DNA from: a virus
Lineage: Duplodnaviria > Caudoviricetes
Reading direction: 5' to 3' (one strand)
IMG/VR virus record: IMGVR_UViG_3300027906_000022
Location: 1 to 53,892 of that record
Length of the DNA stretch: 53,892 nt
The notes under the pieces were generated by a model. It was given only the letters and a program-made list of their open reading frames with translations, made no database searches and was not told where the DNA came from. Positions 1-53,892 of the stretch are shown here, in pieces. A program made the position numbers and the translations under genes. Every line of letters starts with the position of its first letter. Positions within the stretch are counted from its first letter, which is position 1.

Positions 1-63
1 GTCTTTATATTGGGAATAACCATTAAAGGTAAAAAGCAATAATAATAAGTATAAGTATTTCAT
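1..63 (-). CDS. Partial secreted protein (runs off the window start)
   Basis: ATG at 63 overlaps the stop of 63..404 (TAATG); reads MKYLYLLLLLFTFNGYSQYKD, a Bacteroidota-type signal peptide. Confidence 0.6.
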   Translation of the reverse strand, partial: MKYLYLLLLLFTFNGYSQYKD

Positions 64-404
64 TATCTATTTTTTTGTAGGTCGTATAAACGTTCGTCTA
101 ATTTCTCTAAAGTTATTTTCATTGACTCTACATCTCCTTTTATAGCTTCTACATCTTTTTGAGTTAACTCTATAGTTTTACGAATCATTTCGTCTTTATA
201 TTTAAACTCTACAGAACTAACTACAGGTTCTGGTAATTCCATTGCTAAAGCAATATCTGATTTAAGAGTGAACCACATACCTGCCATCGATACGATACCT
301 GCGATTATAATTCCAATTGTTTTCACAGATATATTCAAGTCTGGTTTACCATCTCCGTCTATATCTACTCCCATGGAAAGATTTTCATCTAATTGTTTAG
401 CCAT
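63..404 (-). CDS. Single-TM coiled-coil protein, possibly i-spanin-like
   Basis: TM segment TIGIIIAGIVSMAGMWFTL followed by a heptad-rich C-terminus; N-terminal DIDGDGKPD loop; downstream of the endolysin. Confidence 0.45.
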   Translation of the reverse strand: MAKQLDENLSMGVDIDGDGKPDLNISVKTIGIIIAGIVSMAGMWFTLKSDIALAMELPEPVVSSVEFKYKDEMIRKTIELTQKDVEAIKGDVESMKITLEKLDERLYDLQKNR

Positions 405-406
405 TA

Positions 407-1129
407 TTATCTTTTTGATTGATTAACTGCTCCTCTACCATTAGAAACACTTGGATCTGTTCTTGGTGTAAATCTAGGAGTTGAGCTACTGGTTGAATTT
501 GATTGAATACTATTACCTGACGAACGACTAATATTATAATTTCTTGTAGAAATACTATTGTTCCCAGGTTCTATACGTGGAGTAAATTTAGTAGAATAAG
601 ATCTATTAGGATTGTTTTTAATTATTGTTTTTAATTTGTTAACAACTTTTTCTATATTACTACTTCTTCTACCTATCACATATGCTACATTATTTTTCCT
701 CTTATAGTCAAAATCTTTTTTAATTGTTGGGATTTTCCAATAATAAGGGTTATAATAATAAGGATTATAATAATAAGGTTTATACCAATCATATCCCCAC
801 CAGCTGTAAGAGTTAAAACTCCAGTTCCACCATATATCATGTCTATTCCAGTAGAAATCAAACGCAGAACCAAATCCCATTCTTGATAAATTGTTTCTAT
901 AATAATAATCATAGTACCAATTTATATCTTGATTTATTGCAAACTGTAAGTAATTGTTTCTTAAACCCCAATCTTTTTGCATTTCAACTCTTAGTTGATT
1001 CATTGAGTTTATCTTATTAACAACAATCTTATCGTTAAAATAATTAGGTTGACTATTGTAAGTGGATAATCTAAATGTTGAACAACTAGTAAATAATAAT
1101 AAAATTATAATCCATTTTAATTTATTCAT
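407..1129 (-). CDS. Lipoprotein with aromatic-rich core and Ser/Arg-rich tail
   Basis: MNKLKWIIILLLFTSC lipoprotein signal; W/Y-rich middle with YYYNP repeats; low-complexity C-terminus. Confidence 0.65.
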   Translation of the reverse strand: MNKLKWIIILLLFTSCSTFRLSTYNSQPNYFNDKIVVNKINSMNQLRVEMQKDWGLRNNYLQFAINQDINWYYDYYYRNNLSRMGFGSAFDFYWNRHDIWWNWSFNSYSWWGYDWYKPYYYNPYYYNPYYWKIPTIKKDFDYKRKNNVAYVIGRRSSNIEKVVNKLKTIIKNNPNRSYSTKFTPRIEPGNNSISTRNYNISRSSGNSIQSNSTSSSTPRFTPRTDPSVSNGRGAVNQSKR

Positions 1130-1386
1130 CTTTTGCTTTTACGCTTTTTAGCCATTTCTTCCCTACGAGCTTTTCTTTCTTTTAACATTTTTTCCCATTC
1201 TTTAGAAGAATAAGTTTTTGTAGTTTTTGTATTAGTACATTTGTTAATTTTAGTAACAAATACACTATCTCTTTTTTCAACTACTTTAGTACTTATACAT
1301 TTCTCTTTAGACTGAGGTCTTTCTCTTTTTTGAGCATTAATATTTAAACTGAATATTAATACCATTAATAATAATAATTTCTTCAT
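1126..1386 (-). CDS. Small secreted basic protein
   Basis: Signal peptide MKKLLLLMVLIFSLNINA-Q; ATGA overlaps with both neighbours. Confidence 0.65.
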   Translation of the reverse strand: MKKLLLLMVLIFSLNINAQKRERPQSKEKCISTKVVEKRDSVFVTKINKCTNTKTTKTYSSKEWEKMLKERKARREEMAKKRKSKR

Positions 1387-1487
1387 TTCTTTTTCATGTG
1401 TTTAGTTAAACCAGGATATAGTTGCAAAATTAATTTTAACTGTTTCTTATCTATTTCATCAACAATTTTTACTAATACTTTTTTCAT
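1383..1487 (-). CDS. Small hypothetical protein, 34 aa (not in ORF track)
   Basis: MKKVLVKIVDEIDKKQLKLILQLYPGLTKHMKKK*; ATGA coupling at both ends. Confidence 0.55.
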   Translation of the reverse strand: MKKVLVKIVDEIDKKQLKLILQLYPGLTKHMKKK

Positions 1488-1624
1488 TTTAAAAACACTT
1501 TATATACTTTTGCTTTAGGGTTACGAGAATATATAAGAATTTTCTCTAATATTTCTGGTTCATCTTTAGATTCGTTGGGCCAGTATTTAGGATTTTTACT
1601 ATTTAACTTCCTTTTTTTTGGCAT
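1484..1624 (-). CDS. Small basic hypothetical protein, 46 aa (not in ORF track)
   Basis: MPKKRKLNSKNPKYWPNES...KVFLK*; TAATG overlap with the endolysin stop and ATGA overlap downstream. Confidence 0.6.
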   Translation of the reverse strand: MPKKRKLNSKNPKYWPNESKDEPEILEKILIYSRNPKAKVYKVFLK

Positions 1625-2085
1625 TATATTACTCTATATTTCGTTTGCCTATTTTCTTTATAAGCTTTTAAACATTTATTTCTATTATCTTCTTTTGAAA
1701 CATAAGATATATGTACCCAATTAGGTTGAGTATCAGTTCCAAATTCCCAAATCATCTGATCGAAATCTAAATTTTCTTTAATCCAGTTATACATCTCAGC
1801 ATTAGTTTTACAGCCATAGACATCATCGATATCAATTGCTTGACCTTTGCAATGTTGGCTTGAAGATGCCCCACCAATTTCTTCATTAAGCGCTACTGAA
1901 CGAAAAAATGAATTAACTTTAATTGGACCTCCAACCCATTGTCTTAATGGTTCAAATACATTTTCCGCTAAAAGCTTCATGCATTCTAATTCTTTTTGAT
2001 TTGGAGTATTATCTATAGCTTCTCTTTTAGCTGTGCTAGAGTGAATAGCTTCAGCATACGTTATATTCTTACTTATATTTTCCAT
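1624..2085 (-). CDS. Peptidase M15-family endolysin
   Basis: Motifs SFFRS..LN..IGG, SQHCKGQAIDID (SxHxxGxAxD) and WVHIS are typical of Peptidase_M15_3. Confidence 0.88.
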   Translation of the reverse strand: MENISKNITYAEAIHSSTAKREAIDNTPNQKELECMKLLAENVFEPLRQWVGGPIKVNSFFRSVALNEEIGGASSSQHCKGQAIDIDDVYGCKTNAEMYNWIKENLDFDQMIWEFGTDTQPNWVHISYVSKEDNRNKCLKAYKENRQTKYRVI

Positions 2086-2086
2086 A

Positions 2087-5000
2087 TTATTCTACGTATT
2101 TAGCTTTCAATTGGTTCAACTTATATATTGCGGTTATTTTTTTATCTTTTATTTCTTTACGCCTTATACTATCTCTCATTATTCCTGGTAAAGCATTTAA
2201 TACTTGTACCCTTAATCTTTTGTGAGCTTTTTCTTTCTCTTTATTATCTTTTCTAGTTTGTTTACCCTTTTCTATTCCTTCTGCTTTTCTTTTAGATTTA
2301 GCATGAGTTTTTATAAGATCATGCTCTTCTATTTTAGCCTTTACATTCCACGTTTTCCACCCTAAACCTAAAGCTATTCTTTGATAATCAGTATTTCTAT
2401 TATCTAATGCTTCAGTGATAGAATTAACTTCATTAAATACTCTATCTAAAGGTATATTTAAAAGTCCAGATGCTACATTACCTACAACATCATAAGCAGG
2501 GCTTAATTGAAATCTATCATCTAACATTACACTATAACCTCTTTCAGCTATTACATCTTTATCTATATCGTGTATGTTTAAAGCAGTATTTACTTTTCTA
2601 AGCTTAGAGCTAAGTGGTGGAGATACACTAGTTAAAGCTATTATCAACTCAGCATTATGTCTAGATTTCTGTAAAGCAGTCATATCTGTACGCTCGCTGA
2701 GCTCTAAAATAACATTTTTAATAGTAGAAACTACAGCTCCTGCAACCCCAGATCCTCTTAAAATAGTATCTATCATGTTGTTAGCAATTCGTTTAACTTT
2801 AGCATCTTCTTGATTCGTTTGTTTCGCAAGCCATGCATCTCTTTCTTTATCTGTTTTAAAATCAGGTTCTTCTTCATCATCAAACCCAGGAACTAAAGCA
2901 AATAAGGCATTTTGTAAAGCAGAAAATATTAAGTTTTGAATAAATCCATAATATACTATCTTAGATAGGTTTGTTTTAATATCTCCTCTACCATTAACTA
3001 TATCTTGCCCAGCTTTTTTCATCAATCTAGTGTACTGCATTGGCGTGTTTTGAAATGCTAATACAAATCTTCCTAAAACTCCTGCTTGTTGAGAAGATAT
3101 AAGCATTGGATCTGCTGATTGCTGTGTTTCATCTGAGATAGCGGAAAAATCTTCAAAAGCTTTAGCTTCTGCTTCTTCAACTGTATAACCTTCTTTTTTG
3201 TAAGTGTTGATTCTATTTCTATAAAATGCCGCACCTCCAGTAGAAATCGCTATACTATCTGCTATTTGTGTAGGTGTAAAACCTAATTTTAATAAATAAG
3301 ATAATACTCCTTGCATGCCTCCTTGTCTGGAAGCTTGTGCAATTTCTGATTCATTAATATCACCTTCTAATCCAGCTCTTCTAGCTTTTAGCTTTGGAGA
3401 ATTAAATAAATAAGCTACATCTTTCCAATATTGTGGTTGATTAGCGAATGCTATACCAGCATTTAAAGGATTATTATCAGACCAGTTTACAAAGTTACCA
3501 GCTGATAACATCTGTAATAAAGCAGATCTTCTATTAAAGAACATTATAGCTCCTACAGAATTATTAATCCAAGTAGTCCAAGCATTTACTATACGTGATG
3601 AACCAGTTTGTTTATTACTTCCGGTTTTCATTCTATATAAAGAATCTTCTAAAGCTTCTCTTATTCTAAATCCATAAACTGCTTCAATTTTATTTAAATT
3701 TTTAGGACTAAATAATATATCAGCATTATCTGTAAATTCTTTTAAATATTCTTTTCTATTTATTTCTCTAGCTAATCTACCTAAATCCCCTACTATAGTA
3801 GTCCCATCCCAAAATTCATTAGGTGGAACATATGTATCTTTTTTAGTTATAAGTTTTACACCTTCAGCAAAAGCGACTAAATCAACATCTGCATTAACTA
3901 AGCTAACTATTTTGTTTTTATCAGTTTTAGATAATCCAGGTATTGTAACACCATCCTTGTTCCATAAGTAAATTCTTATAGCTTCATCGTGAGTATATTT
4001 AGTACCACCTATTTTTTTATTTAATTTTTTCCTAACATTTGGACTAGTTTGTTGTAAAACTTTATAAGCATTTTTAATTCTATTTTTAGCTAATTGCATT
4101 GCGTTAACTCCGGCCATATAAGGTTTTATTAAAGCTTTATCAAAAAACTCTTGATCTAATTCACCTCTTTTGCCCTTACCTGCAAATGTGTACATGGTTA
4201 GACCTCTAAAGTCATCAGCTGAAGGAGGTATAAATAACGTCCATTTCTTTTGGTTTTTACCTTTTCTTCGAGCTAAAATATCTGAGTAAGTATATTCTGA
4301 CTTAACACCCATATTTCGTTCGATCATGTCGTTAAAGTCTTTATCTAGTTTATCACTAAATTTAACTCTAGCTTGTTGTACTTTAGACTTAACATCTAGT
4401 ACATCAAAAACATTTTTAACTGCTTCAATATTTTTAAAAGCATCATCGGCAAAATAAAAATCATTATAACCGTCGGCATATTTACCCACCATCCAATCTG
4501 CTTTAGCTTCAGGAGTTCCATTTTCTAATCCAGTTATGTTTGCTAAAGGTATATTTAAACCAATCTCATCTAAAAACTTTTTAATGTTTATAGCTGAAGA
4601 CTGAGGTCTTGCAGTTAATACAAATATATCTTTACTACCAAACTTACCTTGACGTTTTAAAGCAAGATCTGCTAATGGACCTTTTCTCCCTTCCTTAACT
4701 TCATTAAATTCACTAAAATTAAATTCAGCTCCTAAATTAGTTAATCCTGAAGCTTCTAAAGCAAATTCACCTGCTGTTAAAGTACCTGTTGTCCCGTCTG
4801 GCATTGTATAAAGAACTTTACTATTTGATTGAGCTAATGTATCATCAAAATCAAACACACTAATACCTTTTCTAGATTCTTTATACTCCACACTGTTTCT
4901 AGCATCACTCATAGCTTTATCAGCTGTATTATCTTTAGTAATCACAACTGGAGCTTCAGGTTTAAAAGTTTCATCTACCTTTTGTTGTATTTTAACTAAT

Positions 5001-8000
5001 CTTTTAGCTTCTTTTTTTACTTCTGCTTGAGTTCTTTTTCCGCTAAATAAGTCTCTCATTAATTGTTTTTGATCTACTAGTTTAACATCTTCAGTACCAA
5101 AAAATATTTGAGATAAAGTTTGACCTGTTGGAATATATAATTGAAAACCAAGATCAACACCTGATTCACTCATTCTTATAGCAGCTAAAGTACCGTCAGG
5201 CAGTTTTAATTCACCTTTGTTATAAAGCTCTATACCTGTTTTAAGTAAGTTATAAGGCATGGATTTACTATAATCCTTGTTAACTTTATTATCTACATCA
5301 TCTGATAACCAACCTTGCATAGCTAAAGCTTTTACAGTAGGAAAAACTTCATCTACTCTTTGATCAATAGCTGCTTGAATTAATAACGTGCCTATTGTAT
5401 TTTGAGGAGTTGAATGCTCTTCTGTTCCTTTAACATTTCTTAATGGTTTACCATTAAAATCTACTTCAACTAAATATACAGGAAATAATGTTCTAAATGG
5501 AGATTGTTGAGAATTAGTTGCTTCAGCTCTAATCTCATCAAATACCCAGGCATTTTTTTCATTAGCTTTTACCTTTTTAATTTTACCATTTACTTCTACT
5601 TCAGTTTCTTCATGTAAATAAGATTCAACTGCTTTAGCAAAATCATATAATACTTCTATTTTGTCTTGCTGTCTAGTTACATAACTAGGTTTTTTTATTT
5701 CTTTAACATAAGCATCTGTTAACATTTTATTAGAAGTCATTGGTTCTCTCTTAACATTAACTTGATCACCTTGAGTAATAGAAATATTTTTATTAAAAAT
5801 ATCTGTTACACCATACGCAGATCTATCTATTCCAAACACTGTAGCTTGTTTAATAAATGTTCTAAATTCAGGATATGTATTTAAGAAATCATTTATCACC
5901 CTTGTCATACCTTCTAAAAACATTTCTCCTTCAAACGCAGCAACTTCATCAGATAAATATCTGTCTCTATCTATTATAGTTTTTTCTATACCTTCACTAA
6001 GTCTAAACTTTTTAACATCCTCCGTTAAATATTCAGCTTCTCTTGTGCTTTTTTTAGTACCACTTTCTTTAGGTAGCAATCTTGTTTTTTGCATTATTGA
6101 AGTGGTATATTGAGGAAGTTTTTCACTATATTGCACTCCCCTTCTACCGGCTCTTGTATTAGCTGTAATTTCTGCAGCTGTTTTAGAAGATTTAATTTCA
6201 CCTTTCTTAATAAGTGATTGTATTTTTTGATCTACAACTGTATTAGCTACAATAGCTCCTTTTAAGTTTGCTAAACCTATAAGCAGTCTACCAAATTCAG
6301 TTCTCGCTTTACCCTTTGGTGGAACATTAAATTCACCTTTTCCTGTTATACCTAAGTCTTTCTGTAGTTTTTTAATAGTCTCATTAGATATAGTTCCTCT
6401 AAATTCAGGTTTTAATCTTCTTACTTGTGTTTGACTAGTGCTACCTTTAGATCTTCCTTTAGGATTTGTTATAGCATCTTTTTTAGTTTCTTTATTTAAA
6501 GCTTTAGGATCAATATAATCTTCATAAAAATAATTTTGTACACTAGGAGCAATACCCAATGATCTTCCTTGTACGTCTTTATCAACTTTAGTTTCTTGAC
6601 CTTGCTTTGTTGTTACAGCTGTAGGTGTACTTATATTAAATTCAGGATATAAAGAAATTAATTTTTTAGCATCTTGAATATTTGCATAATCACCCTGTAT
6701 TCTTTCAGCTTCAGAAATTACTTTTCTACCATCAACTACTTTATTTTGTGCATACGTAAGATCAGCACCTTTTTTAAGTTTACCCGCATCTATCCCATAA
6801 ATTTCACCTGCCACTTTAGAACCATACTTGTCTGATATACTTCTAAAATCTGTAGTATAAGATCTAGACTCAGGGTTTATCACAACATCGTTTTTATCAA
6901 CTTTTATAAGATTGTCAATGTTTGTTGGTACTCCTGGTAATTTTCTTGGATCTACTAGAGATTTACCCTTACCTTCAGATTTTTTTCTTTCTTCTAAGTT
7001 TACAGCATCTTCTGCTGTTTCTTTAGCAACTAGTCTAGTTTGTTCTTGAGCTTGGCTTTGGCGTACTAACTTTTTCTTTCTTTCTATTTCTTCCCCTATT
7101 TTAGCACTACCTTCTCGACCAATAGTTTTATATATCCAGTTAGTAAACGAACCTTCTCCTGGTTTATAACTTCTAGTTACTCTGTCAAAAGCATCAACAG
7201 CAAAACCTTCTGCTTGATCTGTAGCTATATCTCCTTTTGCAATATTGAAACCCATAGCTGCTAAAGCAGTATTAAGATATTGTCTATAAAAATCAGTATC
7301 TAATATAAAACTAGCTCTTTTATCAGCCGGTAATTCTTTATATTCTATAGCTAATTCATTTATGTTTTTCTCCGATTGTTTTAAATCTTTTCCTTTATAT
7401 TCATCTATAGCTTTAATAGTTTCTTTAGAAAGTTTGCCACTTCTAAACGCAGCGTTGTTAGCCGCTAAATAGTTTAAAGCTTTTTCCGGTGTATTTAAAT
7501 TACCCGGATCAGTGGCGTTGAAAACTCTAGTAAGAAAATTATCATCTTTTTCTATTTGAACTTCATCTTCATAAGCATATAATCTTTCTTGTAGATATTT
7601 ACTATATTCATCTTCCCAAATAACTTTGTTTTCGTTGTTTATTTCTCCATATATATTATTTAAATCTAAAACAATTTCATTATGAATTCTATTTAAAGCT
7701 TTATTATCACTAGTAGCTGCTGCCTTAAATAAGTTATTAAAGTATTTAGCTTTAGCTTCTGGAGATTTCATCCTAGCATCATCCGTTATATGGCTAAATT
7801 CATGTAAAATAACTGTTCCAGCTCTTAATTCACCTTTAGCTAAATCAGCTTCCATTCCTTCTTTGTTTTGGGTTAAAATAGTTTTACCAAAAACAAGACC
7901 AAAAGTTTTATTTTCTTGTAGTTTATTTAAAGCGTCTGCAAATTCTGCTGTTCCTACCTCTAATCCTGTATCAATTAATAATTGAATACCTTTATCATCA

Positions 8001-11000
8001 TTGGTCCATTCTTCTACCTTAACGTTTTTTACATCACCTAAAATTTGTTTAGCATTTCTGTTAACATTTAATTGGGTACCGAAAGCCCTTGAAGCATCTA
8101 ACGCTTGTTTTTTCCCCCAATTACGATATATATTTTCTTTCTGTTCGTTAGTAAGTTTTTTAAATCTTTTGTCAGTAGTTAATTCACCTTCCTTATTTAA
8201 CCTTAATCCATCAACCCATTCAACCATTCGAGGATTTGACTTAGCTTTATTAATAGCATCTTGTTCAAAATCAGTTCTGGCTTTATTAATTATATATACT
8301 AGTTTATCTTTAGGGGATTTACTATCATATTCTGTATCGTTTTTTAAAGAAATATTATAACTTTTATATAAATTTCCTAAAGCATTTTTAGCAATAGTAT
8401 AATTATTATTTTTAGTAGCAGTTTCTTTTATATTATTTATTTGAGTATCTAAACTATTAAGAACTCCATCAAAATCCTTCACTTGCTGAGCTGTCATTGT
8501 TTTTTTCTTAGCCGCAATCGCTGTATCGGTTTGAGCTTTTGATAAGAAAGGATTTATACCTTCACTTACTAAAAAGTCTCTTTTAATCATTTGAGTTCCA
8601 ATTAACCTATTGATTTCTGGAGCTCCAAGGTTTAAAAGATCTATTGAGTTTTGATCAACAGCTAACCCCATTTCCTTCATTTCCTCCCCAATGTCAAACA
8701 GTAAAGCTTTTTGAACCTCTGGACTTAACTTCTTAAAAGTTTTACCTTGTAAAGTTTTAGATAAACCATTAATATTAAATCGTCTTTTAGAAATAGCTTT
8801 TTCATATTCTTTAGTTATACCCACAGCATTCAATCCACTGTAAGCAATACCAGTTCCTTGTGATAAACCAGCTGTTACTACTGTAGCCCAAAATGTTTCA
8901 TTTAAACCACTTTTAAATTCACCTTCGTCTATATCTCTACCTAATATCCCGGCTTCTGTAACAATTTGTTGTCCTCCAAAAATACTTAACTCTTCAAACA
9001 CCTCCGAACCAGTTCTAATTGCTAAAGGTTTACCAATAAGATTAGTAACTTTAGAATAATTACCTTTGAATAATTGTTCAGCTATAAGTTTTCTATTAAC
9101 TGTACTAAAATCTTTTATAAGTTTTATAGAGTTTGGTGCAGTGCCTAAATATTTAGTAAATACACCTTCTATTATACCATTGGAAAATGAGGCTGTTAAA
9201 ATTTGATTATCATTCAAACGTTTCATGGCTAAAGTCTTATCAATATCCCTCATGGCCATAGTATAATTATACTCGCTTATTTCTCCTTTAGCAAATGCTT
9301 TTTTATATATTTCTTTTTGTCTTAAGGCTTCATCATAAGCGTCAACCTGTATGTTTAAATCTCTAAACGTTTGTGTACCAGCAGTTGTCCCAAAACCTAT
9401 TCCAATAGCGTTAGAAACTGCTGCGTTGCTTAAACCTAAAGCGCTTCCTCCACCTGCTGTAGCTATAGCTAATGTTATATTAGCTGATTGTTGGCCTAAA
9501 GTTCTAGTTATATATTCTAAACTAAACTCTGGACCAGTCATTTCTTTGTAATAATTGTTTTTATCGTTTAATTGTTTTTGTTTACCAATTGCCCATTCTG
9601 AATCGAATAGTGTTGGTAAAGCTAAAAACGTAGAAGTAAAAGCATCATTAACATCTTTAACTATTAAATTCCCTAAACCATATTCTCTATGCGCTGCATC
9701 AATTATATAATCATATTGTTTTCTATCAGCTAAAGAAGCATAGAAAGCTTCAGAATTAGTAATTAATTCATCTATTGCAACTTCTCTATCTCTAGCTAAA
9801 TTATGAAAAGTACTTTGAGCACTAGCTAATTTACCAGATAAAGTTTCTATATCAGCTATCCTATCTGAGCTAGGATTTTTTTCTGTTCCTCTGATGGATA
9901 ATATAGGGCCAGTTTTAGTAGGAGAAGAGACAATAGTATAACCATCAGGTAATTCTTCCCCAATGTTATTTATTGTTTCTACAATTTCTTTTATTTTAGG
10001 TTCATAAAAAGTCTTAATATGCTCAACTTGTGCTTTTTGATCTTCCTCCTGTAATCTTTCTCCTATAAAATCCCAGGTATTTTTCATACCACCAGCGAGT
10101 TCATATGTTTCTTCAATGTCTCCTTTCTCAAACATTTCTAATACATCTTCATCTAATTTAAAATCTGTATCTTTAAATACATTTCCACCTAAATATTGTT
10201 CTATTGTTTTACCTTCTTTTAAAGCTTTTGTTTGAAGTATTTTATAAATATTGTTTGGATCATTATAAAAATTAGCTAGTTGTAATAAGTCTTTTGGTTT
10301 AGTTTCCGATAAAAAATCCCCTAAAAGACTTGTTTGACCTTGATTTATTTTATTAAAAATTAAATCGTTAATACCTTGTGATGCTAAATTTTCTAAAGCT
10401 TGGTTGTTAATTCCGGACCTTATTAATTTCTCTCTTAAACTATCATCTAAACCTTCTAATGTACTATAGTTTGTAGCTAATTGATCTATATCTTTACTGT
10501 TGGAATAAAAACCCCACATACCAGCTCGAGCAAATTTAGAAGTAGTATCTTTTTTTTGTTGTAACAAGTAATCTTTAATTGCCTCTATTTCTTCTGAAGA
10601 AAAACTCCCATTTGCTTTTAACTCTTTAATTAAATCATCTCCAAAATTATTTTCAAAATAATCTAATCTAGTTTCAGGATCATCTTTAATTTTTACAAAA
10701 TCTTGATGATTTTTAGCATCCATTATCGCCGCCATCGTAGACAAAGCTTTAAAAGATCTTTCTTGCATTTTCTTAAACTCCTCTTTAGTTATATTATTTT
10801 GGAAAAAATCATCTAAATCACCTGCTGGTAAGTTTGCTATTACTTCTCCGTCTTTCAAAACATTATATGTAGTAACTTCTTCTTCACCTCTATTCATTCC
10901 CTCCCCTACTTCTACTATATCTGTTATTTTTTCTAATTCATAAGGAGTACTATCTTTTAATAACGCATTTACAGAATTAACGTTTTTGGAATTTTCTTCT

Positions 11001-11692
11001 ATACTTTTACCTAAATTACTAGCGCTAATACCTATTATCTCATCATCAGTTTTAAGTTTTTTAGCATTTTTTAATTCTTTTAGTATTTGAATAGTTTCAT
11101 TTTTTCTTCTTTTACTAGGATCCAGTAATTCTACTAAATCTATTTCTTTATCACCTATCATAACCGAGTTACCCCAGGTTTCTCCAGCTTGAGGATCATA
11201 AAAAGGTACTTCTTTTCGTAACCAATTTACAATAGCATCTTCTTTTTGATGTAAAATTCTATCAGGATTTTCAATAGCTTGATCTAAAGTTAAAGTTGTG
11301 AGTTGGTCAGGATCGTTATTACGAGCTATAATTTGTGTTTCTAAATCTTTTCTGACTTTAGCTTCTTCTAGTCTTTGCGTGTTAAACTTACTAGAGGTAG
11401 GATTTGAAACACCATCTATATAATTGCTAGAATACTTGTCGTTATATTCTTTTTTAATATTATTTACTATTTTTGAATAACGAGAATTCGAAGCTTCCAA
11501 TTGTGATTCCAAAGATAAGGATGCTGTGTCCTCTCCCGCAGCCGCATCCAGAGCATTGGGGTCTTTCTTTACTTGTTTAACTTCTACTTTGTTAAAATAT
11601 TTAAAGTCTTCTAAACCAAGCCCTGCTTCATTAGCTAAAGCCTGGAGTTGTTCTAGAGTTAGTTTTTCTCCATTTAATATATATACTTCCAT
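2087..11692 (-). CDS. Giant (3201 aa) internal virion/ejection polyvalent protein
   Basis: Last and largest gene of the block after nozzle and GNAT; Gly/Ala-rich hydrophobic segments; HEFSH zincin motif, sigma-region-2-like segment, EEHSTP motif, HAD motifs VFDFDDT/LTAR/FADD. Confidence 0.75.
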   Translation of the reverse strand: MEVYILNGEKLTLEQLQALANEAGLGLEDFKYFNKVEVKQVKKDPNALDAAAGEDTASLSLESQLEASNSRYSKIVNNIKKEYNDKYSSNYIDGVSNPTSSKFNTQRLEEAKVRKDLETQIIARNNDPDQLTTLTLDQAIENPDRILHQKEDAIVNWLRKEVPFYDPQAGETWGNSVMIGDKEIDLVELLDPSKRRKNETIQILKELKNAKKLKTDDEIIGISASNLGKSIEENSKNVNSVNALLKDSTPYELEKITDIVEVGEGMNRGEEEVTTYNVLKDGEVIANLPAGDLDDFFQNNITKEEFKKMQERSFKALSTMAAIMDAKNHQDFVKIKDDPETRLDYFENNFGDDLIKELKANGSFSSEEIEAIKDYLLQQKKDTTSKFARAGMWGFYSNSKDIDQLATNYSTLEGLDDSLREKLIRSGINNQALENLASQGINDLIFNKINQGQTSLLGDFLSETKPKDLLQLANFYNDPNNIYKILQTKALKEGKTIEQYLGGNVFKDTDFKLDEDVLEMFEKGDIEETYELAGGMKNTWDFIGERLQEEDQKAQVEHIKTFYEPKIKEIVETINNIGEELPDGYTIVSSPTKTGPILSIRGTEKNPSSDRIADIETLSGKLASAQSTFHNLARDREVAIDELITNSEAFYASLADRKQYDYIIDAAHREYGLGNLIVKDVNDAFTSTFLALPTLFDSEWAIGKQKQLNDKNNYYKEMTGPEFSLEYITRTLGQQSANITLAIATAGGGSALGLSNAAVSNAIGIGFGTTAGTQTFRDLNIQVDAYDEALRQKEIYKKAFAKGEISEYNYTMAMRDIDKTLAMKRLNDNQILTASFSNGIIEGVFTKYLGTAPNSIKLIKDFSTVNRKLIAEQLFKGNYSKVTNLIGKPLAIRTGSEVFEELSIFGGQQIVTEAGILGRDIDEGEFKSGLNETFWATVVTAGLSQGTGIAYSGLNAVGITKEYEKAISKRRFNINGLSKTLQGKTFKKLSPEVQKALLFDIGEEMKEMGLAVDQNSIDLLNLGAPEINRLIGTQMIKRDFLVSEGINPFLSKAQTDTAIAAKKKTMTAQQVKDFDGVLNSLDTQINNIKETATKNNNYTIAKNALGNLYKSYNISLKNDTEYDSKSPKDKLVYIINKARTDFEQDAINKAKSNPRMVEWVDGLRLNKEGELTTDKRFKKLTNEQKENIYRNWGKKQALDASRAFGTQLNVNRNAKQILGDVKNVKVEEWTNDDKGIQLLIDTGLEVGTAEFADALNKLQENKTFGLVFGKTILTQNKEGMEADLAKGELRAGTVILHEFSHITDDARMKSPEAKAKYFNNLFKAAATSDNKALNRIHNEIVLDLNNIYGEINNENKVIWEDEYSKYLQERLYAYEDEVQIEKDDNFLTRVFNATDPGNLNTPEKALNYLAANNAAFRSGKLSKETIKAIDEYKGKDLKQSEKNINELAIEYKELPADKRASFILDTDFYRQYLNTALAAMGFNIAKGDIATDQAEGFAVDAFDRVTRSYKPGEGSFTNWIYKTIGREGSAKIGEEIERKKKLVRQSQAQEQTRLVAKETAEDAVNLEERKKSEGKGKSLVDPRKLPGVPTNIDNLIKVDKNDVVINPESRSYTTDFRSISDKYGSKVAGEIYGIDAGKLKKGADLTYAQNKVVDGRKVISEAERIQGDYANIQDAKKLISLYPEFNISTPTAVTTKQGQETKVDKDVQGRSLGIAPSVQNYFYEDYIDPKALNKETKKDAITNPKGRSKGSTSQTQVRRLKPEFRGTISNETIKKLQKDLGITGKGEFNVPPKGKARTEFGRLLIGLANLKGAIVANTVVDQKIQSLIKKGEIKSSKTAAEITANTRAGRRGVQYSEKLPQYTTSIMQKTRLLPKESGTKKSTREAEYLTEDVKKFRLSEGIEKTIIDRDRYLSDEVAAFEGEMFLEGMTRVINDFLNTYPEFRTFIKQATVFGIDRSAYGVTDIFNKNISITQGDQVNVKREPMTSNKMLTDAYVKEIKKPSYVTRQQDKIEVLYDFAKAVESYLHEETEVEVNGKIKKVKANEKNAWVFDEIRAEATNSQQSPFRTLFPVYLVEVDFNGKPLRNVKGTEEHSTPQNTIGTLLIQAAIDQRVDEVFPTVKALAMQGWLSDDVDNKVNKDYSKSMPYNLLKTGIELYNKGELKLPDGTLAAIRMSESGVDLGFQLYIPTGQTLSQIFFGTEDVKLVDQKQLMRDLFSGKRTQAEVKKEAKRLVKIQQKVDETFKPEAPVVITKDNTADKAMSDARNSVEYKESRKGISVFDFDDTLAQSNSKVLYTMPDGTTGTLTAGEFALEASGLTNLGAEFNFSEFNEVKEGRKGPLADLALKRQGKFGSKDIFVLTARPQSSAINIKKFLDEIGLNIPLANITGLENGTPEAKADWMVGKYADGYNDFYFADDAFKNIEAVKNVFDVLDVKSKVQQARVKFSDKLDKDFNDMIERNMGVKSEYTYSDILARRKGKNQKKWTLFIPPSADDFRGLTMYTFAGKGKRGELDQEFFDKALIKPYMAGVNAMQLAKNRIKNAYKVLQQTSPNVRKKLNKKIGGTKYTHDEAIRIYLWNKDGVTIPGLSKTDKNKIVSLVNADVDLVAFAEGVKLITKKDTYVPPNEFWDGTTIVGDLGRLAREINRKEYLKEFTDNADILFSPKNLNKIEAVYGFRIREALEDSLYRMKTGSNKQTGSSRIVNAWTTWINNSVGAIMFFNRRSALLQMLSAGNFVNWSDNNPLNAGIAFANQPQYWKDVAYLFNSPKLKARRAGLEGDINESEIAQASRQGGMQGVLSYLLKLGFTPTQIADSIAISTGGAAFYRNRINTYKKEGYTVEEAEAKAFEDFSAISDETQQSADPMLISSQQAGVLGRFVLAFQNTPMQYTRLMKKAGQDIVNGRGDIKTNLSKIVYYGFIQNLIFSALQNALFALVPGFDDEEEPDFKTDKERDAWLAKQTNQEDAKVKRIANNMIDTILRGSGVAGAVVSTIKNVILELSERTDMTALQKSRHNAELIIALTSVSPPLSSKLRKVNTALNIHDIDKDVIAERGYSVMLDDRFQLSPAYDVVGNVASGLLNIPLDRVFNEVNSITEALDNRNTDYQRIALGLGWKTWNVKAKIEEHDLIKTHAKSKRKAEGIEKGKQTRKDNKEKEKAHKRLRVQVLNALPGIMRDSIRRKEIKDKKITAIYKLNQLKAKYVE

Positions 11693-11702
11693 ATTTTATT
11701 TT

Positions 11703-13385
11703 TTAAAAGAGTGATGCTAAACTTGATGGTGGTATTGCTTGTGCGCCTATAACTTTCATTCCGTCTGTGCCTACTCTATAAACACCTGCTGGGTCTTCAC
11801 CTTTTGCTGGAAAATAAACTATTTGTTGATCGTAACCTTTTGGTTTTATCGGAACAGCAAACAGTGATCCAAGGTTTGGATTTTTTGCTTTTAAACCAGC
11901 TCTCATTCTTTCAGCAAAAGTAGGACCATCATCTTTAACAATTTTTTCTACATCATTAGTTACCCTCATATACACATCGTCACCCGCGCTATATGTTTGA
12001 CCTGCAGCATTAAGAACATTATTATCATTTAAATATTTAAGCAGTTTAGAATCTACTTTTTTTCTTACTAAACTTACTCCTTTGGTTGCGGGATCTTGCA
12101 TTCCTCCAAATATTCCTTCTTTACCAGTTAGTATATTATTTCTAATTTGTAAATTAATCCAAGTTTTTTTCTGTTCTAACGTACCTCCATCTAAAAAATC
12201 TTTTACAGAATCATAAGTTTTATTCCCCATAACAACTTTACCTGAAACATCATAATTATTAGCTAGGTTAGTTGCTATAACTGCAGTTCTATTTTCACTT
12301 AATAAAGTCGCAGTTTCTGAACTTATCATTGCATTGAATTCATCGCTATTGTTAAGTTTATTTATATCAACAATTTCATGTGATTTTATACTTACATTAT
12401 TATTAGCTAAATTTTCAGTAGTTTCATAAGTTAATATAGGTGTATCATCTTCAGTTCCTTCTCGATCTTGCCCTACGTTTGTATGAACAAACGCTTTATC
12501 CATAATATTATTATCTTTATCAGTGAACCCACTAACATGCAATACTTCATCTCTATTTAATTTTTCACCCATAGGTACAACAAAATCAAAACCTTCTTCA
12601 CCTTCGTAGGCATTAAAGTTTATCTCTCTTTCAAAAATATAATTACCATTTTCATCTTGTTTTATATTACCAGCTTCAATACCATTTTTAAGTACATCTT
12701 TAAATTTAGGATGTGCTTTCATATGTGTTATAAACGAACTGTTAGCAGGAATACTAACTTTAGAATGCAACACATTGTCATTACCTGAAACTTTAAGTGT
12801 TCGCGAAGAAGTAGCTCCGTCATAAAGAGTATTAATATCTGCCCCTGAACTTGCGTCTAATGTTATAGTGTTTAAAAGTTGTTCGCCGGTTTCCATATCA
12901 CCTATTACAGTATCTGTATTATTAGAATCTAATTTAGATTTTTTATATGCTTCTACATCCGCCAGATATCTACCCATAGTAGTTAAACTTTTGTTATTAT
13001 ACCTGCTAAAATTTGTAAGTATTTCTCTTTTAGCTTTTTCATCTTCGGGGGATAAATCTCCAAACTGTATATCTATTTGAGCTTGAGTAGCTTCTTCCCC
13101 TCTTTTTATAACTTCTGCAGACCACTGTTCATAAATACCTTTATCTTTAATTTGTTCTTCTCCTTTTAGTAATAAACCATCGACAATTTGATCATTAGCT
13201 AACATAGTTGAAACCCTATATTCATTTTTTAATTGTTTCAATTCATTAGTTTTCTTTTGATTAGCTACATAAGCGTTACCTAGTTGTGCAAACATGTTTC
13301 CAAGTGAAGTTAATCCTTGTCCACCTGGGTTAACTTCTAGTTTATTAGAGATTGTATAGTCTGCTCCTGGTATTTTATATCCCAT
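11703..13385 (-). CDS. Internal virion/ejection protein (putative)
   Basis: 560 aa; lies between the small Ala-rich ejection protein and the giant protein, like the three-gene podovirus core block. Synteny only. Confidence 0.5.
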   Translation of the reverse strand: MGYKIPGADYTISNKLEVNPGGQGLTSLGNMFAQLGNAYVANQKKTNELKQLKNEYRVSTMLANDQIVDGLLLKGEEQIKDKGIYEQWSAEVIKRGEEATQAQIDIQFGDLSPEDEKAKREILTNFSRYNNKSLTTMGRYLADVEAYKKSKLDSNNTDTVIGDMETGEQLLNTITLDASSGADINTLYDGATSSRTLKVSGNDNVLHSKVSIPANSSFITHMKAHPKFKDVLKNGIEAGNIKQDENGNYIFEREINFNAYEGEEGFDFVVPMGEKLNRDEVLHVSGFTDKDNNIMDKAFVHTNVGQDREGTEDDTPILTYETTENLANNNVSIKSHEIVDINKLNNSDEFNAMISSETATLLSENRTAVIATNLANNYDVSGKVVMGNKTYDSVKDFLDGGTLEQKKTWINLQIRNNILTGKEGIFGGMQDPATKGVSLVRKKVDSKLLKYLNDNNVLNAAGQTYSAGDDVYMRVTNDVEKIVKDDGPTFAERMRAGLKAKNPNLGSLFAVPIKPKGYDQQIVYFPAKGEDPAGVYRVGTDGMKVIGAQAIPPSSLASLF

Positions 13386-13528
13386 ATTGTTTTATTATTT
13401 AAAAAGTTTTTTTATATGCCCTATAAGCTTTTCTACTTGTATCTACATTTTTCATTAAACCTGCTTGATACATTCCAGATTTATTCATTGCATTACTAGA
13501 CCAATCCTTGTAACTCATGGGGGTATTA

Positions 13529-13554
13529 GCGCCGCCTCCGGCACCTACTTTCCC
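13529..13554 (-). other. Predicted -1 programmed ribosomal frameshift signal
   Basis: In-frame G_GGA_AAG (13554-13548) immediately before TAG, then hairpin GTGCCG-GAGG-CGGCGC; the -1 frame is open for 49 codons to TAA at 13399. Confidence 0.65.
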
Positions 13555-14318
13555 ATACCCATGGTAAAGGCAGAGCTTGCAACCCCACTAGCAACATTAC
13601 CTATTCCAGTAAATATTCCTGCAGTAGCAGCATCTCTTCTTTGTCTAGATGCATCTTCTCTTTGAGCAGCTCCAGTTTCTTTAGATATATTATAAGCAAT
13701 ATCTGCGTTATCTCTATCTTCTTGTGCTTCAAACTCAAATAATTTCCCTTGAGCATCTGCAGCTTGTTCTCTTTGACCTTCAGATATTGCAATACCTTGT
13801 AACCTTTGTTGTTCTGTTATTTGTGCTTGCATTAAGTTTTGAGCACCTTGAGCTTTTAGTTGTTCGTTTCGAGCCTCTTGTTGTTCTATACTAGCGGCTA
13901 CCCCAGACTTACTTGCTAAAGCAGCTTGTGCTAAAGCAGTTGCTCCACCCGCGCTAGCTCCTGTAGCTCTTAACATGTCTAAAGTATTAGCTAATGATAT
14001 ATCAGCTTCTTCTGCTTGAATTTCAGCAGCTTGTGTAGCAACCCCTAATTGAGCATAAGGGTTACTCATCATACCGGTTAGATCAGTTGCCATGTCAGCT
14101 AATGATGTAACACCTGCATAAGGATTTATAATTTTTTGTCTAGCATCTTGTAATTCTTTTACTTTAAACGCCGCCGCTTCTTTTGCATCTCGTGCCCTAC
14201 GCATTGATTTGTGCTCTTGGCCTGATTGTACTGCGCCTCCAACAACGGCTGCGGTTGCTGCTGTTCCTGCGGCTACTGCCCCAATCGTTAAGGCTGTTGT
14301 TGCTGATATTACTGCCAT
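13545..14318 (-). CDS. Small ejection/pilot protein (T7 gp14 / P22 gp7-like position and composition)
   Basis: Ala/Gly-rich hydrophobic N-terminus, Gln/Ala-rich helical core, Gly-rich C-terminal segment; follows the GNAT gene. Confidence 0.6.
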   Translation of the reverse strand: MAVISATTALTIGAVAAGTAATAAVVGGAVQSGQEHKSMRRARDAKEAAAFKVKELQDARQKIINPYAGVTSLADMATDLTGMMSNPYAQLGVATQAAEIQAEEADISLANTLDMLRATGASAGGATALAQAALASKSGVAASIEQQEARNEQLKAQGAQNLMQAQITEQQRLQGIAISEGQREQAADAQGKLFEFEAQEDRDNADIAYNISKETGAAQREDASRQRRDAATAGIFTGIGNVASGVASSAFTMGMGK

Positions 14319-14329
14319 ATCCTTTAATT

Positions 14330-14731
14330 TTAAATTATCACTTTTATCATTTCGTGTGATGGGGTTTTATCTATACTCCACCCTATTTTTTCATGTATTT
14401 TTAATAAGCTATTACTCCTACTTATAGACATCATGTATTTACTCCCAGCTTCTTTAACCATTTGTTCTGCTGTAAGTATTAACAGTTCTATAGCTTGTTT
14501 ACGTATTTTTTTATCTGCATTAGGATTAGATATAATCCAGTCAAGCCATACCATTTTAGAATTGCTCCAGTATAAAAATCCAGCTACTATATTTTCACCT
14601 TCATTCTCTATCATTATACCACCCGTACCATTATCCGGTAACATATCTTTTGCCATTACGGGCCAATTCCACGCTTTCCACCAGTCTGATAATATTTCAT
14701 AATCAGACTCAGTTAATGTTCTTGTATTCAT
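14330..14731 (-). CDS. GNAT-fold acetyltransferase-like morphogenesis protein
   Basis: GNAT pattern (IVAGFLY..., WIISNP, LLILTAEQMVKEAG, HEKIGW); position matches T7 gp13 / P22 gp14. Confidence 0.7.
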   Translation of the reverse strand: MNTRTLTESDYEILSDWWKAWNWPVMAKDMLPDNGTGGIMIENEGENIVAGFLYWSNSKMVWLDWIISNPNADKKIRKQAIELLILTAEQMVKEAGSKYMMSISRSNSLLKIHEKIGWSIDKTPSHEMIKVII

Positions 14732-14741
14732 TTAATTTAAT

Positions 14742-16181
14742 TTAATATGATGACTCTACAAAATCTGAAGATACAGCAAATAATTCTACTGGATTAGATC
14801 TTGATGTGTCGTCTGTTTCTATTGTGACAGTTGCATAATAACCTTTAACACCAGTCATTGCGCTACCAAAAATAACTTCACCTGTCGTTGCTGTACTATT
14901 ATTTACTAAGTTTGCAAAGTATTTTCCTTCTTTTTTAACAAAACCAGCATAACGTACGGGTTGATTAGCTAATAGCACTGCGGTTCCTGTGTTACCAGCC
15001 GAGTCATAAGCTCCATCAGTATAACTTAACACCGTGTTACAAGAATCTACTAATTCAAAAGATCTTGCGGCATCAAATTGACTCACCTCCCAACCATTAC
15101 TACCTTCGTAGTTAACTGTTTTAAATACTTTAGACAAACTCACCTCCGGATTAAAAACAAATTGTATAGAAGAATTGTATTGGGTTCCGTAAAAATTATT
15201 TCTATTAGGTGGTATAGTTGTAGTATCGTAATGTTTCCATAACCCTCCATCTTTAAAGCTATAATAATTACTTTGTAAACTGAAGATTTGATCTGGTATA
15301 TAGTTGAAAAAACTTGTCCAACCTAATACTCTTTCGTCAAAAACTAATGTAGCTGTAGAAGGAGAAGGGTTAATAGTACCATCATGTGCTTTAGGACTTT
15401 GTTGTAGTGATAATACATATTGTTTATTATATATATCATAAGCCCCTAATGCTTTTCCCGCACCCCAAGTTGTACTATCTAATACACCAAATTGATCTCT
15501 AAAATAATCAATCATTCCGTAATTAGCTATTTCTGTTATACCATCTCTAGATAATCTTAATACTGCATTTCTATTTTTATCAGTAAAATATTTTTGATAT
15601 CCATATACTGCAAAACTTTCTGGATTATTACTAATACCATATTCACCTGCATAAGGAATTATATCACCTATAACCATATTAGAAGCTGATAAACTTCCTC
15701 CACCTTCAGCATTATAAATAACATCTTTATCTATAGGTGCTCTACTAACTTTATCTTGTTGGAAAATAATCAATGCTGTATCTTCAGCATATAATTTTTG
15801 GATAGAACCGTTGATTGGATCAGCAGCTTTTGTGATATCAGTACCCACGGAGAAAACATTTGAATTGTTTATACCAGTTCGTGAGTTAAAAATACCTGAA
15901 TAAATCATAGCATTTGATCTCACAGAAGAATTAGGTTCATCTTCTACTAAATAAGCTTTAACCCCGTAGTCTACGTTAGTATTATTATAACCACCCCTTA
16001 TTCTCGCCTCTTCTATAACCCAACTATCTGCATTTACTGACGTAGCAAAAACTGGATAATGACCATCAACTCCTGTAGGTACACCAAAAGAACCATTCCA
16101 ACCCGGCGCGCTTGTTGCTGAGTCATAAGTCTTTTTCAAAAGAAAAGAATTAAAGTATTTTACTTCTATAATAGCTCCCAT
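14742..16181 (-). CDS. Tail nozzle/stabilisation protein, C-terminal part
   Basis: Propeller-like motifs GSIQKL, GEYGISNNPESFA.YG..KYFTDKNR.AVLRLSRDGITEI, GWTSFF, KEGKYF resemble crAss-like muzzle / P22 gp10-type proteins. Confidence 0.7.
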   Translation of the reverse strand: MGAIIEVKYFNSFLLKKTYDSATSAPGWNGSFGVPTGVDGHYPVFATSVNADSWVIEEARIRGGYNNTNVDYGVKAYLVEDEPNSSVRSNAMIYSGIFNSRTGINNSNVFSVGTDITKAADPINGSIQKLYAEDTALIIFQQDKVSRAPIDKDVIYNAEGGGSLSASNMVIGDIIPYAGEYGISNNPESFAVYGYQKYFTDKNRNAVLRLSRDGITEIANYGMIDYFRDQFGVLDSTTWGAGKALGAYDIYNKQYVLSLQQSPKAHDGTINPSPSTATLVFDERVLGWTSFFNYIPDQIFSLQSNYYSFKDGGLWKHYDTTTIPPNRNNFYGTQYNSSIQFVFNPEVSLSKVFKTVNYEGSNGWEVSQFDAARSFELVDSCNTVLSYTDGAYDSAGNTGTAVLLANQPVRYAGFVKKEGKYFANLVNNSTATTGEVIFGSAMTGVKGYYATVTIETDDTSRSNPVELFAVSSDFVESSY

Positions 16182-16183
16182 AT

Positions 16184-16212
16184 TATTATCACTTATTTAT
16201 TAATTTACTTAC
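16184..16212 (-). promoter_or_regulatory. Putative late promoter GTAAG-N15-GTGATAATA
   Basis: Same bipartite spacing as the sites at 32528, 39592 and 50761. Confidence 0.5.
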
Positions 16213-19200
16213 TAGGGATAAAGTACGGGTGCAGACACGGTAGTTCTAGCACCAAGTGCATTAAACGTAGCAGTATAAGATCCATCTTTAGTGTATTCCC
16301 AATTAACACTTGGTCTATAAAATGTTTTAACAACACTTCCACCAAATGTAGCTTTTGTAGTAAGGTTTAAATCAGTATATAATTGAGTTACATATTTAGT
16401 TATATGTTCTTTAGCATAATAAGTTACACCACCTACATTATATTGATATTGTTGAGGAGTAGAAACACCACCTGCATAATTATAATCCCCCATTATAAAC
16501 CCTTGACTTACATTTATATTTTTAGTAGAAGCACAATTATTCCAATTACAACCTGTTCCTTCTAACGCCCCCATTGTTATTCTATATTCGCCTGGTAAGT
16601 CAAAAGCAAAAACTCTTCTTACTCCAGACGTACTAGTTAAACTAGCTCCTAAAGTCATTTTATTTGTACCACTTGTATTAGTCATTCCTCCTTCACCTAC
16701 TGCTCCATATGAACCAGAATATGTACCACTATAATCAGATGTAGTACTTACCCCAATCAATGAATTATCAACATCTACTGCCACGGTCCAAGGGCTAGCA
16801 GAACTTGCTCTATATTCTACTGTTGCTTGTACTTCAATAGCTCCAGAAAGCCCTGTGTTACTTGATTCTCCCCAAAATTGTACGTAAAAAGCTCCTTCAC
16901 TTATACCTAAACCAGCTGACTGTTTGTCTCTAATGAAAGTGTAATCACCTGTATCACCTGGAGTTGTACAATAAAGACTGCTGTTAGTTGTAGCTGGAGC
17001 AACTAAAGAAGTTCCATATACATTAGCAGCGATTGGTCCTGTAGGTGTTGTATCTAAAGCAGTATAACTTGGGCTAAAATAATATCTTGAACCATCTCCA
17101 TCGTTCATAGGGGGAGAAGTTTGAACAAATCTACCAGGAACCTCAGGTTGACCTATTGTAATATTTAAAGTACAATCAGCTGTTAATCCACCTGCATCTG
17201 TTACTCTAGCAACTACAGCGTAAGTTGCAGCTCCAGTAGCAGCCGTAATTACACCTTGGTTAGCTACTGTTGTCATTGTAAATATACTAACTGGACTTCC
17301 TCCTTGTGTTTGAGATACAATAGACCATGTTAAGTTATCTGTATCTCTTGTGGTATCTGCAGATCCATTTTTACCTGTTAATGTAACTATAGCAGGCAAA
17401 GCATCAGTGGTTACCGTAATATTTCTTGGACATGTACCATCTATTGTAGGTGGTATATTACCTAATTGTCCTGATTGAGCTGGTGGAGTACTTTCGTCTC
17501 CACTTATATCATATGTAAAATTAAATTCATAATTACCAGTAGTAGAAGCATCAGGTCCATAATAAAATTTCTCAGCCGTTTTTAATTCATATGTATAAGG
17601 ACTTCCCGCAGATTCTACTAATGTAAATTTACTTGTAACATTTTCAGGTATTGCTTTGCTATCAAAAACACTCCATTTTCCATTTGCTGGATCAGTATCA
17701 ATTCTTGCACTAGGTATTTGAGTTCCAATAACATCTTCCCCGTAAAACGGACCAGCAACTACAGTATTAAGTGCATCATCTTCTTCTAAATTAAGTACAA
17801 ATCCTCCAGTAGACCATACTCCTCCCGTGTCTGTAGCAACCGCCGTGTTTAAATCTGATATTAAACCTGTTGTAGAAGTTTCCCAGTAAATATCTAATCT
17901 AGAAACTTCTGGTTCAGTTTCATAAATTGCTAAATATTCTATAGGATCATAAGGGCTACTTGCATCTGCTATTACTCCAAAAGCTTGAGTAGTAATTACT
18001 TGTCCTATTAAAGGATTAGATTTAGCTGTATAAAAACCCCATACATCAAGTGTATTAACTATAGTAACATCTATATCAAATAGATCTCTTAAATCTTGAA
18101 TAATACTAACTGTATCACTTAATCTTCCGGGATAAAACTGTTCGTTACCAGCTGTTGTTACCACTCCGGTCGCTGCATCATTTTGAACTCTACCAAATAA
18201 TTGTACAGAACTTCTAAATTGTTTTTGTTGTGGTCCAACTTCACTAAGATCTCTAGGAACTTTATTTATATTATCATTTATTAATACAATATTTGATAAA
18301 GCTCCACCAGTGTTTGTTCCATCAGGATTACCTTTCATCACTCCAGGTAAATATACATTATAATATTCTTGTTCTTGTTGTTTAACTACAATTTTATAAG
18401 AATACCAACCTAAAGGATTATAGTTTGCGTTAGTTTTATCTGAATTATATAAACCCGGGGTACCATTTTCTTTAGGTACTATAGCTGGAGAATCACTATT
18501 AATCGTGTCATTAAATAAAACTTTTAAAGATTCGCCTGGCCAAGCTGGAGCAACTGTATCTGCACAACCACCAGTTGCAGGGTCACAACGATAAGGACTA
18601 TAAACAGTATCAGCTCCAAATCCCCCAGCTGTTAAGCTTGCTAAACTATTAGATAATATTGTGCTTGATTGTCTACCAAATTTATCTGATAAAACAATAC
18701 CAACTTGATAATTTCTATTCTGTTTTAGAGAATGATTAGGATATTCAGTAATTGCGTGACTACTATACGCTAATGTGTTTGCTGCTTTATCAGACACACC
18801 TACTTGATAATCTAAAGAAGGAGGTGGAGTATGTTTGTCTTGAAAATTACCATATGTAATTCTATTACTTATTAACTCTTGAGCTTTAGCTCTTACAGGT
18901 ACTCTATCATATACCCTTATTAATTCATCTTCTGGTAAAGTTTTATAAGGTTTTGTAGATTCATAACTATAAATATACACATCATCCGTAAGACTAGTAT
19001 TCCATGGAGGAGCATTTTCTACTTTAATAGTATCTACTACTCTTATAGCTTGGCCATCAGATTCTTTATATAGAATATCTATTTCTGTAATTTTAATTGG
19101 GGATGTTGTTGTAGCTTGAAGAACAGCGCGGGTTGCAGGAAGAGGAATAAGTAAATCTATTTTTGTTACTTTGTTTTCCATAAAATCTACAATAGTACTT

Positions 19201-20267
19201 TCATAAGTAAGTTTTTCATCATCACTTATAAAATAACCATCTTGTTTAGGGATAAACATTGATTGAGTAAATGGTGCAAATATAGAATATTCACCATCAT
19301 CGAATTTAAATCTATAACTAAATCTTATAAATTTATCTTCTAAAAATTGAGGATCACCACCATAAGTAGCGTCTAAATAAGGGTTTGCTGTTCCATCTGG
19401 TAATGTTGTAGATGTAACATCATACATGGTAGTTTCTAATCCACCAAAAGTTAAAGCAATGTTGTTTGCTATAGTGTTAGATTTATTTGTATCAAAACTA
19501 GTAACGCTATTTATTTTTGTTACGATAGTTCCACTTTTAACACCTGTGCCTGATACACCTAGTCCTACTGCAACTACTCCCACAACATTATCTACTATAA
19601 TAGTCTTAGAATCACTAACAACACCATTAGTATCCGCCGTTATAACTGGTTGACCAGCTTGACTACTTACATTTAAAACTTCTATAGGTTGATAAGGATT
19701 ATATTTAGATACAGATATAGAATCTTCATCAGTATAATAAGTTGGTACTACATAAGCACTACCAAAGCTATTAGCTGCATCAACATTTATTTTTCTAGGT
19801 TGGTTTCTATTATCAGTCCAAAATAAAAGACCTTCAATAATATTAATCCCTATTATATGATTAGTTTGTGAGAAATTTAAAAAAGCACCTTCTACTAATA
19901 CAGCAAATTCACCACTCTGTTGGTTGTACCCCATGATATAGTTTTTTGCTGCAGGGTTATATATAATATTAGTTTCAGCTTGAGTGTCAAAATTATCTGT
20001 CCAAAAACTATATATAGTTGTGTTATTTTCATCTACAAATTCACCTATACATTTAATGTTAGCAGCACCTACAAGAGTAGAGAACTTTTGCCCGTTAAAT
20101 AATACTTCTGAGTTTCCTAAAACGTTTTCTAATGCCCCCACATCTGAACCTTCTGATCTACTGATCTGAACATTTTGCGCATCGCGATATTCTCCAGATG
20201 GTAACAGCCTGTCATCCAGGTCTTTGTTCATCTTGGACTTTATAAAAGCGTTTTTAACTTCAGCCAT
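16212..20267 (-). CDS. Tail nozzle/stabilisation protein, N-terminal part, with Ig/cadherin-like C-terminal extension
   Basis: N-terminus KMNKDLDDRLLPSGEYRDAQNV...GALENVLGN, LLFWTDNRNQPRKIN, RFSYRFKFDDGEYS; C-terminal VVARVTDAGGL cadherin-like strand. Confidence 0.72.
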   Translation of the reverse strand: MAEVKNAFIKSKMNKDLDDRLLPSGEYRDAQNVQISRSEGSDVGALENVLGNSEVLFNGQKFSTLVGAANIKCIGEFVDENNTTIYSFWTDNFDTQAETNIIYNPAAKNYIMGYNQQSGEFAVLVEGAFLNFSQTNHIIGINIIEGLLFWTDNRNQPRKINVDAANSFGSAYVVPTYYTDEDSISVSKYNPYQPIEVLNVSSQAGQPVITADTNGVVSDSKTIIVDNVVGVVAVGLGVSGTGVKSGTIVTKINSVTSFDTNKSNTIANNIALTFGGLETTMYDVTSTTLPDGTANPYLDATYGGDPQFLEDKFIRFSYRFKFDDGEYSIFAPFTQSMFIPKQDGYFISDDEKLTYESTIVDFMENKVTKIDLLIPLPATRAVLQATTTSPIKITEIDILYKESDGQAIRVVDTIKVENAPPWNTSLTDDVYIYSYESTKPYKTLPEDELIRVYDRVPVRAKAQELISNRITYGNFQDKHTPPPSLDYQVGVSDKAANTLAYSSHAITEYPNHSLKQNRNYQVGIVLSDKFGRQSSTILSNSLASLTAGGFGADTVYSPYRCDPATGGCADTVAPAWPGESLKVLFNDTINSDSPAIVPKENGTPGLYNSDKTNANYNPLGWYSYKIVVKQQEQEYYNVYLPGVMKGNPDGTNTGGALSNIVLINDNINKVPRDLSEVGPQQKQFRSSVQLFGRVQNDAATGVVTTAGNEQFYPGRLSDTVSIIQDLRDLFDIDVTIVNTLDVWGFYTAKSNPLIGQVITTQAFGVIADASSPYDPIEYLAIYETEPEVSRLDIYWETSTTGLISDLNTAVATDTGGVWSTGGFVLNLEEDDALNTVVAGPFYGEDVIGTQIPSARIDTDPANGKWSVFDSKAIPENVTSKFTLVESAGSPYTYELKTAEKFYYGPDASTTGNYEFNFTYDISGDESTPPAQSGQLGNIPPTIDGTCPRNITVTTDALPAIVTLTGKNGSADTTRDTDNLTWSIVSQTQGGSPVSIFTMTTVANQGVITAATGAATYAVVARVTDAGGLTADCTLNITIGQPEVPGRFVQTSPPMNDGDGSRYYFSPSYTALDTTPTGPIAANVYGTSLVAPATTNSSLYCTTPGDTGDYTFIRDKQSAGLGISEGAFYVQFWGESSNTGLSGAIEVQATVEYRASSASPWTVAVDVDNSLIGVSTTSDYSGTYSGSYGAVGEGGMTNTSGTNKMTLGASLTSTSGVRRVFAFDLPGEYRITMGALEGTGCNWNNCASTKNINVSQGFIMGDYNYAGGVSTPQQYQYNVGGVTYYAKEHITKYVTQLYTDLNLTTKATFGGSVVKTFYRPSVNWEYTKDGSYTATFNALGARTTVSAPVLYP

Positions 20268-20273
20268 TTAATT

Positions 20274-21512
20274 TTAGTGTTTTATCCATTTAGATTTTCC
20301 TCTCATTACTTGAGATATTTCCTCAAGTTTAATATTAGATAATCTAATTTTAGCATTTCTAAGTTTACTACTTCTTTCTCTTTTTAATCTTTGTACAATA
20401 TATTCAGGTTGATTTATTCTCGATGCTATAACCGCGTGAGACATGTGAGCATATAAAGCTTCTTCTGCCATTTTAGGTATTCTACTATCTAACTCATAAG
20501 CTAAACCATCTGAAACATATTCAAAAATAATTAATTGTCCTACTAAATTACTTGAAAAAGCTATTTTACCTTCTCTTTCATTTAAATTAAACCAACCATT
20601 CATGTTAGCAGTTTTAGGATCCATACCGTATAGTTGCCCATAAGCCATATACCAGTAACCACCGTTACCCCAATCATAACCCCACCAATCTAATCCTTGA
20701 TTAAATTCACTACTGTTAAATTCTTGGTTTATTAAATTTGTATTCGCCTCTGCCCATCGTTCTTCTGTAATAGAAGGAGTTTGTATATTATCATCATCAC
20801 CTGCTTGTACAGGAACCCCTAAGTTATCTTGAGCTGGAATTTCATAAGGACTATCAGTAAGATTATTTGTAGGATATATAGGGTGTAAAACACCTAGTTG
20901 ATCTATCCAAGATACTTTTACATAGTTAACATAATCTTGTGGTAAAGCTAATCCTAAGCTTGGAGGGATTGTAAGCTCTTGAGATTTTATACTTTTTAAA
21001 GTATCATAACTAAATTCTTGTAAACCTCTTTTAGCATGAAAAATAAGATCAGTTCTTTTAACACTAGGAATAAGTTTTCCTGCACCTACATATGCTACTA
21101 TAAAATTATTTATAACATCATTTAAAGTAACATAAGCATAGCTTCCATAATTATTTTCAACAGTTGTACCGTAAGCATCTTTGTCACCGTAATTCCCACC
21201 AGTTAAGCTTGTTAATTGACATACTATAGTCATGTTTTGAGCTAGTGGAGCTCCTAATGTAATAGTATTACCCACTAATGTATATGCTGTTATATATTCA
21301 GTATATGTAAACCCGTCCGGACTAGTATAAAGTTTGAAGTTATTTAAACCATAATCATCACTAGTAGGATCATAGTTAGCTAATTTTAAATCAGTATCAA
21401 AAGTAAAAGTAAAAATACTTTGACCCGCTATATCTGTAACTACAAAGCCTTGAGCTCCTGCGTAATATTGTCTGTTAGTTTCGGTTATTAAACCGCCATC
21501 TGGAATAGCCAT
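20274..21512 (-). CDS. Tail ring/adaptor structural protein
   Basis: HAKRGLQEFSYD and LPQDYVNYVKVSW motifs; neck position between capsid and nozzle genes. Confidence 0.6.
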   Translation of the reverse strand: MAIPDGGLITETNRQYYAGAQGFVVTDIAGQSIFTFTFDTDLKLANYDPTSDDYGLNNFKLYTSPDGFTYTEYITAYTLVGNTITLGAPLAQNMTIVCQLTSLTGGNYGDKDAYGTTVENNYGSYAYVTLNDVINNFIVAYVGAGKLIPSVKRTDLIFHAKRGLQEFSYDTLKSIKSQELTIPPSLGLALPQDYVNYVKVSWIDQLGVLHPIYPTNNLTDSPYEIPAQDNLGVPVQAGDDDNIQTPSITEERWAEANTNLINQEFNSSEFNQGLDWWGYDWGNGGYWYMAYGQLYGMDPKTANMNGWFNLNEREGKIAFSSNLVGQLIIFEYVSDGLAYELDSRIPKMAEEALYAHMSHAVIASRINQPEYIVQRLKRERSSKLRNAKIRLSNIKLEEISQVMRGKSKWIKH

Positions 21513-21518
21513 ATTTTA

Positions 21519-22319
21519 TTAACTTTTTTGATTAACTTCTGTAGCTTGTTCTTCAGCTGCAGCTACTTGAATAAGTTGAGGGTCTTTTATAACAACACCA
21601 GCATATAGTAAGATTTTAACTATTAATGAAGTTTGTTCTGATTCAGATAATTCAAAATTTTGTGATATTGCTGAGTCATAAATGTATTGTTGTACCGGTC
21701 CTACGGAATATCCCCATATTACATTTCTAGGTTTTCTTACAAAATCTACAGTAACATCCCCATTAGTATTAATACCACTAGGACTAATATATAGTTTGTT
21801 ATTCTCATATAAATATGTAGGAAAAGTTTGTGTTGCTTGAGTTAATTTTGATCTTTCTGTTTCGTAGTAATCACTTCTTTGAAGTCTTTGTATTTCTACG
21901 GGAATACCTCTGGGTATATTATAAACCACTGGGCCTAATCTATAGAAAGATAATATTGAGGAAGGATATGGAGGTGTTGTAGGTTCTACACCTGTGTATA
22001 TAATCGTATTATTATAAGTATCAACAGCCGGTAAAACCCAAAAAGGATTGTTAGGTGTTGTTGTATTATCATATGTAGCATCTCCAAAAGTTTTAAATAT
22101 AGAAATTCTTTCATCTATATTTTCTATCCTATCAGAATAATCTACATCAGCTTGTGGCACACGTAATTGTTGATTTAAATCATCAAAGTATTGTTCGAAT
22201 ATATCTAATTGCACCTGAGTACCAATTTTGTTGAACTCATCTGGGGTTATATAACCTCGTTGTTCTTTATTAAGTATTGTTAATACTGTTTGATATACCG
22301 TGTTTACGTTTATTGCCAT
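21519..22319 (-). CDS. Head-tail adaptor/tail tubular ring protein
   Basis: ILNKEQRGYITPDEFN N-terminal motif; neck position. Confidence 0.6.
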   Translation of the reverse strand: MAINVNTVYQTVLTILNKEQRGYITPDEFNKIGTQVQLDIFEQYFDDLNQQLRVPQADVDYSDRIENIDERISIFKTFGDATYDNTTTPNNPFWVLPAVDTYNNTIIYTGVEPTTPPYPSSILSFYRLGPVVYNIPRGIPVEIQRLQRSDYYETERSKLTQATQTFPTYLYENNKLYISPSGINTNGDVTVDFVRKPRNVIWGYSVGPVQQYIYDSAISQNFELSESEQTSLIVKILLYAGVVIKDPQLIQVAAAEEQATEVNQKS

Positions 22320-22345
22320 ATTTCTTTAATTTAGATCTATACATC

Positions 22346-22365
22346 AAGGCGACAAAAGCCGCCTT
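22346..22365 (-). other. Intergenic GC-rich hairpin
   Basis: AAGGCGGC-TTTT-GTCGCCTT (8 bp, one G-U); no U-tract follows, so not called a terminator. Confidence 0.5.
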
Positions 22366-22382
22366 AATATATAATCACTTGT

Positions 22383-23210
22383 TTATAGATTTTTTTCTAT
22401 AGACCTATAAATCTCTACACCTTCATCAGTTTTTAAGAAACTGGCAAAAGCCGAATAAGGATTTTCGTCAAATGGAACGCTCATTAATTTTCTATCATTA
22501 GATCCCCAATGGAAGCTTCTTTGATCGTTAGAAAGTTTAACAATATTAGCTTCTACTGCTCTAATAGCAAAATTTCTTAATACTACGTTCTCATCATTAG
22601 CTAAAGCTAAAAACGTTTTTGGTTGTTTTTTAGCCATTAGCATTAAATCTCTTTTAATTTCTTTAGAACTCATTTCAGAAACTGAGCTACCTTTTTCAAC
22701 TCGTAAAATAGCTTCTCCATGATCCACATCCATCTGTCTTGCAGCATTTAATGCGTCAATTTCTAAATTAATATCGTGTAGTTCGTCTACCGCTATAGCT
22801 ACATCATCTTTTTCTTTGTATCTCCCGTCTTTCATAGGGTGATATAAAGATAATAATTTTTGTAAATTTTGTTGTTCTTTAGGTACCATTAAACTTCCAT
22901 CTCTAAAAGTTATATGACCTAAAGTAACTTCACCTTTTTGTTCGTCTACAAATGGTGAGTTTTGATTAGTAGCATATCTTAATTCTCTTTGTTCCCCGGT
23001 TTTATCATCAAACCAAAGTAAAGGATGCTTTTTTGTATGCTTACTAGGAATTGTTAGTGTTAAAGGATGGTGAGCACCGGCTACCCAATACACTCTATCT
23101 TTTATTACCCAAATATCTCTGGGATGTTTTTTTTCTTCTTTCACAATCACTGGAGTTTCCACAACGGGTATCTCTACAGTAGACTGTATTTTTTTAGCTT
23201 TTTTTGCCAT
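22383..23210 (-). CDS. Hypothetical protein downstream of major capsid
   Basis: 275 aa ORF with RELRYATNQNSPFVDEQ motif; function not recognised. Confidence 0.6.
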   Translation of the reverse strand: MAKKAKKIQSTVEIPVVETPVIVKEEKKHPRDIWVIKDRVYWVAGAHHPLTLTIPSKHTKKHPLLWFDDKTGEQRELRYATNQNSPFVDEQKGEVTLGHITFRDGSLMVPKEQQNLQKLLSLYHPMKDGRYKEKDDVAIAVDELHDINLEIDALNAARQMDVDHGEAILRVEKGSSVSEMSSKEIKRDLMLMAKKQPKTFLALANDENVVLRNFAIRAVEANIVKLSNDQRSFHWGSNDRKLMSVPFDENPYSAFASFLKTDEGVEIYRSIEKNL

Positions 23211-23234
23211 GATATAATATAATTTAATAGTTTT

Positions 23235-23276
23235 AAAAAAATAAAGGTAAGGCGCCGTTAAGACGCCTTATCTTTA
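23235..23276 (-). terminator. Intrinsic terminator after the major capsid gene
   Basis: AAAGATAAGGCGTC-TTAAC-GGCGCCTTACCTTT stem followed by a run of Ts on the minus strand. Confidence 0.8.
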
Positions 23277-23286
23277 TATAAAGTGA

Positions 23287-24735
23287 TTAAACTCCTTTGA
23301 ATAATACAAAGTTGTTAGCAGCTTGAGTTACTAAACATCTTTCAGATAGGAAGTTAACTTCCATAGCATCAAGATCTGAAGTAAATGCTCCACCAACAGA
23401 ACCAGTTAACCATGATTTCATACGTCTGTCATCAGCTTGTGATGCTCTATATCTAACGTGTAAAAATGGTCTTCTAATATTTGTACCAAGAATTTGATCG
23501 TAAACAGTAGATGTACCAGCTGGAATTAAAACTCCTTCAATAGAAGCAGGTCCTACTTGTGCACCCCTTGTAGAAGCGTCATTTAAGTATTTCCAGTCAG
23601 TTTTGTAGAAGTCATAAGAACCTCTTCTGAAACCGCTGAACCCAAGGTTCAATGCCATTTCTTCTGAGTTTTCAAATAATCCAAAAGCAGTTCCACCAGC
23701 AGAACCAGCAGAAATAGAAGCAAGCATGTCATCAAAATCTAATGAAACTTCTCTGTTTAAGAAAAGCATGTTTTCTTCAATAGCTCCCTGCGTGTCTAGG
23801 TTTTTAAGAATATCATCAAAATCTCCTATACCAGCAGCAGCACTGAATCCAACTTCAACATTACCTCTAGCCGAGATAGCTGCAAATAAACCTTCAGTAC
23901 CACCCGGTTGTAATGCTGGGACAAAAGCTGCTGCGTTAGCACCAACTAGTTCACCTTCAACACACATCATTTCTAAGTAGTCTTCAAATCTAAGTCTTGT
24001 TTCAGACTCAGCTTTCAAGTACCATAAATAACCGTTTGTACCATCTTCAGTAGCAACTTCAACCCACCCAATTTGAGCAGTATCAGAACCGTTTACTACA
24101 TATTTATTTCTAATAATAACTGGTTTGTTTTGGAACTGCGTAAATGCAGGATCAATACTAACATAACCATTGTTACCAGTGGCATAGTTAGGAGTTGTAG
24201 ATCCTTTTGCATATTCAGAACCATAAACAAATATCTTTTTACCAGCACCATCAACAAGACCTGCAGCGGCCATATTAAGAACGCCATAAGTAGTGATAGT
24301 AATAGTTCTCCCAGCAGCACCAGCTGCGTTAGGATCAGATGCAGTAACTAAACCTTTACATTCATTACCAAACGCGTCCATAACAACGATTGTTTGGTTT
24401 GCAGAGATAACATTAGTAACTCCAGCTGTAGCAGGAATTATAAGGGTACCAGCTCCAGAAGCAGAGGTACAGTTGTCATAAGATATATGCAATCTGTTTT
24501 GTTCAGACCAGATAACCTGATCAGATGTCATAGGAAGCTCAGCTCCTACCATTCTAAGAAATCCAGATAAAGTTCTGTTACCATATCTTTCGACTTCTTG
24601 TTCATAAAGCTCAGGTAAATATTGCTGAGCAAAGTTTCCACCAGCACCACCATCAAATTGAAGATAGTTGCTTGCTAGTGTTTGTTGTATCGGCGACGGA
24701 ATAATCGAGCCGAATTGTGGTGATAAAAATCCCAT
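23287..24735 (-). CDS. Major capsid protein
   Basis: 482 aa after portal and scaffold; QQYLPELYEQEVERYGNR and LNLGFSGFRRGSYDFYK motifs; followed by a strong terminator. Confidence 0.85.
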   Translation of the reverse strand: MGFLSPQFGSIIPSPIQQTLASNYLQFDGGAGGNFAQQYLPELYEQEVERYGNRTLSGFLRMVGAELPMTSDQVIWSEQNRLHISYDNCTSASGAGTLIIPATAGVTNVISANQTIVVMDAFGNECKGLVTASDPNAAGAAGRTITITTYGVLNMAAAGLVDGAGKKIFVYGSEYAKGSTTPNYATGNNGYVSIDPAFTQFQNKPVIIRNKYVVNGSDTAQIGWVEVATEDGTNGYLWYLKAESETRLRFEDYLEMMCVEGELVGANAAAFVPALQPGGTEGLFAAISARGNVEVGFSAAAGIGDFDDILKNLDTQGAIEENMLFLNREVSLDFDDMLASISAGSAGGTAFGLFENSEEMALNLGFSGFRRGSYDFYKTDWKYLNDASTRGAQVGPASIEGVLIPAGTSTVYDQILGTNIRRPFLHVRYRASQADDRRMKSWLTGSVGGAFTSDLDAMEVNFLSERCLVTQAANNFVLFKGV

Positions 24736-24753
24736 AATAATTATAAATTTTAA

Positions 24754-25989
24754 TTAGTTAAATCGTTTTGTTTTAATTTTAAGTTTTGAGGAATCTAATC
24801 CACTAATTGATTTTACTTTTAATCCATTTATGAAGACATTTCCGTCGGCAACTTGCCTTGGCTTTTCATTTGTGATATTTTTAGAACTATCAACGACACC
24901 TTTGACGCCGTCAGCTTTTCCTTGTTCGTAAAAATGATTAGCGAGTTTATCCGCATTCATAGCAGCATACAGTGATTTATGATAACCTGCTGGATCAGTA
25001 ACAACTCCTTGATCGTTAGTATATTTATTTATAAATTTACTAATATCAACTTGTGTTTCACCAGTTTGTTTAGGATTTGAAATTTTATATCTAAACTTTT
25101 TTTGCCCTAACTCAAAATCAAACCCTTGAAATTCAGCATTAAACAATTGATTAGTTTTATTTTTAAAATCCTGATGGTTATTTTCCATCACTTCCTGTTG
25201 CTCATTGTATCGGTTGAAAAAATCCGTAGCTTTTTGTTGATCTTGAGATACACCAGGTCTCAACTTGATTTCCTGATAGTATTTATCTTTAAGATTCTCT
25301 AATTCTGTACGAGCTTTTGCAACTTCTTCTTTGAAAGCTAGTTTTTTCTTTTTAACATCTCTAGCTTCATCCACCTCTTCATCATAGTTAAAATTATCTT
25401 CTAATAAGAAGGCAATTTCTTCACTATTTAAATGAGGTTTAGTTTGTTTATAGTATTCATTTAATAAAGTAACATCATCGGTTTTTGTATAATCATGATT
25501 TAATCTTACATAATCTTCTACAGTTCCCCCTGTTTGTTCCATAAATGAAACTAAATTTTCTATATTTTCAGGTAATGGTTTACCTGTTTTTACAGTTTCT
25601 TTAACAGCATCTTCAACTTTATCAGTTAATTCCTCTGTTTTTTCTTCTATGATTTCTTCGATTTCAACGATAGAATCCTCTTGCTTGGATTCTTGTACTT
25701 CCACACTTTCGCTGGACCGTACTTGTCCGTCCACGCTTTTGCTATCTCCGGGTGATTCGCCCACAGATACCTCTCCTGTTTCTTGCTCTGAAATGGCATC
25801 GTCTTTTGATATTGTAACCTTAGTAACTTCAGGGACTATTTCCCCTGTAGCTTCAGGTTTGGTTAAATCTAGTTTTGTAACTTCTTTGTTACTTGCGTGA
25901 CCTAAGTTTTTAGGCGTTTTTTTCTTTGACTTTATTTTAAAGTCACCTTCCTGTTTTACAGGTTCAGTTGTTTTTGTTTCTTCTGACAT
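24754..25989 (-). CDS. Capsid scaffolding protein (putative)
   Basis: Highly acidic disordered N-terminus, helical core and HFYEQGKAD motif; between portal and capsid. Confidence 0.65.
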   Translation of the reverse strand: MSEETKTTEPVKQEGDFKIKSKKKTPKNLGHASNKEVTKLDLTKPEATGEIVPEVTKVTISKDDAISEQETGEVSVGESPGDSKSVDGQVRSSESVEVQESKQEDSIVEIEEIIEEKTEELTDKVEDAVKETVKTGKPLPENIENLVSFMEQTGGTVEDYVRLNHDYTKTDDVTLLNEYYKQTKPHLNSEEIAFLLEDNFNYDEEVDEARDVKKKKLAFKEEVAKARTELENLKDKYYQEIKLRPGVSQDQQKATDFFNRYNEQQEVMENNHQDFKNKTNQLFNAEFQGFDFELGQKKFRYKISNPKQTGETQVDISKFINKYTNDQGVVTDPAGYHKSLYAAMNADKLANHFYEQGKADGVKGVVDSSKNITNEKPRQVADGNVFINGLKVKSISGLDSSKLKIKTKRFN

Positions 25990-26013
25990 AATATAATATT
26001 ATAAAATTAGTAA

Positions 26014-28422
26014 TTATTGAGGGCTAAAAGCTTCTAATCCAAAATCCCCTATGCTATCATTGCTTGACTCGAAATTAATTGGTGCTCCATCATTTTGTCT
26101 TTGTTGGATCATTTCACTTTGTTGTGAACCTTCCATTTTAATTCTTTTGTCTTTTCTATCTTCTATTTCTGTTTCTTTTAATGATTCCGTTTGTCTTTCG
26201 GCTCTAGCTAATTGAACATTATAGTTAAATTCTTCGGCCATTAACATACGTTTTATTTCAGCTTCAGTTTGCATTCTTTGTATTTCAAACTGTGATTTAG
26301 CTTGTTCTATATTAACTTTTTGTTCAGTTAATACTTGTTGTTTTTGCACTTCCGCCATAGCTGTTTTTTCTGCTAATTGAGCATTTGCTTGTGCTTGTGC
26401 TTGTATATTTGCTTCTTGTATTCTTTGATCTTTTTCTTGCTTAATTCTACGTCTTTGCTTAAGCATTTGATTAGCTAGTTTAAGATTTTTTATTTGTCTT
26501 AAGTCTATAGCGTCTTCAAGTTCAATTCCTCCTGCTTGTAAAGCTACTTGTATGTTTTGTTCTAATTGTGCTTTTTCTTCATCATCTGGTTCTAACTCTA
26601 AGAATATACCAAAATCATGTAAAGATAAATTTTTTACTTCATCTAATGTATGAGTATTATATACTGATATACTTTGCATTAAAGACTGAGCAGTTAAAGG
26701 ATTGTTTAATACATCTGTTAATTTTTTAGAAATATTTTCACATAACCTTAAGCTCATAAATAAACTAGCATTATTAATATGTTTAGTAGCAATGTTTGAT
26801 TGTTGAGCTGCAATTTTTTGTAATCCAACTAGTGTATCTCTATCTGGTAAACTACCATCTCTTGCTTCGTTAAGACCGGTTACATCCCTAATCATCTGTA
26901 GATAATAATTATAAGTAGATATTAAAGCACTTATTTTTGCTTGACCAGCTGATGAAGATAATTCTTGAACTGGTACTTTACCTCTATTTAATTCACCATC
27001 TTGAGTTAATGACCTACCTACAACAGAACCAGTTTGAAAATACATGTTCAATGCTTCTGCTGGATTATAATTTGTTCCATTACCTAAGTCGACTTCAGCT
27101 AATCCGTCCATGTCTAAAAAGACACCGTCAGGAACCATTCTAGATAATACTTGTTGTAGTTTTAAATGAGTTAATTGAATCATGTCCGCAAAACCCATTG
27201 TTTTAGTAACTAAAGATTCTATTCTACCTTTGTACATTCTTGGTGCACAAATAGCATAATTCATTTCAACCTTGGTAGTGTCAGCCATAGGTCTTGTCAT
27301 ATTTTCTGCCAACTCCCATTTTAATAACACGTCTGTTCCTAACACTTTAGCTCCTTCAAACAATATCTCTATACTTCTACTTATTTTAGAAAAAGATTCT
27401 GATTCTGGAGGATTAAAGGTATCCATTTTTTCTAATACTTTTTCTAAACCAGTATCAGTTTGTTTTAATTTAAAAACTTGATCTGCATAAGATTTATATT
27501 CAAAAAATAAAACTTGTACTGTATTTTCATCATATGCACCCCATCCATAAATATAATTATTATTACTATTATATTTTTGTAATTTTTCTAATTCTTCATT
27601 AGAAATATTAGGAAAATGTTTTTTAACTTGAGGAATAGTCATCGCCCTTACTTCACCTACATAATATAAATCCTCAAAATTAGGATCTTCTGTATACGAA
27701 TAAACCATATAAGCTGGATCTACATAATCTAATGTTATACCATTTGATGGATTAAAATTAGTTTTAGCGGCTGCTATACCTAAAGTAACTAAATCTAAAT
27801 TTATTCTACGTTTTAATAATTCAAATTTATTTTGCGCTAATACTTGACTAATCGCCTCTTCTTCTGCTATTTCTATGGATTGTTTATAAGATAATTGCAA
27901 ATGCAATTCCATTTCTTCAATACTTTTTGGTAAATCGTTTCTTGGAATTTTAGTGTTTGATATATCTACACCTGTACTAGCTTTTACTTGCTCTTGTATT
28001 TCCCACGCATACATATCCTTAGCTAAACCTTCTGCGTATTTTGTTCTTTTTTTAATTGACTCTGGATCTTGAGCGTATGCTTTTATATCATAATCTTTAG
28101 CTGATATACCATTTGTTAATATATCTACAAATTTAGATAAGATTGGGACAGGTTTCCAATCTAAATTTAAATAAGACAAATCACCATTAATAGATAATTC
28201 ATCTTTATATTTTTGTACAGGTTGTTCTCCTCTAGCATATAATCTTCTTGTATGAAAATTATTAAATGTAGTTAAATACCTATTACCATTAGTTCTTCCC
28301 TGCGCGAACCATTCTGATTGTATAGCATTAGCAACTTGCTTTCCATACTCCCAAGACATCTTTTCCTGCATAGGTACTACCTGAGCTGGAAACGCGCTAT
28401 TACTATTATAGTTTATCTTCAT
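26014..28422 (-). CDS. Portal protein
   Basis: 802 aa directly after TerL; LDWKPVPILSKFVD and MIRDVTGLNEARDG motifs; Gln-rich coiled-coil C-terminus. Confidence 0.85.
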   Translation of the reverse strand: MKINYNSNSAFPAQVVPMQEKMSWEYGKQVANAIQSEWFAQGRTNGNRYLTTFNNFHTRRLYARGEQPVQKYKDELSINGDLSYLNLDWKPVPILSKFVDILTNGISAKDYDIKAYAQDPESIKKRTKYAEGLAKDMYAWEIQEQVKASTGVDISNTKIPRNDLPKSIEEMELHLQLSYKQSIEIAEEEAISQVLAQNKFELLKRRINLDLVTLGIAAAKTNFNPSNGITLDYVDPAYMVYSYTEDPNFEDLYYVGEVRAMTIPQVKKHFPNISNEELEKLQKYNSNNNYIYGWGAYDENTVQVLFFEYKSYADQVFKLKQTDTGLEKVLEKMDTFNPPESESFSKISRSIEILFEGAKVLGTDVLLKWELAENMTRPMADTTKVEMNYAICAPRMYKGRIESLVTKTMGFADMIQLTHLKLQQVLSRMVPDGVFLDMDGLAEVDLGNGTNYNPAEALNMYFQTGSVVGRSLTQDGELNRGKVPVQELSSSAGQAKISALISTYNYYLQMIRDVTGLNEARDGSLPDRDTLVGLQKIAAQQSNIATKHINNASLFMSLRLCENISKKLTDVLNNPLTAQSLMQSISVYNTHTLDEVKNLSLHDFGIFLELEPDDEEKAQLEQNIQVALQAGGIELEDAIDLRQIKNLKLANQMLKQRRRIKQEKDQRIQEANIQAQAQANAQLAEKTAMAEVQKQQVLTEQKVNIEQAKSQFEIQRMQTEAEIKRMLMAEEFNYNVQLARAERQTESLKETEIEDRKDKRIKMEGSQQSEMIQQRQNDGAPINFESSNDSIGDFGLEAFSPQ

Positions 28423-30633
28423 TTATTGTATTATTTTTGAAATATCACCAGAATTATTATATTTTTTTATACCTAAATCGTATTGAGCCAATATTATTTT
28501 AGGTATAGGTTTATATTTATGTTTATTACAAGCCATAATAGCTAAACCTGAACTTATAGAAGCATCATGCGAAGTTCTATTATTAATATTAAACTTAGAC
28601 CAATCATTTAATGTACGATTAAAATACATATCTCCATAACCTTGTCCGTTATAACCTATGTATGTTTCTATGTACGATTCGATTGCTGCTGCATGAGCTT
28701 GTTTTATATCTTCACTTGAGTTAGGTATACCACCAATTTCTCTTTCTGTTACAGATAATTTATTATAAATTTTATCAGGACGATTCATAGAAAAACCTCT
28801 ATAACCCCTTCTTTTAAAATGATACAATAATCTAGGTTTGTTATTTTCAGCCAATAGTGGCATTCCATAAAATATACACGCCATTAAAACATCTTCAAAA
28901 AATATCTCAGCCGTTTGAGGTCTAGAGATATATTCTAAAAAGAAATGATTAGGTGGAACATCTGACATACTAAAAGTAGTAAGTCCGTGTAAAGATCCAT
29001 TAGATCCTCTACCATCTACAGTTCCCGATATATCATAACTATCACAACCAAAAGCTCCTAGCTCTTGATTACCAGGATATTTTATCCCATTTTTTGTTAT
29101 GAAATTATTTTGTAAAGACATGGGTGGAACCCAACTTATATAAAACCTTCCACTTTTATTAGGAACAAATTCTACAATAGTATCTTTTATTCCTTCTCTC
29201 CAATTAAAACTTCCTTGAGTAACAACAGAACTATGTTTTATATCTGCATTCCAATCTATTTGTTCATAGATTTTTGTTAAATTAAATAAGGAAGATTTGG
29301 CTTCGTCTCTGAAAGCATGTTCTTCAGTTCGTGGAAATTGTCGATAAAATTCATTTAAAGCATCTTGATCTTGTTTTAAACCATCAACTTCATTTTGCCA
29401 ATATTCGATGACTCCCGTATCAATTTCGACATCTTGTGGACCTTTGATAGATTTAGATGGGGTATCGAAGACAGGTAACCCATAAGAATCAAGGTATCCT
29501 TCGTAGTTCCATTCCATAGGTATGAACAAAGAATATAATCCTGACCTAGTTTGGCCATTGGCGTTTCGTTGAGTAACATCTGAGTCATAATATAATTTTT
29601 TAAAGTTATCTCCTCCTTTGTCTAAAGCATTAGAGGTAGATCCCATCATGCATTTACCTATAATTCTAGAACCTAATCGTAAACATGTTTTTGTAACACG
29701 CCAATTATTTAATATATTGTTTGGTCTCTCCCATTTTCCAGATTCATCATGAACTAATAGCTTGAGTTTTTCACCATCATAACTATTATCCCCTGTATTT
29801 TTCCAGTCAATAGTTGTATCTAATCCTTGAAGTTCATCTGGTTTTTCGTTTGCAATTATTTTTCTTCTTGTAAATTTACTTGCTGGTACTCTATATGCTA
29901 ACTCAGTTTTAGGTCGATCCATACCATCTTGAATCGGTTTAAAAAAGAAAGGATAATTAACTGAAATAGGTACTACTTTATCAGTAAACATTGTTTTTGC
30001 ATCAGGTCCTGTTTTAGATAAGATTCCATATCGTGAGTCGCTGGAAATAGTTGCCAAATTAACAACTTCTCCTGACGCCATGAATGAAAAACCAGACCGT
30101 CTATTTTTGAGGTAGGCCATTCCATAGCAACGTTTGTCCGCTTTACAAGCTTCCCAAAAGATAAAGAATAATCTATTTGCTTCTCTAAAGTCTGGTTTAC
30201 CAACGTCAATTTTGGACCACTGCAAGTACATATAATGAGTGCCAGTGATATAAGTAGAAATATTTTTGTTATAAAAGAAAAACCCTTCATCTCTATATTC
30301 GAATTCTTTATCAATATAATCATACCATTTTTCTTTGAAATCTACATCATATTGTTCCCAATCAAATATAGTTTTAATATGTTTAAATTGAGTCGGTAAG
30401 GGTGTAAATTCCCATGCGTTTGATTTAAATTTATGCACATTTTTAGCTACGGGTAAACCTATAACTAAATTTTGTATTTGTATAATTTCCCCTACTGTTC
30501 CATTTTTACTAATAACAATAAGATCATGTTCTTTGTTATATCCATACTCCCATTTATTATACCTATTCATTCTTTTTAGAATTTTAGGTTTAATATAATC
30601 AGGTAATATTTTATATAAAGTTTGCTCGTACAT
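28423..30633 (-). CDS. terL: Terminase large subunit
   Basis: Walker A-like LKNRRSGFS, Walker B LLVHDESGKW, coupling motif GSTSN, nuclease motifs GCDSYD, AENN and HDASIS. Confidence 0.9.
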   Translation of the reverse strand: MYEQTLYKILPDYIKPKILKRMNRYNKWEYGYNKEHDLIVISKNGTVGEIIQIQNLVIGLPVAKNVHKFKSNAWEFTPLPTQFKHIKTIFDWEQYDVDFKEKWYDYIDKEFEYRDEGFFFYNKNISTYITGTHYMYLQWSKIDVGKPDFREANRLFFIFWEACKADKRCYGMAYLKNRRSGFSFMASGEVVNLATISSDSRYGILSKTGPDAKTMFTDKVVPISVNYPFFFKPIQDGMDRPKTELAYRVPASKFTRRKIIANEKPDELQGLDTTIDWKNTGDNSYDGEKLKLLVHDESGKWERPNNILNNWRVTKTCLRLGSRIIGKCMMGSTSNALDKGGDNFKKLYYDSDVTQRNANGQTRSGLYSLFIPMEWNYEGYLDSYGLPVFDTPSKSIKGPQDVEIDTGVIEYWQNEVDGLKQDQDALNEFYRQFPRTEEHAFRDEAKSSLFNLTKIYEQIDWNADIKHSSVVTQGSFNWREGIKDTIVEFVPNKSGRFYISWVPPMSLQNNFITKNGIKYPGNQELGAFGCDSYDISGTVDGRGSNGSLHGLTTFSMSDVPPNHFFLEYISRPQTAEIFFEDVLMACIFYGMPLLAENNKPRLLYHFKRRGYRGFSMNRPDKIYNKLSVTEREIGGIPNSSEDIKQAHAAAIESYIETYIGYNGQGYGDMYFNRTLNDWSKFNINNRTSHDASISSGLAIMACNKHKYKPIPKIILAQYDLGIKKYNNSGDISKIIQ

Positions 30634-30908
30634 TATTTAGATCTTCCTTCGGCAAAACCTTTAAAAGTTTTCTCTTCTTTAACTTCTTTAGGTTTTTCAT
30701 TTAATATGTCTTCTTCTTCTTGAATTCTGGTAAGAATTTCGAATGCATCAAAGATAGCTAATTTTTTAGTAGCTGCAGCGTTTTTTAATCTATCTGCGGA
30801 AATATCTGGTCCGAAATCTATAATCGGTTCTTTAGCAACTTTAATAAGTTCATTAACCGCTACTCGTCCAGCGTGGATTATATTCTTTTTCGTTTCCTTG
30901 ATACTCAT
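30633..30908 (-). CDS. Terminase small subunit (putative)
   Basis: 91 aa helical protein coupled to TerL; ADRLKNAAATKKLAIFDAFEIL. Confidence 0.55.
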   Translation of the reverse strand: MSIKETKKNIIHAGRVAVNELIKVAKEPIIDFGPDISADRLKNAAATKKLAIFDAFEILTRIQEEEDILNEKPKEVKEEKTFKGFAEGRSK

Positions 30909-31458
30909 ATTTAATTACAATGTCATTTGATTTCATACAATATAATCTTTCATTATCTATTAAAAAATCATATTCTCCGTAAGGTTTATACCCTACAAGG
31001 TCTCCCTCGCTCACTCCGAGGCCTTCTAAGACCTTATTACCTATTTTTAATACCCCAATAAGCTTTTCTTCTTTTTGACTCTTAAATTGACTTTTATTTT
31101 CTATTGGTTTTATAAAACATCTATTGTTAATTGACCGCCAATCACCTTTATTTTTGTATAAATAAATTTGATCTATAGAAACAAAATACAAATTATCTTT
31201 AAAAAAAGCTTTACCATTTTTTTGTTTTCCATCCATACCATACCAACGTCTAAAAACGTTATGATGAATTAAAATAGAATCCCCTACTTTAATAGGTGTG
31301 GTAAAAGCTTTTGGTATTGCAATTACTTTTGCATAATTATTTACAAACTTATGTTTTTCAACTTTAGTATTTAGTATAAGATTTTTATCCCCTACCTTAA
31401 CTTCATTGTTATAAGTTTCGCCTAATGGTTCAACAATAAAATCATATATGCTGTTCAT
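30853..31458 (-). CDS. Tandem GroES-like co-chaperonin
   Basis: Two GroES-like units: FIVEP...AKVIAIP...IKVGDSIL and FIKP...GVSEGDLVGY...YCMKSNDIV. Confidence 0.6.
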   Translation of the reverse strand: MNSIYDFIVEPLGETYNNEVKVGDKNLILNTKVEKHKFVNNYAKVIAIPKAFTTPIKVGDSILIHHNVFRRWYGMDGKQKNGKAFFKDNLYFVSIDQIYLYKNKGDWRSINNRCFIKPIENKSQFKSQKEEKLIGVLKIGNKVLEGLGVSEGDLVGYKPYGEYDFLIDNERLYCMKSNDIVIKYEYQGNEKEYNPRWTSSG

Positions 31459-31685
31459 TAGTACTCTAAATCATACTCAATAGATATTGCCATGTTAGAA
31501 TTAAATTTTTTCCATGGCAATACCTCATTGTTTTTTTTAATGAAAATATTATAAGAATTGTCTTTTTCTTCATATAAGATATGAGAAATTTCATGACCAC
31601 CATATACAGGTTGTGTTACAGCATAATGCATTGCATCATTTTTATAATCAGAACCTATACTGATTTTTCTTATGATGTGATCCAT
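31458..31685 (-). CDS. Hypothetical protein
   Basis: 75 aa, coupled on both sides; IRKISIGSDYK. Confidence 0.65.
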   Translation of the reverse strand: MDHIIRKISIGSDYKNDAMHYAVTQPVYGGHEISHILYEEKDNSYNIFIKKNNEVLPWKKFNSNMAISIEYDLEY

Positions 31686-31942
31686 TATTTTTTCTCTTCT
31701 TCTACTTTTTCAATTGGTTCAAAAGTACCATCTTTTAAGCTTATATTAATAGCTCCGTATTTATCTTCAAGAGTTTTCTTCATTTCTTCACCGTCTTTAT
31801 TAACGTCACTAATTTCATGCAATGCAGCATGTTTTTGTGATTCTAAAGCTCCGATCTGTAACAATAATTTATTTATTGCTTCTTGATGTTCAGTTACTTG
31901 TTTAAACTCTTGTTCGTCTAATTTTTTAATTTCTTCACTCAT
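31685..31942 (-). CDS. Small acidic coiled-coil protein (chaperone-like)
   Basis: Coiled coil ending LEDKYGAINISLKDG; function inferred. Confidence 0.5.
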   Translation of the reverse strand: MSEEIKKLDEQEFKQVTEHQEAINKLLLQIGALESQKHAALHEISDVNKDGEEMKKTLEDKYGAINISLKDGTFEPIEKVEEEKK

Positions 31943-31965
31943 TTTAATTGATTTAATTGTTTAAT

Positions 31966-32148
31966 TTATTTAGTTGATTGTTTAAAGTGATTATCAAAAT
32001 GATATTCTACTTTTTTCTTAAGTTCTGTGTGATAGTTTTCGTCAAGTATCATAGTTAGTATTTTTTTTTCTGCTTGCGTGTAACCTATAGCATAAACACT
32101 AATAATAGTTATAATACTTAAAGTAATTATTTTAAGTTTATTTTTCAT
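31966..32148 (-). CDS. Small membrane-anchored protein
   Basis: N-terminal hydrophobic helix IITLSIITIISVYAIGY. Confidence 0.5.
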   Translation of the reverse strand: MKNKLKIITLSIITIISVYAIGYTQAEKKILTMILDENYHTELKKKVEYHFDNHFKQSTK

Positions 32149-32178
32149 TTTATTTAATTTAATTATATTTAATTTTAT

Positions 32179-32523
32179 TTACCCTTGTGAAAGCCAAGTT
32201 TGTTTTTTATTTCTTTCTTCCATAGTGGTTTCTTTTGTTGGTCTAGCACTAGCCCTTGGGATCCAATCCCACATTGCTTGTTCTCTTTTTAGATTCCAAT
32301 CCTCGCGTCGCGTCCAACTTGACTCAAATTGAGTTTTTCTATTAGAACTTGGTTCTATACCAGGAACTCCAGGACTAATATCTTCATTCAACCATTTATC
32401 ATAAGTAGAAGAAGGAATAGTCCTAGGGCCAAAACCGGATATACCATGTTGAGATTGTGCAGCCCCATGTAATTGAGCTTTTCTTTTTAATCTTTTATTG
32501 ATTTTATTTTTATAAGTGCTCAT
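32179..32523 (-). CDS. Small basic hypothetical protein (GAAQ motif)
   Basis: 114 aa ORF preceded by a late-promoter-like motif. Confidence 0.55.
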   Translation of the reverse strand: MSTYKNKINKRLKRKAQLHGAAQSQHGISGFGPRTIPSSTYDKWLNEDISPGVPGIEPSSNRKTQFESSWTRREDWNLKREQAMWDWIPRASARPTKETTMEERNKKQTWLSQG

Positions 32524-32527
32524 ATTG

Positions 32528-32556
32528 TATAGTTACAGATTTTATTTATTTTTTAA
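32528..32556 (-). promoter_or_regulatory. Putative late promoter TTAAA-N15-GTAACTATA
   Basis: Matches the bipartite motif with a 15-nt spacer. Confidence 0.4.
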
Positions 32557-33007
32557 ATAAACTTGTTGCTTTTTCAGTTGTTCGACCACCGAAATAAGCT
32601 AAAACAACTGACATCATCACTTTCTCAAAAGTATCGTTCCATAATTCTCCTATATGAAAAGGTATAGTTTCTACGCTATCCAATATACCAGCTAATGAAA
32701 ATACTATAATACACCATACTAAAACTAGTGGGCGTACGTTTTTAGAAAGCCACGAATCTGATAAACTATCTGCCTCCCATCTTGAAGTGATAGCATCCAT
32801 TTCTTTATTTTGCTGCTCAAATATAAGTTGTTGTAGTTTTATTTTATCTTCACTACTTACGTTTGATTTACCTATAGCAGCAATAGCTTCTGCAGGAGAT
32901 GAAACGCCACTAATTAAATTACCTAAAGTAGGATTAACTAGTGAGGCAGCACCAAACAATAGTTTACCTACAGTAGTCTCTGCAAATTTCTTTTTTGGTT
33001 TACTCAT
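32546..33007 (-). CDS. Holin (GTA 3TM-holin-like)
   Basis: RWEAD...WLSKNVRP + TM + YFGGRT.EK pattern of the 3TM holin family. Confidence 0.75.
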   Translation of the reverse strand: MSKPKKKFAETTVGKLLFGAASLVNPTLGNLISGVSSPAEAIAAIGKSNVSSEDKIKLQQLIFEQQNKEMDAITSRWEADSLSDSWLSKNVRPLVLVWCIIVFSLAGILDSVETIPFHIGELWNDTFEKVMMSVVLAYFGGRTTEKATSLFKK

Positions 33008-33209
33008 CTAATTTTGTTTCTAAAACTTGGTTTCCGTTTGGAAAAATATAATCATAACCAGGGTACATAATAGTAGTATAACCCCTGTTGTCAACACCTT
33101 TAACCTTATGTTCAACCCCCTTCATAGTAATTTTATTACTAGGAATTAAATTAGATTTATTGTTAACATCAGGACTATTTTTTAAATACCCTGTTTTTGA
33201 TTTTTTCAC
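33000..33209 (-). CDS. Small hypothetical protein
   Basis: GTG start; IPSNKITMKGV...MYPGYDYIFP; coupled to the holin. Confidence 0.55.
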   Translation of the reverse strand: MKKSKTGYLKNSPDVNNKSNLIPSNKITMKGVEHKVKGVDNRGYTTIMYPGYDYIFPNGNQVLETKLDE

Positions 33210-33211
33210 TT

Positions 33212-33703
33212 CTAGTTATCTCCTGGTTCTGGCCATGTTCCACCTTTATTGCTTTTACTGACATTGAATGCTTTAAGATAAGCATTCTTTTGAGCTTCAG
33301 TTTGTGGTATAACACCTTTTGAGATTTCCTTACCATAGTTTGGACCATATGTCTCTAGAGCTTTTTTTCCTTCACCAGTATTAGCTTTTTTAATAGAATC
33401 CCACACACCAGAAACAAAAGTCAAGTTTCTCTCTGATGTCTTTTTGGCCTCTCTAGCTTTGTGTAACTTCTTCCCATGCTCTAATACCGCATCAAGATTA
33501 TAAGTTTGTTGAGCAGCACCTTTACCCATTATTTCATCGACTTTAGCAGCACCTTTTTGGTAACCTGATTGTCTAGCTGGTCCGAAGTTTTGAGTATAAC
33601 CTCTTGCACTACCTAAGTAATCAAGTTGCTTTGCAGCATCTGCTGGGTCTTTTGCATTGACAGCACCACCTTGAGCAGCACCTTTTTTGTTGTTTTTATT
33701 CAT
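33212..33703 (-). CDS. Basic low-complexity protein with repeated KGAA[QK] motifs
   Basis: KGAAQ, KGAAK, KGAAQ, plus GSAR and GPAR variants. Confidence 0.6.
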   Translation of the reverse strand: MNKNNKKGAAQGGAVNAKDPADAAKQLDYLGSARGYTQNFGPARQSGYQKGAAKVDEIMGKGAAQQTYNLDAVLEHGKKLHKAREAKKTSERNLTFVSGVWDSIKKANTGEGKKALETYGPNYGKEISKGVIPQTEAQKNAYLKAFNVSKSNKGGTWPEPGDN

Positions 33704-33713
33704 TTTTTTAATA

Positions 33714-34073
33714 TTAAGTGTTTAATTTGTTTTCTAGTTTATAAGGTTTAAGTTCCCAAGGTTGGTTTGGATCTCCAGAAGCCATCTTAGCGTAAGGATA
33801 TTCTTTTCCTTTCCAATATACAACTTCTTTACCAGCACCGTTGATTCCATAATCTAATTCCCCATCTTTATATTGCCTAACATGTTCAAGTTCGTGAACA
33901 ATAGTTTTTAATTTTTCACCAGGATCCCTATCTTTCGTAAAAGAATCTTCGTTTAAAACAATAACTCCATTTTTAGGTGTTCTAGCGTGAACTTGATCTC
34001 CTTTCATATCTCTTTCAAACATTGAAGTGCTTAAAAGGGCTAAATTAAAAGGAGGTTTTATTTTAAATGCCAT
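33714..34073 (-). CDS. Small zincin-like metallopeptidase
   Basis: TIVHELEHVRQY (HExxH) with downstream PWE; start revised to MAFKIKPPF at 34073 because a separate ORF occupies 34075-34230. Confidence 0.7.
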   Translation of the reverse strand: MAFKIKPPFNLALLSTSMFERDMKGDQVHARTPKNGVIVLNEDSFTKDRDPGEKLKTIVHELEHVRQYKDGELDYGINGAGKEVVYWKGKEYPYAKMASGDPNQPWELKPYKLENKLNT

Positions 34074-34074
34074 A

Positions 34075-34230
34075 TTATTTAATATAAGGAAATTTTTTAT
34101 TGAACCATTCTTTACGATTCTCACATCCACAAGGAATATTAAGACCGTCAGACATTTTATCTACAACGGTCTTAATTCCTGTTTTTTCAGTGAATTTCGC
34201 TATACTGTCGCCAAATCCCCTTGATTTCAT
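34075..34230 (-). CDS. Small CGC-motif protein, 51 aa (not in ORF track)
   Basis: MKSRGFGDSIAKFTEKTGIK...PCGCENRKEWFNKKFPYIK*; fills the gap between neighbours exactly. Confidence 0.75.
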   Translation of the reverse strand: MKSRGFGDSIAKFTEKTGIKTVVDKMSDGLNIPCGCENRKEWFNKKFPYIK

Positions 34231-34235
34231 TTATC

Positions 34236-34688
34236 TTATAAAGTGTTATCTGTTGAGAAAACAGCACTTGACCAGTACATTTGATCATCAGTACCTCTTA
34301 CTCCGCCACCATCTAAACCAAGTTGAGCTGCAGCAGCTACACCACCTGGGTTAGCTGTTAAAGCTTTAACAATAGCTTGAGAAGGCATGTTACCATCTAC
34401 AGTAACTGCAGTTGGATTTGTAGCGGCTGTTTGCGAAATAGATACAGTCAATGTACATATTCTACCTGCTATAGAATCTGCAGGTACAGTTGCGCCATCA
34501 GCATGTCCAGCATTGTAAGTTGCTAAACCACTTTTAAGTGTAATGATTGCGGTGTAAACACCAGCAGCAGTACTATCTGCGATATTTTCAATATCACTTA
34601 CAGGGATAAGTACATCTCTACCTCCCCAATCGCCACCACTCCCTGGAGCTGTAGCGTTTTCAATTTTAAATTTTACAAATTTTGCCAT
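34236..34688 (-). CDS. Putative virion structural protein
   Basis: 150 aa, Ala/Gly/Thr-rich, in the late module. Confidence 0.5.
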   Translation of the reverse strand: MAKFVKFKIENATAPGSGGDWGGRDVLIPVSDIENIADSTAAGVYTAIITLKSGLATYNAGHADGATVPADSIAGRICTLTVSISQTAATNPTAVTVDGNMPSQAIVKALTANPGGVAAAAQLGLDGGGVRGTDDQMYWSSAVFSTDNTL

Positions 34689-34707
34689 AATTTTTGTTTT
34701 TGTTTTT

Positions 34708-34728
34708 GTTGTTGTTGTTGTTGTTGTT
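34708..34728. repeat. (GTT)7 / (AAC)7 microsatellite
   Basis: Seven perfect units in the leader of 34236..34688, adjacent to GTTTTT repeats. Confidence 0.85.
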
Positions 34729-34760
34729 TTATGTGATTTGCAGTTTACTCTGTTTTTTAT

Positions 34761-35225
34761 TTATCTCTTTACATTATGAGTTAATGGGTTAACATATTTA
34801 CCTTTTACAGACCATCCACCTGTACTTGGATCTAATTGTACACCACGTCTTCTTAGATCTCCTTTTGAAAGTACTTTTCCATATTCATTCTTAAAAGTTG
34901 GCGAGAATACTTTTGTTGTACTATTTGTCACCGAAGGGTTTTTTGCAGTTTGCACACTTTTTGCAACTTTTCTACCTAATTTTAGTTTAGAAAGAACACC
35001 TACAGGAGCTATTGCTGTACCAACAGTTATCAAATTTCTTAGCATATTTAAACCACCACTTGTAGCATATTTTACTCCTCTAACAAATTTAGTTAATCCA
35101 CTTGCATCTGGTTTTATATCTCCATGTCTGGCTACTTCCTGATCTCTTTTTTCATTAGTCAAAAAAGCATGTTCATTATGAGCTTGTTGAGGAGCACCGT
35201 AATAACGGTTTGCTTGGAATACCAT
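34761..35225 (-). CDS. Basic hypothetical protein
   Basis: 154 aa ORF in operon orientation. Confidence 0.55.
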   Translation of the reverse strand: MVFQANRYYGAPQQAHNEHAFLTNEKRDQEVARHGDIKPDASGLTKFVRGVKYATSGGLNMLRNLITVGTAIAPVGVLSKLKLGRKVAKSVQTAKNPSVTNSTTKVFSPTFKNEYGKVLSKGDLRRRGVQLDPSTGGWSVKGKYVNPLTHNVKR

Positions 35226-35236
35226 AATATTAATAT

Positions 35237-35479
35237 TTAATGATGTTTTTCGTCATACTTAAGATCACCAGCTAATTTAGAAATATGTTTTTCATCAGCT
35301 GTCATATCTATATCACTATGTCCATGTTTGTCATCATATTTAACATCTTCTTTTAGATATTCCATATGTTTTTCGTCATCATATTTAGTTGCTTCATAAT
35401 TACTAGCGGTTACTTTAGTATGAGCATGTCTTGAGTTACCTGAGTATTGGCCTTTGTGACCTTCTTCGTTTACTGCCAT
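35237..35479 (-). CDS. His/Asp-rich small protein with internal duplication
   Basis: DEKHMEYLKEDVKYDDKH and DEKHISKLAGDLKYDEKH. Confidence 0.6.
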   Translation of the reverse strand: MAVNEEGHKGQYSGNSRHAHTKVTASNYEATKYDDEKHMEYLKEDVKYDDKHGHSDIDMTADEKHISKLAGDLKYDEKHH

Positions 35480-35483
35480 AATA

Positions 35484-35753
35484 TTATTTTTTTAATTTAG
35501 GGTAATGTCTATATACACAAGCTTTAATTCCAGCTGGTCTAGGTGCATTGTGAGCTAGTTTAATAGCAGACTTAGCTCTTTTTTCAGTATTAACAGGATA
35601 AGTTCCTTTTGGTGCTCCACCTGATGGACCACAAAAAGGACCATCTGAAGAGTCATATTTACCAGCGTTACTTCCCCCTGGTTTTTCGTCGTTTTTTGTT
35701 GAACCTACTTTTTTAGCAGCTCCTAACGGATTGTGTTGTTGAATATATGCCAT
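35484..35753 (-). CDS. Small basic protein (FCGP...YPV motif)
   Basis: 89 aa ORF in operon. Confidence 0.6.
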   Translation of the reverse strand: MAYIQQHNPLGAAKKVGSTKNDEKPGGSNAGKYDSSDGPFCGPSGGAPKGTYPVNTEKRAKSAIKLAHNAPRPAGIKACVYRHYPKLKK

Positions 35754-35759
35754 GATTTT

Positions 35760-36326
35760 TTATTTACCTACTATTATATCCGCAACAGTAACTGTATTTA
35801 AAGCTGTTACATAATCTACAGCAACAGGAAGAATAGTTCCTGCTGGTACCGCTTTAAAAGTTAAAGCTTGCGCTGCGATTGGAGCGTCTACGTTTACTGT
35901 ATCAATTACTGCAGTTCCATCACCACCACCACCGGCAACTGTTATTATATCCCCTGGATTATAACCAGAACCAGCCGCATTTATTGCGATTACTGTTATA
36001 GCACCTGCAACAGCAGTTGTATTTACTGTTAAACCAGATGCGTTAGCATTAGAACATGTTGTGGCAGCTCCTGTAGCTGTTGTATAACCTGAACCTCCAG
36101 TAGAAAGTGTTAAAGTAGCAGCAGAATTTAAACTCGTTCCAGGTAGTATAACACTAACATCACCCGCAGCACCTACGTACAAGATTGAACTATTTAAAAA
36201 AGTTCCTAAATTTCCAGTTTGATTCTCATGAACCCAAGCTGGTCTAGGATCTATTGAGGCTATCATTGTTGCTGTTAAAGGCATACCTCTAGATATTATA
36301 CTATCGTTTGTTGGAAATTGTCCCAT
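35760..36326 (-). CDS. Putative structural protein
   Basis: LYVGAAGDV...FKAVPAGTILPV core interrupted by GGSGY/AGSGY repeat insert. Confidence 0.55.
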   Translation of the reverse strand: MGQFPTNDSIISRGMPLTATMIASIDPRPAWVHENQTGNLGTFLNSSILYVGAAGDVSVILPGTSLNSAATLTLSTGGSGYTTATGAATTCSNANASGLTVNTTAVAGAITVIAINAAGSGYNPGDIITVAGGGGDGTAVIDTVNVDAPIAAQALTFKAVPAGTILPVAVDYVTALNTVTVADIIVGK

Positions 36327-36351
36327 TGTAATTTATTTTTTTAATTAATAT

Positions 36352-36567
36352 TTAATCTCTTTGAGCGCATAAAACTGCGTTAAGAGGTTTGTAAGAGGTT
36401 GGAGCTTTTAAGATTTGCATCCCTGTTATTCCAGAGCTTGAACCTTTCCCGTGTGGTCTACCTTCTTGATCTAGTGGCCCATCCCATATATGAGATTCCC
36501 CAACTATACCAACTTTGCTCCCAGGTTTTAATTCTTCCATTGAAGGATCATATTTTGTGTTGTGCAT
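36352..36567 (-). CDS. Small hypothetical protein
   Basis: 71 aa; GIVGESHIWDGPL. Confidence 0.55.
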   Translation of the reverse strand: MHNTKYDPSMEELKPGSKVGIVGESHIWDGPLDQEGRPHGKGSSSGITGMQILKAPTSYKPLNAVLCAQRD

Positions 36568-36584
36568 AATTAATGTTTTTTTTG

Positions 36585-36956
36585 TTAAATAAGTGATCTA
36601 CTTTGTAGGGCCATACTTCTTTCGAATTCATCACCATACATTTGGTTTGCGGTTTGTTCAGCTATTGGATCAAAATTTCCCCCAACAGGTGGTCTTCCAC
36701 CACCCCCAGCATATTGAACATCCGGTGAAGTAGGAATAACTGAAGTATCTCCTACTGGAGATGGTTGAGCTAAATTACCTTGTACCGGTGTTATAGGAAT
36801 TTCAGGACTAGGCATACCACCTGTTCCCCCAAGTTTACTCTCTATGTTATCTAATTTACTTATAACATTGGTTTCAAAACCACTTCTACTTTGACCTGAT
36901 AGTGCTTGTGCAATACGAGAAGTAGCGTGACCAGTTTTTGTTCCAAATATTCCCAT
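36585..36956 (-). CDS. Pro/Gly-rich hypothetical protein
   Basis: 123 aa ORF in operon. Confidence 0.55.
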   Translation of the reverse strand: MGIFGTKTGHATSRIAQALSGQSRSGFETNVISKLDNIESKLGGTGGMPSPEIPITPVQGNLAQPSPVGDTSVIPTSPDVQYAGGGGRPPVGGNFDPIAEQTANQMYGDEFERSMALQSRSLI

Positions 36957-36958
36957 AA

Positions 36959-37405
36959 TTATCTATTTTTATCTTTATTTACGTTTTTTATTGAGGTAAT
37001 CATAACTTTATCAATATATGATTCACCTTTCATAATTTTATTTCTTCTTGAACTAGTAGGTATATCATCTTCTCCAAGCATTATCCTATAAACTCTATTA
37101 ATTAAATGTTTACATTTTAAGGAAGTTTTATAGATATTATATTTTTGTGTAGTTCTATTTCTAGTTCTCCATACTTTTATCCACTCCCCTTTTATTAATC
37201 TACTCCATCTTCTGTTATCCCAACTATAAGAATATATACCCATTTCGAAATCTTTTTTAGAAAATAAATCTATACAATCTAAATAAATTAATAATTCAAA
37301 ATCTGAATCAGTTAGGTTGTTGTTTTTGCAAGCCCATCTGCGTATTATACGGTAATGTTTTAACAAATTGAGATTCTTTAAGTCTCTTGCTTCTAGCCTT
37401 TTCAC
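36959..37405 (-). CDS. Winged-helix-like DNA-binding protein (putative)
   Basis: NNLTDSDFELLIYL...RLIKGEWIKV...YKTSLKCK resembles MarR-type wHTH. Confidence 0.45.
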   Translation of the reverse strand: MKRLEARDLKNLNLLKHYRIIRRWACKNNNLTDSDFELLIYLDCIDLFSKKDFEMGIYSYSWDNRRWSRLIKGEWIKVWRTRNRTTQKYNIYKTSLKCKHLINRVYRIMLGEDDIPTSSRRNKIMKGESYIDKVMITSIKNVNKDKNR

Positions 37406-37662
37406 AAAACAACAACCACATCTTGTTCTTTAATTACGTGGTATATTTTTTCATCTACATCTATTTTATGACCAGCATGTCTATCGTAGTATATTCGATC
37501 ATTTGGTTTTAAAACACTTACTTGATCACCTACGGATAATATACTTGCCTCGACGTATCTAATATCTTCTTTATTTATTTCCCCCAACAATAAACCCCCT
37601 TTTGTTTCAGTGGTTCCTTGTTGTATTTTTTCAATAACTAAACACTTACCTATTGCTTTCAT
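37402..37662 (-). CDS. groES: Co-chaperonin GroES
   Basis: TETKGGLLL mobile loop, SVGDQV, LKPNDRIYY, IKEQDVVVVL; coupled to GroEL. Confidence 0.85.
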   Translation of the reverse strand: MKAIGKCLVIEKIQQGTTETKGGLLLGEINKEDIRYVEASILSVGDQVSVLKPNDRIYYDRHAGHKIDVDEKIYHVIKEQDVVVVL

Positions 37663-39211
37663 AATTTCTTATATTATTAATTACACAATCGGTAGATAGT
37701 ATTGTAGTTGCTACAGATGCAGCATTTGTTAAAGCACTTTTTGTTACTAACAATGGGTCAATAATACCTGCATTAATCATATTAACAATTTCACCTGAAA
37801 TTACATTAATACCTTCATCAAGATTAATAGAAGATAATGTGAAATCTACATTTGTAATACCCGCATTATCTAAAATAGTTTTAAATGGTGCGTGAATAGC
37901 TTCATTTAATATTTTTTCCCCTATATCTTTTTTATCTAAAGCTTTAGAAGCGTTTAACAATGCGACTCCACCACCTGCTACAATACCTTCTTTTATTGCT
38001 GCTTTAGTAGCACAGATAGCATCTTCAACTCTATCACATTTTTCTTTTAACTCTAACTCAGAATTAGCACCAACTTTTACAATAGCAACTTTAGCACTTA
38101 ATCTTCCTAGTCTTTGTTCTAAACCTATTCTAATGTGTTCTTTGTTTTTCTTTTTTAACTTGGCTTTTATATCTTTTATAATTTCTTTAGCTTCTTCGTT
38201 AGTTTCTTCTACTCTTATAATTGATTTATCAGCTTCTGTAGTAACTTTTAAACAAGAACCTAGATATTCTGTTTGAATAGAATCTAAGTTATCCCCTAAA
38301 GTTTCATTAACAACTACTGCTCCAGTTAATAAAGAAATGTCTTCTAATATTTCTTTTCTTCTTAATCCAAAAGATGGTGGATCAAGAACATTTACTTTAA
38401 CATTACCTTTCATTTTATTCATTACTAAAGCTGATAGAACACTATCTTCAACTTCACCAATAATTAATAAAGGTTTCTTTTCTTTTATTATATATTCTAA
38501 TATGGGTTGAATTTGTCTAATTGATTCTACCCTTGAATCCATAATTAAAACTAAAGGTTTATCTAATTCAACAATACCTTTTTCTTTGTTTGTTATAAGT
38601 TGTGGGTGTACGAATCCTTTGTTGTATTCTACTCCTTCAACTATATCTACTTTAGTTTCTCCAAGTGAAGATGGTTCCATAATAACTAAACCAGTTTCAC
38701 CTACGTTTCTAAAAGCTTGACCAATTAATTTCCCCAACTCTTTATCGTTGTTTGTAGCTATAGTAGCCACTTGATCAATTTTATTACCTTTAACGGGTAA
38801 TGCTTTTGTTTCTAAATATTTTATTATTTTTTTTACGCCATTTAAAATACCATCTTTTATATCTCTAGTATTTTGTTGATCTAAATGCTCATAAGCACTT
38901 TTTAATATAGCGTGAGACAATACAGTGGCGGTTGTGGTTCCATCCCCAGCTTCACCCACCGTTTTTCTTGCTGCTTCTTTTAGCAGTGTACACCCCATGT
39001 TTTCTACAGGATCTAACAAGATAATAGAATTTGCTACCGTTACACCATCTTTAGTGATTATAGGTTGGCCACTACTATCTTCTAGTATAACACATTTACC
39101 GCTAGCTCCTAAAGTGGAGCTAACAGCGTTTGTGAGTTTTTCTATACCTTTAAATATTTGATCCTTTGCCTCGTTTCCAAAGCTTAGGTTCTTGACTATT
39201 GCGTCTGACAT
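37646..39211 (-). CDS. groEL: Chaperonin GroEL
   Basis: ITKDGVTVA, AGDGTTTATVL, GIVAGGGVAL and GIIDP motifs; lacks the GGM tail. Confidence 0.97.
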   Translation of the reverse strand: MSDAIVKNLSFGNEAKDQIFKGIEKLTNAVSSTLGASGKCVILEDSSGQPIITKDGVTVANSIILLDPVENMGCTLLKEAARKTVGEAGDGTTTATVLSHAILKSAYEHLDQQNTRDIKDGILNGVKKIIKYLETKALPVKGNKIDQVATIATNNDKELGKLIGQAFRNVGETGLVIMEPSSLGETKVDIVEGVEYNKGFVHPQLITNKEKGIVELDKPLVLIMDSRVESIRQIQPILEYIIKEKKPLLIIGEVEDSVLSALVMNKMKGNVKVNVLDPPSFGLRRKEILEDISLLTGAVVVNETLGDNLDSIQTEYLGSCLKVTTEADKSIIRVEETNEEAKEIIKDIKAKLKKKNKEHIRIGLEQRLGRLSAKVAIVKVGANSELELKEKCDRVEDAICATKAAIKEGIVAGGGVALLNASKALDKKDIGEKILNEAIHAPFKTILDNAGITNVDFTLSSINLDEGINVISGEIVNMINAGIIDPLLVTKSALTNAASVATTILSTDCVINNIRNYESNR

Positions 39212-39239
39212 AATTTAATTTAATTTGATTGAATTGATT

Positions 39240-39530
39240 TTATTTAAAAGTTTTAACAACTTGTGGTCCGTTAACAAATGAAAGCTTTTTCTTATAATGC
39301 TCAATAGAAGAATCTATTGCTTGTTCTGCGCCTTCAAGAGTTTCACGTCTTGTTACATCGATCCAAGAATCTTCTTTGTTTGGATCTAGGTATTCAGTTT
39401 GATAAAAACCGTTTGGTAATTGAACAATTCGCCAATTTTTCTTTTTGGCTACATGTTTAAAAAGGTTAATGGTTTCTTCTGAAAATTGTGGTTGACTACT
39501 CCACGAACTAGTCGAATAAAATAGTGTCAT
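39240..39530 (-). CDS. Hypothetical protein
   Basis: 96 aa; KKNWRIVQLPNGFYQTE; first gene after a putative late promoter. Confidence 0.65.
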   Translation of the reverse strand: MTLFYSTSSWSSQPQFSEETINLFKHVAKKKNWRIVQLPNGFYQTEYLDPNKEDSWIDVTRRETLEGAEQAIDSSIEHYKKKLSFVNGPQVVKTFK

Positions 39531-39591
39531 TGGTTTTGGTTTTAAATGTTAAACTATTGGTTTTTGCTCTATAAAGAGCGGTTTATATGGC

Positions 39592-39620
39592 TATTATCAC
39601 TTGTTTTTTTGAAAACTTAC
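39592..39620 (-). promoter_or_regulatory. Putative late promoter GTAAG-N15-GTGATAATA
   Basis: Both boxes identical to the 16184 site. Confidence 0.55.
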
Positions 39621-39621
39621 C

Positions 39622-40815
39622 CTACCAAGTGGCTATACCTACTCTTTTCCATGTATCAGTTGCTGTACATACGTATATATAATCGGCATCCCATCTCATT
39701 GTTCCAGCTGTACCAGTTGCAGATGCTGAAGCAGGTACTCCACTGTGATTTAGTATTGAAACCGAAGGTTCTGTCCAAATTAAATTTATACTAGCAGCAT
39801 CTTTAGCTAAATAATATCCAGTATTTCCAGCTGCACTAGTTGGCATTCTCCAATATGTATTAGAAATAGTAGGAGTTACACCTGTTAATCCAAGTTCACC
39901 AGTTCCGTATAGTTTTAATTGTAAAGAACTAACTCTCGCATCACCAGCATCACTGTTTAAAAATTCATTCCAAAATCCTAAATAAGAAGCGTTATTATTA
40001 CTAACAGTTGTAGTACCAGTGTTCCAAAATACTTCATTTTCTCTGGATCCACCTGAATTATTATAAGCAAAAGCTAATCCTTGGGTGTGGGTTGGGTTTG
40101 ATGTTCCTGCATTTCCTGTTACATATAAATACCCTGCAGCTCCAGAACCAGTCATAGTTATAGAAGTACCAGTTGTGCTTCCTCTAGTACAAACAGTTTG
40201 TAAAGTGTCTACTTCTGTATAAGTATAATTAGGTACGTTTAAAACTCCACCGGCTAAAGTAGCAACCCCTGTTGTTCCAGTTGTTGTTAAACTAGCTATT
40301 GTACCTGTGGGAACATTCCAAGTATTGTCACCTCTTAAAAACGTAGTGGCATCTTTAGTTCCGGTTGCTGATAAATCTATCGTACCTACTGTTACAATAC
40401 CAGTGGCATTTGTATTTTCTGTTCCTGCAGAAATAAAGGTACCGTTAGCATTTGTGAAACTTGTTACCCCTGCGGCGTCTGCCGTCCAGAAAGTTCCTGT
40501 AACTGTAGATGATAATACTTCACCTGCCGTTCCTGGTGAACCTGTAGAATCTGTAAAAGATCCTTTTACGCTTAAATCCCCTGCGGCAGTTGTTAAAGTT
40601 ATACTATTAGTTGTAGTTATTGCTTTGTCAGTGGTTGAACCTACAGTAGTAACTTGTTGTAGACTTTGAGCACCAGACACTGGAACAACTAAATTCAAAA
40701 CGTCTTGAACACTAAAGCTTCTAGTTGGTTTATCTCCCCCTTCTGTCATATCAGTACCTATTAATAGATCTTCAAGTTTGGGTGTTATTTTAGGGTAACT
40801 GTATAATATTGCCAT
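39622..40815 (-). CDS. Tail fibre protein
   Basis: Thr/Gly-rich; LQQVTTVG repeats, TTFLRGDNTW, C-terminal GTAGTMRWDADYIYVC..TDTWKRV module. Confidence 0.75.
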   Translation of the reverse strand: MAILYSYPKITPKLEDLLIGTDMTEGGDKPTRSFSVQDVLNLVVPVSGAQSLQQVTTVGSTTDKAITTTNSITLTTAAGDLSVKGSFTDSTGSPGTAGEVLSSTVTGTFWTADAAGVTSFTNANGTFISAGTENTNATGIVTVGTIDLSATGTKDATTFLRGDNTWNVPTGTIASLTTTGTTGVATLAGGVLNVPNYTYTEVDTLQTVCTRGSTTGTSITMTGSGAAGYLYVTGNAGTSNPTHTQGLAFAYNNSGGSRENEVFWNTGTTTVSNNNASYLGFWNEFLNSDAGDARVSSLQLKLYGTGELGLTGVTPTISNTYWRMPTSAAGNTGYYLAKDAASINLIWTEPSVSILNHSGVPASASATGTAGTMRWDADYIYVCTATDTWKRVGIATW

Positions 40816-40817
40816 TT

Positions 40818-41066
40818 TTATTTGTATTTTTTAAATTTTTCTAATTCTTCTTCTTCACAAGCATCTTCAAACCACTGTGAACTTAACATAATTTTCATAT
40901 GTTTATAATTTCTAATATAAATTTCGTTTTCTTCTTCTGTTATTTTATCTTTTAAAGATAGTTTTTCTAATATGTCATAAACAAGATGAGTCACTTTCAC
41001 CATGTTTTTATCATTTTCTAGATTCCTTGGTGGAGGATCACTACTGAAATTACGTACTAATGCCAT
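40818..41066 (-). CDS. Putative tail fibre assembly chaperone (paralogue 1)
   Basis: RNYKHMKIML..WF motif shared with the neighbour; follows a fibre gene. Confidence 0.5.
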   Translation of the reverse strand: MALVRNFSSDPPPRNLENDKNMVKVTHLVYDILEKLSLKDKITEEENEIYIRNYKHMKIMLSSQWFEDACEEEELEKFKKYK

Positions 41067-41070
41067 GTTT

Positions 41071-41298
41071 TTATTTATTATATTTTTTAAACTTATCTAA
41101 TTCATCTTTAGTACACCCTTTTACAAACCAATCAACTTTTAACATTGTTTGAATATGGTCTTTATTTCTATCTAAATTCATTTGCTCTTCTTCAGTAAGT
41201 GTTTCTTTGGAAGATAATTCTTCACAAATATCCCAACTATCCCAATGAATAGCTATACTATCTCTTATTTGTTCTTCTGTTCTGTTATCTGGTTCCAT
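41071..41298 (-). CDS. Putative tail fibre assembly chaperone (paralogue 2)
   Basis: RNKDHIQTML..WF motif. Confidence 0.5.
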   Translation of the reverse strand: MEPDNRTEEQIRDSIAIHWDSWDICEELSSKETLTEEEQMNLDRNKDHIQTMLKVDWFVKGCTKDELDKFKKYNK

Positions 41299-44132
41299 TA
41301 TTTACTTTTTAATATTTCTATTTCTGCCTTAAGTTCTTGTATAGATTTTACTAATATTGGAACTAAGTAATCATTTGTCATCGTTAATAAATTGGGATCA
41401 TGATTTTTAACTATAACCGGATCATCTCCTTCTAATGCTAAAACATCTTGAGCTAAAAATCCATATCTTTTTATTCCATTGGTTTCTTCGGTATCTCTAT
41501 TTTTCCTAAATTGATATTCTGTAGGTTTTAATTTATTTACAAAATCCAACCCATGAGGTATTTCTTTAAATTTTGTTTTATCTCTTTTATCAGAAACTAC
41601 AGTCCATGCTATTTGAATATAAGCACTTGTATGGTCTTTGTTACCTAATTGAATTTCATTAGATCCAGTAATAATATGATTTAAAGAATTAGTTCCAGTT
41701 GTGTTTCTCCCTGCATTTTGTCCAATTAATATATTATAATCACCACTAGTTATTTCATACCCAGTAGCATCCCCAATACATATGTTTCTATGACCTGTTG
41801 TAGTTCCTCCAGCTCCTAAAGCTGAATATCCCATTACGATATTACCAACACCTGAACTTATTAATGCGTTTTCTGGTCCTATAGCTATATTAGCAGAACC
41901 AGTTGTTACACCGTCCCCCATTGCATTATAACCTATTGCAACATTTTCATACCCAGTAGTATTATTTTGTCCGGCAAAAGGTCCAAGAAATGTATTTTTA
42001 CTACCAGTTGAAATATCTAATCCAGCGTTATAACCTAAAATAGCATTATATGATCCTGATGATGCGTTATATAAAGATTGAAGACCTACAGCAGTATTAT
42101 AATCACCATATGATGAAAGCCCTGAACGCATACCTATAAATGTGTTTCCTTCATGTGCTCCTTGCATGTTTTTTCCAGCTTCATATCCAAGAGCAGTATG
42201 TTGACTTCCTTGTTGCATATTAAAGAGAGCATACATTCCTACAGCAGTATTATAACTTCCTGTACTAACATTACTCCCTAAAGCACTTTTTCCAACTCCT
42301 GTATTATAATTTCCTGTAGTACAATTAATCCCTGCTTGATGTCCTATAAAAGTACAATCATTTCCTGTTGTATTACTATGCCCCGCATATCTTCCTACAA
42401 AAGTTCCACGACTACTGGTTCCAGCTTGATAACCAGCCCATGATCCAATAATAACATTTTCTCCTCCACCTGTTCTAAGTTGACCAGCTCTATATCCTAA
42501 AGCTGTATTTTCATCCCCTAAAGTACCTCCATATAAAGCTGCATAACCTACAGCAGTGTGACTACTTGTAGTTGTAAGTCTTAAACAATAATTTCCAACA
42601 GCAACAGATTGTTCTCCTGAAAATTGAGTCATCACATCTTGACCTACCCCAGTATTATAACTTTGAGTTGTGGAATTACCATTAGCATTATAACCTATAA
42701 GTGTATTATATATTCCAGTAGTTAAAGTAGTACCTGCATATGCACCTATACAAGTATTAAGACTACCACTAAAAACCCCAGCACCAGAACCTCCTCCAGC
42801 ATAATATCCTACTGATGTATTATAGTTATTACCAGCTCCAATAGTTTTTGAAGCATAAAATCCAATGAGAGTATTATAATTTCCTCCAGTACCAGCAGCA
42901 CCACCATATCCCGCGGCATAACCTACATATGTATTGTGAATCCCTCCAGTTCCATTATAACCAGCTTGCATACCAACACTTGTAATACCATATCCTGTTT
43001 GGTTAAGACCGTGACATTGTTGACCTATAAAAGTATTAGAACTTCCTGTAGTATTAGATAGTCCTGAGTGATAACCGAAAGCAGTATTACTATCTGCAGT
43101 GCTGTTAAATAAAGACTGATAACCAACGGCTGTACAATTAGAACCAGTTGCATTAAGTTTAAAAGCAGCATGACCCATAACTGTATTAGAAGCACCCGTA
43201 GTGTTGGTATATGCCGAATCTTGACCTATAGCAATTAGTTGATCAGCGGTATTATTAACCGCCGCAGATTGCCCTATTATAATACTACTGCTACAACCAG
43301 CCGAAACTGAAGCTGCATTGTCCCCTATGATTACATTAGAATTAGAAGTATTTGAATAATATCTAGCTGCACTATACCCTATAACAACACTGTAATTCAT
43401 ATTAGCAGCTGCTGTATAAGCGGTTTGAGATCCTATTATTGTATTTCTTGTACCCGTAGTAATTCCTCTACCTGCATAATAACCATATAATGTATTGTGA
43501 TAACCAGCTCCAAGATTTAATCCAGCATCATATCCAAAATATGTATCAGCACTATTATAAGAATAATAAGGAAACATTAATCCAGCAGAAGATATTTCAT
43601 ATCTAGCAATTGGAGATGTACTTCCACTTGGGCATGTACTAAAATATATTTCTCCTCCATCCGCGCTTGTAGTAGTTTGTTCTAAATGTATAGATGCTAA
43701 AGTTCCTCTAGAGCTTTTTCCAGTTAATCTACCCCCTGCTGTTGCTGTATCTAAAGCTTGTATACTTTCGATTTGCCCATTATTATCTAATACAACAGAA
43801 CCTCCACCCATAGTATGAGTAGCAACTCCAGTTATACCAATAGTCATTCTTTCTACCTCATTAGTCCACAGACTCATTATTTCATTATTCTGCTCGTATT
43901 GGATTTTTCCTTTATATCTACCAGTTCCACTTGACGCATCAGCAAATAAAATTAAACCATAATTTCCAGCGCTAGAACCAGAATAAATAGTTATTCCTTC
44001 GCTTCCGCTACCTGCACCAACTACTAATCTATGAGCAGAAGAACTAAAATCTCCAGGTGTGGTAGCTCCGATCCCAACGTTTCCATCAGTATCTATTACG
44101 AGTTTATCATTTATATTTGAAAAATTTGCCAT
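41298..44132 (-). CDS. Tail fibre with ~14-aa beta-roll repeats and C-terminal peptidase S74 chaperone
   Basis: Many NTxxGxxA repeats; SDKRDK...YGFLAQDV...LVKSIQELKAE. Confidence 0.85.
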   Translation of the reverse strand: MANFSNINDKLVIDTDGNVGIGATTPGDFSSSAHRLVVGAGSGSEGITIYSGSSAGNYGLILFADASSGTGRYKGKIQYEQNNEIMSLWTNEVERMTIGITGVATHTMGGGSVVLDNNGQIESIQALDTATAGGRLTGKSSRGTLASIHLEQTTTSADGGEIYFSTCPSGSTSPIARYEISSAGLMFPYYSYNSADTYFGYDAGLNLGAGYHNTLYGYYAGRGITTGTRNTIIGSQTAYTAAANMNYSVVIGYSAARYYSNTSNSNVIIGDNAASVSAGCSSSIIIGQSAAVNNTADQLIAIGQDSAYTNTTGASNTVMGHAAFKLNATGSNCTAVGYQSLFNSTADSNTAFGYHSGLSNTTGSSNTFIGQQCHGLNQTGYGITSVGMQAGYNGTGGIHNTYVGYAAGYGGAAGTGGNYNTLIGFYASKTIGAGNNYNTSVGYYAGGGSGAGVFSGSLNTCIGAYAGTTLTTGIYNTLIGYNANGNSTTQSYNTGVGQDVMTQFSGEQSVAVGNYCLRLTTTSSHTAVGYAALYGGTLGDENTALGYRAGQLRTGGGENVIIGSWAGYQAGTSSRGTFVGRYAGHSNTTGNDCTFIGHQAGINCTTGNYNTGVGKSALGSNVSTGSYNTAVGMYALFNMQQGSQHTALGYEAGKNMQGAHEGNTFIGMRSGLSSYGDYNTAVGLQSLYNASSGSYNAILGYNAGLDISTGSKNTFLGPFAGQNNTTGYENVAIGYNAMGDGVTTGSANIAIGPENALISSGVGNIVMGYSALGAGGTTTGHRNICIGDATGYEITSGDYNILIGQNAGRNTTGTNSLNHIITGSNEIQLGNKDHTSAYIQIAWTVVSDKRDKTKFKEIPHGLDFVNKLKPTEYQFRKNRDTEETNGIKRYGFLAQDVLALEGDDPVIVKNHDPNLLTMTNDYLVPILVKSIQELKAEIEILKSK

Positions 44133-44144
44133 ATTATTTATTTT

Positions 44145-44597
44145 TTAACAGATGTCTTGTGGCCAACTAGCATTAACTACTCCGGCACCACCAGTTATTC
44201 TTATTACATAAGTACTATTGAATTTATAGTAAAAATCCGCTAACACACTTGTTCCTCCACTATCTGAATAAACTGTATCTCCAGCAGCGGGATAAGTTCC
44301 CGACCCATTATGATAATACGTTTGATCAATAGATAATGCACAAACCCCAGAAAATACAGTACCTGTAGAGCTACTGTAACTAGTTAATGCATTCCAAGTT
44401 TTACTATAAAATTCTGAATATGCATGAGGTGCGCTTTGATTAACATCTGAATTAGGTGGGGCATATAATTTAACAAGTGAACCTGCTTGTGGAGTTGAAC
44501 TAGACCCTGATAATGGAGCATTAGCTGTTCCTGATCTATCTCCTTCTACATTTATTTGATTTGCGCTAATTGGATTACCCGGTGCTGGTAGTGTCAT
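44145..44597 (-). CDS. Fibre-tip/adhesin-like small protein
   Basis: N-terminus LP..GNPIS..QINVE...SEFY; directly after an S74 fibre. Confidence 0.5.
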   Translation of the reverse strand: MTLPAPGNPISANQINVEGDRSGTANAPLSGSSSTPQAGSLVKLYAPPNSDVNQSAPHAYSEFYSKTWNALTSYSSSTGTVFSGVCALSIDQTYYHNGSGTYPAAGDTVYSDSGGTSVLADFYYKFNSTYVIRITGGAGVVNASWPQDIC

Positions 44598-47089
44598 TAT
44601 TTATTACAATTACAATTATTACAAGCACAAGGTTTATTTTTTAATTCCTCTATTTCAGCTTTTAAATCTTTTATTGCTTCAATTAAATAACCAGTTAAGT
44701 TACCATAAGCAACACCTAGTGTTTCGTTTGATTCACTAATTAATTCAGGGGCTATTTTTTGTATTTCTTGAGCTATAACTCCAGAACTTGCTTTATCTGT
44801 ATCAATTCTATCAAAACTAACACCCCTCATTTCATAAACCTTAGAACCATCTAAAGTTTTAATATTTTTCTTTAATTTTTTATCTGAATAAGCTACAACA
44901 TCTCCTGCACAAGTTGCAGCGTTACTACTAGCATCAATACTAAATACGTTGGTATTACTAGTTGAATTTCTTACATTAAAAGTTGTATTATCAATACCTG
45001 TTATTCCACTTGTTATATTCCATACCTGAGCTCCTCCTGATCTTATAATTCGCAAACCAACACTTTCTCCAGTACCAATATCGTTTTGTGTTACTGTTAT
45101 CATACCTTGAGCAGATATTGAACTTTCAGTTGTTAATGTTCCCGTATTTGTCAACGTCATTAAAGCATGAGGTGTCGTTGCTGTACCAGTATCAAGAGTC
45201 GTTGTACTTCCTTGTCGCGCCCAAATATATGTATCTGCAGCACTATAAGCAGTTCCAGTATACCAAGTTGTATCATTACCTTCATTAAATCTAAAAACCC
45301 CTTGACCCCTTGCGCTTGGAGTATCTGCAGTGCCACTACTTAATACTATAGCTCCCTGTGTATGACCTGTGCTAGAACCTACGAAACGAGCTTGAACTTC
45401 AGTACCTTTTACAACATCCAAACCATATGAAGGATTACCTGTTCCGATCCCAACTTCTCCATCACTTTTTATAGTCACCGCTTTATCTAATGTGCCGCTA
45501 TTATTAGTCCAAAACTCTAATTGAGCATCTCTAGCTGCAACATCTGCCCATACCCCTCTTATGGATGCACCATAAACTGATGAAGTTCCTGTGTAATAAC
45601 CACCCATATTTATCAAACCAAAAATATCATTATCAGCTGGAGAAGTTGTAAAATGTAATAAATCTACTTGAGCACCACCAGAACCAGTATTTGTTGATTC
45701 TACCCTTATAGCATCACCAGTACCAGAGATTTCTAAAAGAGCTGCAGGCGAATCCGTTCCAATTCCTACATATTCAGGAAATATATTTTGTCCACTACTA
45801 TTAATATAATAACTAACACTACCACTACTTACTGTAGCACTATTCCCAGATACCGCTGGGTCTGTTGTAGCATTACTGCTTCTAATAAATGCTAAACAAT
45901 TTCCTAAGTATTGATTAGTTATCATGTATCTTTTAGCGCCTCCCGTATAATGAGTGGAGGCATTAAAAATGATAGCTCCATAATTACCATAAGGTCCTGC
46001 TCCACCACCACCATAAACACTAGTATTAGCTAATCTCAATAAAGCTGTATTTGGTGTGGTAGAATTTACATTTGGTCCTTGTGTTAATTCTCCAGCGCTT
46101 GTAATACGCATTGCTTCACTTGGTGTACCACCTGTTTGGAATACAATATTTCCATAACCAGTTGTTGTTCCTTTTGAAATAATATATAAATGTTCAAAAC
46201 CACTAGAATCATAGTTAATTTCACCATAAGGAGTAGCAGATGGATTACCAAATCTAACAGATTGATTTCCTTGAGTGCTGTCATATATGTGTAATTTTTT
46301 CTCTGGAGATGTTGTTCCAATTCCTACATTTCCTCCAGAAGGTTGTAATACAATGCTACCGGCATTTGCAACACCAGTTTCTATTGTTTGAAATGACACC
46401 GATCTATCTGCTTGTGCTGCACCACCTTTTGTATAAACTTGTAAAACACTATAATTACTAGCTTCGTTTGATTGACCTAAATATAAAACTTCTTCAGTAC
46501 CTGTTGATGTTTTAGCAACACCGCTTCCAATAGCTAATTTAGCCGCAGGATCATTTGCTATTCCTATTCCTACGTTTTCATTATCATCCCAAATTTGAAT
46601 AGTAGTTCCAGCATTATTTAAAATTCTTAAATTATCTCCACCACTTCCCCAGTTTTGTAATTGCCAAGTTTTAGCATCATTTTGTAGTTTTAATCCTACT
46701 TCTGAATTAGAAGAACTATCATATACTCTTATATTAGTAGTACCGCTAGTTTTAAGAATATCTAATTTTTCAGTTGGTGAAATACCCATTCCGATGTTTC
46801 CTGCATTATCAATAAGCAATGCATTAGTATTAAGACCACCTGCATTATTACCTGTATCAAGCTGTAATCCTCCATTATCTACTCCTTGTATTCTTGCTAA
46901 AGTTCCGCCAGGATTTGTAAAAGTTATTAATGAATCTAAACCATCTGTAGAATTATGTAATTTTAATATATCTTCAGCCGTATTTTCTACTACTAGTCTA
47001 TAACTTGCAGGCGCATTCGTCCCAATACCAACATAACCTGTTGTTTCTTGTACAACGAAAAAATCATTAATATTGGATAAATTAGCCAT
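44597..47089 (-). CDS. Tail fibre with GNVGIGT repeats and peptidase S74 domain
   Basis: Repeated VGIGTxxP; C-terminal YSDKKLKKNI...GVIAQEI...LIEAIKDL. Confidence 0.85.
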   Translation of the reverse strand: MANLSNINDFFVVQETTGYVGIGTNAPASYRLVVENTAEDILKLHNSTDGLDSLITFTNPGGTLARIQGVDNGGLQLDTGNNAGGLNTNALLIDNAGNIGMGISPTEKLDILKTSGTTNIRVYDSSSNSEVGLKLQNDAKTWQLQNWGSGGDNLRILNNAGTTIQIWDDNENVGIGIANDPAAKLAIGSGVAKTSTGTEEVLYLGQSNEASNYSVLQVYTKGGAAQADRSVSFQTIETGVANAGSIVLQPSGGNVGIGTTSPEKKLHIYDSTQGNQSVRFGNPSATPYGEINYDSSGFEHLYIISKGTTTGYGNIVFQTGGTPSEAMRITSAGELTQGPNVNSTTPNTALLRLANTSVYGGGGAGPYGNYGAIIFNASTHYTGGAKRYMITNQYLGNCLAFIRSSNATTDPAVSGNSATVSSGSVSYYINSSGQNIFPEYVGIGTDSPAALLEISGTGDAIRVESTNTGSGGAQVDLLHFTTSPADNDIFGLINMGGYYTGTSSVYGASIRGVWADVAARDAQLEFWTNNSGTLDKAVTIKSDGEVGIGTGNPSYGLDVVKGTEVQARFVGSSTGHTQGAIVLSSGTADTPSARGQGVFRFNEGNDTTWYTGTAYSAADTYIWARQGSTTTLDTGTATTPHALMTLTNTGTLTTESSISAQGMITVTQNDIGTGESVGLRIIRSGGAQVWNITSGITGIDNTTFNVRNSTSNTNVFSIDASSNAATCAGDVVAYSDKKLKKNIKTLDGSKVYEMRGVSFDRIDTDKASSGVIAQEIQKIAPELISESNETLGVAYGNLTGYLIEAIKDLKAEIEELKNKPCACNNCNCNK

Positions 47090-47098
47090 ATTTTAATT

Positions 47099-50000
47099 TT
47101 ATGAAGCCGCTAAAAATGTAAGAGTATTGGTACTATCATGTCCTACTTGAACCGTGTAACCTATGTTTTGATCTATATTTTCAGCTTTGATAGTACATGT
47201 TACAGATGTTCCTGTGGCTCCTGTATCAGAATTAGCGAATGTTACAGTAAAGTCATTTGATCCGTCTGGACCTGTATCTATTATTTTATTATAAACTGGA
47301 TCTGTATCATATGAATGAGCGACTACATATTTTTTAGCAACCGATGTGGCTGTACTAGTTTCGGAAGTTAACCATACATCAAATATTAATGTACCTGTTG
47401 TTGCTCTTGTTAAGGTAAATGCTAAATTTCCAGGAGCTCCTGTGGCAGCTGTTATAGCTTGATCACCAGAGAATATACCACCACCTGATCCACCAGGATT
47501 TGTACCAGCTGTTACGTGACCTTTAACATCAACTGTCACGCTATCGTATGTTCCAGCTGATACCCCAGAATTATCATGAGTTATAGTAACACTTGTACCT
47601 GTGCCACCACCACCTATTGGGGATGTAGTATTTACAGTTTCTACACCTTGTAAATCTGGAGGCGTTGCCCATGTTGCATCAGCTCTTAAGAATTTGGCTT
47701 GATCTCCAGCAGCTGAAGCGGGTACCGCACCTTTAGTTCCAGCGGTAAGAGCTGCAGCAGCACCCATTGTATTTATACCTATCGCTGGTGTAGTACCTCC
47801 GGTAGAAGTTATAGGTAAAGTTCCTGTTACACCGGTTACCCCAGTTCCAGGGGGTACTGCCCAGTTACCATCACCTCTATAGAAAGTTGTAGCACCTGCT
47901 GTACCACCAGCATTTATAAGACCTATTGTCATTTCCCCAGCGCTAACAGCTGAATCAGTTGCTATACCAGCGCCTCCTCCTTCAACAGCACCCGTAAACA
48001 TTAATGTTCCACCATCTGCTACATTAATATTAGTACCTTCATCAGAATCAGCAACCCAACCACCACCGGTAACATCGGTCCATGGGACGTTAACTACAAG
48101 TTGATCACTTGAATTCATTTGAATTCCATATGTTCTACCAGCTGTAGTTGTTACTGCATTTGCGGCAGTAGTTTGTTCTGTATCATCTTCTAGTTTCCCT
48201 AAACCTAAAACGGAAGAGGTCATAGCTACGTAAGTTGTGTCGGGTGGAATTGAGAATTGTGCGTCCGCATTTAAGAAATAAGTTGTTGGGGCGCTAAATG
48301 TTGCTGCTAAAGGACCTGGTACTAAACCAGGTGTACCATTTGCTACCCCCGAAGGAGCTGCTGTAAATACACTATATGTAGTATCGGTCCAAGGTATATT
48401 AACCACTAGTTGATCACTAGCGTTAGCAGTTATACCATAAGTTCTATTAGCAGCTGTTTGTTGGGCTACAGCTGCTGGGGTAGATCCTGTAGAATATCTA
48501 AGTTTACCTAACCCTAAAGTTGAGGTAGTCATCGCAACATATGTTGTATCTGTTGGTACTGCCCAAGAATTATCTCCTCTTAAAAATGTTGTAGCGTCTG
48601 CAGTACCTGAAGCTGATAGATTAATTGTACCTAGATCAACTGATCCTACCGCACTTGATTTATCATTACCTGATATAAATGTTCCAAAGGTAGCAGATAG
48701 ATCTGCAACCCCTTCATCTGACTGTACAATTGACCAATCACCAATAACCGATGCGTCATCTACTGCGGCGCTTACCGCTATAATAGAATCCCCTATATCT
48801 AATGTAGCTCCACTACAATAAAAAGATCCTCCAGCTGTTGCTACTATATAATAATCCCCAACCGCTACAGATATTCTCACACCTGCACCACCTGGGCAAT
48901 TATATAAATAATCACCAACACTACTTCCAGAGACTACTTGTCCAGTATCGGCTCTAAATGTACCTCTGAAAGTTAAACCACCTGCTACAAGTCCATCAAC
49001 ATATCCTTTAGATGCAGCATCTGTAGACGCGCTCGGTGTTGCGGGTATTGTTAATTGCCCACCAAAACTTGATTGACCAGTTCCAGAAACTGTTAGTTCC
49101 CCAGTGATAGTAACATCATCTGGTAAACCAAAGACATAAGCATCTTCTGCTACACCTGTTACTTCTACCTCGTTTGATGTACCTGAGAAAGTTATAGTAT
49201 CTTGCGTGGATCCATTAGCACTTAATATTAAATCTGTTGAACCTGCTGCTTTGTCTAATATATATGTAGTATTAGTATCAGCTGGCCATGTAACAGTTTT
49301 TAAATCTATTGCTGTAACGTGCCCTTCTGCTCCTGTACTCACCGATGCGACTAAATCTAGTGTACCTCCCGGTGAAGGAGATGAAGCGCTTGTAGTATCA
49401 GATCTACTTGTATTATTATGATTTATTACTAGTTCATCTGTTGCTTGAGCTAGCGTGGTAATATATGTACCCCCTACAAATTTAACTGTATTACCAGATT
49501 CTACATCTTGAGTTCCAGTATCACCTGTTAATACCCATTTATTATAATCTGTATCAACACCAGTTAAAGTTATAGTATTACTTAATTGAGCCGCTGTAAC
49601 GCTACCTGCACCTAATATTTTAACAGTACCACCACCATCGCTTAATAAAACACCAGAATCAGTGTTGTTAGTTCCTGTACCTGTTATAGTTTGATATGCA
49701 GAAACTGCCCCGTTTATTGTAACGTTATCATCATCAACCCTTGTGACTGTTACACCTCCACTACCGGTTATTATTATATCATCAGCTATCCCCATAGAAA
49801 CAGCATTTAATTGTAAAGCTGGATCTACATTAGTTCCCCCTGTTTGAACCATCTTTAAATCATACTCATCAAATGGTAAATCAGATACGCTACCATATCT
49901 AACACTGTTACCAGCATTACTATATATTATAGTATCTGTAAGAGCTATAGCAGTTCCAGGAGAAGCATTGGCTGAAAGAACCATGTTACTCGCTCCACTG

Positions 50001-50731
50001 TAATTTATATTTACAACCGGGTCTACTGCTGTACCTGTTAAAACAATACCTGCACCAGCCGTTACACTTTCAACATACCCAAATGATGATGCATCGATCC
50101 ATCTAAGTTCTTGATCAGGACCTGCTACAGTAAAACTGGACAATATTTGCGTGTTGGTACCTTTAGAACCAGCACCATCTGCTATCCACCCACTAATTTG
50201 AACATTAGAGGTGTCTAACCCACTATCACCTATTTCAAGATGATTACTAGCAAACAACCCAGTGGCTGTTTTTTGTGTCATTATAGAATCCCCTAAAGAA
50301 CTAGCACCTGTCCACCTTGTTATTTTATTGAGCGTACCACCACCTGTCAACAAAGAGCTTTGATCTAATTTTTCCCAAAATATGGTTCCTATAGAGTTAA
50401 TGGACACAATTGCCCAGTCATTTACCTCCCAATCTGTTATATTACCTGCAGCGCCGGTTAACGATGTTGTACCTGCCACATCTACGATCCAATAGTAACC
50501 AATATTGGTTTGGACTAAAGTTGTATCGCTTAAAGTTGGGTTATTTGTGTTTGCATTCCATTTAGCTTGATAAACTAAACCTGGAGTTAGTTCTGTTTTT
50601 ATATAACCTGCAATCTGTTCCATAGTAACAGAATTTGTAGGTTTATGCTTCTTGGACATGTCACTTATAATAAGTAAATCATCTCCAGCTAAGTTGCCTA
50701 CTAGTCCAGGGTAAGAATATATTATAGCCAT
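47099..50731 (-). CDS. Long tail fibre (proximal/shaft) protein
   Basis: 1210 aa Thr/Gly-rich; DAASKGYVD, FLRGDxxW repeats, VTVDVKGHVT. Confidence 0.8.
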   Translation of the reverse strand: MAIIYSYPGLVGNLAGDDLLIISDMSKKHKPTNSVTMEQIAGYIKTELTPGLVYQAKWNANTNNPTLSDTTLVQTNIGYYWIVDVAGTTSLTGAAGNITDWEVNDWAIVSINSIGTIFWEKLDQSSLLTGGGTLNKITRWTGASSLGDSIMTQKTATGLFASNHLEIGDSGLDTSNVQISGWIADGAGSKGTNTQILSSFTVAGPDQELRWIDASSFGYVESVTAGAGIVLTGTAVDPVVNINYSGASNMVLSANASPGTAIALTDTIIYSNAGNSVRYGSVSDLPFDEYDLKMVQTGGTNVDPALQLNAVSMGIADDIIITGSGGVTVTRVDDDNVTINGAVSAYQTITGTGTNNTDSGVLLSDGGGTVKILGAGSVTAAQLSNTITLTGVDTDYNKWVLTGDTGTQDVESGNTVKFVGGTYITTLAQATDELVINHNNTSRSDTTSASSPSPGGTLDLVASVSTGAEGHVTAIDLKTVTWPADTNTTYILDKAAGSTDLILSANGSTQDTITFSGTSNEVEVTGVAEDAYVFGLPDDVTITGELTVSGTGQSSFGGQLTIPATPSASTDAASKGYVDGLVAGGLTFRGTFRADTGQVVSGSSVGDYLYNCPGGAGVRISVAVGDYYIVATAGGSFYCSGATLDIGDSIIAVSAAVDDASVIGDWSIVQSDEGVADLSATFGTFISGNDKSSAVGSVDLGTINLSASGTADATTFLRGDNSWAVPTDTTYVAMTTSTLGLGKLRYSTGSTPAAVAQQTAANRTYGITANASDQLVVNIPWTDTTYSVFTAAPSGVANGTPGLVPGPLAATFSAPTTYFLNADAQFSIPPDTTYVAMTSSVLGLGKLEDDTEQTTAANAVTTTAGRTYGIQMNSSDQLVVNVPWTDVTGGGWVADSDEGTNINVADGGTLMFTGAVEGGGAGIATDSAVSAGEMTIGLINAGGTAGATTFYRGDGNWAVPPGTGVTGVTGTLPITSTGGTTPAIGINTMGAAAALTAGTKGAVPASAAGDQAKFLRADATWATPPDLQGVETVNTTSPIGGGGTGTSVTITHDNSGVSAGTYDSVTVDVKGHVTAGTNPGGSGGGIFSGDQAITAATGAPGNLAFTLTRATTGTLIFDVWLTSETSTATSVAKKYVVAHSYDTDPVYNKIIDTGPDGSNDFTVTFANSDTGATGTSVTCTIKAENIDQNIGYTVQVGHDSTNTLTFLAAS

Positions 50732-50760
50732 AATTTTTTTGTTGAGTTGTATATACCATA

Positions 50761-50789
50761 TATACTTACAGGAAAACGGTGAAATTTAC
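50761..50789 (-). promoter_or_regulatory. Putative late promoter GTAAA-N15-GTAAGTATA at the head of the structural module
   Basis: Bipartite motif ~30 nt upstream of the first late gene. Confidence 0.5.
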
Positions 50790-51033
50790 AAACAGGGTGA
50801 CAATAGGTACTTACTATATATACCTTTATAGGCTAATGTCACTAAATATTACGTATAGAGAAGTATAGGGTTGCTCCTCTTCTCCCACTCTTGTTCTTGT
50901 TTTGTAAAATCGTTTCATTTTGACCGGGTCCCCTTGTTTTTCACGTTATATTCATGATCGTTTGAATTTTCCATGCATATCCCCCTACCTTTAGGCCTTT
51001 TCCTGCGATCTGCTGTCTTTCCCATACTATTAA

Positions 51034-51070
51034 TACAAATCTAATACAATTTGTCTTTGATAATATAATA
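51034..51070 (+). promoter_or_regulatory. Putative early promoter copy 1
   Basis: TACAAA-tct-AATACAA-tttgtctt-TGATAATATAATA; ATG at 51083. Confidence 0.8.
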
Positions 51071-51082
51071 AACTAATAACTT

Positions 51083-51211
51083 ATGTTTAATACTATAACC
51101 TTAATCAATCAAATCAGAAAACAATATCCATATGATAACAGTATGTGTAAAGATAAATACATAGAATTTATACAAGATCTATTATATGATATCATAATAA
51201 GTAGATTATGA
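51083..51211 (+). CDS. Small early protein, 42 aa (not in track)
   Basis: MFNTITLINQIRKQYPY...IISRL*; directly after promoter copy 1. Confidence 0.45.
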   Translation: MFNTITLINQIRKQYPYDNSMCKDKYIEFIQDLLYDIIISRL

Positions 51212-51285
51212 CAATATGTCAATGACATTATGACATAGTGATATACATACTAACTAATTCTAACTAATAAACAAACATACACATT

Positions 51286-51322
51286 TACAAACCAAATACA
51301 ATAACTAATTGATAATATAATA
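51286..51322 (+). promoter_or_regulatory. Putative early promoter copy 2
   Basis: TACAAA-cca-AATACAA-taactaat-TGATAATATAATA. Confidence 0.8.
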
Positions 51323-51361
51323 AATACTAAATAACTAATAATTAAATTAAATTAAATTCCT

Positions 51362-51592
51362 ATGAAAAATTCAATAACTTCAAGAAGATTTGTGATAAGA
51401 AAGTCACTAATTGGTAAAAACACTACAATCAATGTAGAATTCAAAAATGGTAAAACATTCACTTACAATCATGATAAAGCGTTTGAAATCATGAAACCAA
51501 AGTTAACTAATATGCCTTGTTTCATAAAGTATTCTTCTTACACTTCTTCAACTTCAGTTCCAACTATCTTAAGAGATAAAGAATTAGTATAA
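51362..51592 (+). CDS. Early hypothetical protein
   Basis: 76 aa; RFVIRKSLIGKN; AATTA-repeat leader. Confidence 0.7.
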   Translation: MKNSITSRRFVIRKSLIGKNTTINVEFKNGKTFTYNHDKAFEIMKPKLTNMPCFIKYSSYTSSTSVPTILRDKELV

Positions 51593-51651
51593 GTTGATTC
51601 ACTCGGCGTTGAGATGTGTTCTCTCGAGTATAAATAAAGTTGAACAGAATA

Positions 51652-51696
51652 TGACATTTTGGAATATAGGTGAGTTCGATTCTCACCATGTCAACT
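51652..51696 (+). ncRNA. tRNA-like minihelix (T-arm plus acceptor-like stem)
   Basis: GGTGAG-TTCGATT-CTCACC T-arm; TGACAT/ATGTCA flanking stem; no D or anticodon arm. Confidence 0.4.
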
Positions 51697-51903
51697 ATGA
51701 ATATAAGTACAACAATATATAATGAACTTCATTTAATAGATGAATTAGAATCTAACTTTTTAATAATAGAGAAATCTAAAAAAAGAAGAGAAGAATTAAC
51801 TAAAGCTTTAAATGAATTAGAAATGATTAGTGAAATTGGTAACTCAATTATAAAACACAATCACTTAAATGAATTAATAACTAAATACAAATTAAAACTA
51901 TGA
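51697..51903 (+). CDS. Early hypothetical protein
   Basis: Start revised to the ATG at 51697 (MNISTT), just after the T-arm element. Confidence 0.55.
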   Translation: MNISTTIYNELHLIDELESNFLIIEKSKKRREELTKALNELEMISEIGNSIIKHNHLNELITKYKLKL

Positions 51904-52052
51904 GAAATAAAAGAAAATTTCAACACATTGCTTTAAAAGTAATAGTAAAAGTAATATTACCCGCTTATTTAACCTTAATTGGACTTGGTACAATCGGAGT
52001 AATAATTCAACTAGTAAAAGATCCATCTTCATTTGATTTTGGTTTATACTAA
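51900..52052 (+). CDS. Small membrane protein, 50 aa (not in track)
   Basis: MRNKRKFQHIALKVIVKVILPAYLTLIGLGTIGVIIQLV...; ATGA overlap; basic N-terminus plus TM helix. Confidence 0.6.
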   Translation: MRNKRKFQHIALKVIVKVILPAYLTLIGLGTIGVIIQLVKDPSSFDFGLY

Positions 52053-52089
52053 TACAAAATAAATACAAATAAAGTATGATAATATAATA
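52053..52089 (+). promoter_or_regulatory. Putative early promoter copy 3
   Basis: TACAAA-ata-AATACAA-ataaagta-TGATAATATAATA; ATG at 52101. Confidence 0.8.
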
Positions 52090-52100
52090 AACTATTAATT

Positions 52101-52268
52101 ATGAAATTAACTAAAGAAGAAATCTCAATACTTCACAGAGCATTAAAAGTTTATACAATAGATTTACTTGACAAAGAAATGAAAGGTTTTGAAAAAGGTT
52201 TAGATGAGCTAGATTACCCAGAAGCATTAATGAGTGTCACAAAGAAAATTAAAGAAAAATATGAGTAA
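52101..52268 (+). CDS. Small early protein, 55 aa (not in track)
   Basis: MKLTKEEISILHRALKVY...KEKYE*; after promoter copy 3. Confidence 0.65.
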   Translation: MKLTKEEISILHRALKVYTIDLLDKEMKGFEKGLDELDYPEALMSVTKKIKEKYE

Positions 52269-52437
52269 AATGTCAGAATTAGATTTAGTTGCACAAGGTG
52301 TAGCAGATCACATCAAAGAATTAATAGAAGATAGTGTCGACTGGCAATTATCTGATCAACCTTTAGAAGGTAATGATTACATAGAAATGAGAGAATATGT
52401 AATAAACTTAGCTTTAAATAAATTATTACAAAAATGA
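52261..52437 (+). CDS. Early hypothetical protein
   Basis: Start revised to the ATG at 52261 (MSKMSELDL), overlapping the upstream stop. Confidence 0.65.
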   Translation: MSKMSELDLVAQGVADHIKELIEDSVDWQLSDQPLEGNDYIEMREYVINLALNKLLQK

Positions 52438-52694
52438 ATTATAGAAAAATAGAATTTAAATATGTCACTTGGACAACTTGGAATGGTAAATTCTGCACTG
52501 GATATCACTGTGAAGATAAGAAATTACTAGAAGGTTTAAATACTACATCATTTGGTACAAAAACTATAGTGGAAATGCAAGATAAAATTGATGACTATGT
52601 AGATAGAAGAAGATATCACTTGTATAAACAACAACAATATAACTTGGCAGAACAAGAATATATGGAGAAATACGGAACTTTATACGCAGATTAA
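52434..52694 (+). CDS. Early hypothetical protein
   Basis: 86 aa, ATGA coupled. Confidence 0.65.
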   Translation: MNYRKIEFKYVTWTTWNGKFCTGYHCEDKKLLEGLNTTSFGTKTIVEMQDKIDDYVDRRRYHLYKQQQYNLAEQEYMEKYGTLYAD

Positions 52695-52696
52695 CT

Positions 52697-52771
52697 ATGG
52701 AAGAAACAACTTTAACACTAATATTAATAATATCCTTTTATATATGGATAAAAATAGCAGATAAATTATGA
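52697..52771 (+). CDS. 24-aa TM peptide (not in track)
   Basis: MEETTLTLILIISFYIWIKIADKL*; ATGA overlap with 52768. Confidence 0.5.
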   Translation: MEETTLTLILIISFYIWIKIADKL

Positions 52772-53028
52772 AATTAATAAATATAAGTAAAAAAGGTACA
52801 CTTAAATTTGAATTAAGTGACGGAAGATTCATAACTTCTTATAATAGTGGTTATGTAAGAATTAATGGTAATGATAGACTTTACCAAATAAATAAAGTAA
52901 AGAAAATTAAAATTAATGGTCACCCAAAGTATTATGATGACTATTATTATAAAAGAATATTGATTCACTGTCCAAAAAAGAGATATGAATACATAAAAGA
53001 ATGGGTGAATCGAAATATTACAAATTAA
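52768..53028 (+). CDS. Early hypothetical protein
   Basis: 86 aa; SGYVR...YQINK. Confidence 0.65.
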   Translation: MKLINISKKGTLKFELSDGRFITSYNSGYVRINGNDRLYQINKVKKIKINGHPKYYDDYYYKRILIHCPKKRYEYIKEWVNRNITN

Positions 53029-53055
53029 ATACAAAAATATATTGATAATATAATA
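53019..53055 (+). promoter_or_regulatory. Putative early promoter copy 4
   Basis: TACAAA-tta-AATACAA-aaatatat-TGATAATATAATA; ATG at 53062. Confidence 0.8.
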
Positions 53056-53061
53056 AAATTT

Positions 53062-53241
53062 ATGCAAAAAATATTTAAAAAAGTAGATAAAACTACAATT
53101 AAACTAAATAATATAATCTATAAAGGTTATACACTATCAGAACTTCCACCGTCGTTCGCATTTATTTATAATGAAGACAATGAAAACTTCGGTATTCAAT
53201 CATGGTTTAACTACAAAGGTCTTACCTATGTTGCCAAGTAA
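53062..53241 (+). CDS. Small early protein, 59 aa (not in track)
   Basis: MQKIFKKVDK...WFNYKGLTYVAK*; after promoter copy 4. Confidence 0.65.
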   Translation: MQKIFKKVDKTTIKLNNIIYKGYTLSELPPSFAFIYNEDNENFGIQSWFNYKGLTYVAK

Positions 53242-53242
53242 C

Positions 53243-53476
53243 ATGAAAGAATTATGCCTCTATGTAAAAAAGGCGAGAAAACAGGCGGCGAACGAGCATA
53301 GGCGTTCCGTTGCTCACCACGGAGAATGTAACGGACTTACGGATTCTGAATACAATTGTGTTAGAATCAGGGGTAAGAAAACATTTTCTCAACAACGTAA
53401 GTTCGTACACTCCAAAATGTGGTCAGTTTATAATGAAAAATATGATTTAAAACAACTTAAAAAAGTAATAAAATGA
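53243..53476 (+). CDS. Early basic hypothetical protein
   Basis: Start revised to the ATG at 53243 (MKELCLYVKK), just after the upstream stop. Confidence 0.6.
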   Translation: MKELCLYVKKARKQAANEHRRSVAHHGECNGLTDSEYNCVRIRGKKTFSQQRKFVHSKMWSVYNEKYDLKQLKKVIK

Positions 53477-53757
53477 GTGATTCAGTAAAAAAATGGCATG
53501 AAATGATGGAAGAAGAAGCTCTTAAAAAAGAAATACAAGAACAAAATAACGTTCATATAAAAGAAGTAGTATATGTATGGGTGTTAGATTTTGAAGACGG
53601 CAAAGTATATTGTTATGATAAATGGAATCCAGATTTAATGTCTTGTGAAGATTTTTTAATAGCAGTAGGACACCCTATAACTAATTGTGAATGGATGGTG
53701 AGTAAAACTAAAGATGTAAATTACGTAATAGGAAATTCATATAGTGACGGTAGTTAA
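53473..53757 (+). CDS. Early hypothetical protein
   Basis: 94 aa, ATGA coupled; WVLDF..G...NCEWM. Confidence 0.6.
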   Translation: MSDSVKKWHEMMEEEALKKEIQEQNNVHIKEVVYVWVLDFEDGKVYCYDKWNPDLMSCEDFLIAVGHPITNCEWMVSKTKDVNYVIGNSYSDGS

Positions 53758-53892
53758 ATCTACGGCTATATAATCTAGACGAGTAGCTCAAATAGGGTTA
53801 AGGAGAAATAGGAGGCGAAAGCCACACTAACTCTTGTAATCGCGTGAGTGAATTGCTAGTGGAACTAGGTATGGACAGATTAAAGGCGATTT
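53750..53892 (+). ncRNA. Candidate structured RNA (may be truncated by the window end)
   Basis: Consecutive and nested stems including GGC-GAAA-GCC, AGGGTTA/TAACTCT and AATCGC/GCGATT. Confidence 0.4.

Follow-up and report, generated by a model that had tools for sequence, protein, structure and literature searches.

The viral DNA analysed here, a stretch of 53,892 nucleotides referred to as the window (IMG/VR record IMGVR_UViG_3300027906_000022), contains a block of same-strand genes, from 2087 to 31458, whose ORFs are separated by at most about 76 nt, with one exception. After the gene 14318..13545 there is a gap of 159 nt, and the question raised by this locus is what the gap encodes. The first-pass annotation, which had singled it out as the only large gap in a packed block, proposed that it is translated through a -1 frameshift, and the comparative sequence analysis supports that interpretation. 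We favor, with a probability of about 85%, the reading that a marine podovirus virion-protein gene undergoes programmed -1 ribosomal frameshifting at its 3' end, which would give a 257-aa and a 306-aa isoform.

The 3' end of the gene

The 0-frame gene lies on the minus strand (13545..14318) and encodes the short isoform, 257 aa followed by a TAG stop (13545..13547). The minus strand reads ACC ATG GGT ATG GGA AAG TAG GTG CCG GAG GCG GCG CTA ATA CCC CCA TGA at this site, confirming that the gene ends in ATG GGA AAG TAG, with the slippery heptamer G_GGA_AAG (13548..13554) in the X_XXY_YYZ register of the 0 frame and the stop codon directly adjoining it, a 'shifty stop' context. The GC-rich hairpin that had been described as GTGCCG-GAGG-CGGCGC was located at 13544..13529, and RNAfold lengthens it to 7 pairs (13545..13528, minus strand) within a 45-nt fold of -13.3 kcal/mol. 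In its core, which begins 5 nt past the heptamer, 13542-13539 pair with 13534-13531 around the loop GAGG (13538-13535). The -1 frame (13399..13548, minus strand) comprises 49 codons (13548..13402) and a TAA stop (13401..13399), 13 nt from the next ATG at 13385. Its peptide reproduces exactly the 49 residues given in the first-pass annotation, and translation of the core with this extension gives the trans-frame isoform of 306 aa, so both predicted product lengths hold. At its N-terminus the 257-aa protein is hydrophobic and rich in Gly and Ala; it contains long helices and, close to the C-terminus, another hydrophobic segment that is rich in Gly. The extension consists of a Gly-rich linker and then a basic, aromatic-containing tail.

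In the proposed mechanism, most ribosomes would read ATG GGA AAG and halt at TAG, producing the 257-aa protein, while a fraction would slip back one base on G_GGA_AAG. The slip could involve joint re-pairing of tRNA-Gly from GGA to GGG and of tRNA-Lys from AAG to AAA, or tRNA-Lys could slip alone with TAG waiting in the A site. The small GC hairpin, with its core 5 nt downstream, would aid the slip. Slipped ribosomes would translate the 49 further codons in the -1 frame, yielding the 306-aa isoform with its linker and tail, and the two isoforms would set how many subunits bear a C-terminal tail relative to those that do not. We infer the occurrence and the rate of slipping, and likewise the role of the isoforms in fixing this ratio.

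Conservation of the signal and of the extension

The 0-frame protein has more than 6800 homologues. Our comparative set comprised 150 distinct homologous loci, and among IMG/VR relatives the best 80 of 538 were kept. Where the gap to the next gene is at least 59 nt, an in-frame X_XXY_YYZ heptamer lies within 9 nt of the stop in 24/31 loci, as opposed to only 5/106 loci with a smaller gap (Fisher p = 6e-16, with a cut-off picked after the table had been seen). Heptamers of the form GGGAAAN account for 21 of the 31 loci with the larger gap and for none of the 106 others; within gene bodies there is a single one among 33,511 in-frame positions. Heptamer, hairpin, and open -1 frame are found together in 27 distinct loci with 50-82% protein identity, the heptamer at the homologous position being GGGAAAN, AAAAAAG, or GGGTTTC. 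The comparative counts exclude chance.

Several properties of these sites bear on the level at which the heptamer is constrained. The codon preceding GGA ends in G in all 25 GGG-type sites, third-position G being 10.8%, and the last base of the heptamer is G in 19/27 sites, while in gene bodies AAG occurs 35 times and AAA 245 times. The third residue encoded at the site varies between K and N. Judged from these sequences, the heptamer is kept at the nucleotide rather than the amino-acid level. The 0-frame stop is TAG in 21/27 frameshift-type loci and in 13/123 other loci. Among heptamer loci where the next gene is visible, the open stretch of the -1 frame measures 16-50 codons. Its stop mostly precedes the next start by 1-45 nt; two loci have it 11 and 29 nt beyond that start. 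In the +1 frame, a stop is mostly met within 2-9 codons. On the tree, the frameshift label requires 16 changes, and close relatives do without the extension. The label 'short' mixes in several relatives with a long C-terminal domain, which the motif regular expression had missed, so that only the frameshift-label counts on the tree are usable.

For the hairpin we used a positional test, in which a stem of at least 4 bp with at least 3 GC pairs starts 4-8 nt after the heptamer. Such a stem is present in 20 of 26 loci and absent from the other 6, compared with 122/5555 gene-body anchors (2.2%) and 1/123 stops of loci without the frameshift; 300 shuffles gave it in 1.3 of the 26 loci on average and in 6 at most. 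In most loci the core of the hairpin does not exceed 4 bp. When its four pairs were followed across 13 loci, hand-picked by eye, 50/52 cells were paired, and all four pairs had changed on both sides, that is, with compensatory changes. A conserved peptide motif rich in Gly overlaps with the stem, and constraints on RNA and on peptide are therefore partly confounded.

The z-score of the folding energy over the 45 nt after the heptamer (mean -0.83, against -0.55 in controls, and barely below shuffles) failed to distinguish frameshift loci from controls, and the positional test was used in its place. The H-type pseudoknot that had been suggested between the loop and the downstream CCCCC run did not hold up on the same 13 loci, where 55.8% of cells were paired, about the shuffled level, and one of the pairs was unpaired in 10/13 cells.

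Past the 0-frame stop, the -1 frame is under coding constraint. A natural homologue (P0005, 295 aa, 83% identical) carries the extension fused in frame to the core at the same junction, the extension peptide (P0002) aligning to its residues 258-292 with an E value of 7e-5. Between the window and one related locus (L092), the extensions differ by 7 synonymous and 5 non-synonymous codons, with differences distributed 2/4/9 over the codon positions. The extensions diverge rapidly after roughly their first 10 residues, most pairs sharing 9-20 identical residues. An AlphaFold2 model of P0005, this close homologue of the window protein, suggests with low confidence an all-helical structure (mean pLDDT 60.3, pTM 0.25), a quality insufficient for searching by fold; the tail is modeled as disordered, and a sequence-specific function for it is therefore unproven. 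A search for longer proteins holding the extension gave no scored match, and searches of PDB sequences and profiles gave chance-level matches only. A tblastn search of a phage collection with the 257-aa protein (P0001) and with the extension found nothing at E values of 1e-5, 1, or 5, a result that says little because the low-complexity filter probably masks the Ala/Gln-rich query.

Alternative explanations and known frameshift systems

The extension could be an independent small gene of 39 aa, translated alone or by reinitiation from the ATG at 13518, which is extension codon 10 both in the window and in L092. This is very improbable, considering that 14/26 complete extensions contain no ATG, GTG, or TTG, that L141 has just 2 open codons in the -1 frame upstream of the heptamer, with no start inside, and that the tail is fused to the core in P0005. 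What is more, the ten codons ahead of the internal ATG show four differences between the window and L092, all of them synonymous at third positions of the -1 frame. Alternatively, a one-base deletion may have left a decaying remnant of a formerly in-frame tail, in which case the heptamer would be incidental and no long isoform would be made. The in-frame form represented by P0005, the fast evolution of the extensions, the frequent switches of architecture, and a heptamer mutated to GGGAGAG in L160 are all in keeping with decay. Constraint at the nucleotide level on the heptamer of 27 distinct loci is not, nor are the position-specific hairpin and -1 frames that, in AT-rich DNA, remain open over 16-50 codons and in most cases stop shortly before the next gene, and we regard this history as unlikely in the extreme, if a shade less so than the small gene.

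It is about as improbable as the small gene that the gap is an RNA element whose hairpin serves as a terminator or in stability or next-gene coupling, with the open -1 frame as a by-product. A conserved GC hairpin directly past the stop and a -1 stop only 13 nt ahead of the next ATG would suit such an element. However, the stem is not followed by a T-run, a scan of this strand detected no terminator- or promoter-like site in the gap, there is no Rfam match, and the in-frame heptamer, the frame-specific openness, and the fused homologue P0005 are left unexplained. An assembly or sequencing indel, a possibility that the first-pass annotation had raised, or a TAG read as an amino acid, is least probable of all, and nothing was found in favor of either. 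Contigs from runs X7 and X2, which belong to two other studies, match the site throughout, with neither a difference nor a gap, in a check at the contig level that would miss rare read-level variants; no contig of run X6 covers 13505-13589. The 257-aa protein is present on 4 contigs, and the layout is common to many independent loci. As for recoding of the stop, 0-frame readthrough of TAG would meet a TGA after 10 codons, and translation table 11 leaves long ORFs intact. The -1 frameshift thus remains the reading that we prefer, with an in-frame heptamer, a stem at the usual distance of about 5-9 nt downstream, and an open, constrained -1 frame as expected of a canonical signal.

Two well-known bacterial and phage signals resemble this site. 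The lambda G/gpGT frameshift uses the same heptamer, G_GGA_AAG, and E. coli dnaX combines A_AAA_AAG with a downstream stem-loop, an upstream Shine-Dalgarno-like element contributing to a shift that truncates the protein. In lambda, where slippage is about 3.5% (Xu, Hendrix and Duda 2004, as cited in PMC9965538), the heptamer likewise lies close to where the upstream frame ends, and the minor product is a longer isoform of a morphogenetic protein. That protein belongs to another family with another role, as the tail assembly chaperone of long-tailed phages. The window site differs in that the 0-frame stop directly follows the heptamer, with the small GC hairpin behind it, and in its short (16-50 aa), variable tail. 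The dnaX signal (PMC6787027) also pairs a heptamer with a simple hairpin a few nt downstream, and two loci of the present family (L030 and L105) use A_AAA_AAG itself; unlike the dnaX shift, the shift in the window would extend the protein.

According to the first-pass annotation, frameshifting had not been described for podovirus ejection proteins. Our literature searches indeed found none for podovirus ejection or cargo proteins (crAss001 gp45 and gp46, T7 gp14, P22 gp7), but a GGGAAAG near the stop is known from podovirus capsid genes. In PMC9965538, -1 frameshifts are described for T7/T3 gene 10A/10B and for the major capsid protein of Kuravirus-like phages, which have GGGAAAG close to the natural stop; the -1 isoform makes up part of the incorporated copies, and the long form is lost in some relatives (SU10). 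These cases share with ours a structural gene, a GGGAAAG near the stop (in Kuravirus-like phages), and an extended -1 isoform. They concern, on the other hand, major capsid proteins with a large domain as the extension, whereas the window gene sits between a muzzle gene and a giant virion protein and its extension is a short tail. The mechanism is a canonical one, and it is the gene family that is a new host for it.

The protein, its neighbors, and the routes to its tail

The gene upstream (14742..16181, minus strand, 479 aa, phrog_14478) has a crAss muzzle C-terminal domain (PF25729, crAss_MUZ_C, 1.6e-14). The next gene downstream (11703..13385, minus strand, 560 aa) has no PHROG or Pfam match and is followed by a giant ORF of 3201 aa (2087..11692, minus strand), without a Pfam match but in the position of giant structural or RNA-polymerase-like proteins by synteny with NC_055853.1, MW202828.1, and crAss001. 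Neighboring genes have PHROG relatives labeled virion structural proteins. The muzzle domain would point to Crassvirales; by terminase, however, the nearest cultured relatives are Flavobacterium phages of the genus Elemovirus, not classified in Crassvirales, and these relatives suggest hosts among the Flavobacteriia. The positional counterparts in NC_055853.1 and MW202828.1 show neither detectable homology nor a gap, no cultured phage carrying the frameshift site was found, and no tRNA genes were found in the window.

The designation 'ejection protein' is a weaker part of the first-pass interpretation. An internal or ejected virion protein is suggested by the order of genes, by architecture, and by a lead from language-model features, for which T7_gp14 (0.94) and P22_gp7 (0.90) are the closest ESM Atlas clusters with a name. 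Like crAss001 gp45/gp46, the gene comes directly after a muzzle gene and before a giant RNA-polymerase-like protein, and residues 143-169 of gp45 similarly have a basic patch after a hydrophobic segment rich in Gly. No sequence homology to gp45/gp46, T7 gp14, or P22 gp7 was shown, however: the T7_gp14 (PF24072) and P22_gp7 (PF25688) HMMs had no match in six frames of the window at E values up to 10, neither appeared in a Pfam scan of the 257-aa protein, and hhalign of A3 with gp45 and gp46 gave probabilities of 0.57% and 0.17%. Longer relatives (313-351 aa) match phrog_6121, a 'virion structural protein' (3.8e-10). The C-terminal 73 aa of one of them (P0068) scored 17 bits against the intramolecular chaperone Peptidase_S74 (PF13884; E = 0.0074), below the 22-bit cut-off, and the whole proteins gave no match to this family.

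In four related loci of two lineages (L031, L036, L086, and L148), a homologous tail seems reachable in the +1 frame after GGG_TAA, the open +1 frame extending to the next gene. Listeria phage PSA reportedly uses a +1 frameshift at a Pro codon before the stop in its structural genes. Both would depend on a pre-stop codon from which the tRNA can move one base forward and pair anew (here GGG to GGU), but the sequence is GGG_TAA rather than CCC_UGA and is confined to two lineages. A pattern scan for further +1-type loci returned only the known lineages and unrelated chance matches. Homologous tails would be reached by three routes, by -1 (GGGAAAN, AAAAAAG, or GGGTTTC with a hairpin), by a putative +1 shift (GGG_TAA), and in frame (P0005). 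It is conceivable, although we consider it rather doubtful, that the C-terminal tail of this widespread marine family is a recoding cassette, used via -1, +1, or in frame and gained or lost at least 11 times. In that case, the proportion of tailed and untailed subunits within an ejection or plug assembly would be under selection, and the same gene would hold a second, rarer type of frameshift.

Because gene callers stop at TAG and leave a 159-nt 'gap', the predicted long isoform is absent from the annotation and from metaproteome search databases, an omission that recurs in many related marine phage contigs; 20 of the nearest 120 protein clusters terminate in G-K or G-N. Four types of heptamer, stems in which changes compensate each other, and forms with or without the fusion make the family a source of natural variants for the study of minimal bacterial frameshift signals in Bacteroidota-type hosts. 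Producing a small internal virion protein in two forms in this way would be a known trick, in a gene family where it had gone unnoted. If the protein does belong to the ejection apparatus, a fixed tailed minority would bear on how internal proteins are stored or anchored in podoviruses with a crAss-type muzzle.

The slippery site and rival explanations

The gene under study occupies 14318..13545 on the minus strand and encodes a zero-frame product of 257 aa (P0001), its 3' end reading ATG GGA AAG TAG. The heptamer G_GGA_AAG (13554..13548, minus strand) lies in the X_XXY_YYZ register with the zero-frame TAG directly 3' of it, and is followed by a GC-rich hairpin (13545..13528, minus strand) whose core stem pairs 13542-13539 with 13534-13531 around the loop GAGG. 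From 13548 (minus strand) the -1 frame runs for 49 residues, the same peptide as in the first-pass annotation, to a TAA at 13401..13399 (minus strand), which leaves 13 nt to the start codon of the following gene (ATG 13385). A slip at the heptamer would leave Gly and Lys unaltered, with a predicted product of 257 + 49 = 306 aa. Heptamer, hairpin and open -1 frame, as annotated at the 3' end of the gene, were all confirmed in the window sequence, and we consider the interpretation of this gene as subject to -1 frameshifting to be supported, with a probability of about 85%.

A one-base assembly error as the account of the two frames is contradicted, at the contig level, by contigs of two other studies, which reproduce the site without an indel, with 0 differences and 0 gaps in sequencing runs X7 (over 13269-13692) and X2 (over 13507-13750). 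The source sample of the window may be X1, and P0001 was seen on 4 contigs. Reassignment of the TAG stop was rejected, since zero-frame readthrough meets a TGA after 10 codons and no long ORF in the window is broken under table 11. Nor does the extension behave as an ORF translated independently from its internal ATG: ATG, GTG or TTG is absent from 14 of 26 complete extensions, and the four differences upstream of that ATG between the window and L092, a locus with a core (the part common to both isoforms) 81% identical, are synonymous in the -1 frame without exception. Searches of the gap found no terminator-like or promoter-like sites on the minus strand and no Rfam match.

Several observations support the predicted reading of the extension as a continuation of the core gene. 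In the homologue P0005 (295 aa, 83% identical, on 3 contigs) the reading frame runs on beyond the G-K junction, and its tail (residues 258-292) aligns with the window -1 peptide (17/45 identical, E 7e-5); the aligned part covers the Gly-rich opening as well as the basic, aromatic C-terminal stretch. Between the window and L092 extensions, 7 codon differences are synonymous, 5 are non-synonymous and there is one in-frame indel, with differences by codon position of 2/4/9. Distant extensions diverge fast and look modular; an aromatic residue falls within the last six in 20/26 long forms, 5/27 short forms and 57/106 non-frameshift relatives.

Conservation among homologous loci

P0001 has more than 6800 relatives among metagenome proteins. 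Locus sets of 8, 80 and 80 were retrieved, and tblastn placed the homologous frame in the window and in 168 other loci; with duplicates merged and six loci ending before the stop left out, 150 distinct loci with a zero-frame stop were retained. When the gap to the next long ORF was at least 59 nt, a cut-off picked after the table was seen, an in-frame X_XXY_YYZ heptamer no more than 9 nt from the stop was present in 24/31 loci (21 GGGAAAN, 2 AAAAAAG, 1 GGGTTTC), compared with any heptamer in 5/106 and GGGAAAN in 0/106 loci with smaller gaps (Fisher p 6e-16). The background frequency of GGGAAAN is 1 in 33,511 in-frame gene-body positions. Together with three loci ending before the next gene there are 27 heptamer loci, in which the -1 frame is open for 16-50 codons and ends mostly 1-45 nt short of the next start (11 and 29 nt beyond it in two), and in the +1 frame a stop usually comes within 2-9 codons. 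The heptamer with its open -1 frame recurs in homologues.

Constraint at the heptamer acts on nucleotides. The codon giving the first G has G as its third base in 25/25 GGG-type sites (GCG, CCG, GTG, ATG, TCG and others), against a third-position G content of only 10.8% in the family genes. GGGAAA itself is invariant, with K or N as the third encoded residue, and the last base is G in 19/27 sites, though AAG is scarce (35 vs 245 AAA). The zero-frame stop is TAG in 21/27 heptamer loci vs 13/123 others. G+C reaches 53% in the 24 nt 3' of the heptamer, compared with 37% over the remainder of the extension and 41% within the gene body.

Folding energy over the 45 nt 3' of the heptamer is not distinctive (mean z -0.83 in 26 loci vs -0.55 in 106 control segments). 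Positional enrichment of a stem is clear: at least 4 pairs, at least 3 of them G-C, starting 4-8 nt past the heptamer, were found in 20/26 loci, compared with 122/5555 gene-body anchors and 1/123 stops of non-frameshift loci; when the same 35 nt were shuffled 300 times, on average 1.3 and at most 6 of the 26 loci had such a stem. In 13 loci picked by eye for a tetraloop hairpin, the four core pairs form in 50/52 cells and both sides vary at every core pair (GCCG/CGGC, GGGA/TCCC, GGCA/TGCC, CCCG/CGGG, GGGG/CCCC); in this set the covariation score is 0.56 vs 0.24 when shuffled (0/500 as high) and at most 0.28 with the partner slid. The stem overlaps a Gly-rich peptide motif, and paired codons vary as Ala/Gly, Gly/Pro, Gly/Ala and Pro/Gly, changes that base pairing fits better than protein constraint, the two being not fully separable. 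The hairpin recurs in most heptamer loci, with compensatory changes in the eye-picked ones; the pseudoknot suggested in the same annotation was rejected, its pairing (55.8% of cells) being at chance level.

The large-gap loci lacking a heptamer are L013, L161, L160 and four of a different type. L013 (gap 359) has an early gene stop, with C-terminal-domain remnants ('DVEFKRIS') in another frame, and L161 has an in-frame TGA within the core beyond which the frame runs on; both probably represent broken copies or misassemblies. L160 carries GGGAGAG in place of the slippery heptamer and a +1-frame tail homologous to the -1 tail of L078, and its site may be decayed or differently decoded. The remaining type ends ...GCC TTT GGG TAA (L031/L036 and L086/L148; likewise L171-L173 and L179), with the +1 frame open for 21 or 39-40 codons up to the next gene. 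Its tails are homologous to the -1 tails of other loci, the end of the L031 tail resembling that of L046. A pattern scan for more GGG_TAA loci found no lineages beyond these two, in which tRNA-Gly may move one base forward (+1), from GGG to GGU, ahead of the stop.

Genomic context and identity of the protein

The window is an entire IMG/VR virus record, linear and ~83% complete, and its sequence is found in marine metagenomes. The large terminase (736 aa, 28423..30633) is closest to the uncultured record MW202828.1 (61.5%), followed by 68 Flavobacterium (Elemovirus, 44%), 15 Cellulophaga, 2 Tenacibaculum and 1 Maribacter phage records. The large ORFs of the block are all on the minus strand and closely packed. 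Upstream of the gene, proteins of 1351 and 479 aa match phrog_14478 'virion structural protein', the latter with a crAss muzzle C-terminal domain (Pfam, 1.6e-14); then come a 133-aa protein (phrog_17252), the gene under study, and ORFs of 560 and 3201 aa. This succession of muzzle, small proteins and giant protein recurs in Bacteroides phage crAss001 (where gp44 is the muzzle, gp45 and gp46 are cargo proteins and gp47 is an RNA-polymerase subunit), in Flavobacterium phage elemoF_6-3D and in MW202828.1. The 3201-aa ORF (2087-11692, minus strand) had no match in a Pfam search and takes the position of the giant 'structural' or RNA-polymerase-like proteins of related phages. Elsewhere, the phage encodes a GroEL-like chaperonin (37646-39211, minus strand; Cpn60_TCP1, 6.2e-59), and GroEL and GroES are annotated in related Flavobacterium phage records too.

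The protein has no Pfam or PHROG family match, and PDB sequence and profile searches found no relatives of solved structure. The predicted structure of P0005, of low confidence, is helical throughout apart from a disordered tail. In the ESM Atlas the closest named clusters, T7 gp14 (0.94; Pfam family on 18% of members) and P22 gp7 (0.90), are leads only; the HMMs of both ejection-protein families matched nowhere in the window. Profile comparison with crAss001 gp45 and gp46 gave probabilities below 1%, the best local gp45 match setting the hydrophobic-then-basic N-terminus against residues 143-169, the predicted membrane-helix region of gp45. From gene position and architecture we therefore infer, at roughly even odds, that the protein labelled 'ejection protein' is an internal or ejected component of the virion.

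Relatives of 313-351 aa (P0012, P0068, P0111 and others) carry, in frame with the core, a C-terminal domain of ~75 aa that gives a below-threshold Peptidase_S74-like match. The S74 chaperone domain is usual on trimeric fibres and would be unexpected for an ejection-type protein; in the window it lies near the C-terminus of proteins of 944 aa (41298-44132, minus strand; 1.1e-9) and 830 aa (44597-47089, minus strand; 6.7e-9), probably tail fibres or spikes. Among the 120 nearest clusters, an S74-like C-terminal motif is present in 28, and 20 have G-K or G-N as their last residues. Mapped onto a FastTree tree of the cores, the frameshift layout requires 16 changes, of which well-supported branches force at least 11; the C-terminal cassette therefore turns over often.

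A known mechanism, probably at work in a further gene family

Full-text literature searches on frameshifting in crAss-like phages and ejection proteins yielded no report of a -1 frameshift in this family or position. The accessible portions of 10.64898/2026.08.21.746148 and PMC10028833 describe no such site, the titles and abstracts of other crAss-like or Crassvirales frameshift papers give no pointer to one, and the PRFect paper, in the part available, mentions neither crAss phages, podoviruses nor the GGGAAAG heptamer. In the sections available of PMC9965538, GGGAAAG-dependent -1 frameshifting is described for the capsid gene of Kuravirus-like podoviruses, with lambda and T7/T3 cited; this was the only paper that a full-text search on ejection proteins and frameshifting brought up, in keeping with the annotation's remark that frameshifting was undescribed for podovirus ejection proteins. 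The mechanism is canonical and already known in podovirus capsid genes, and the present gene family would be a new host for it.
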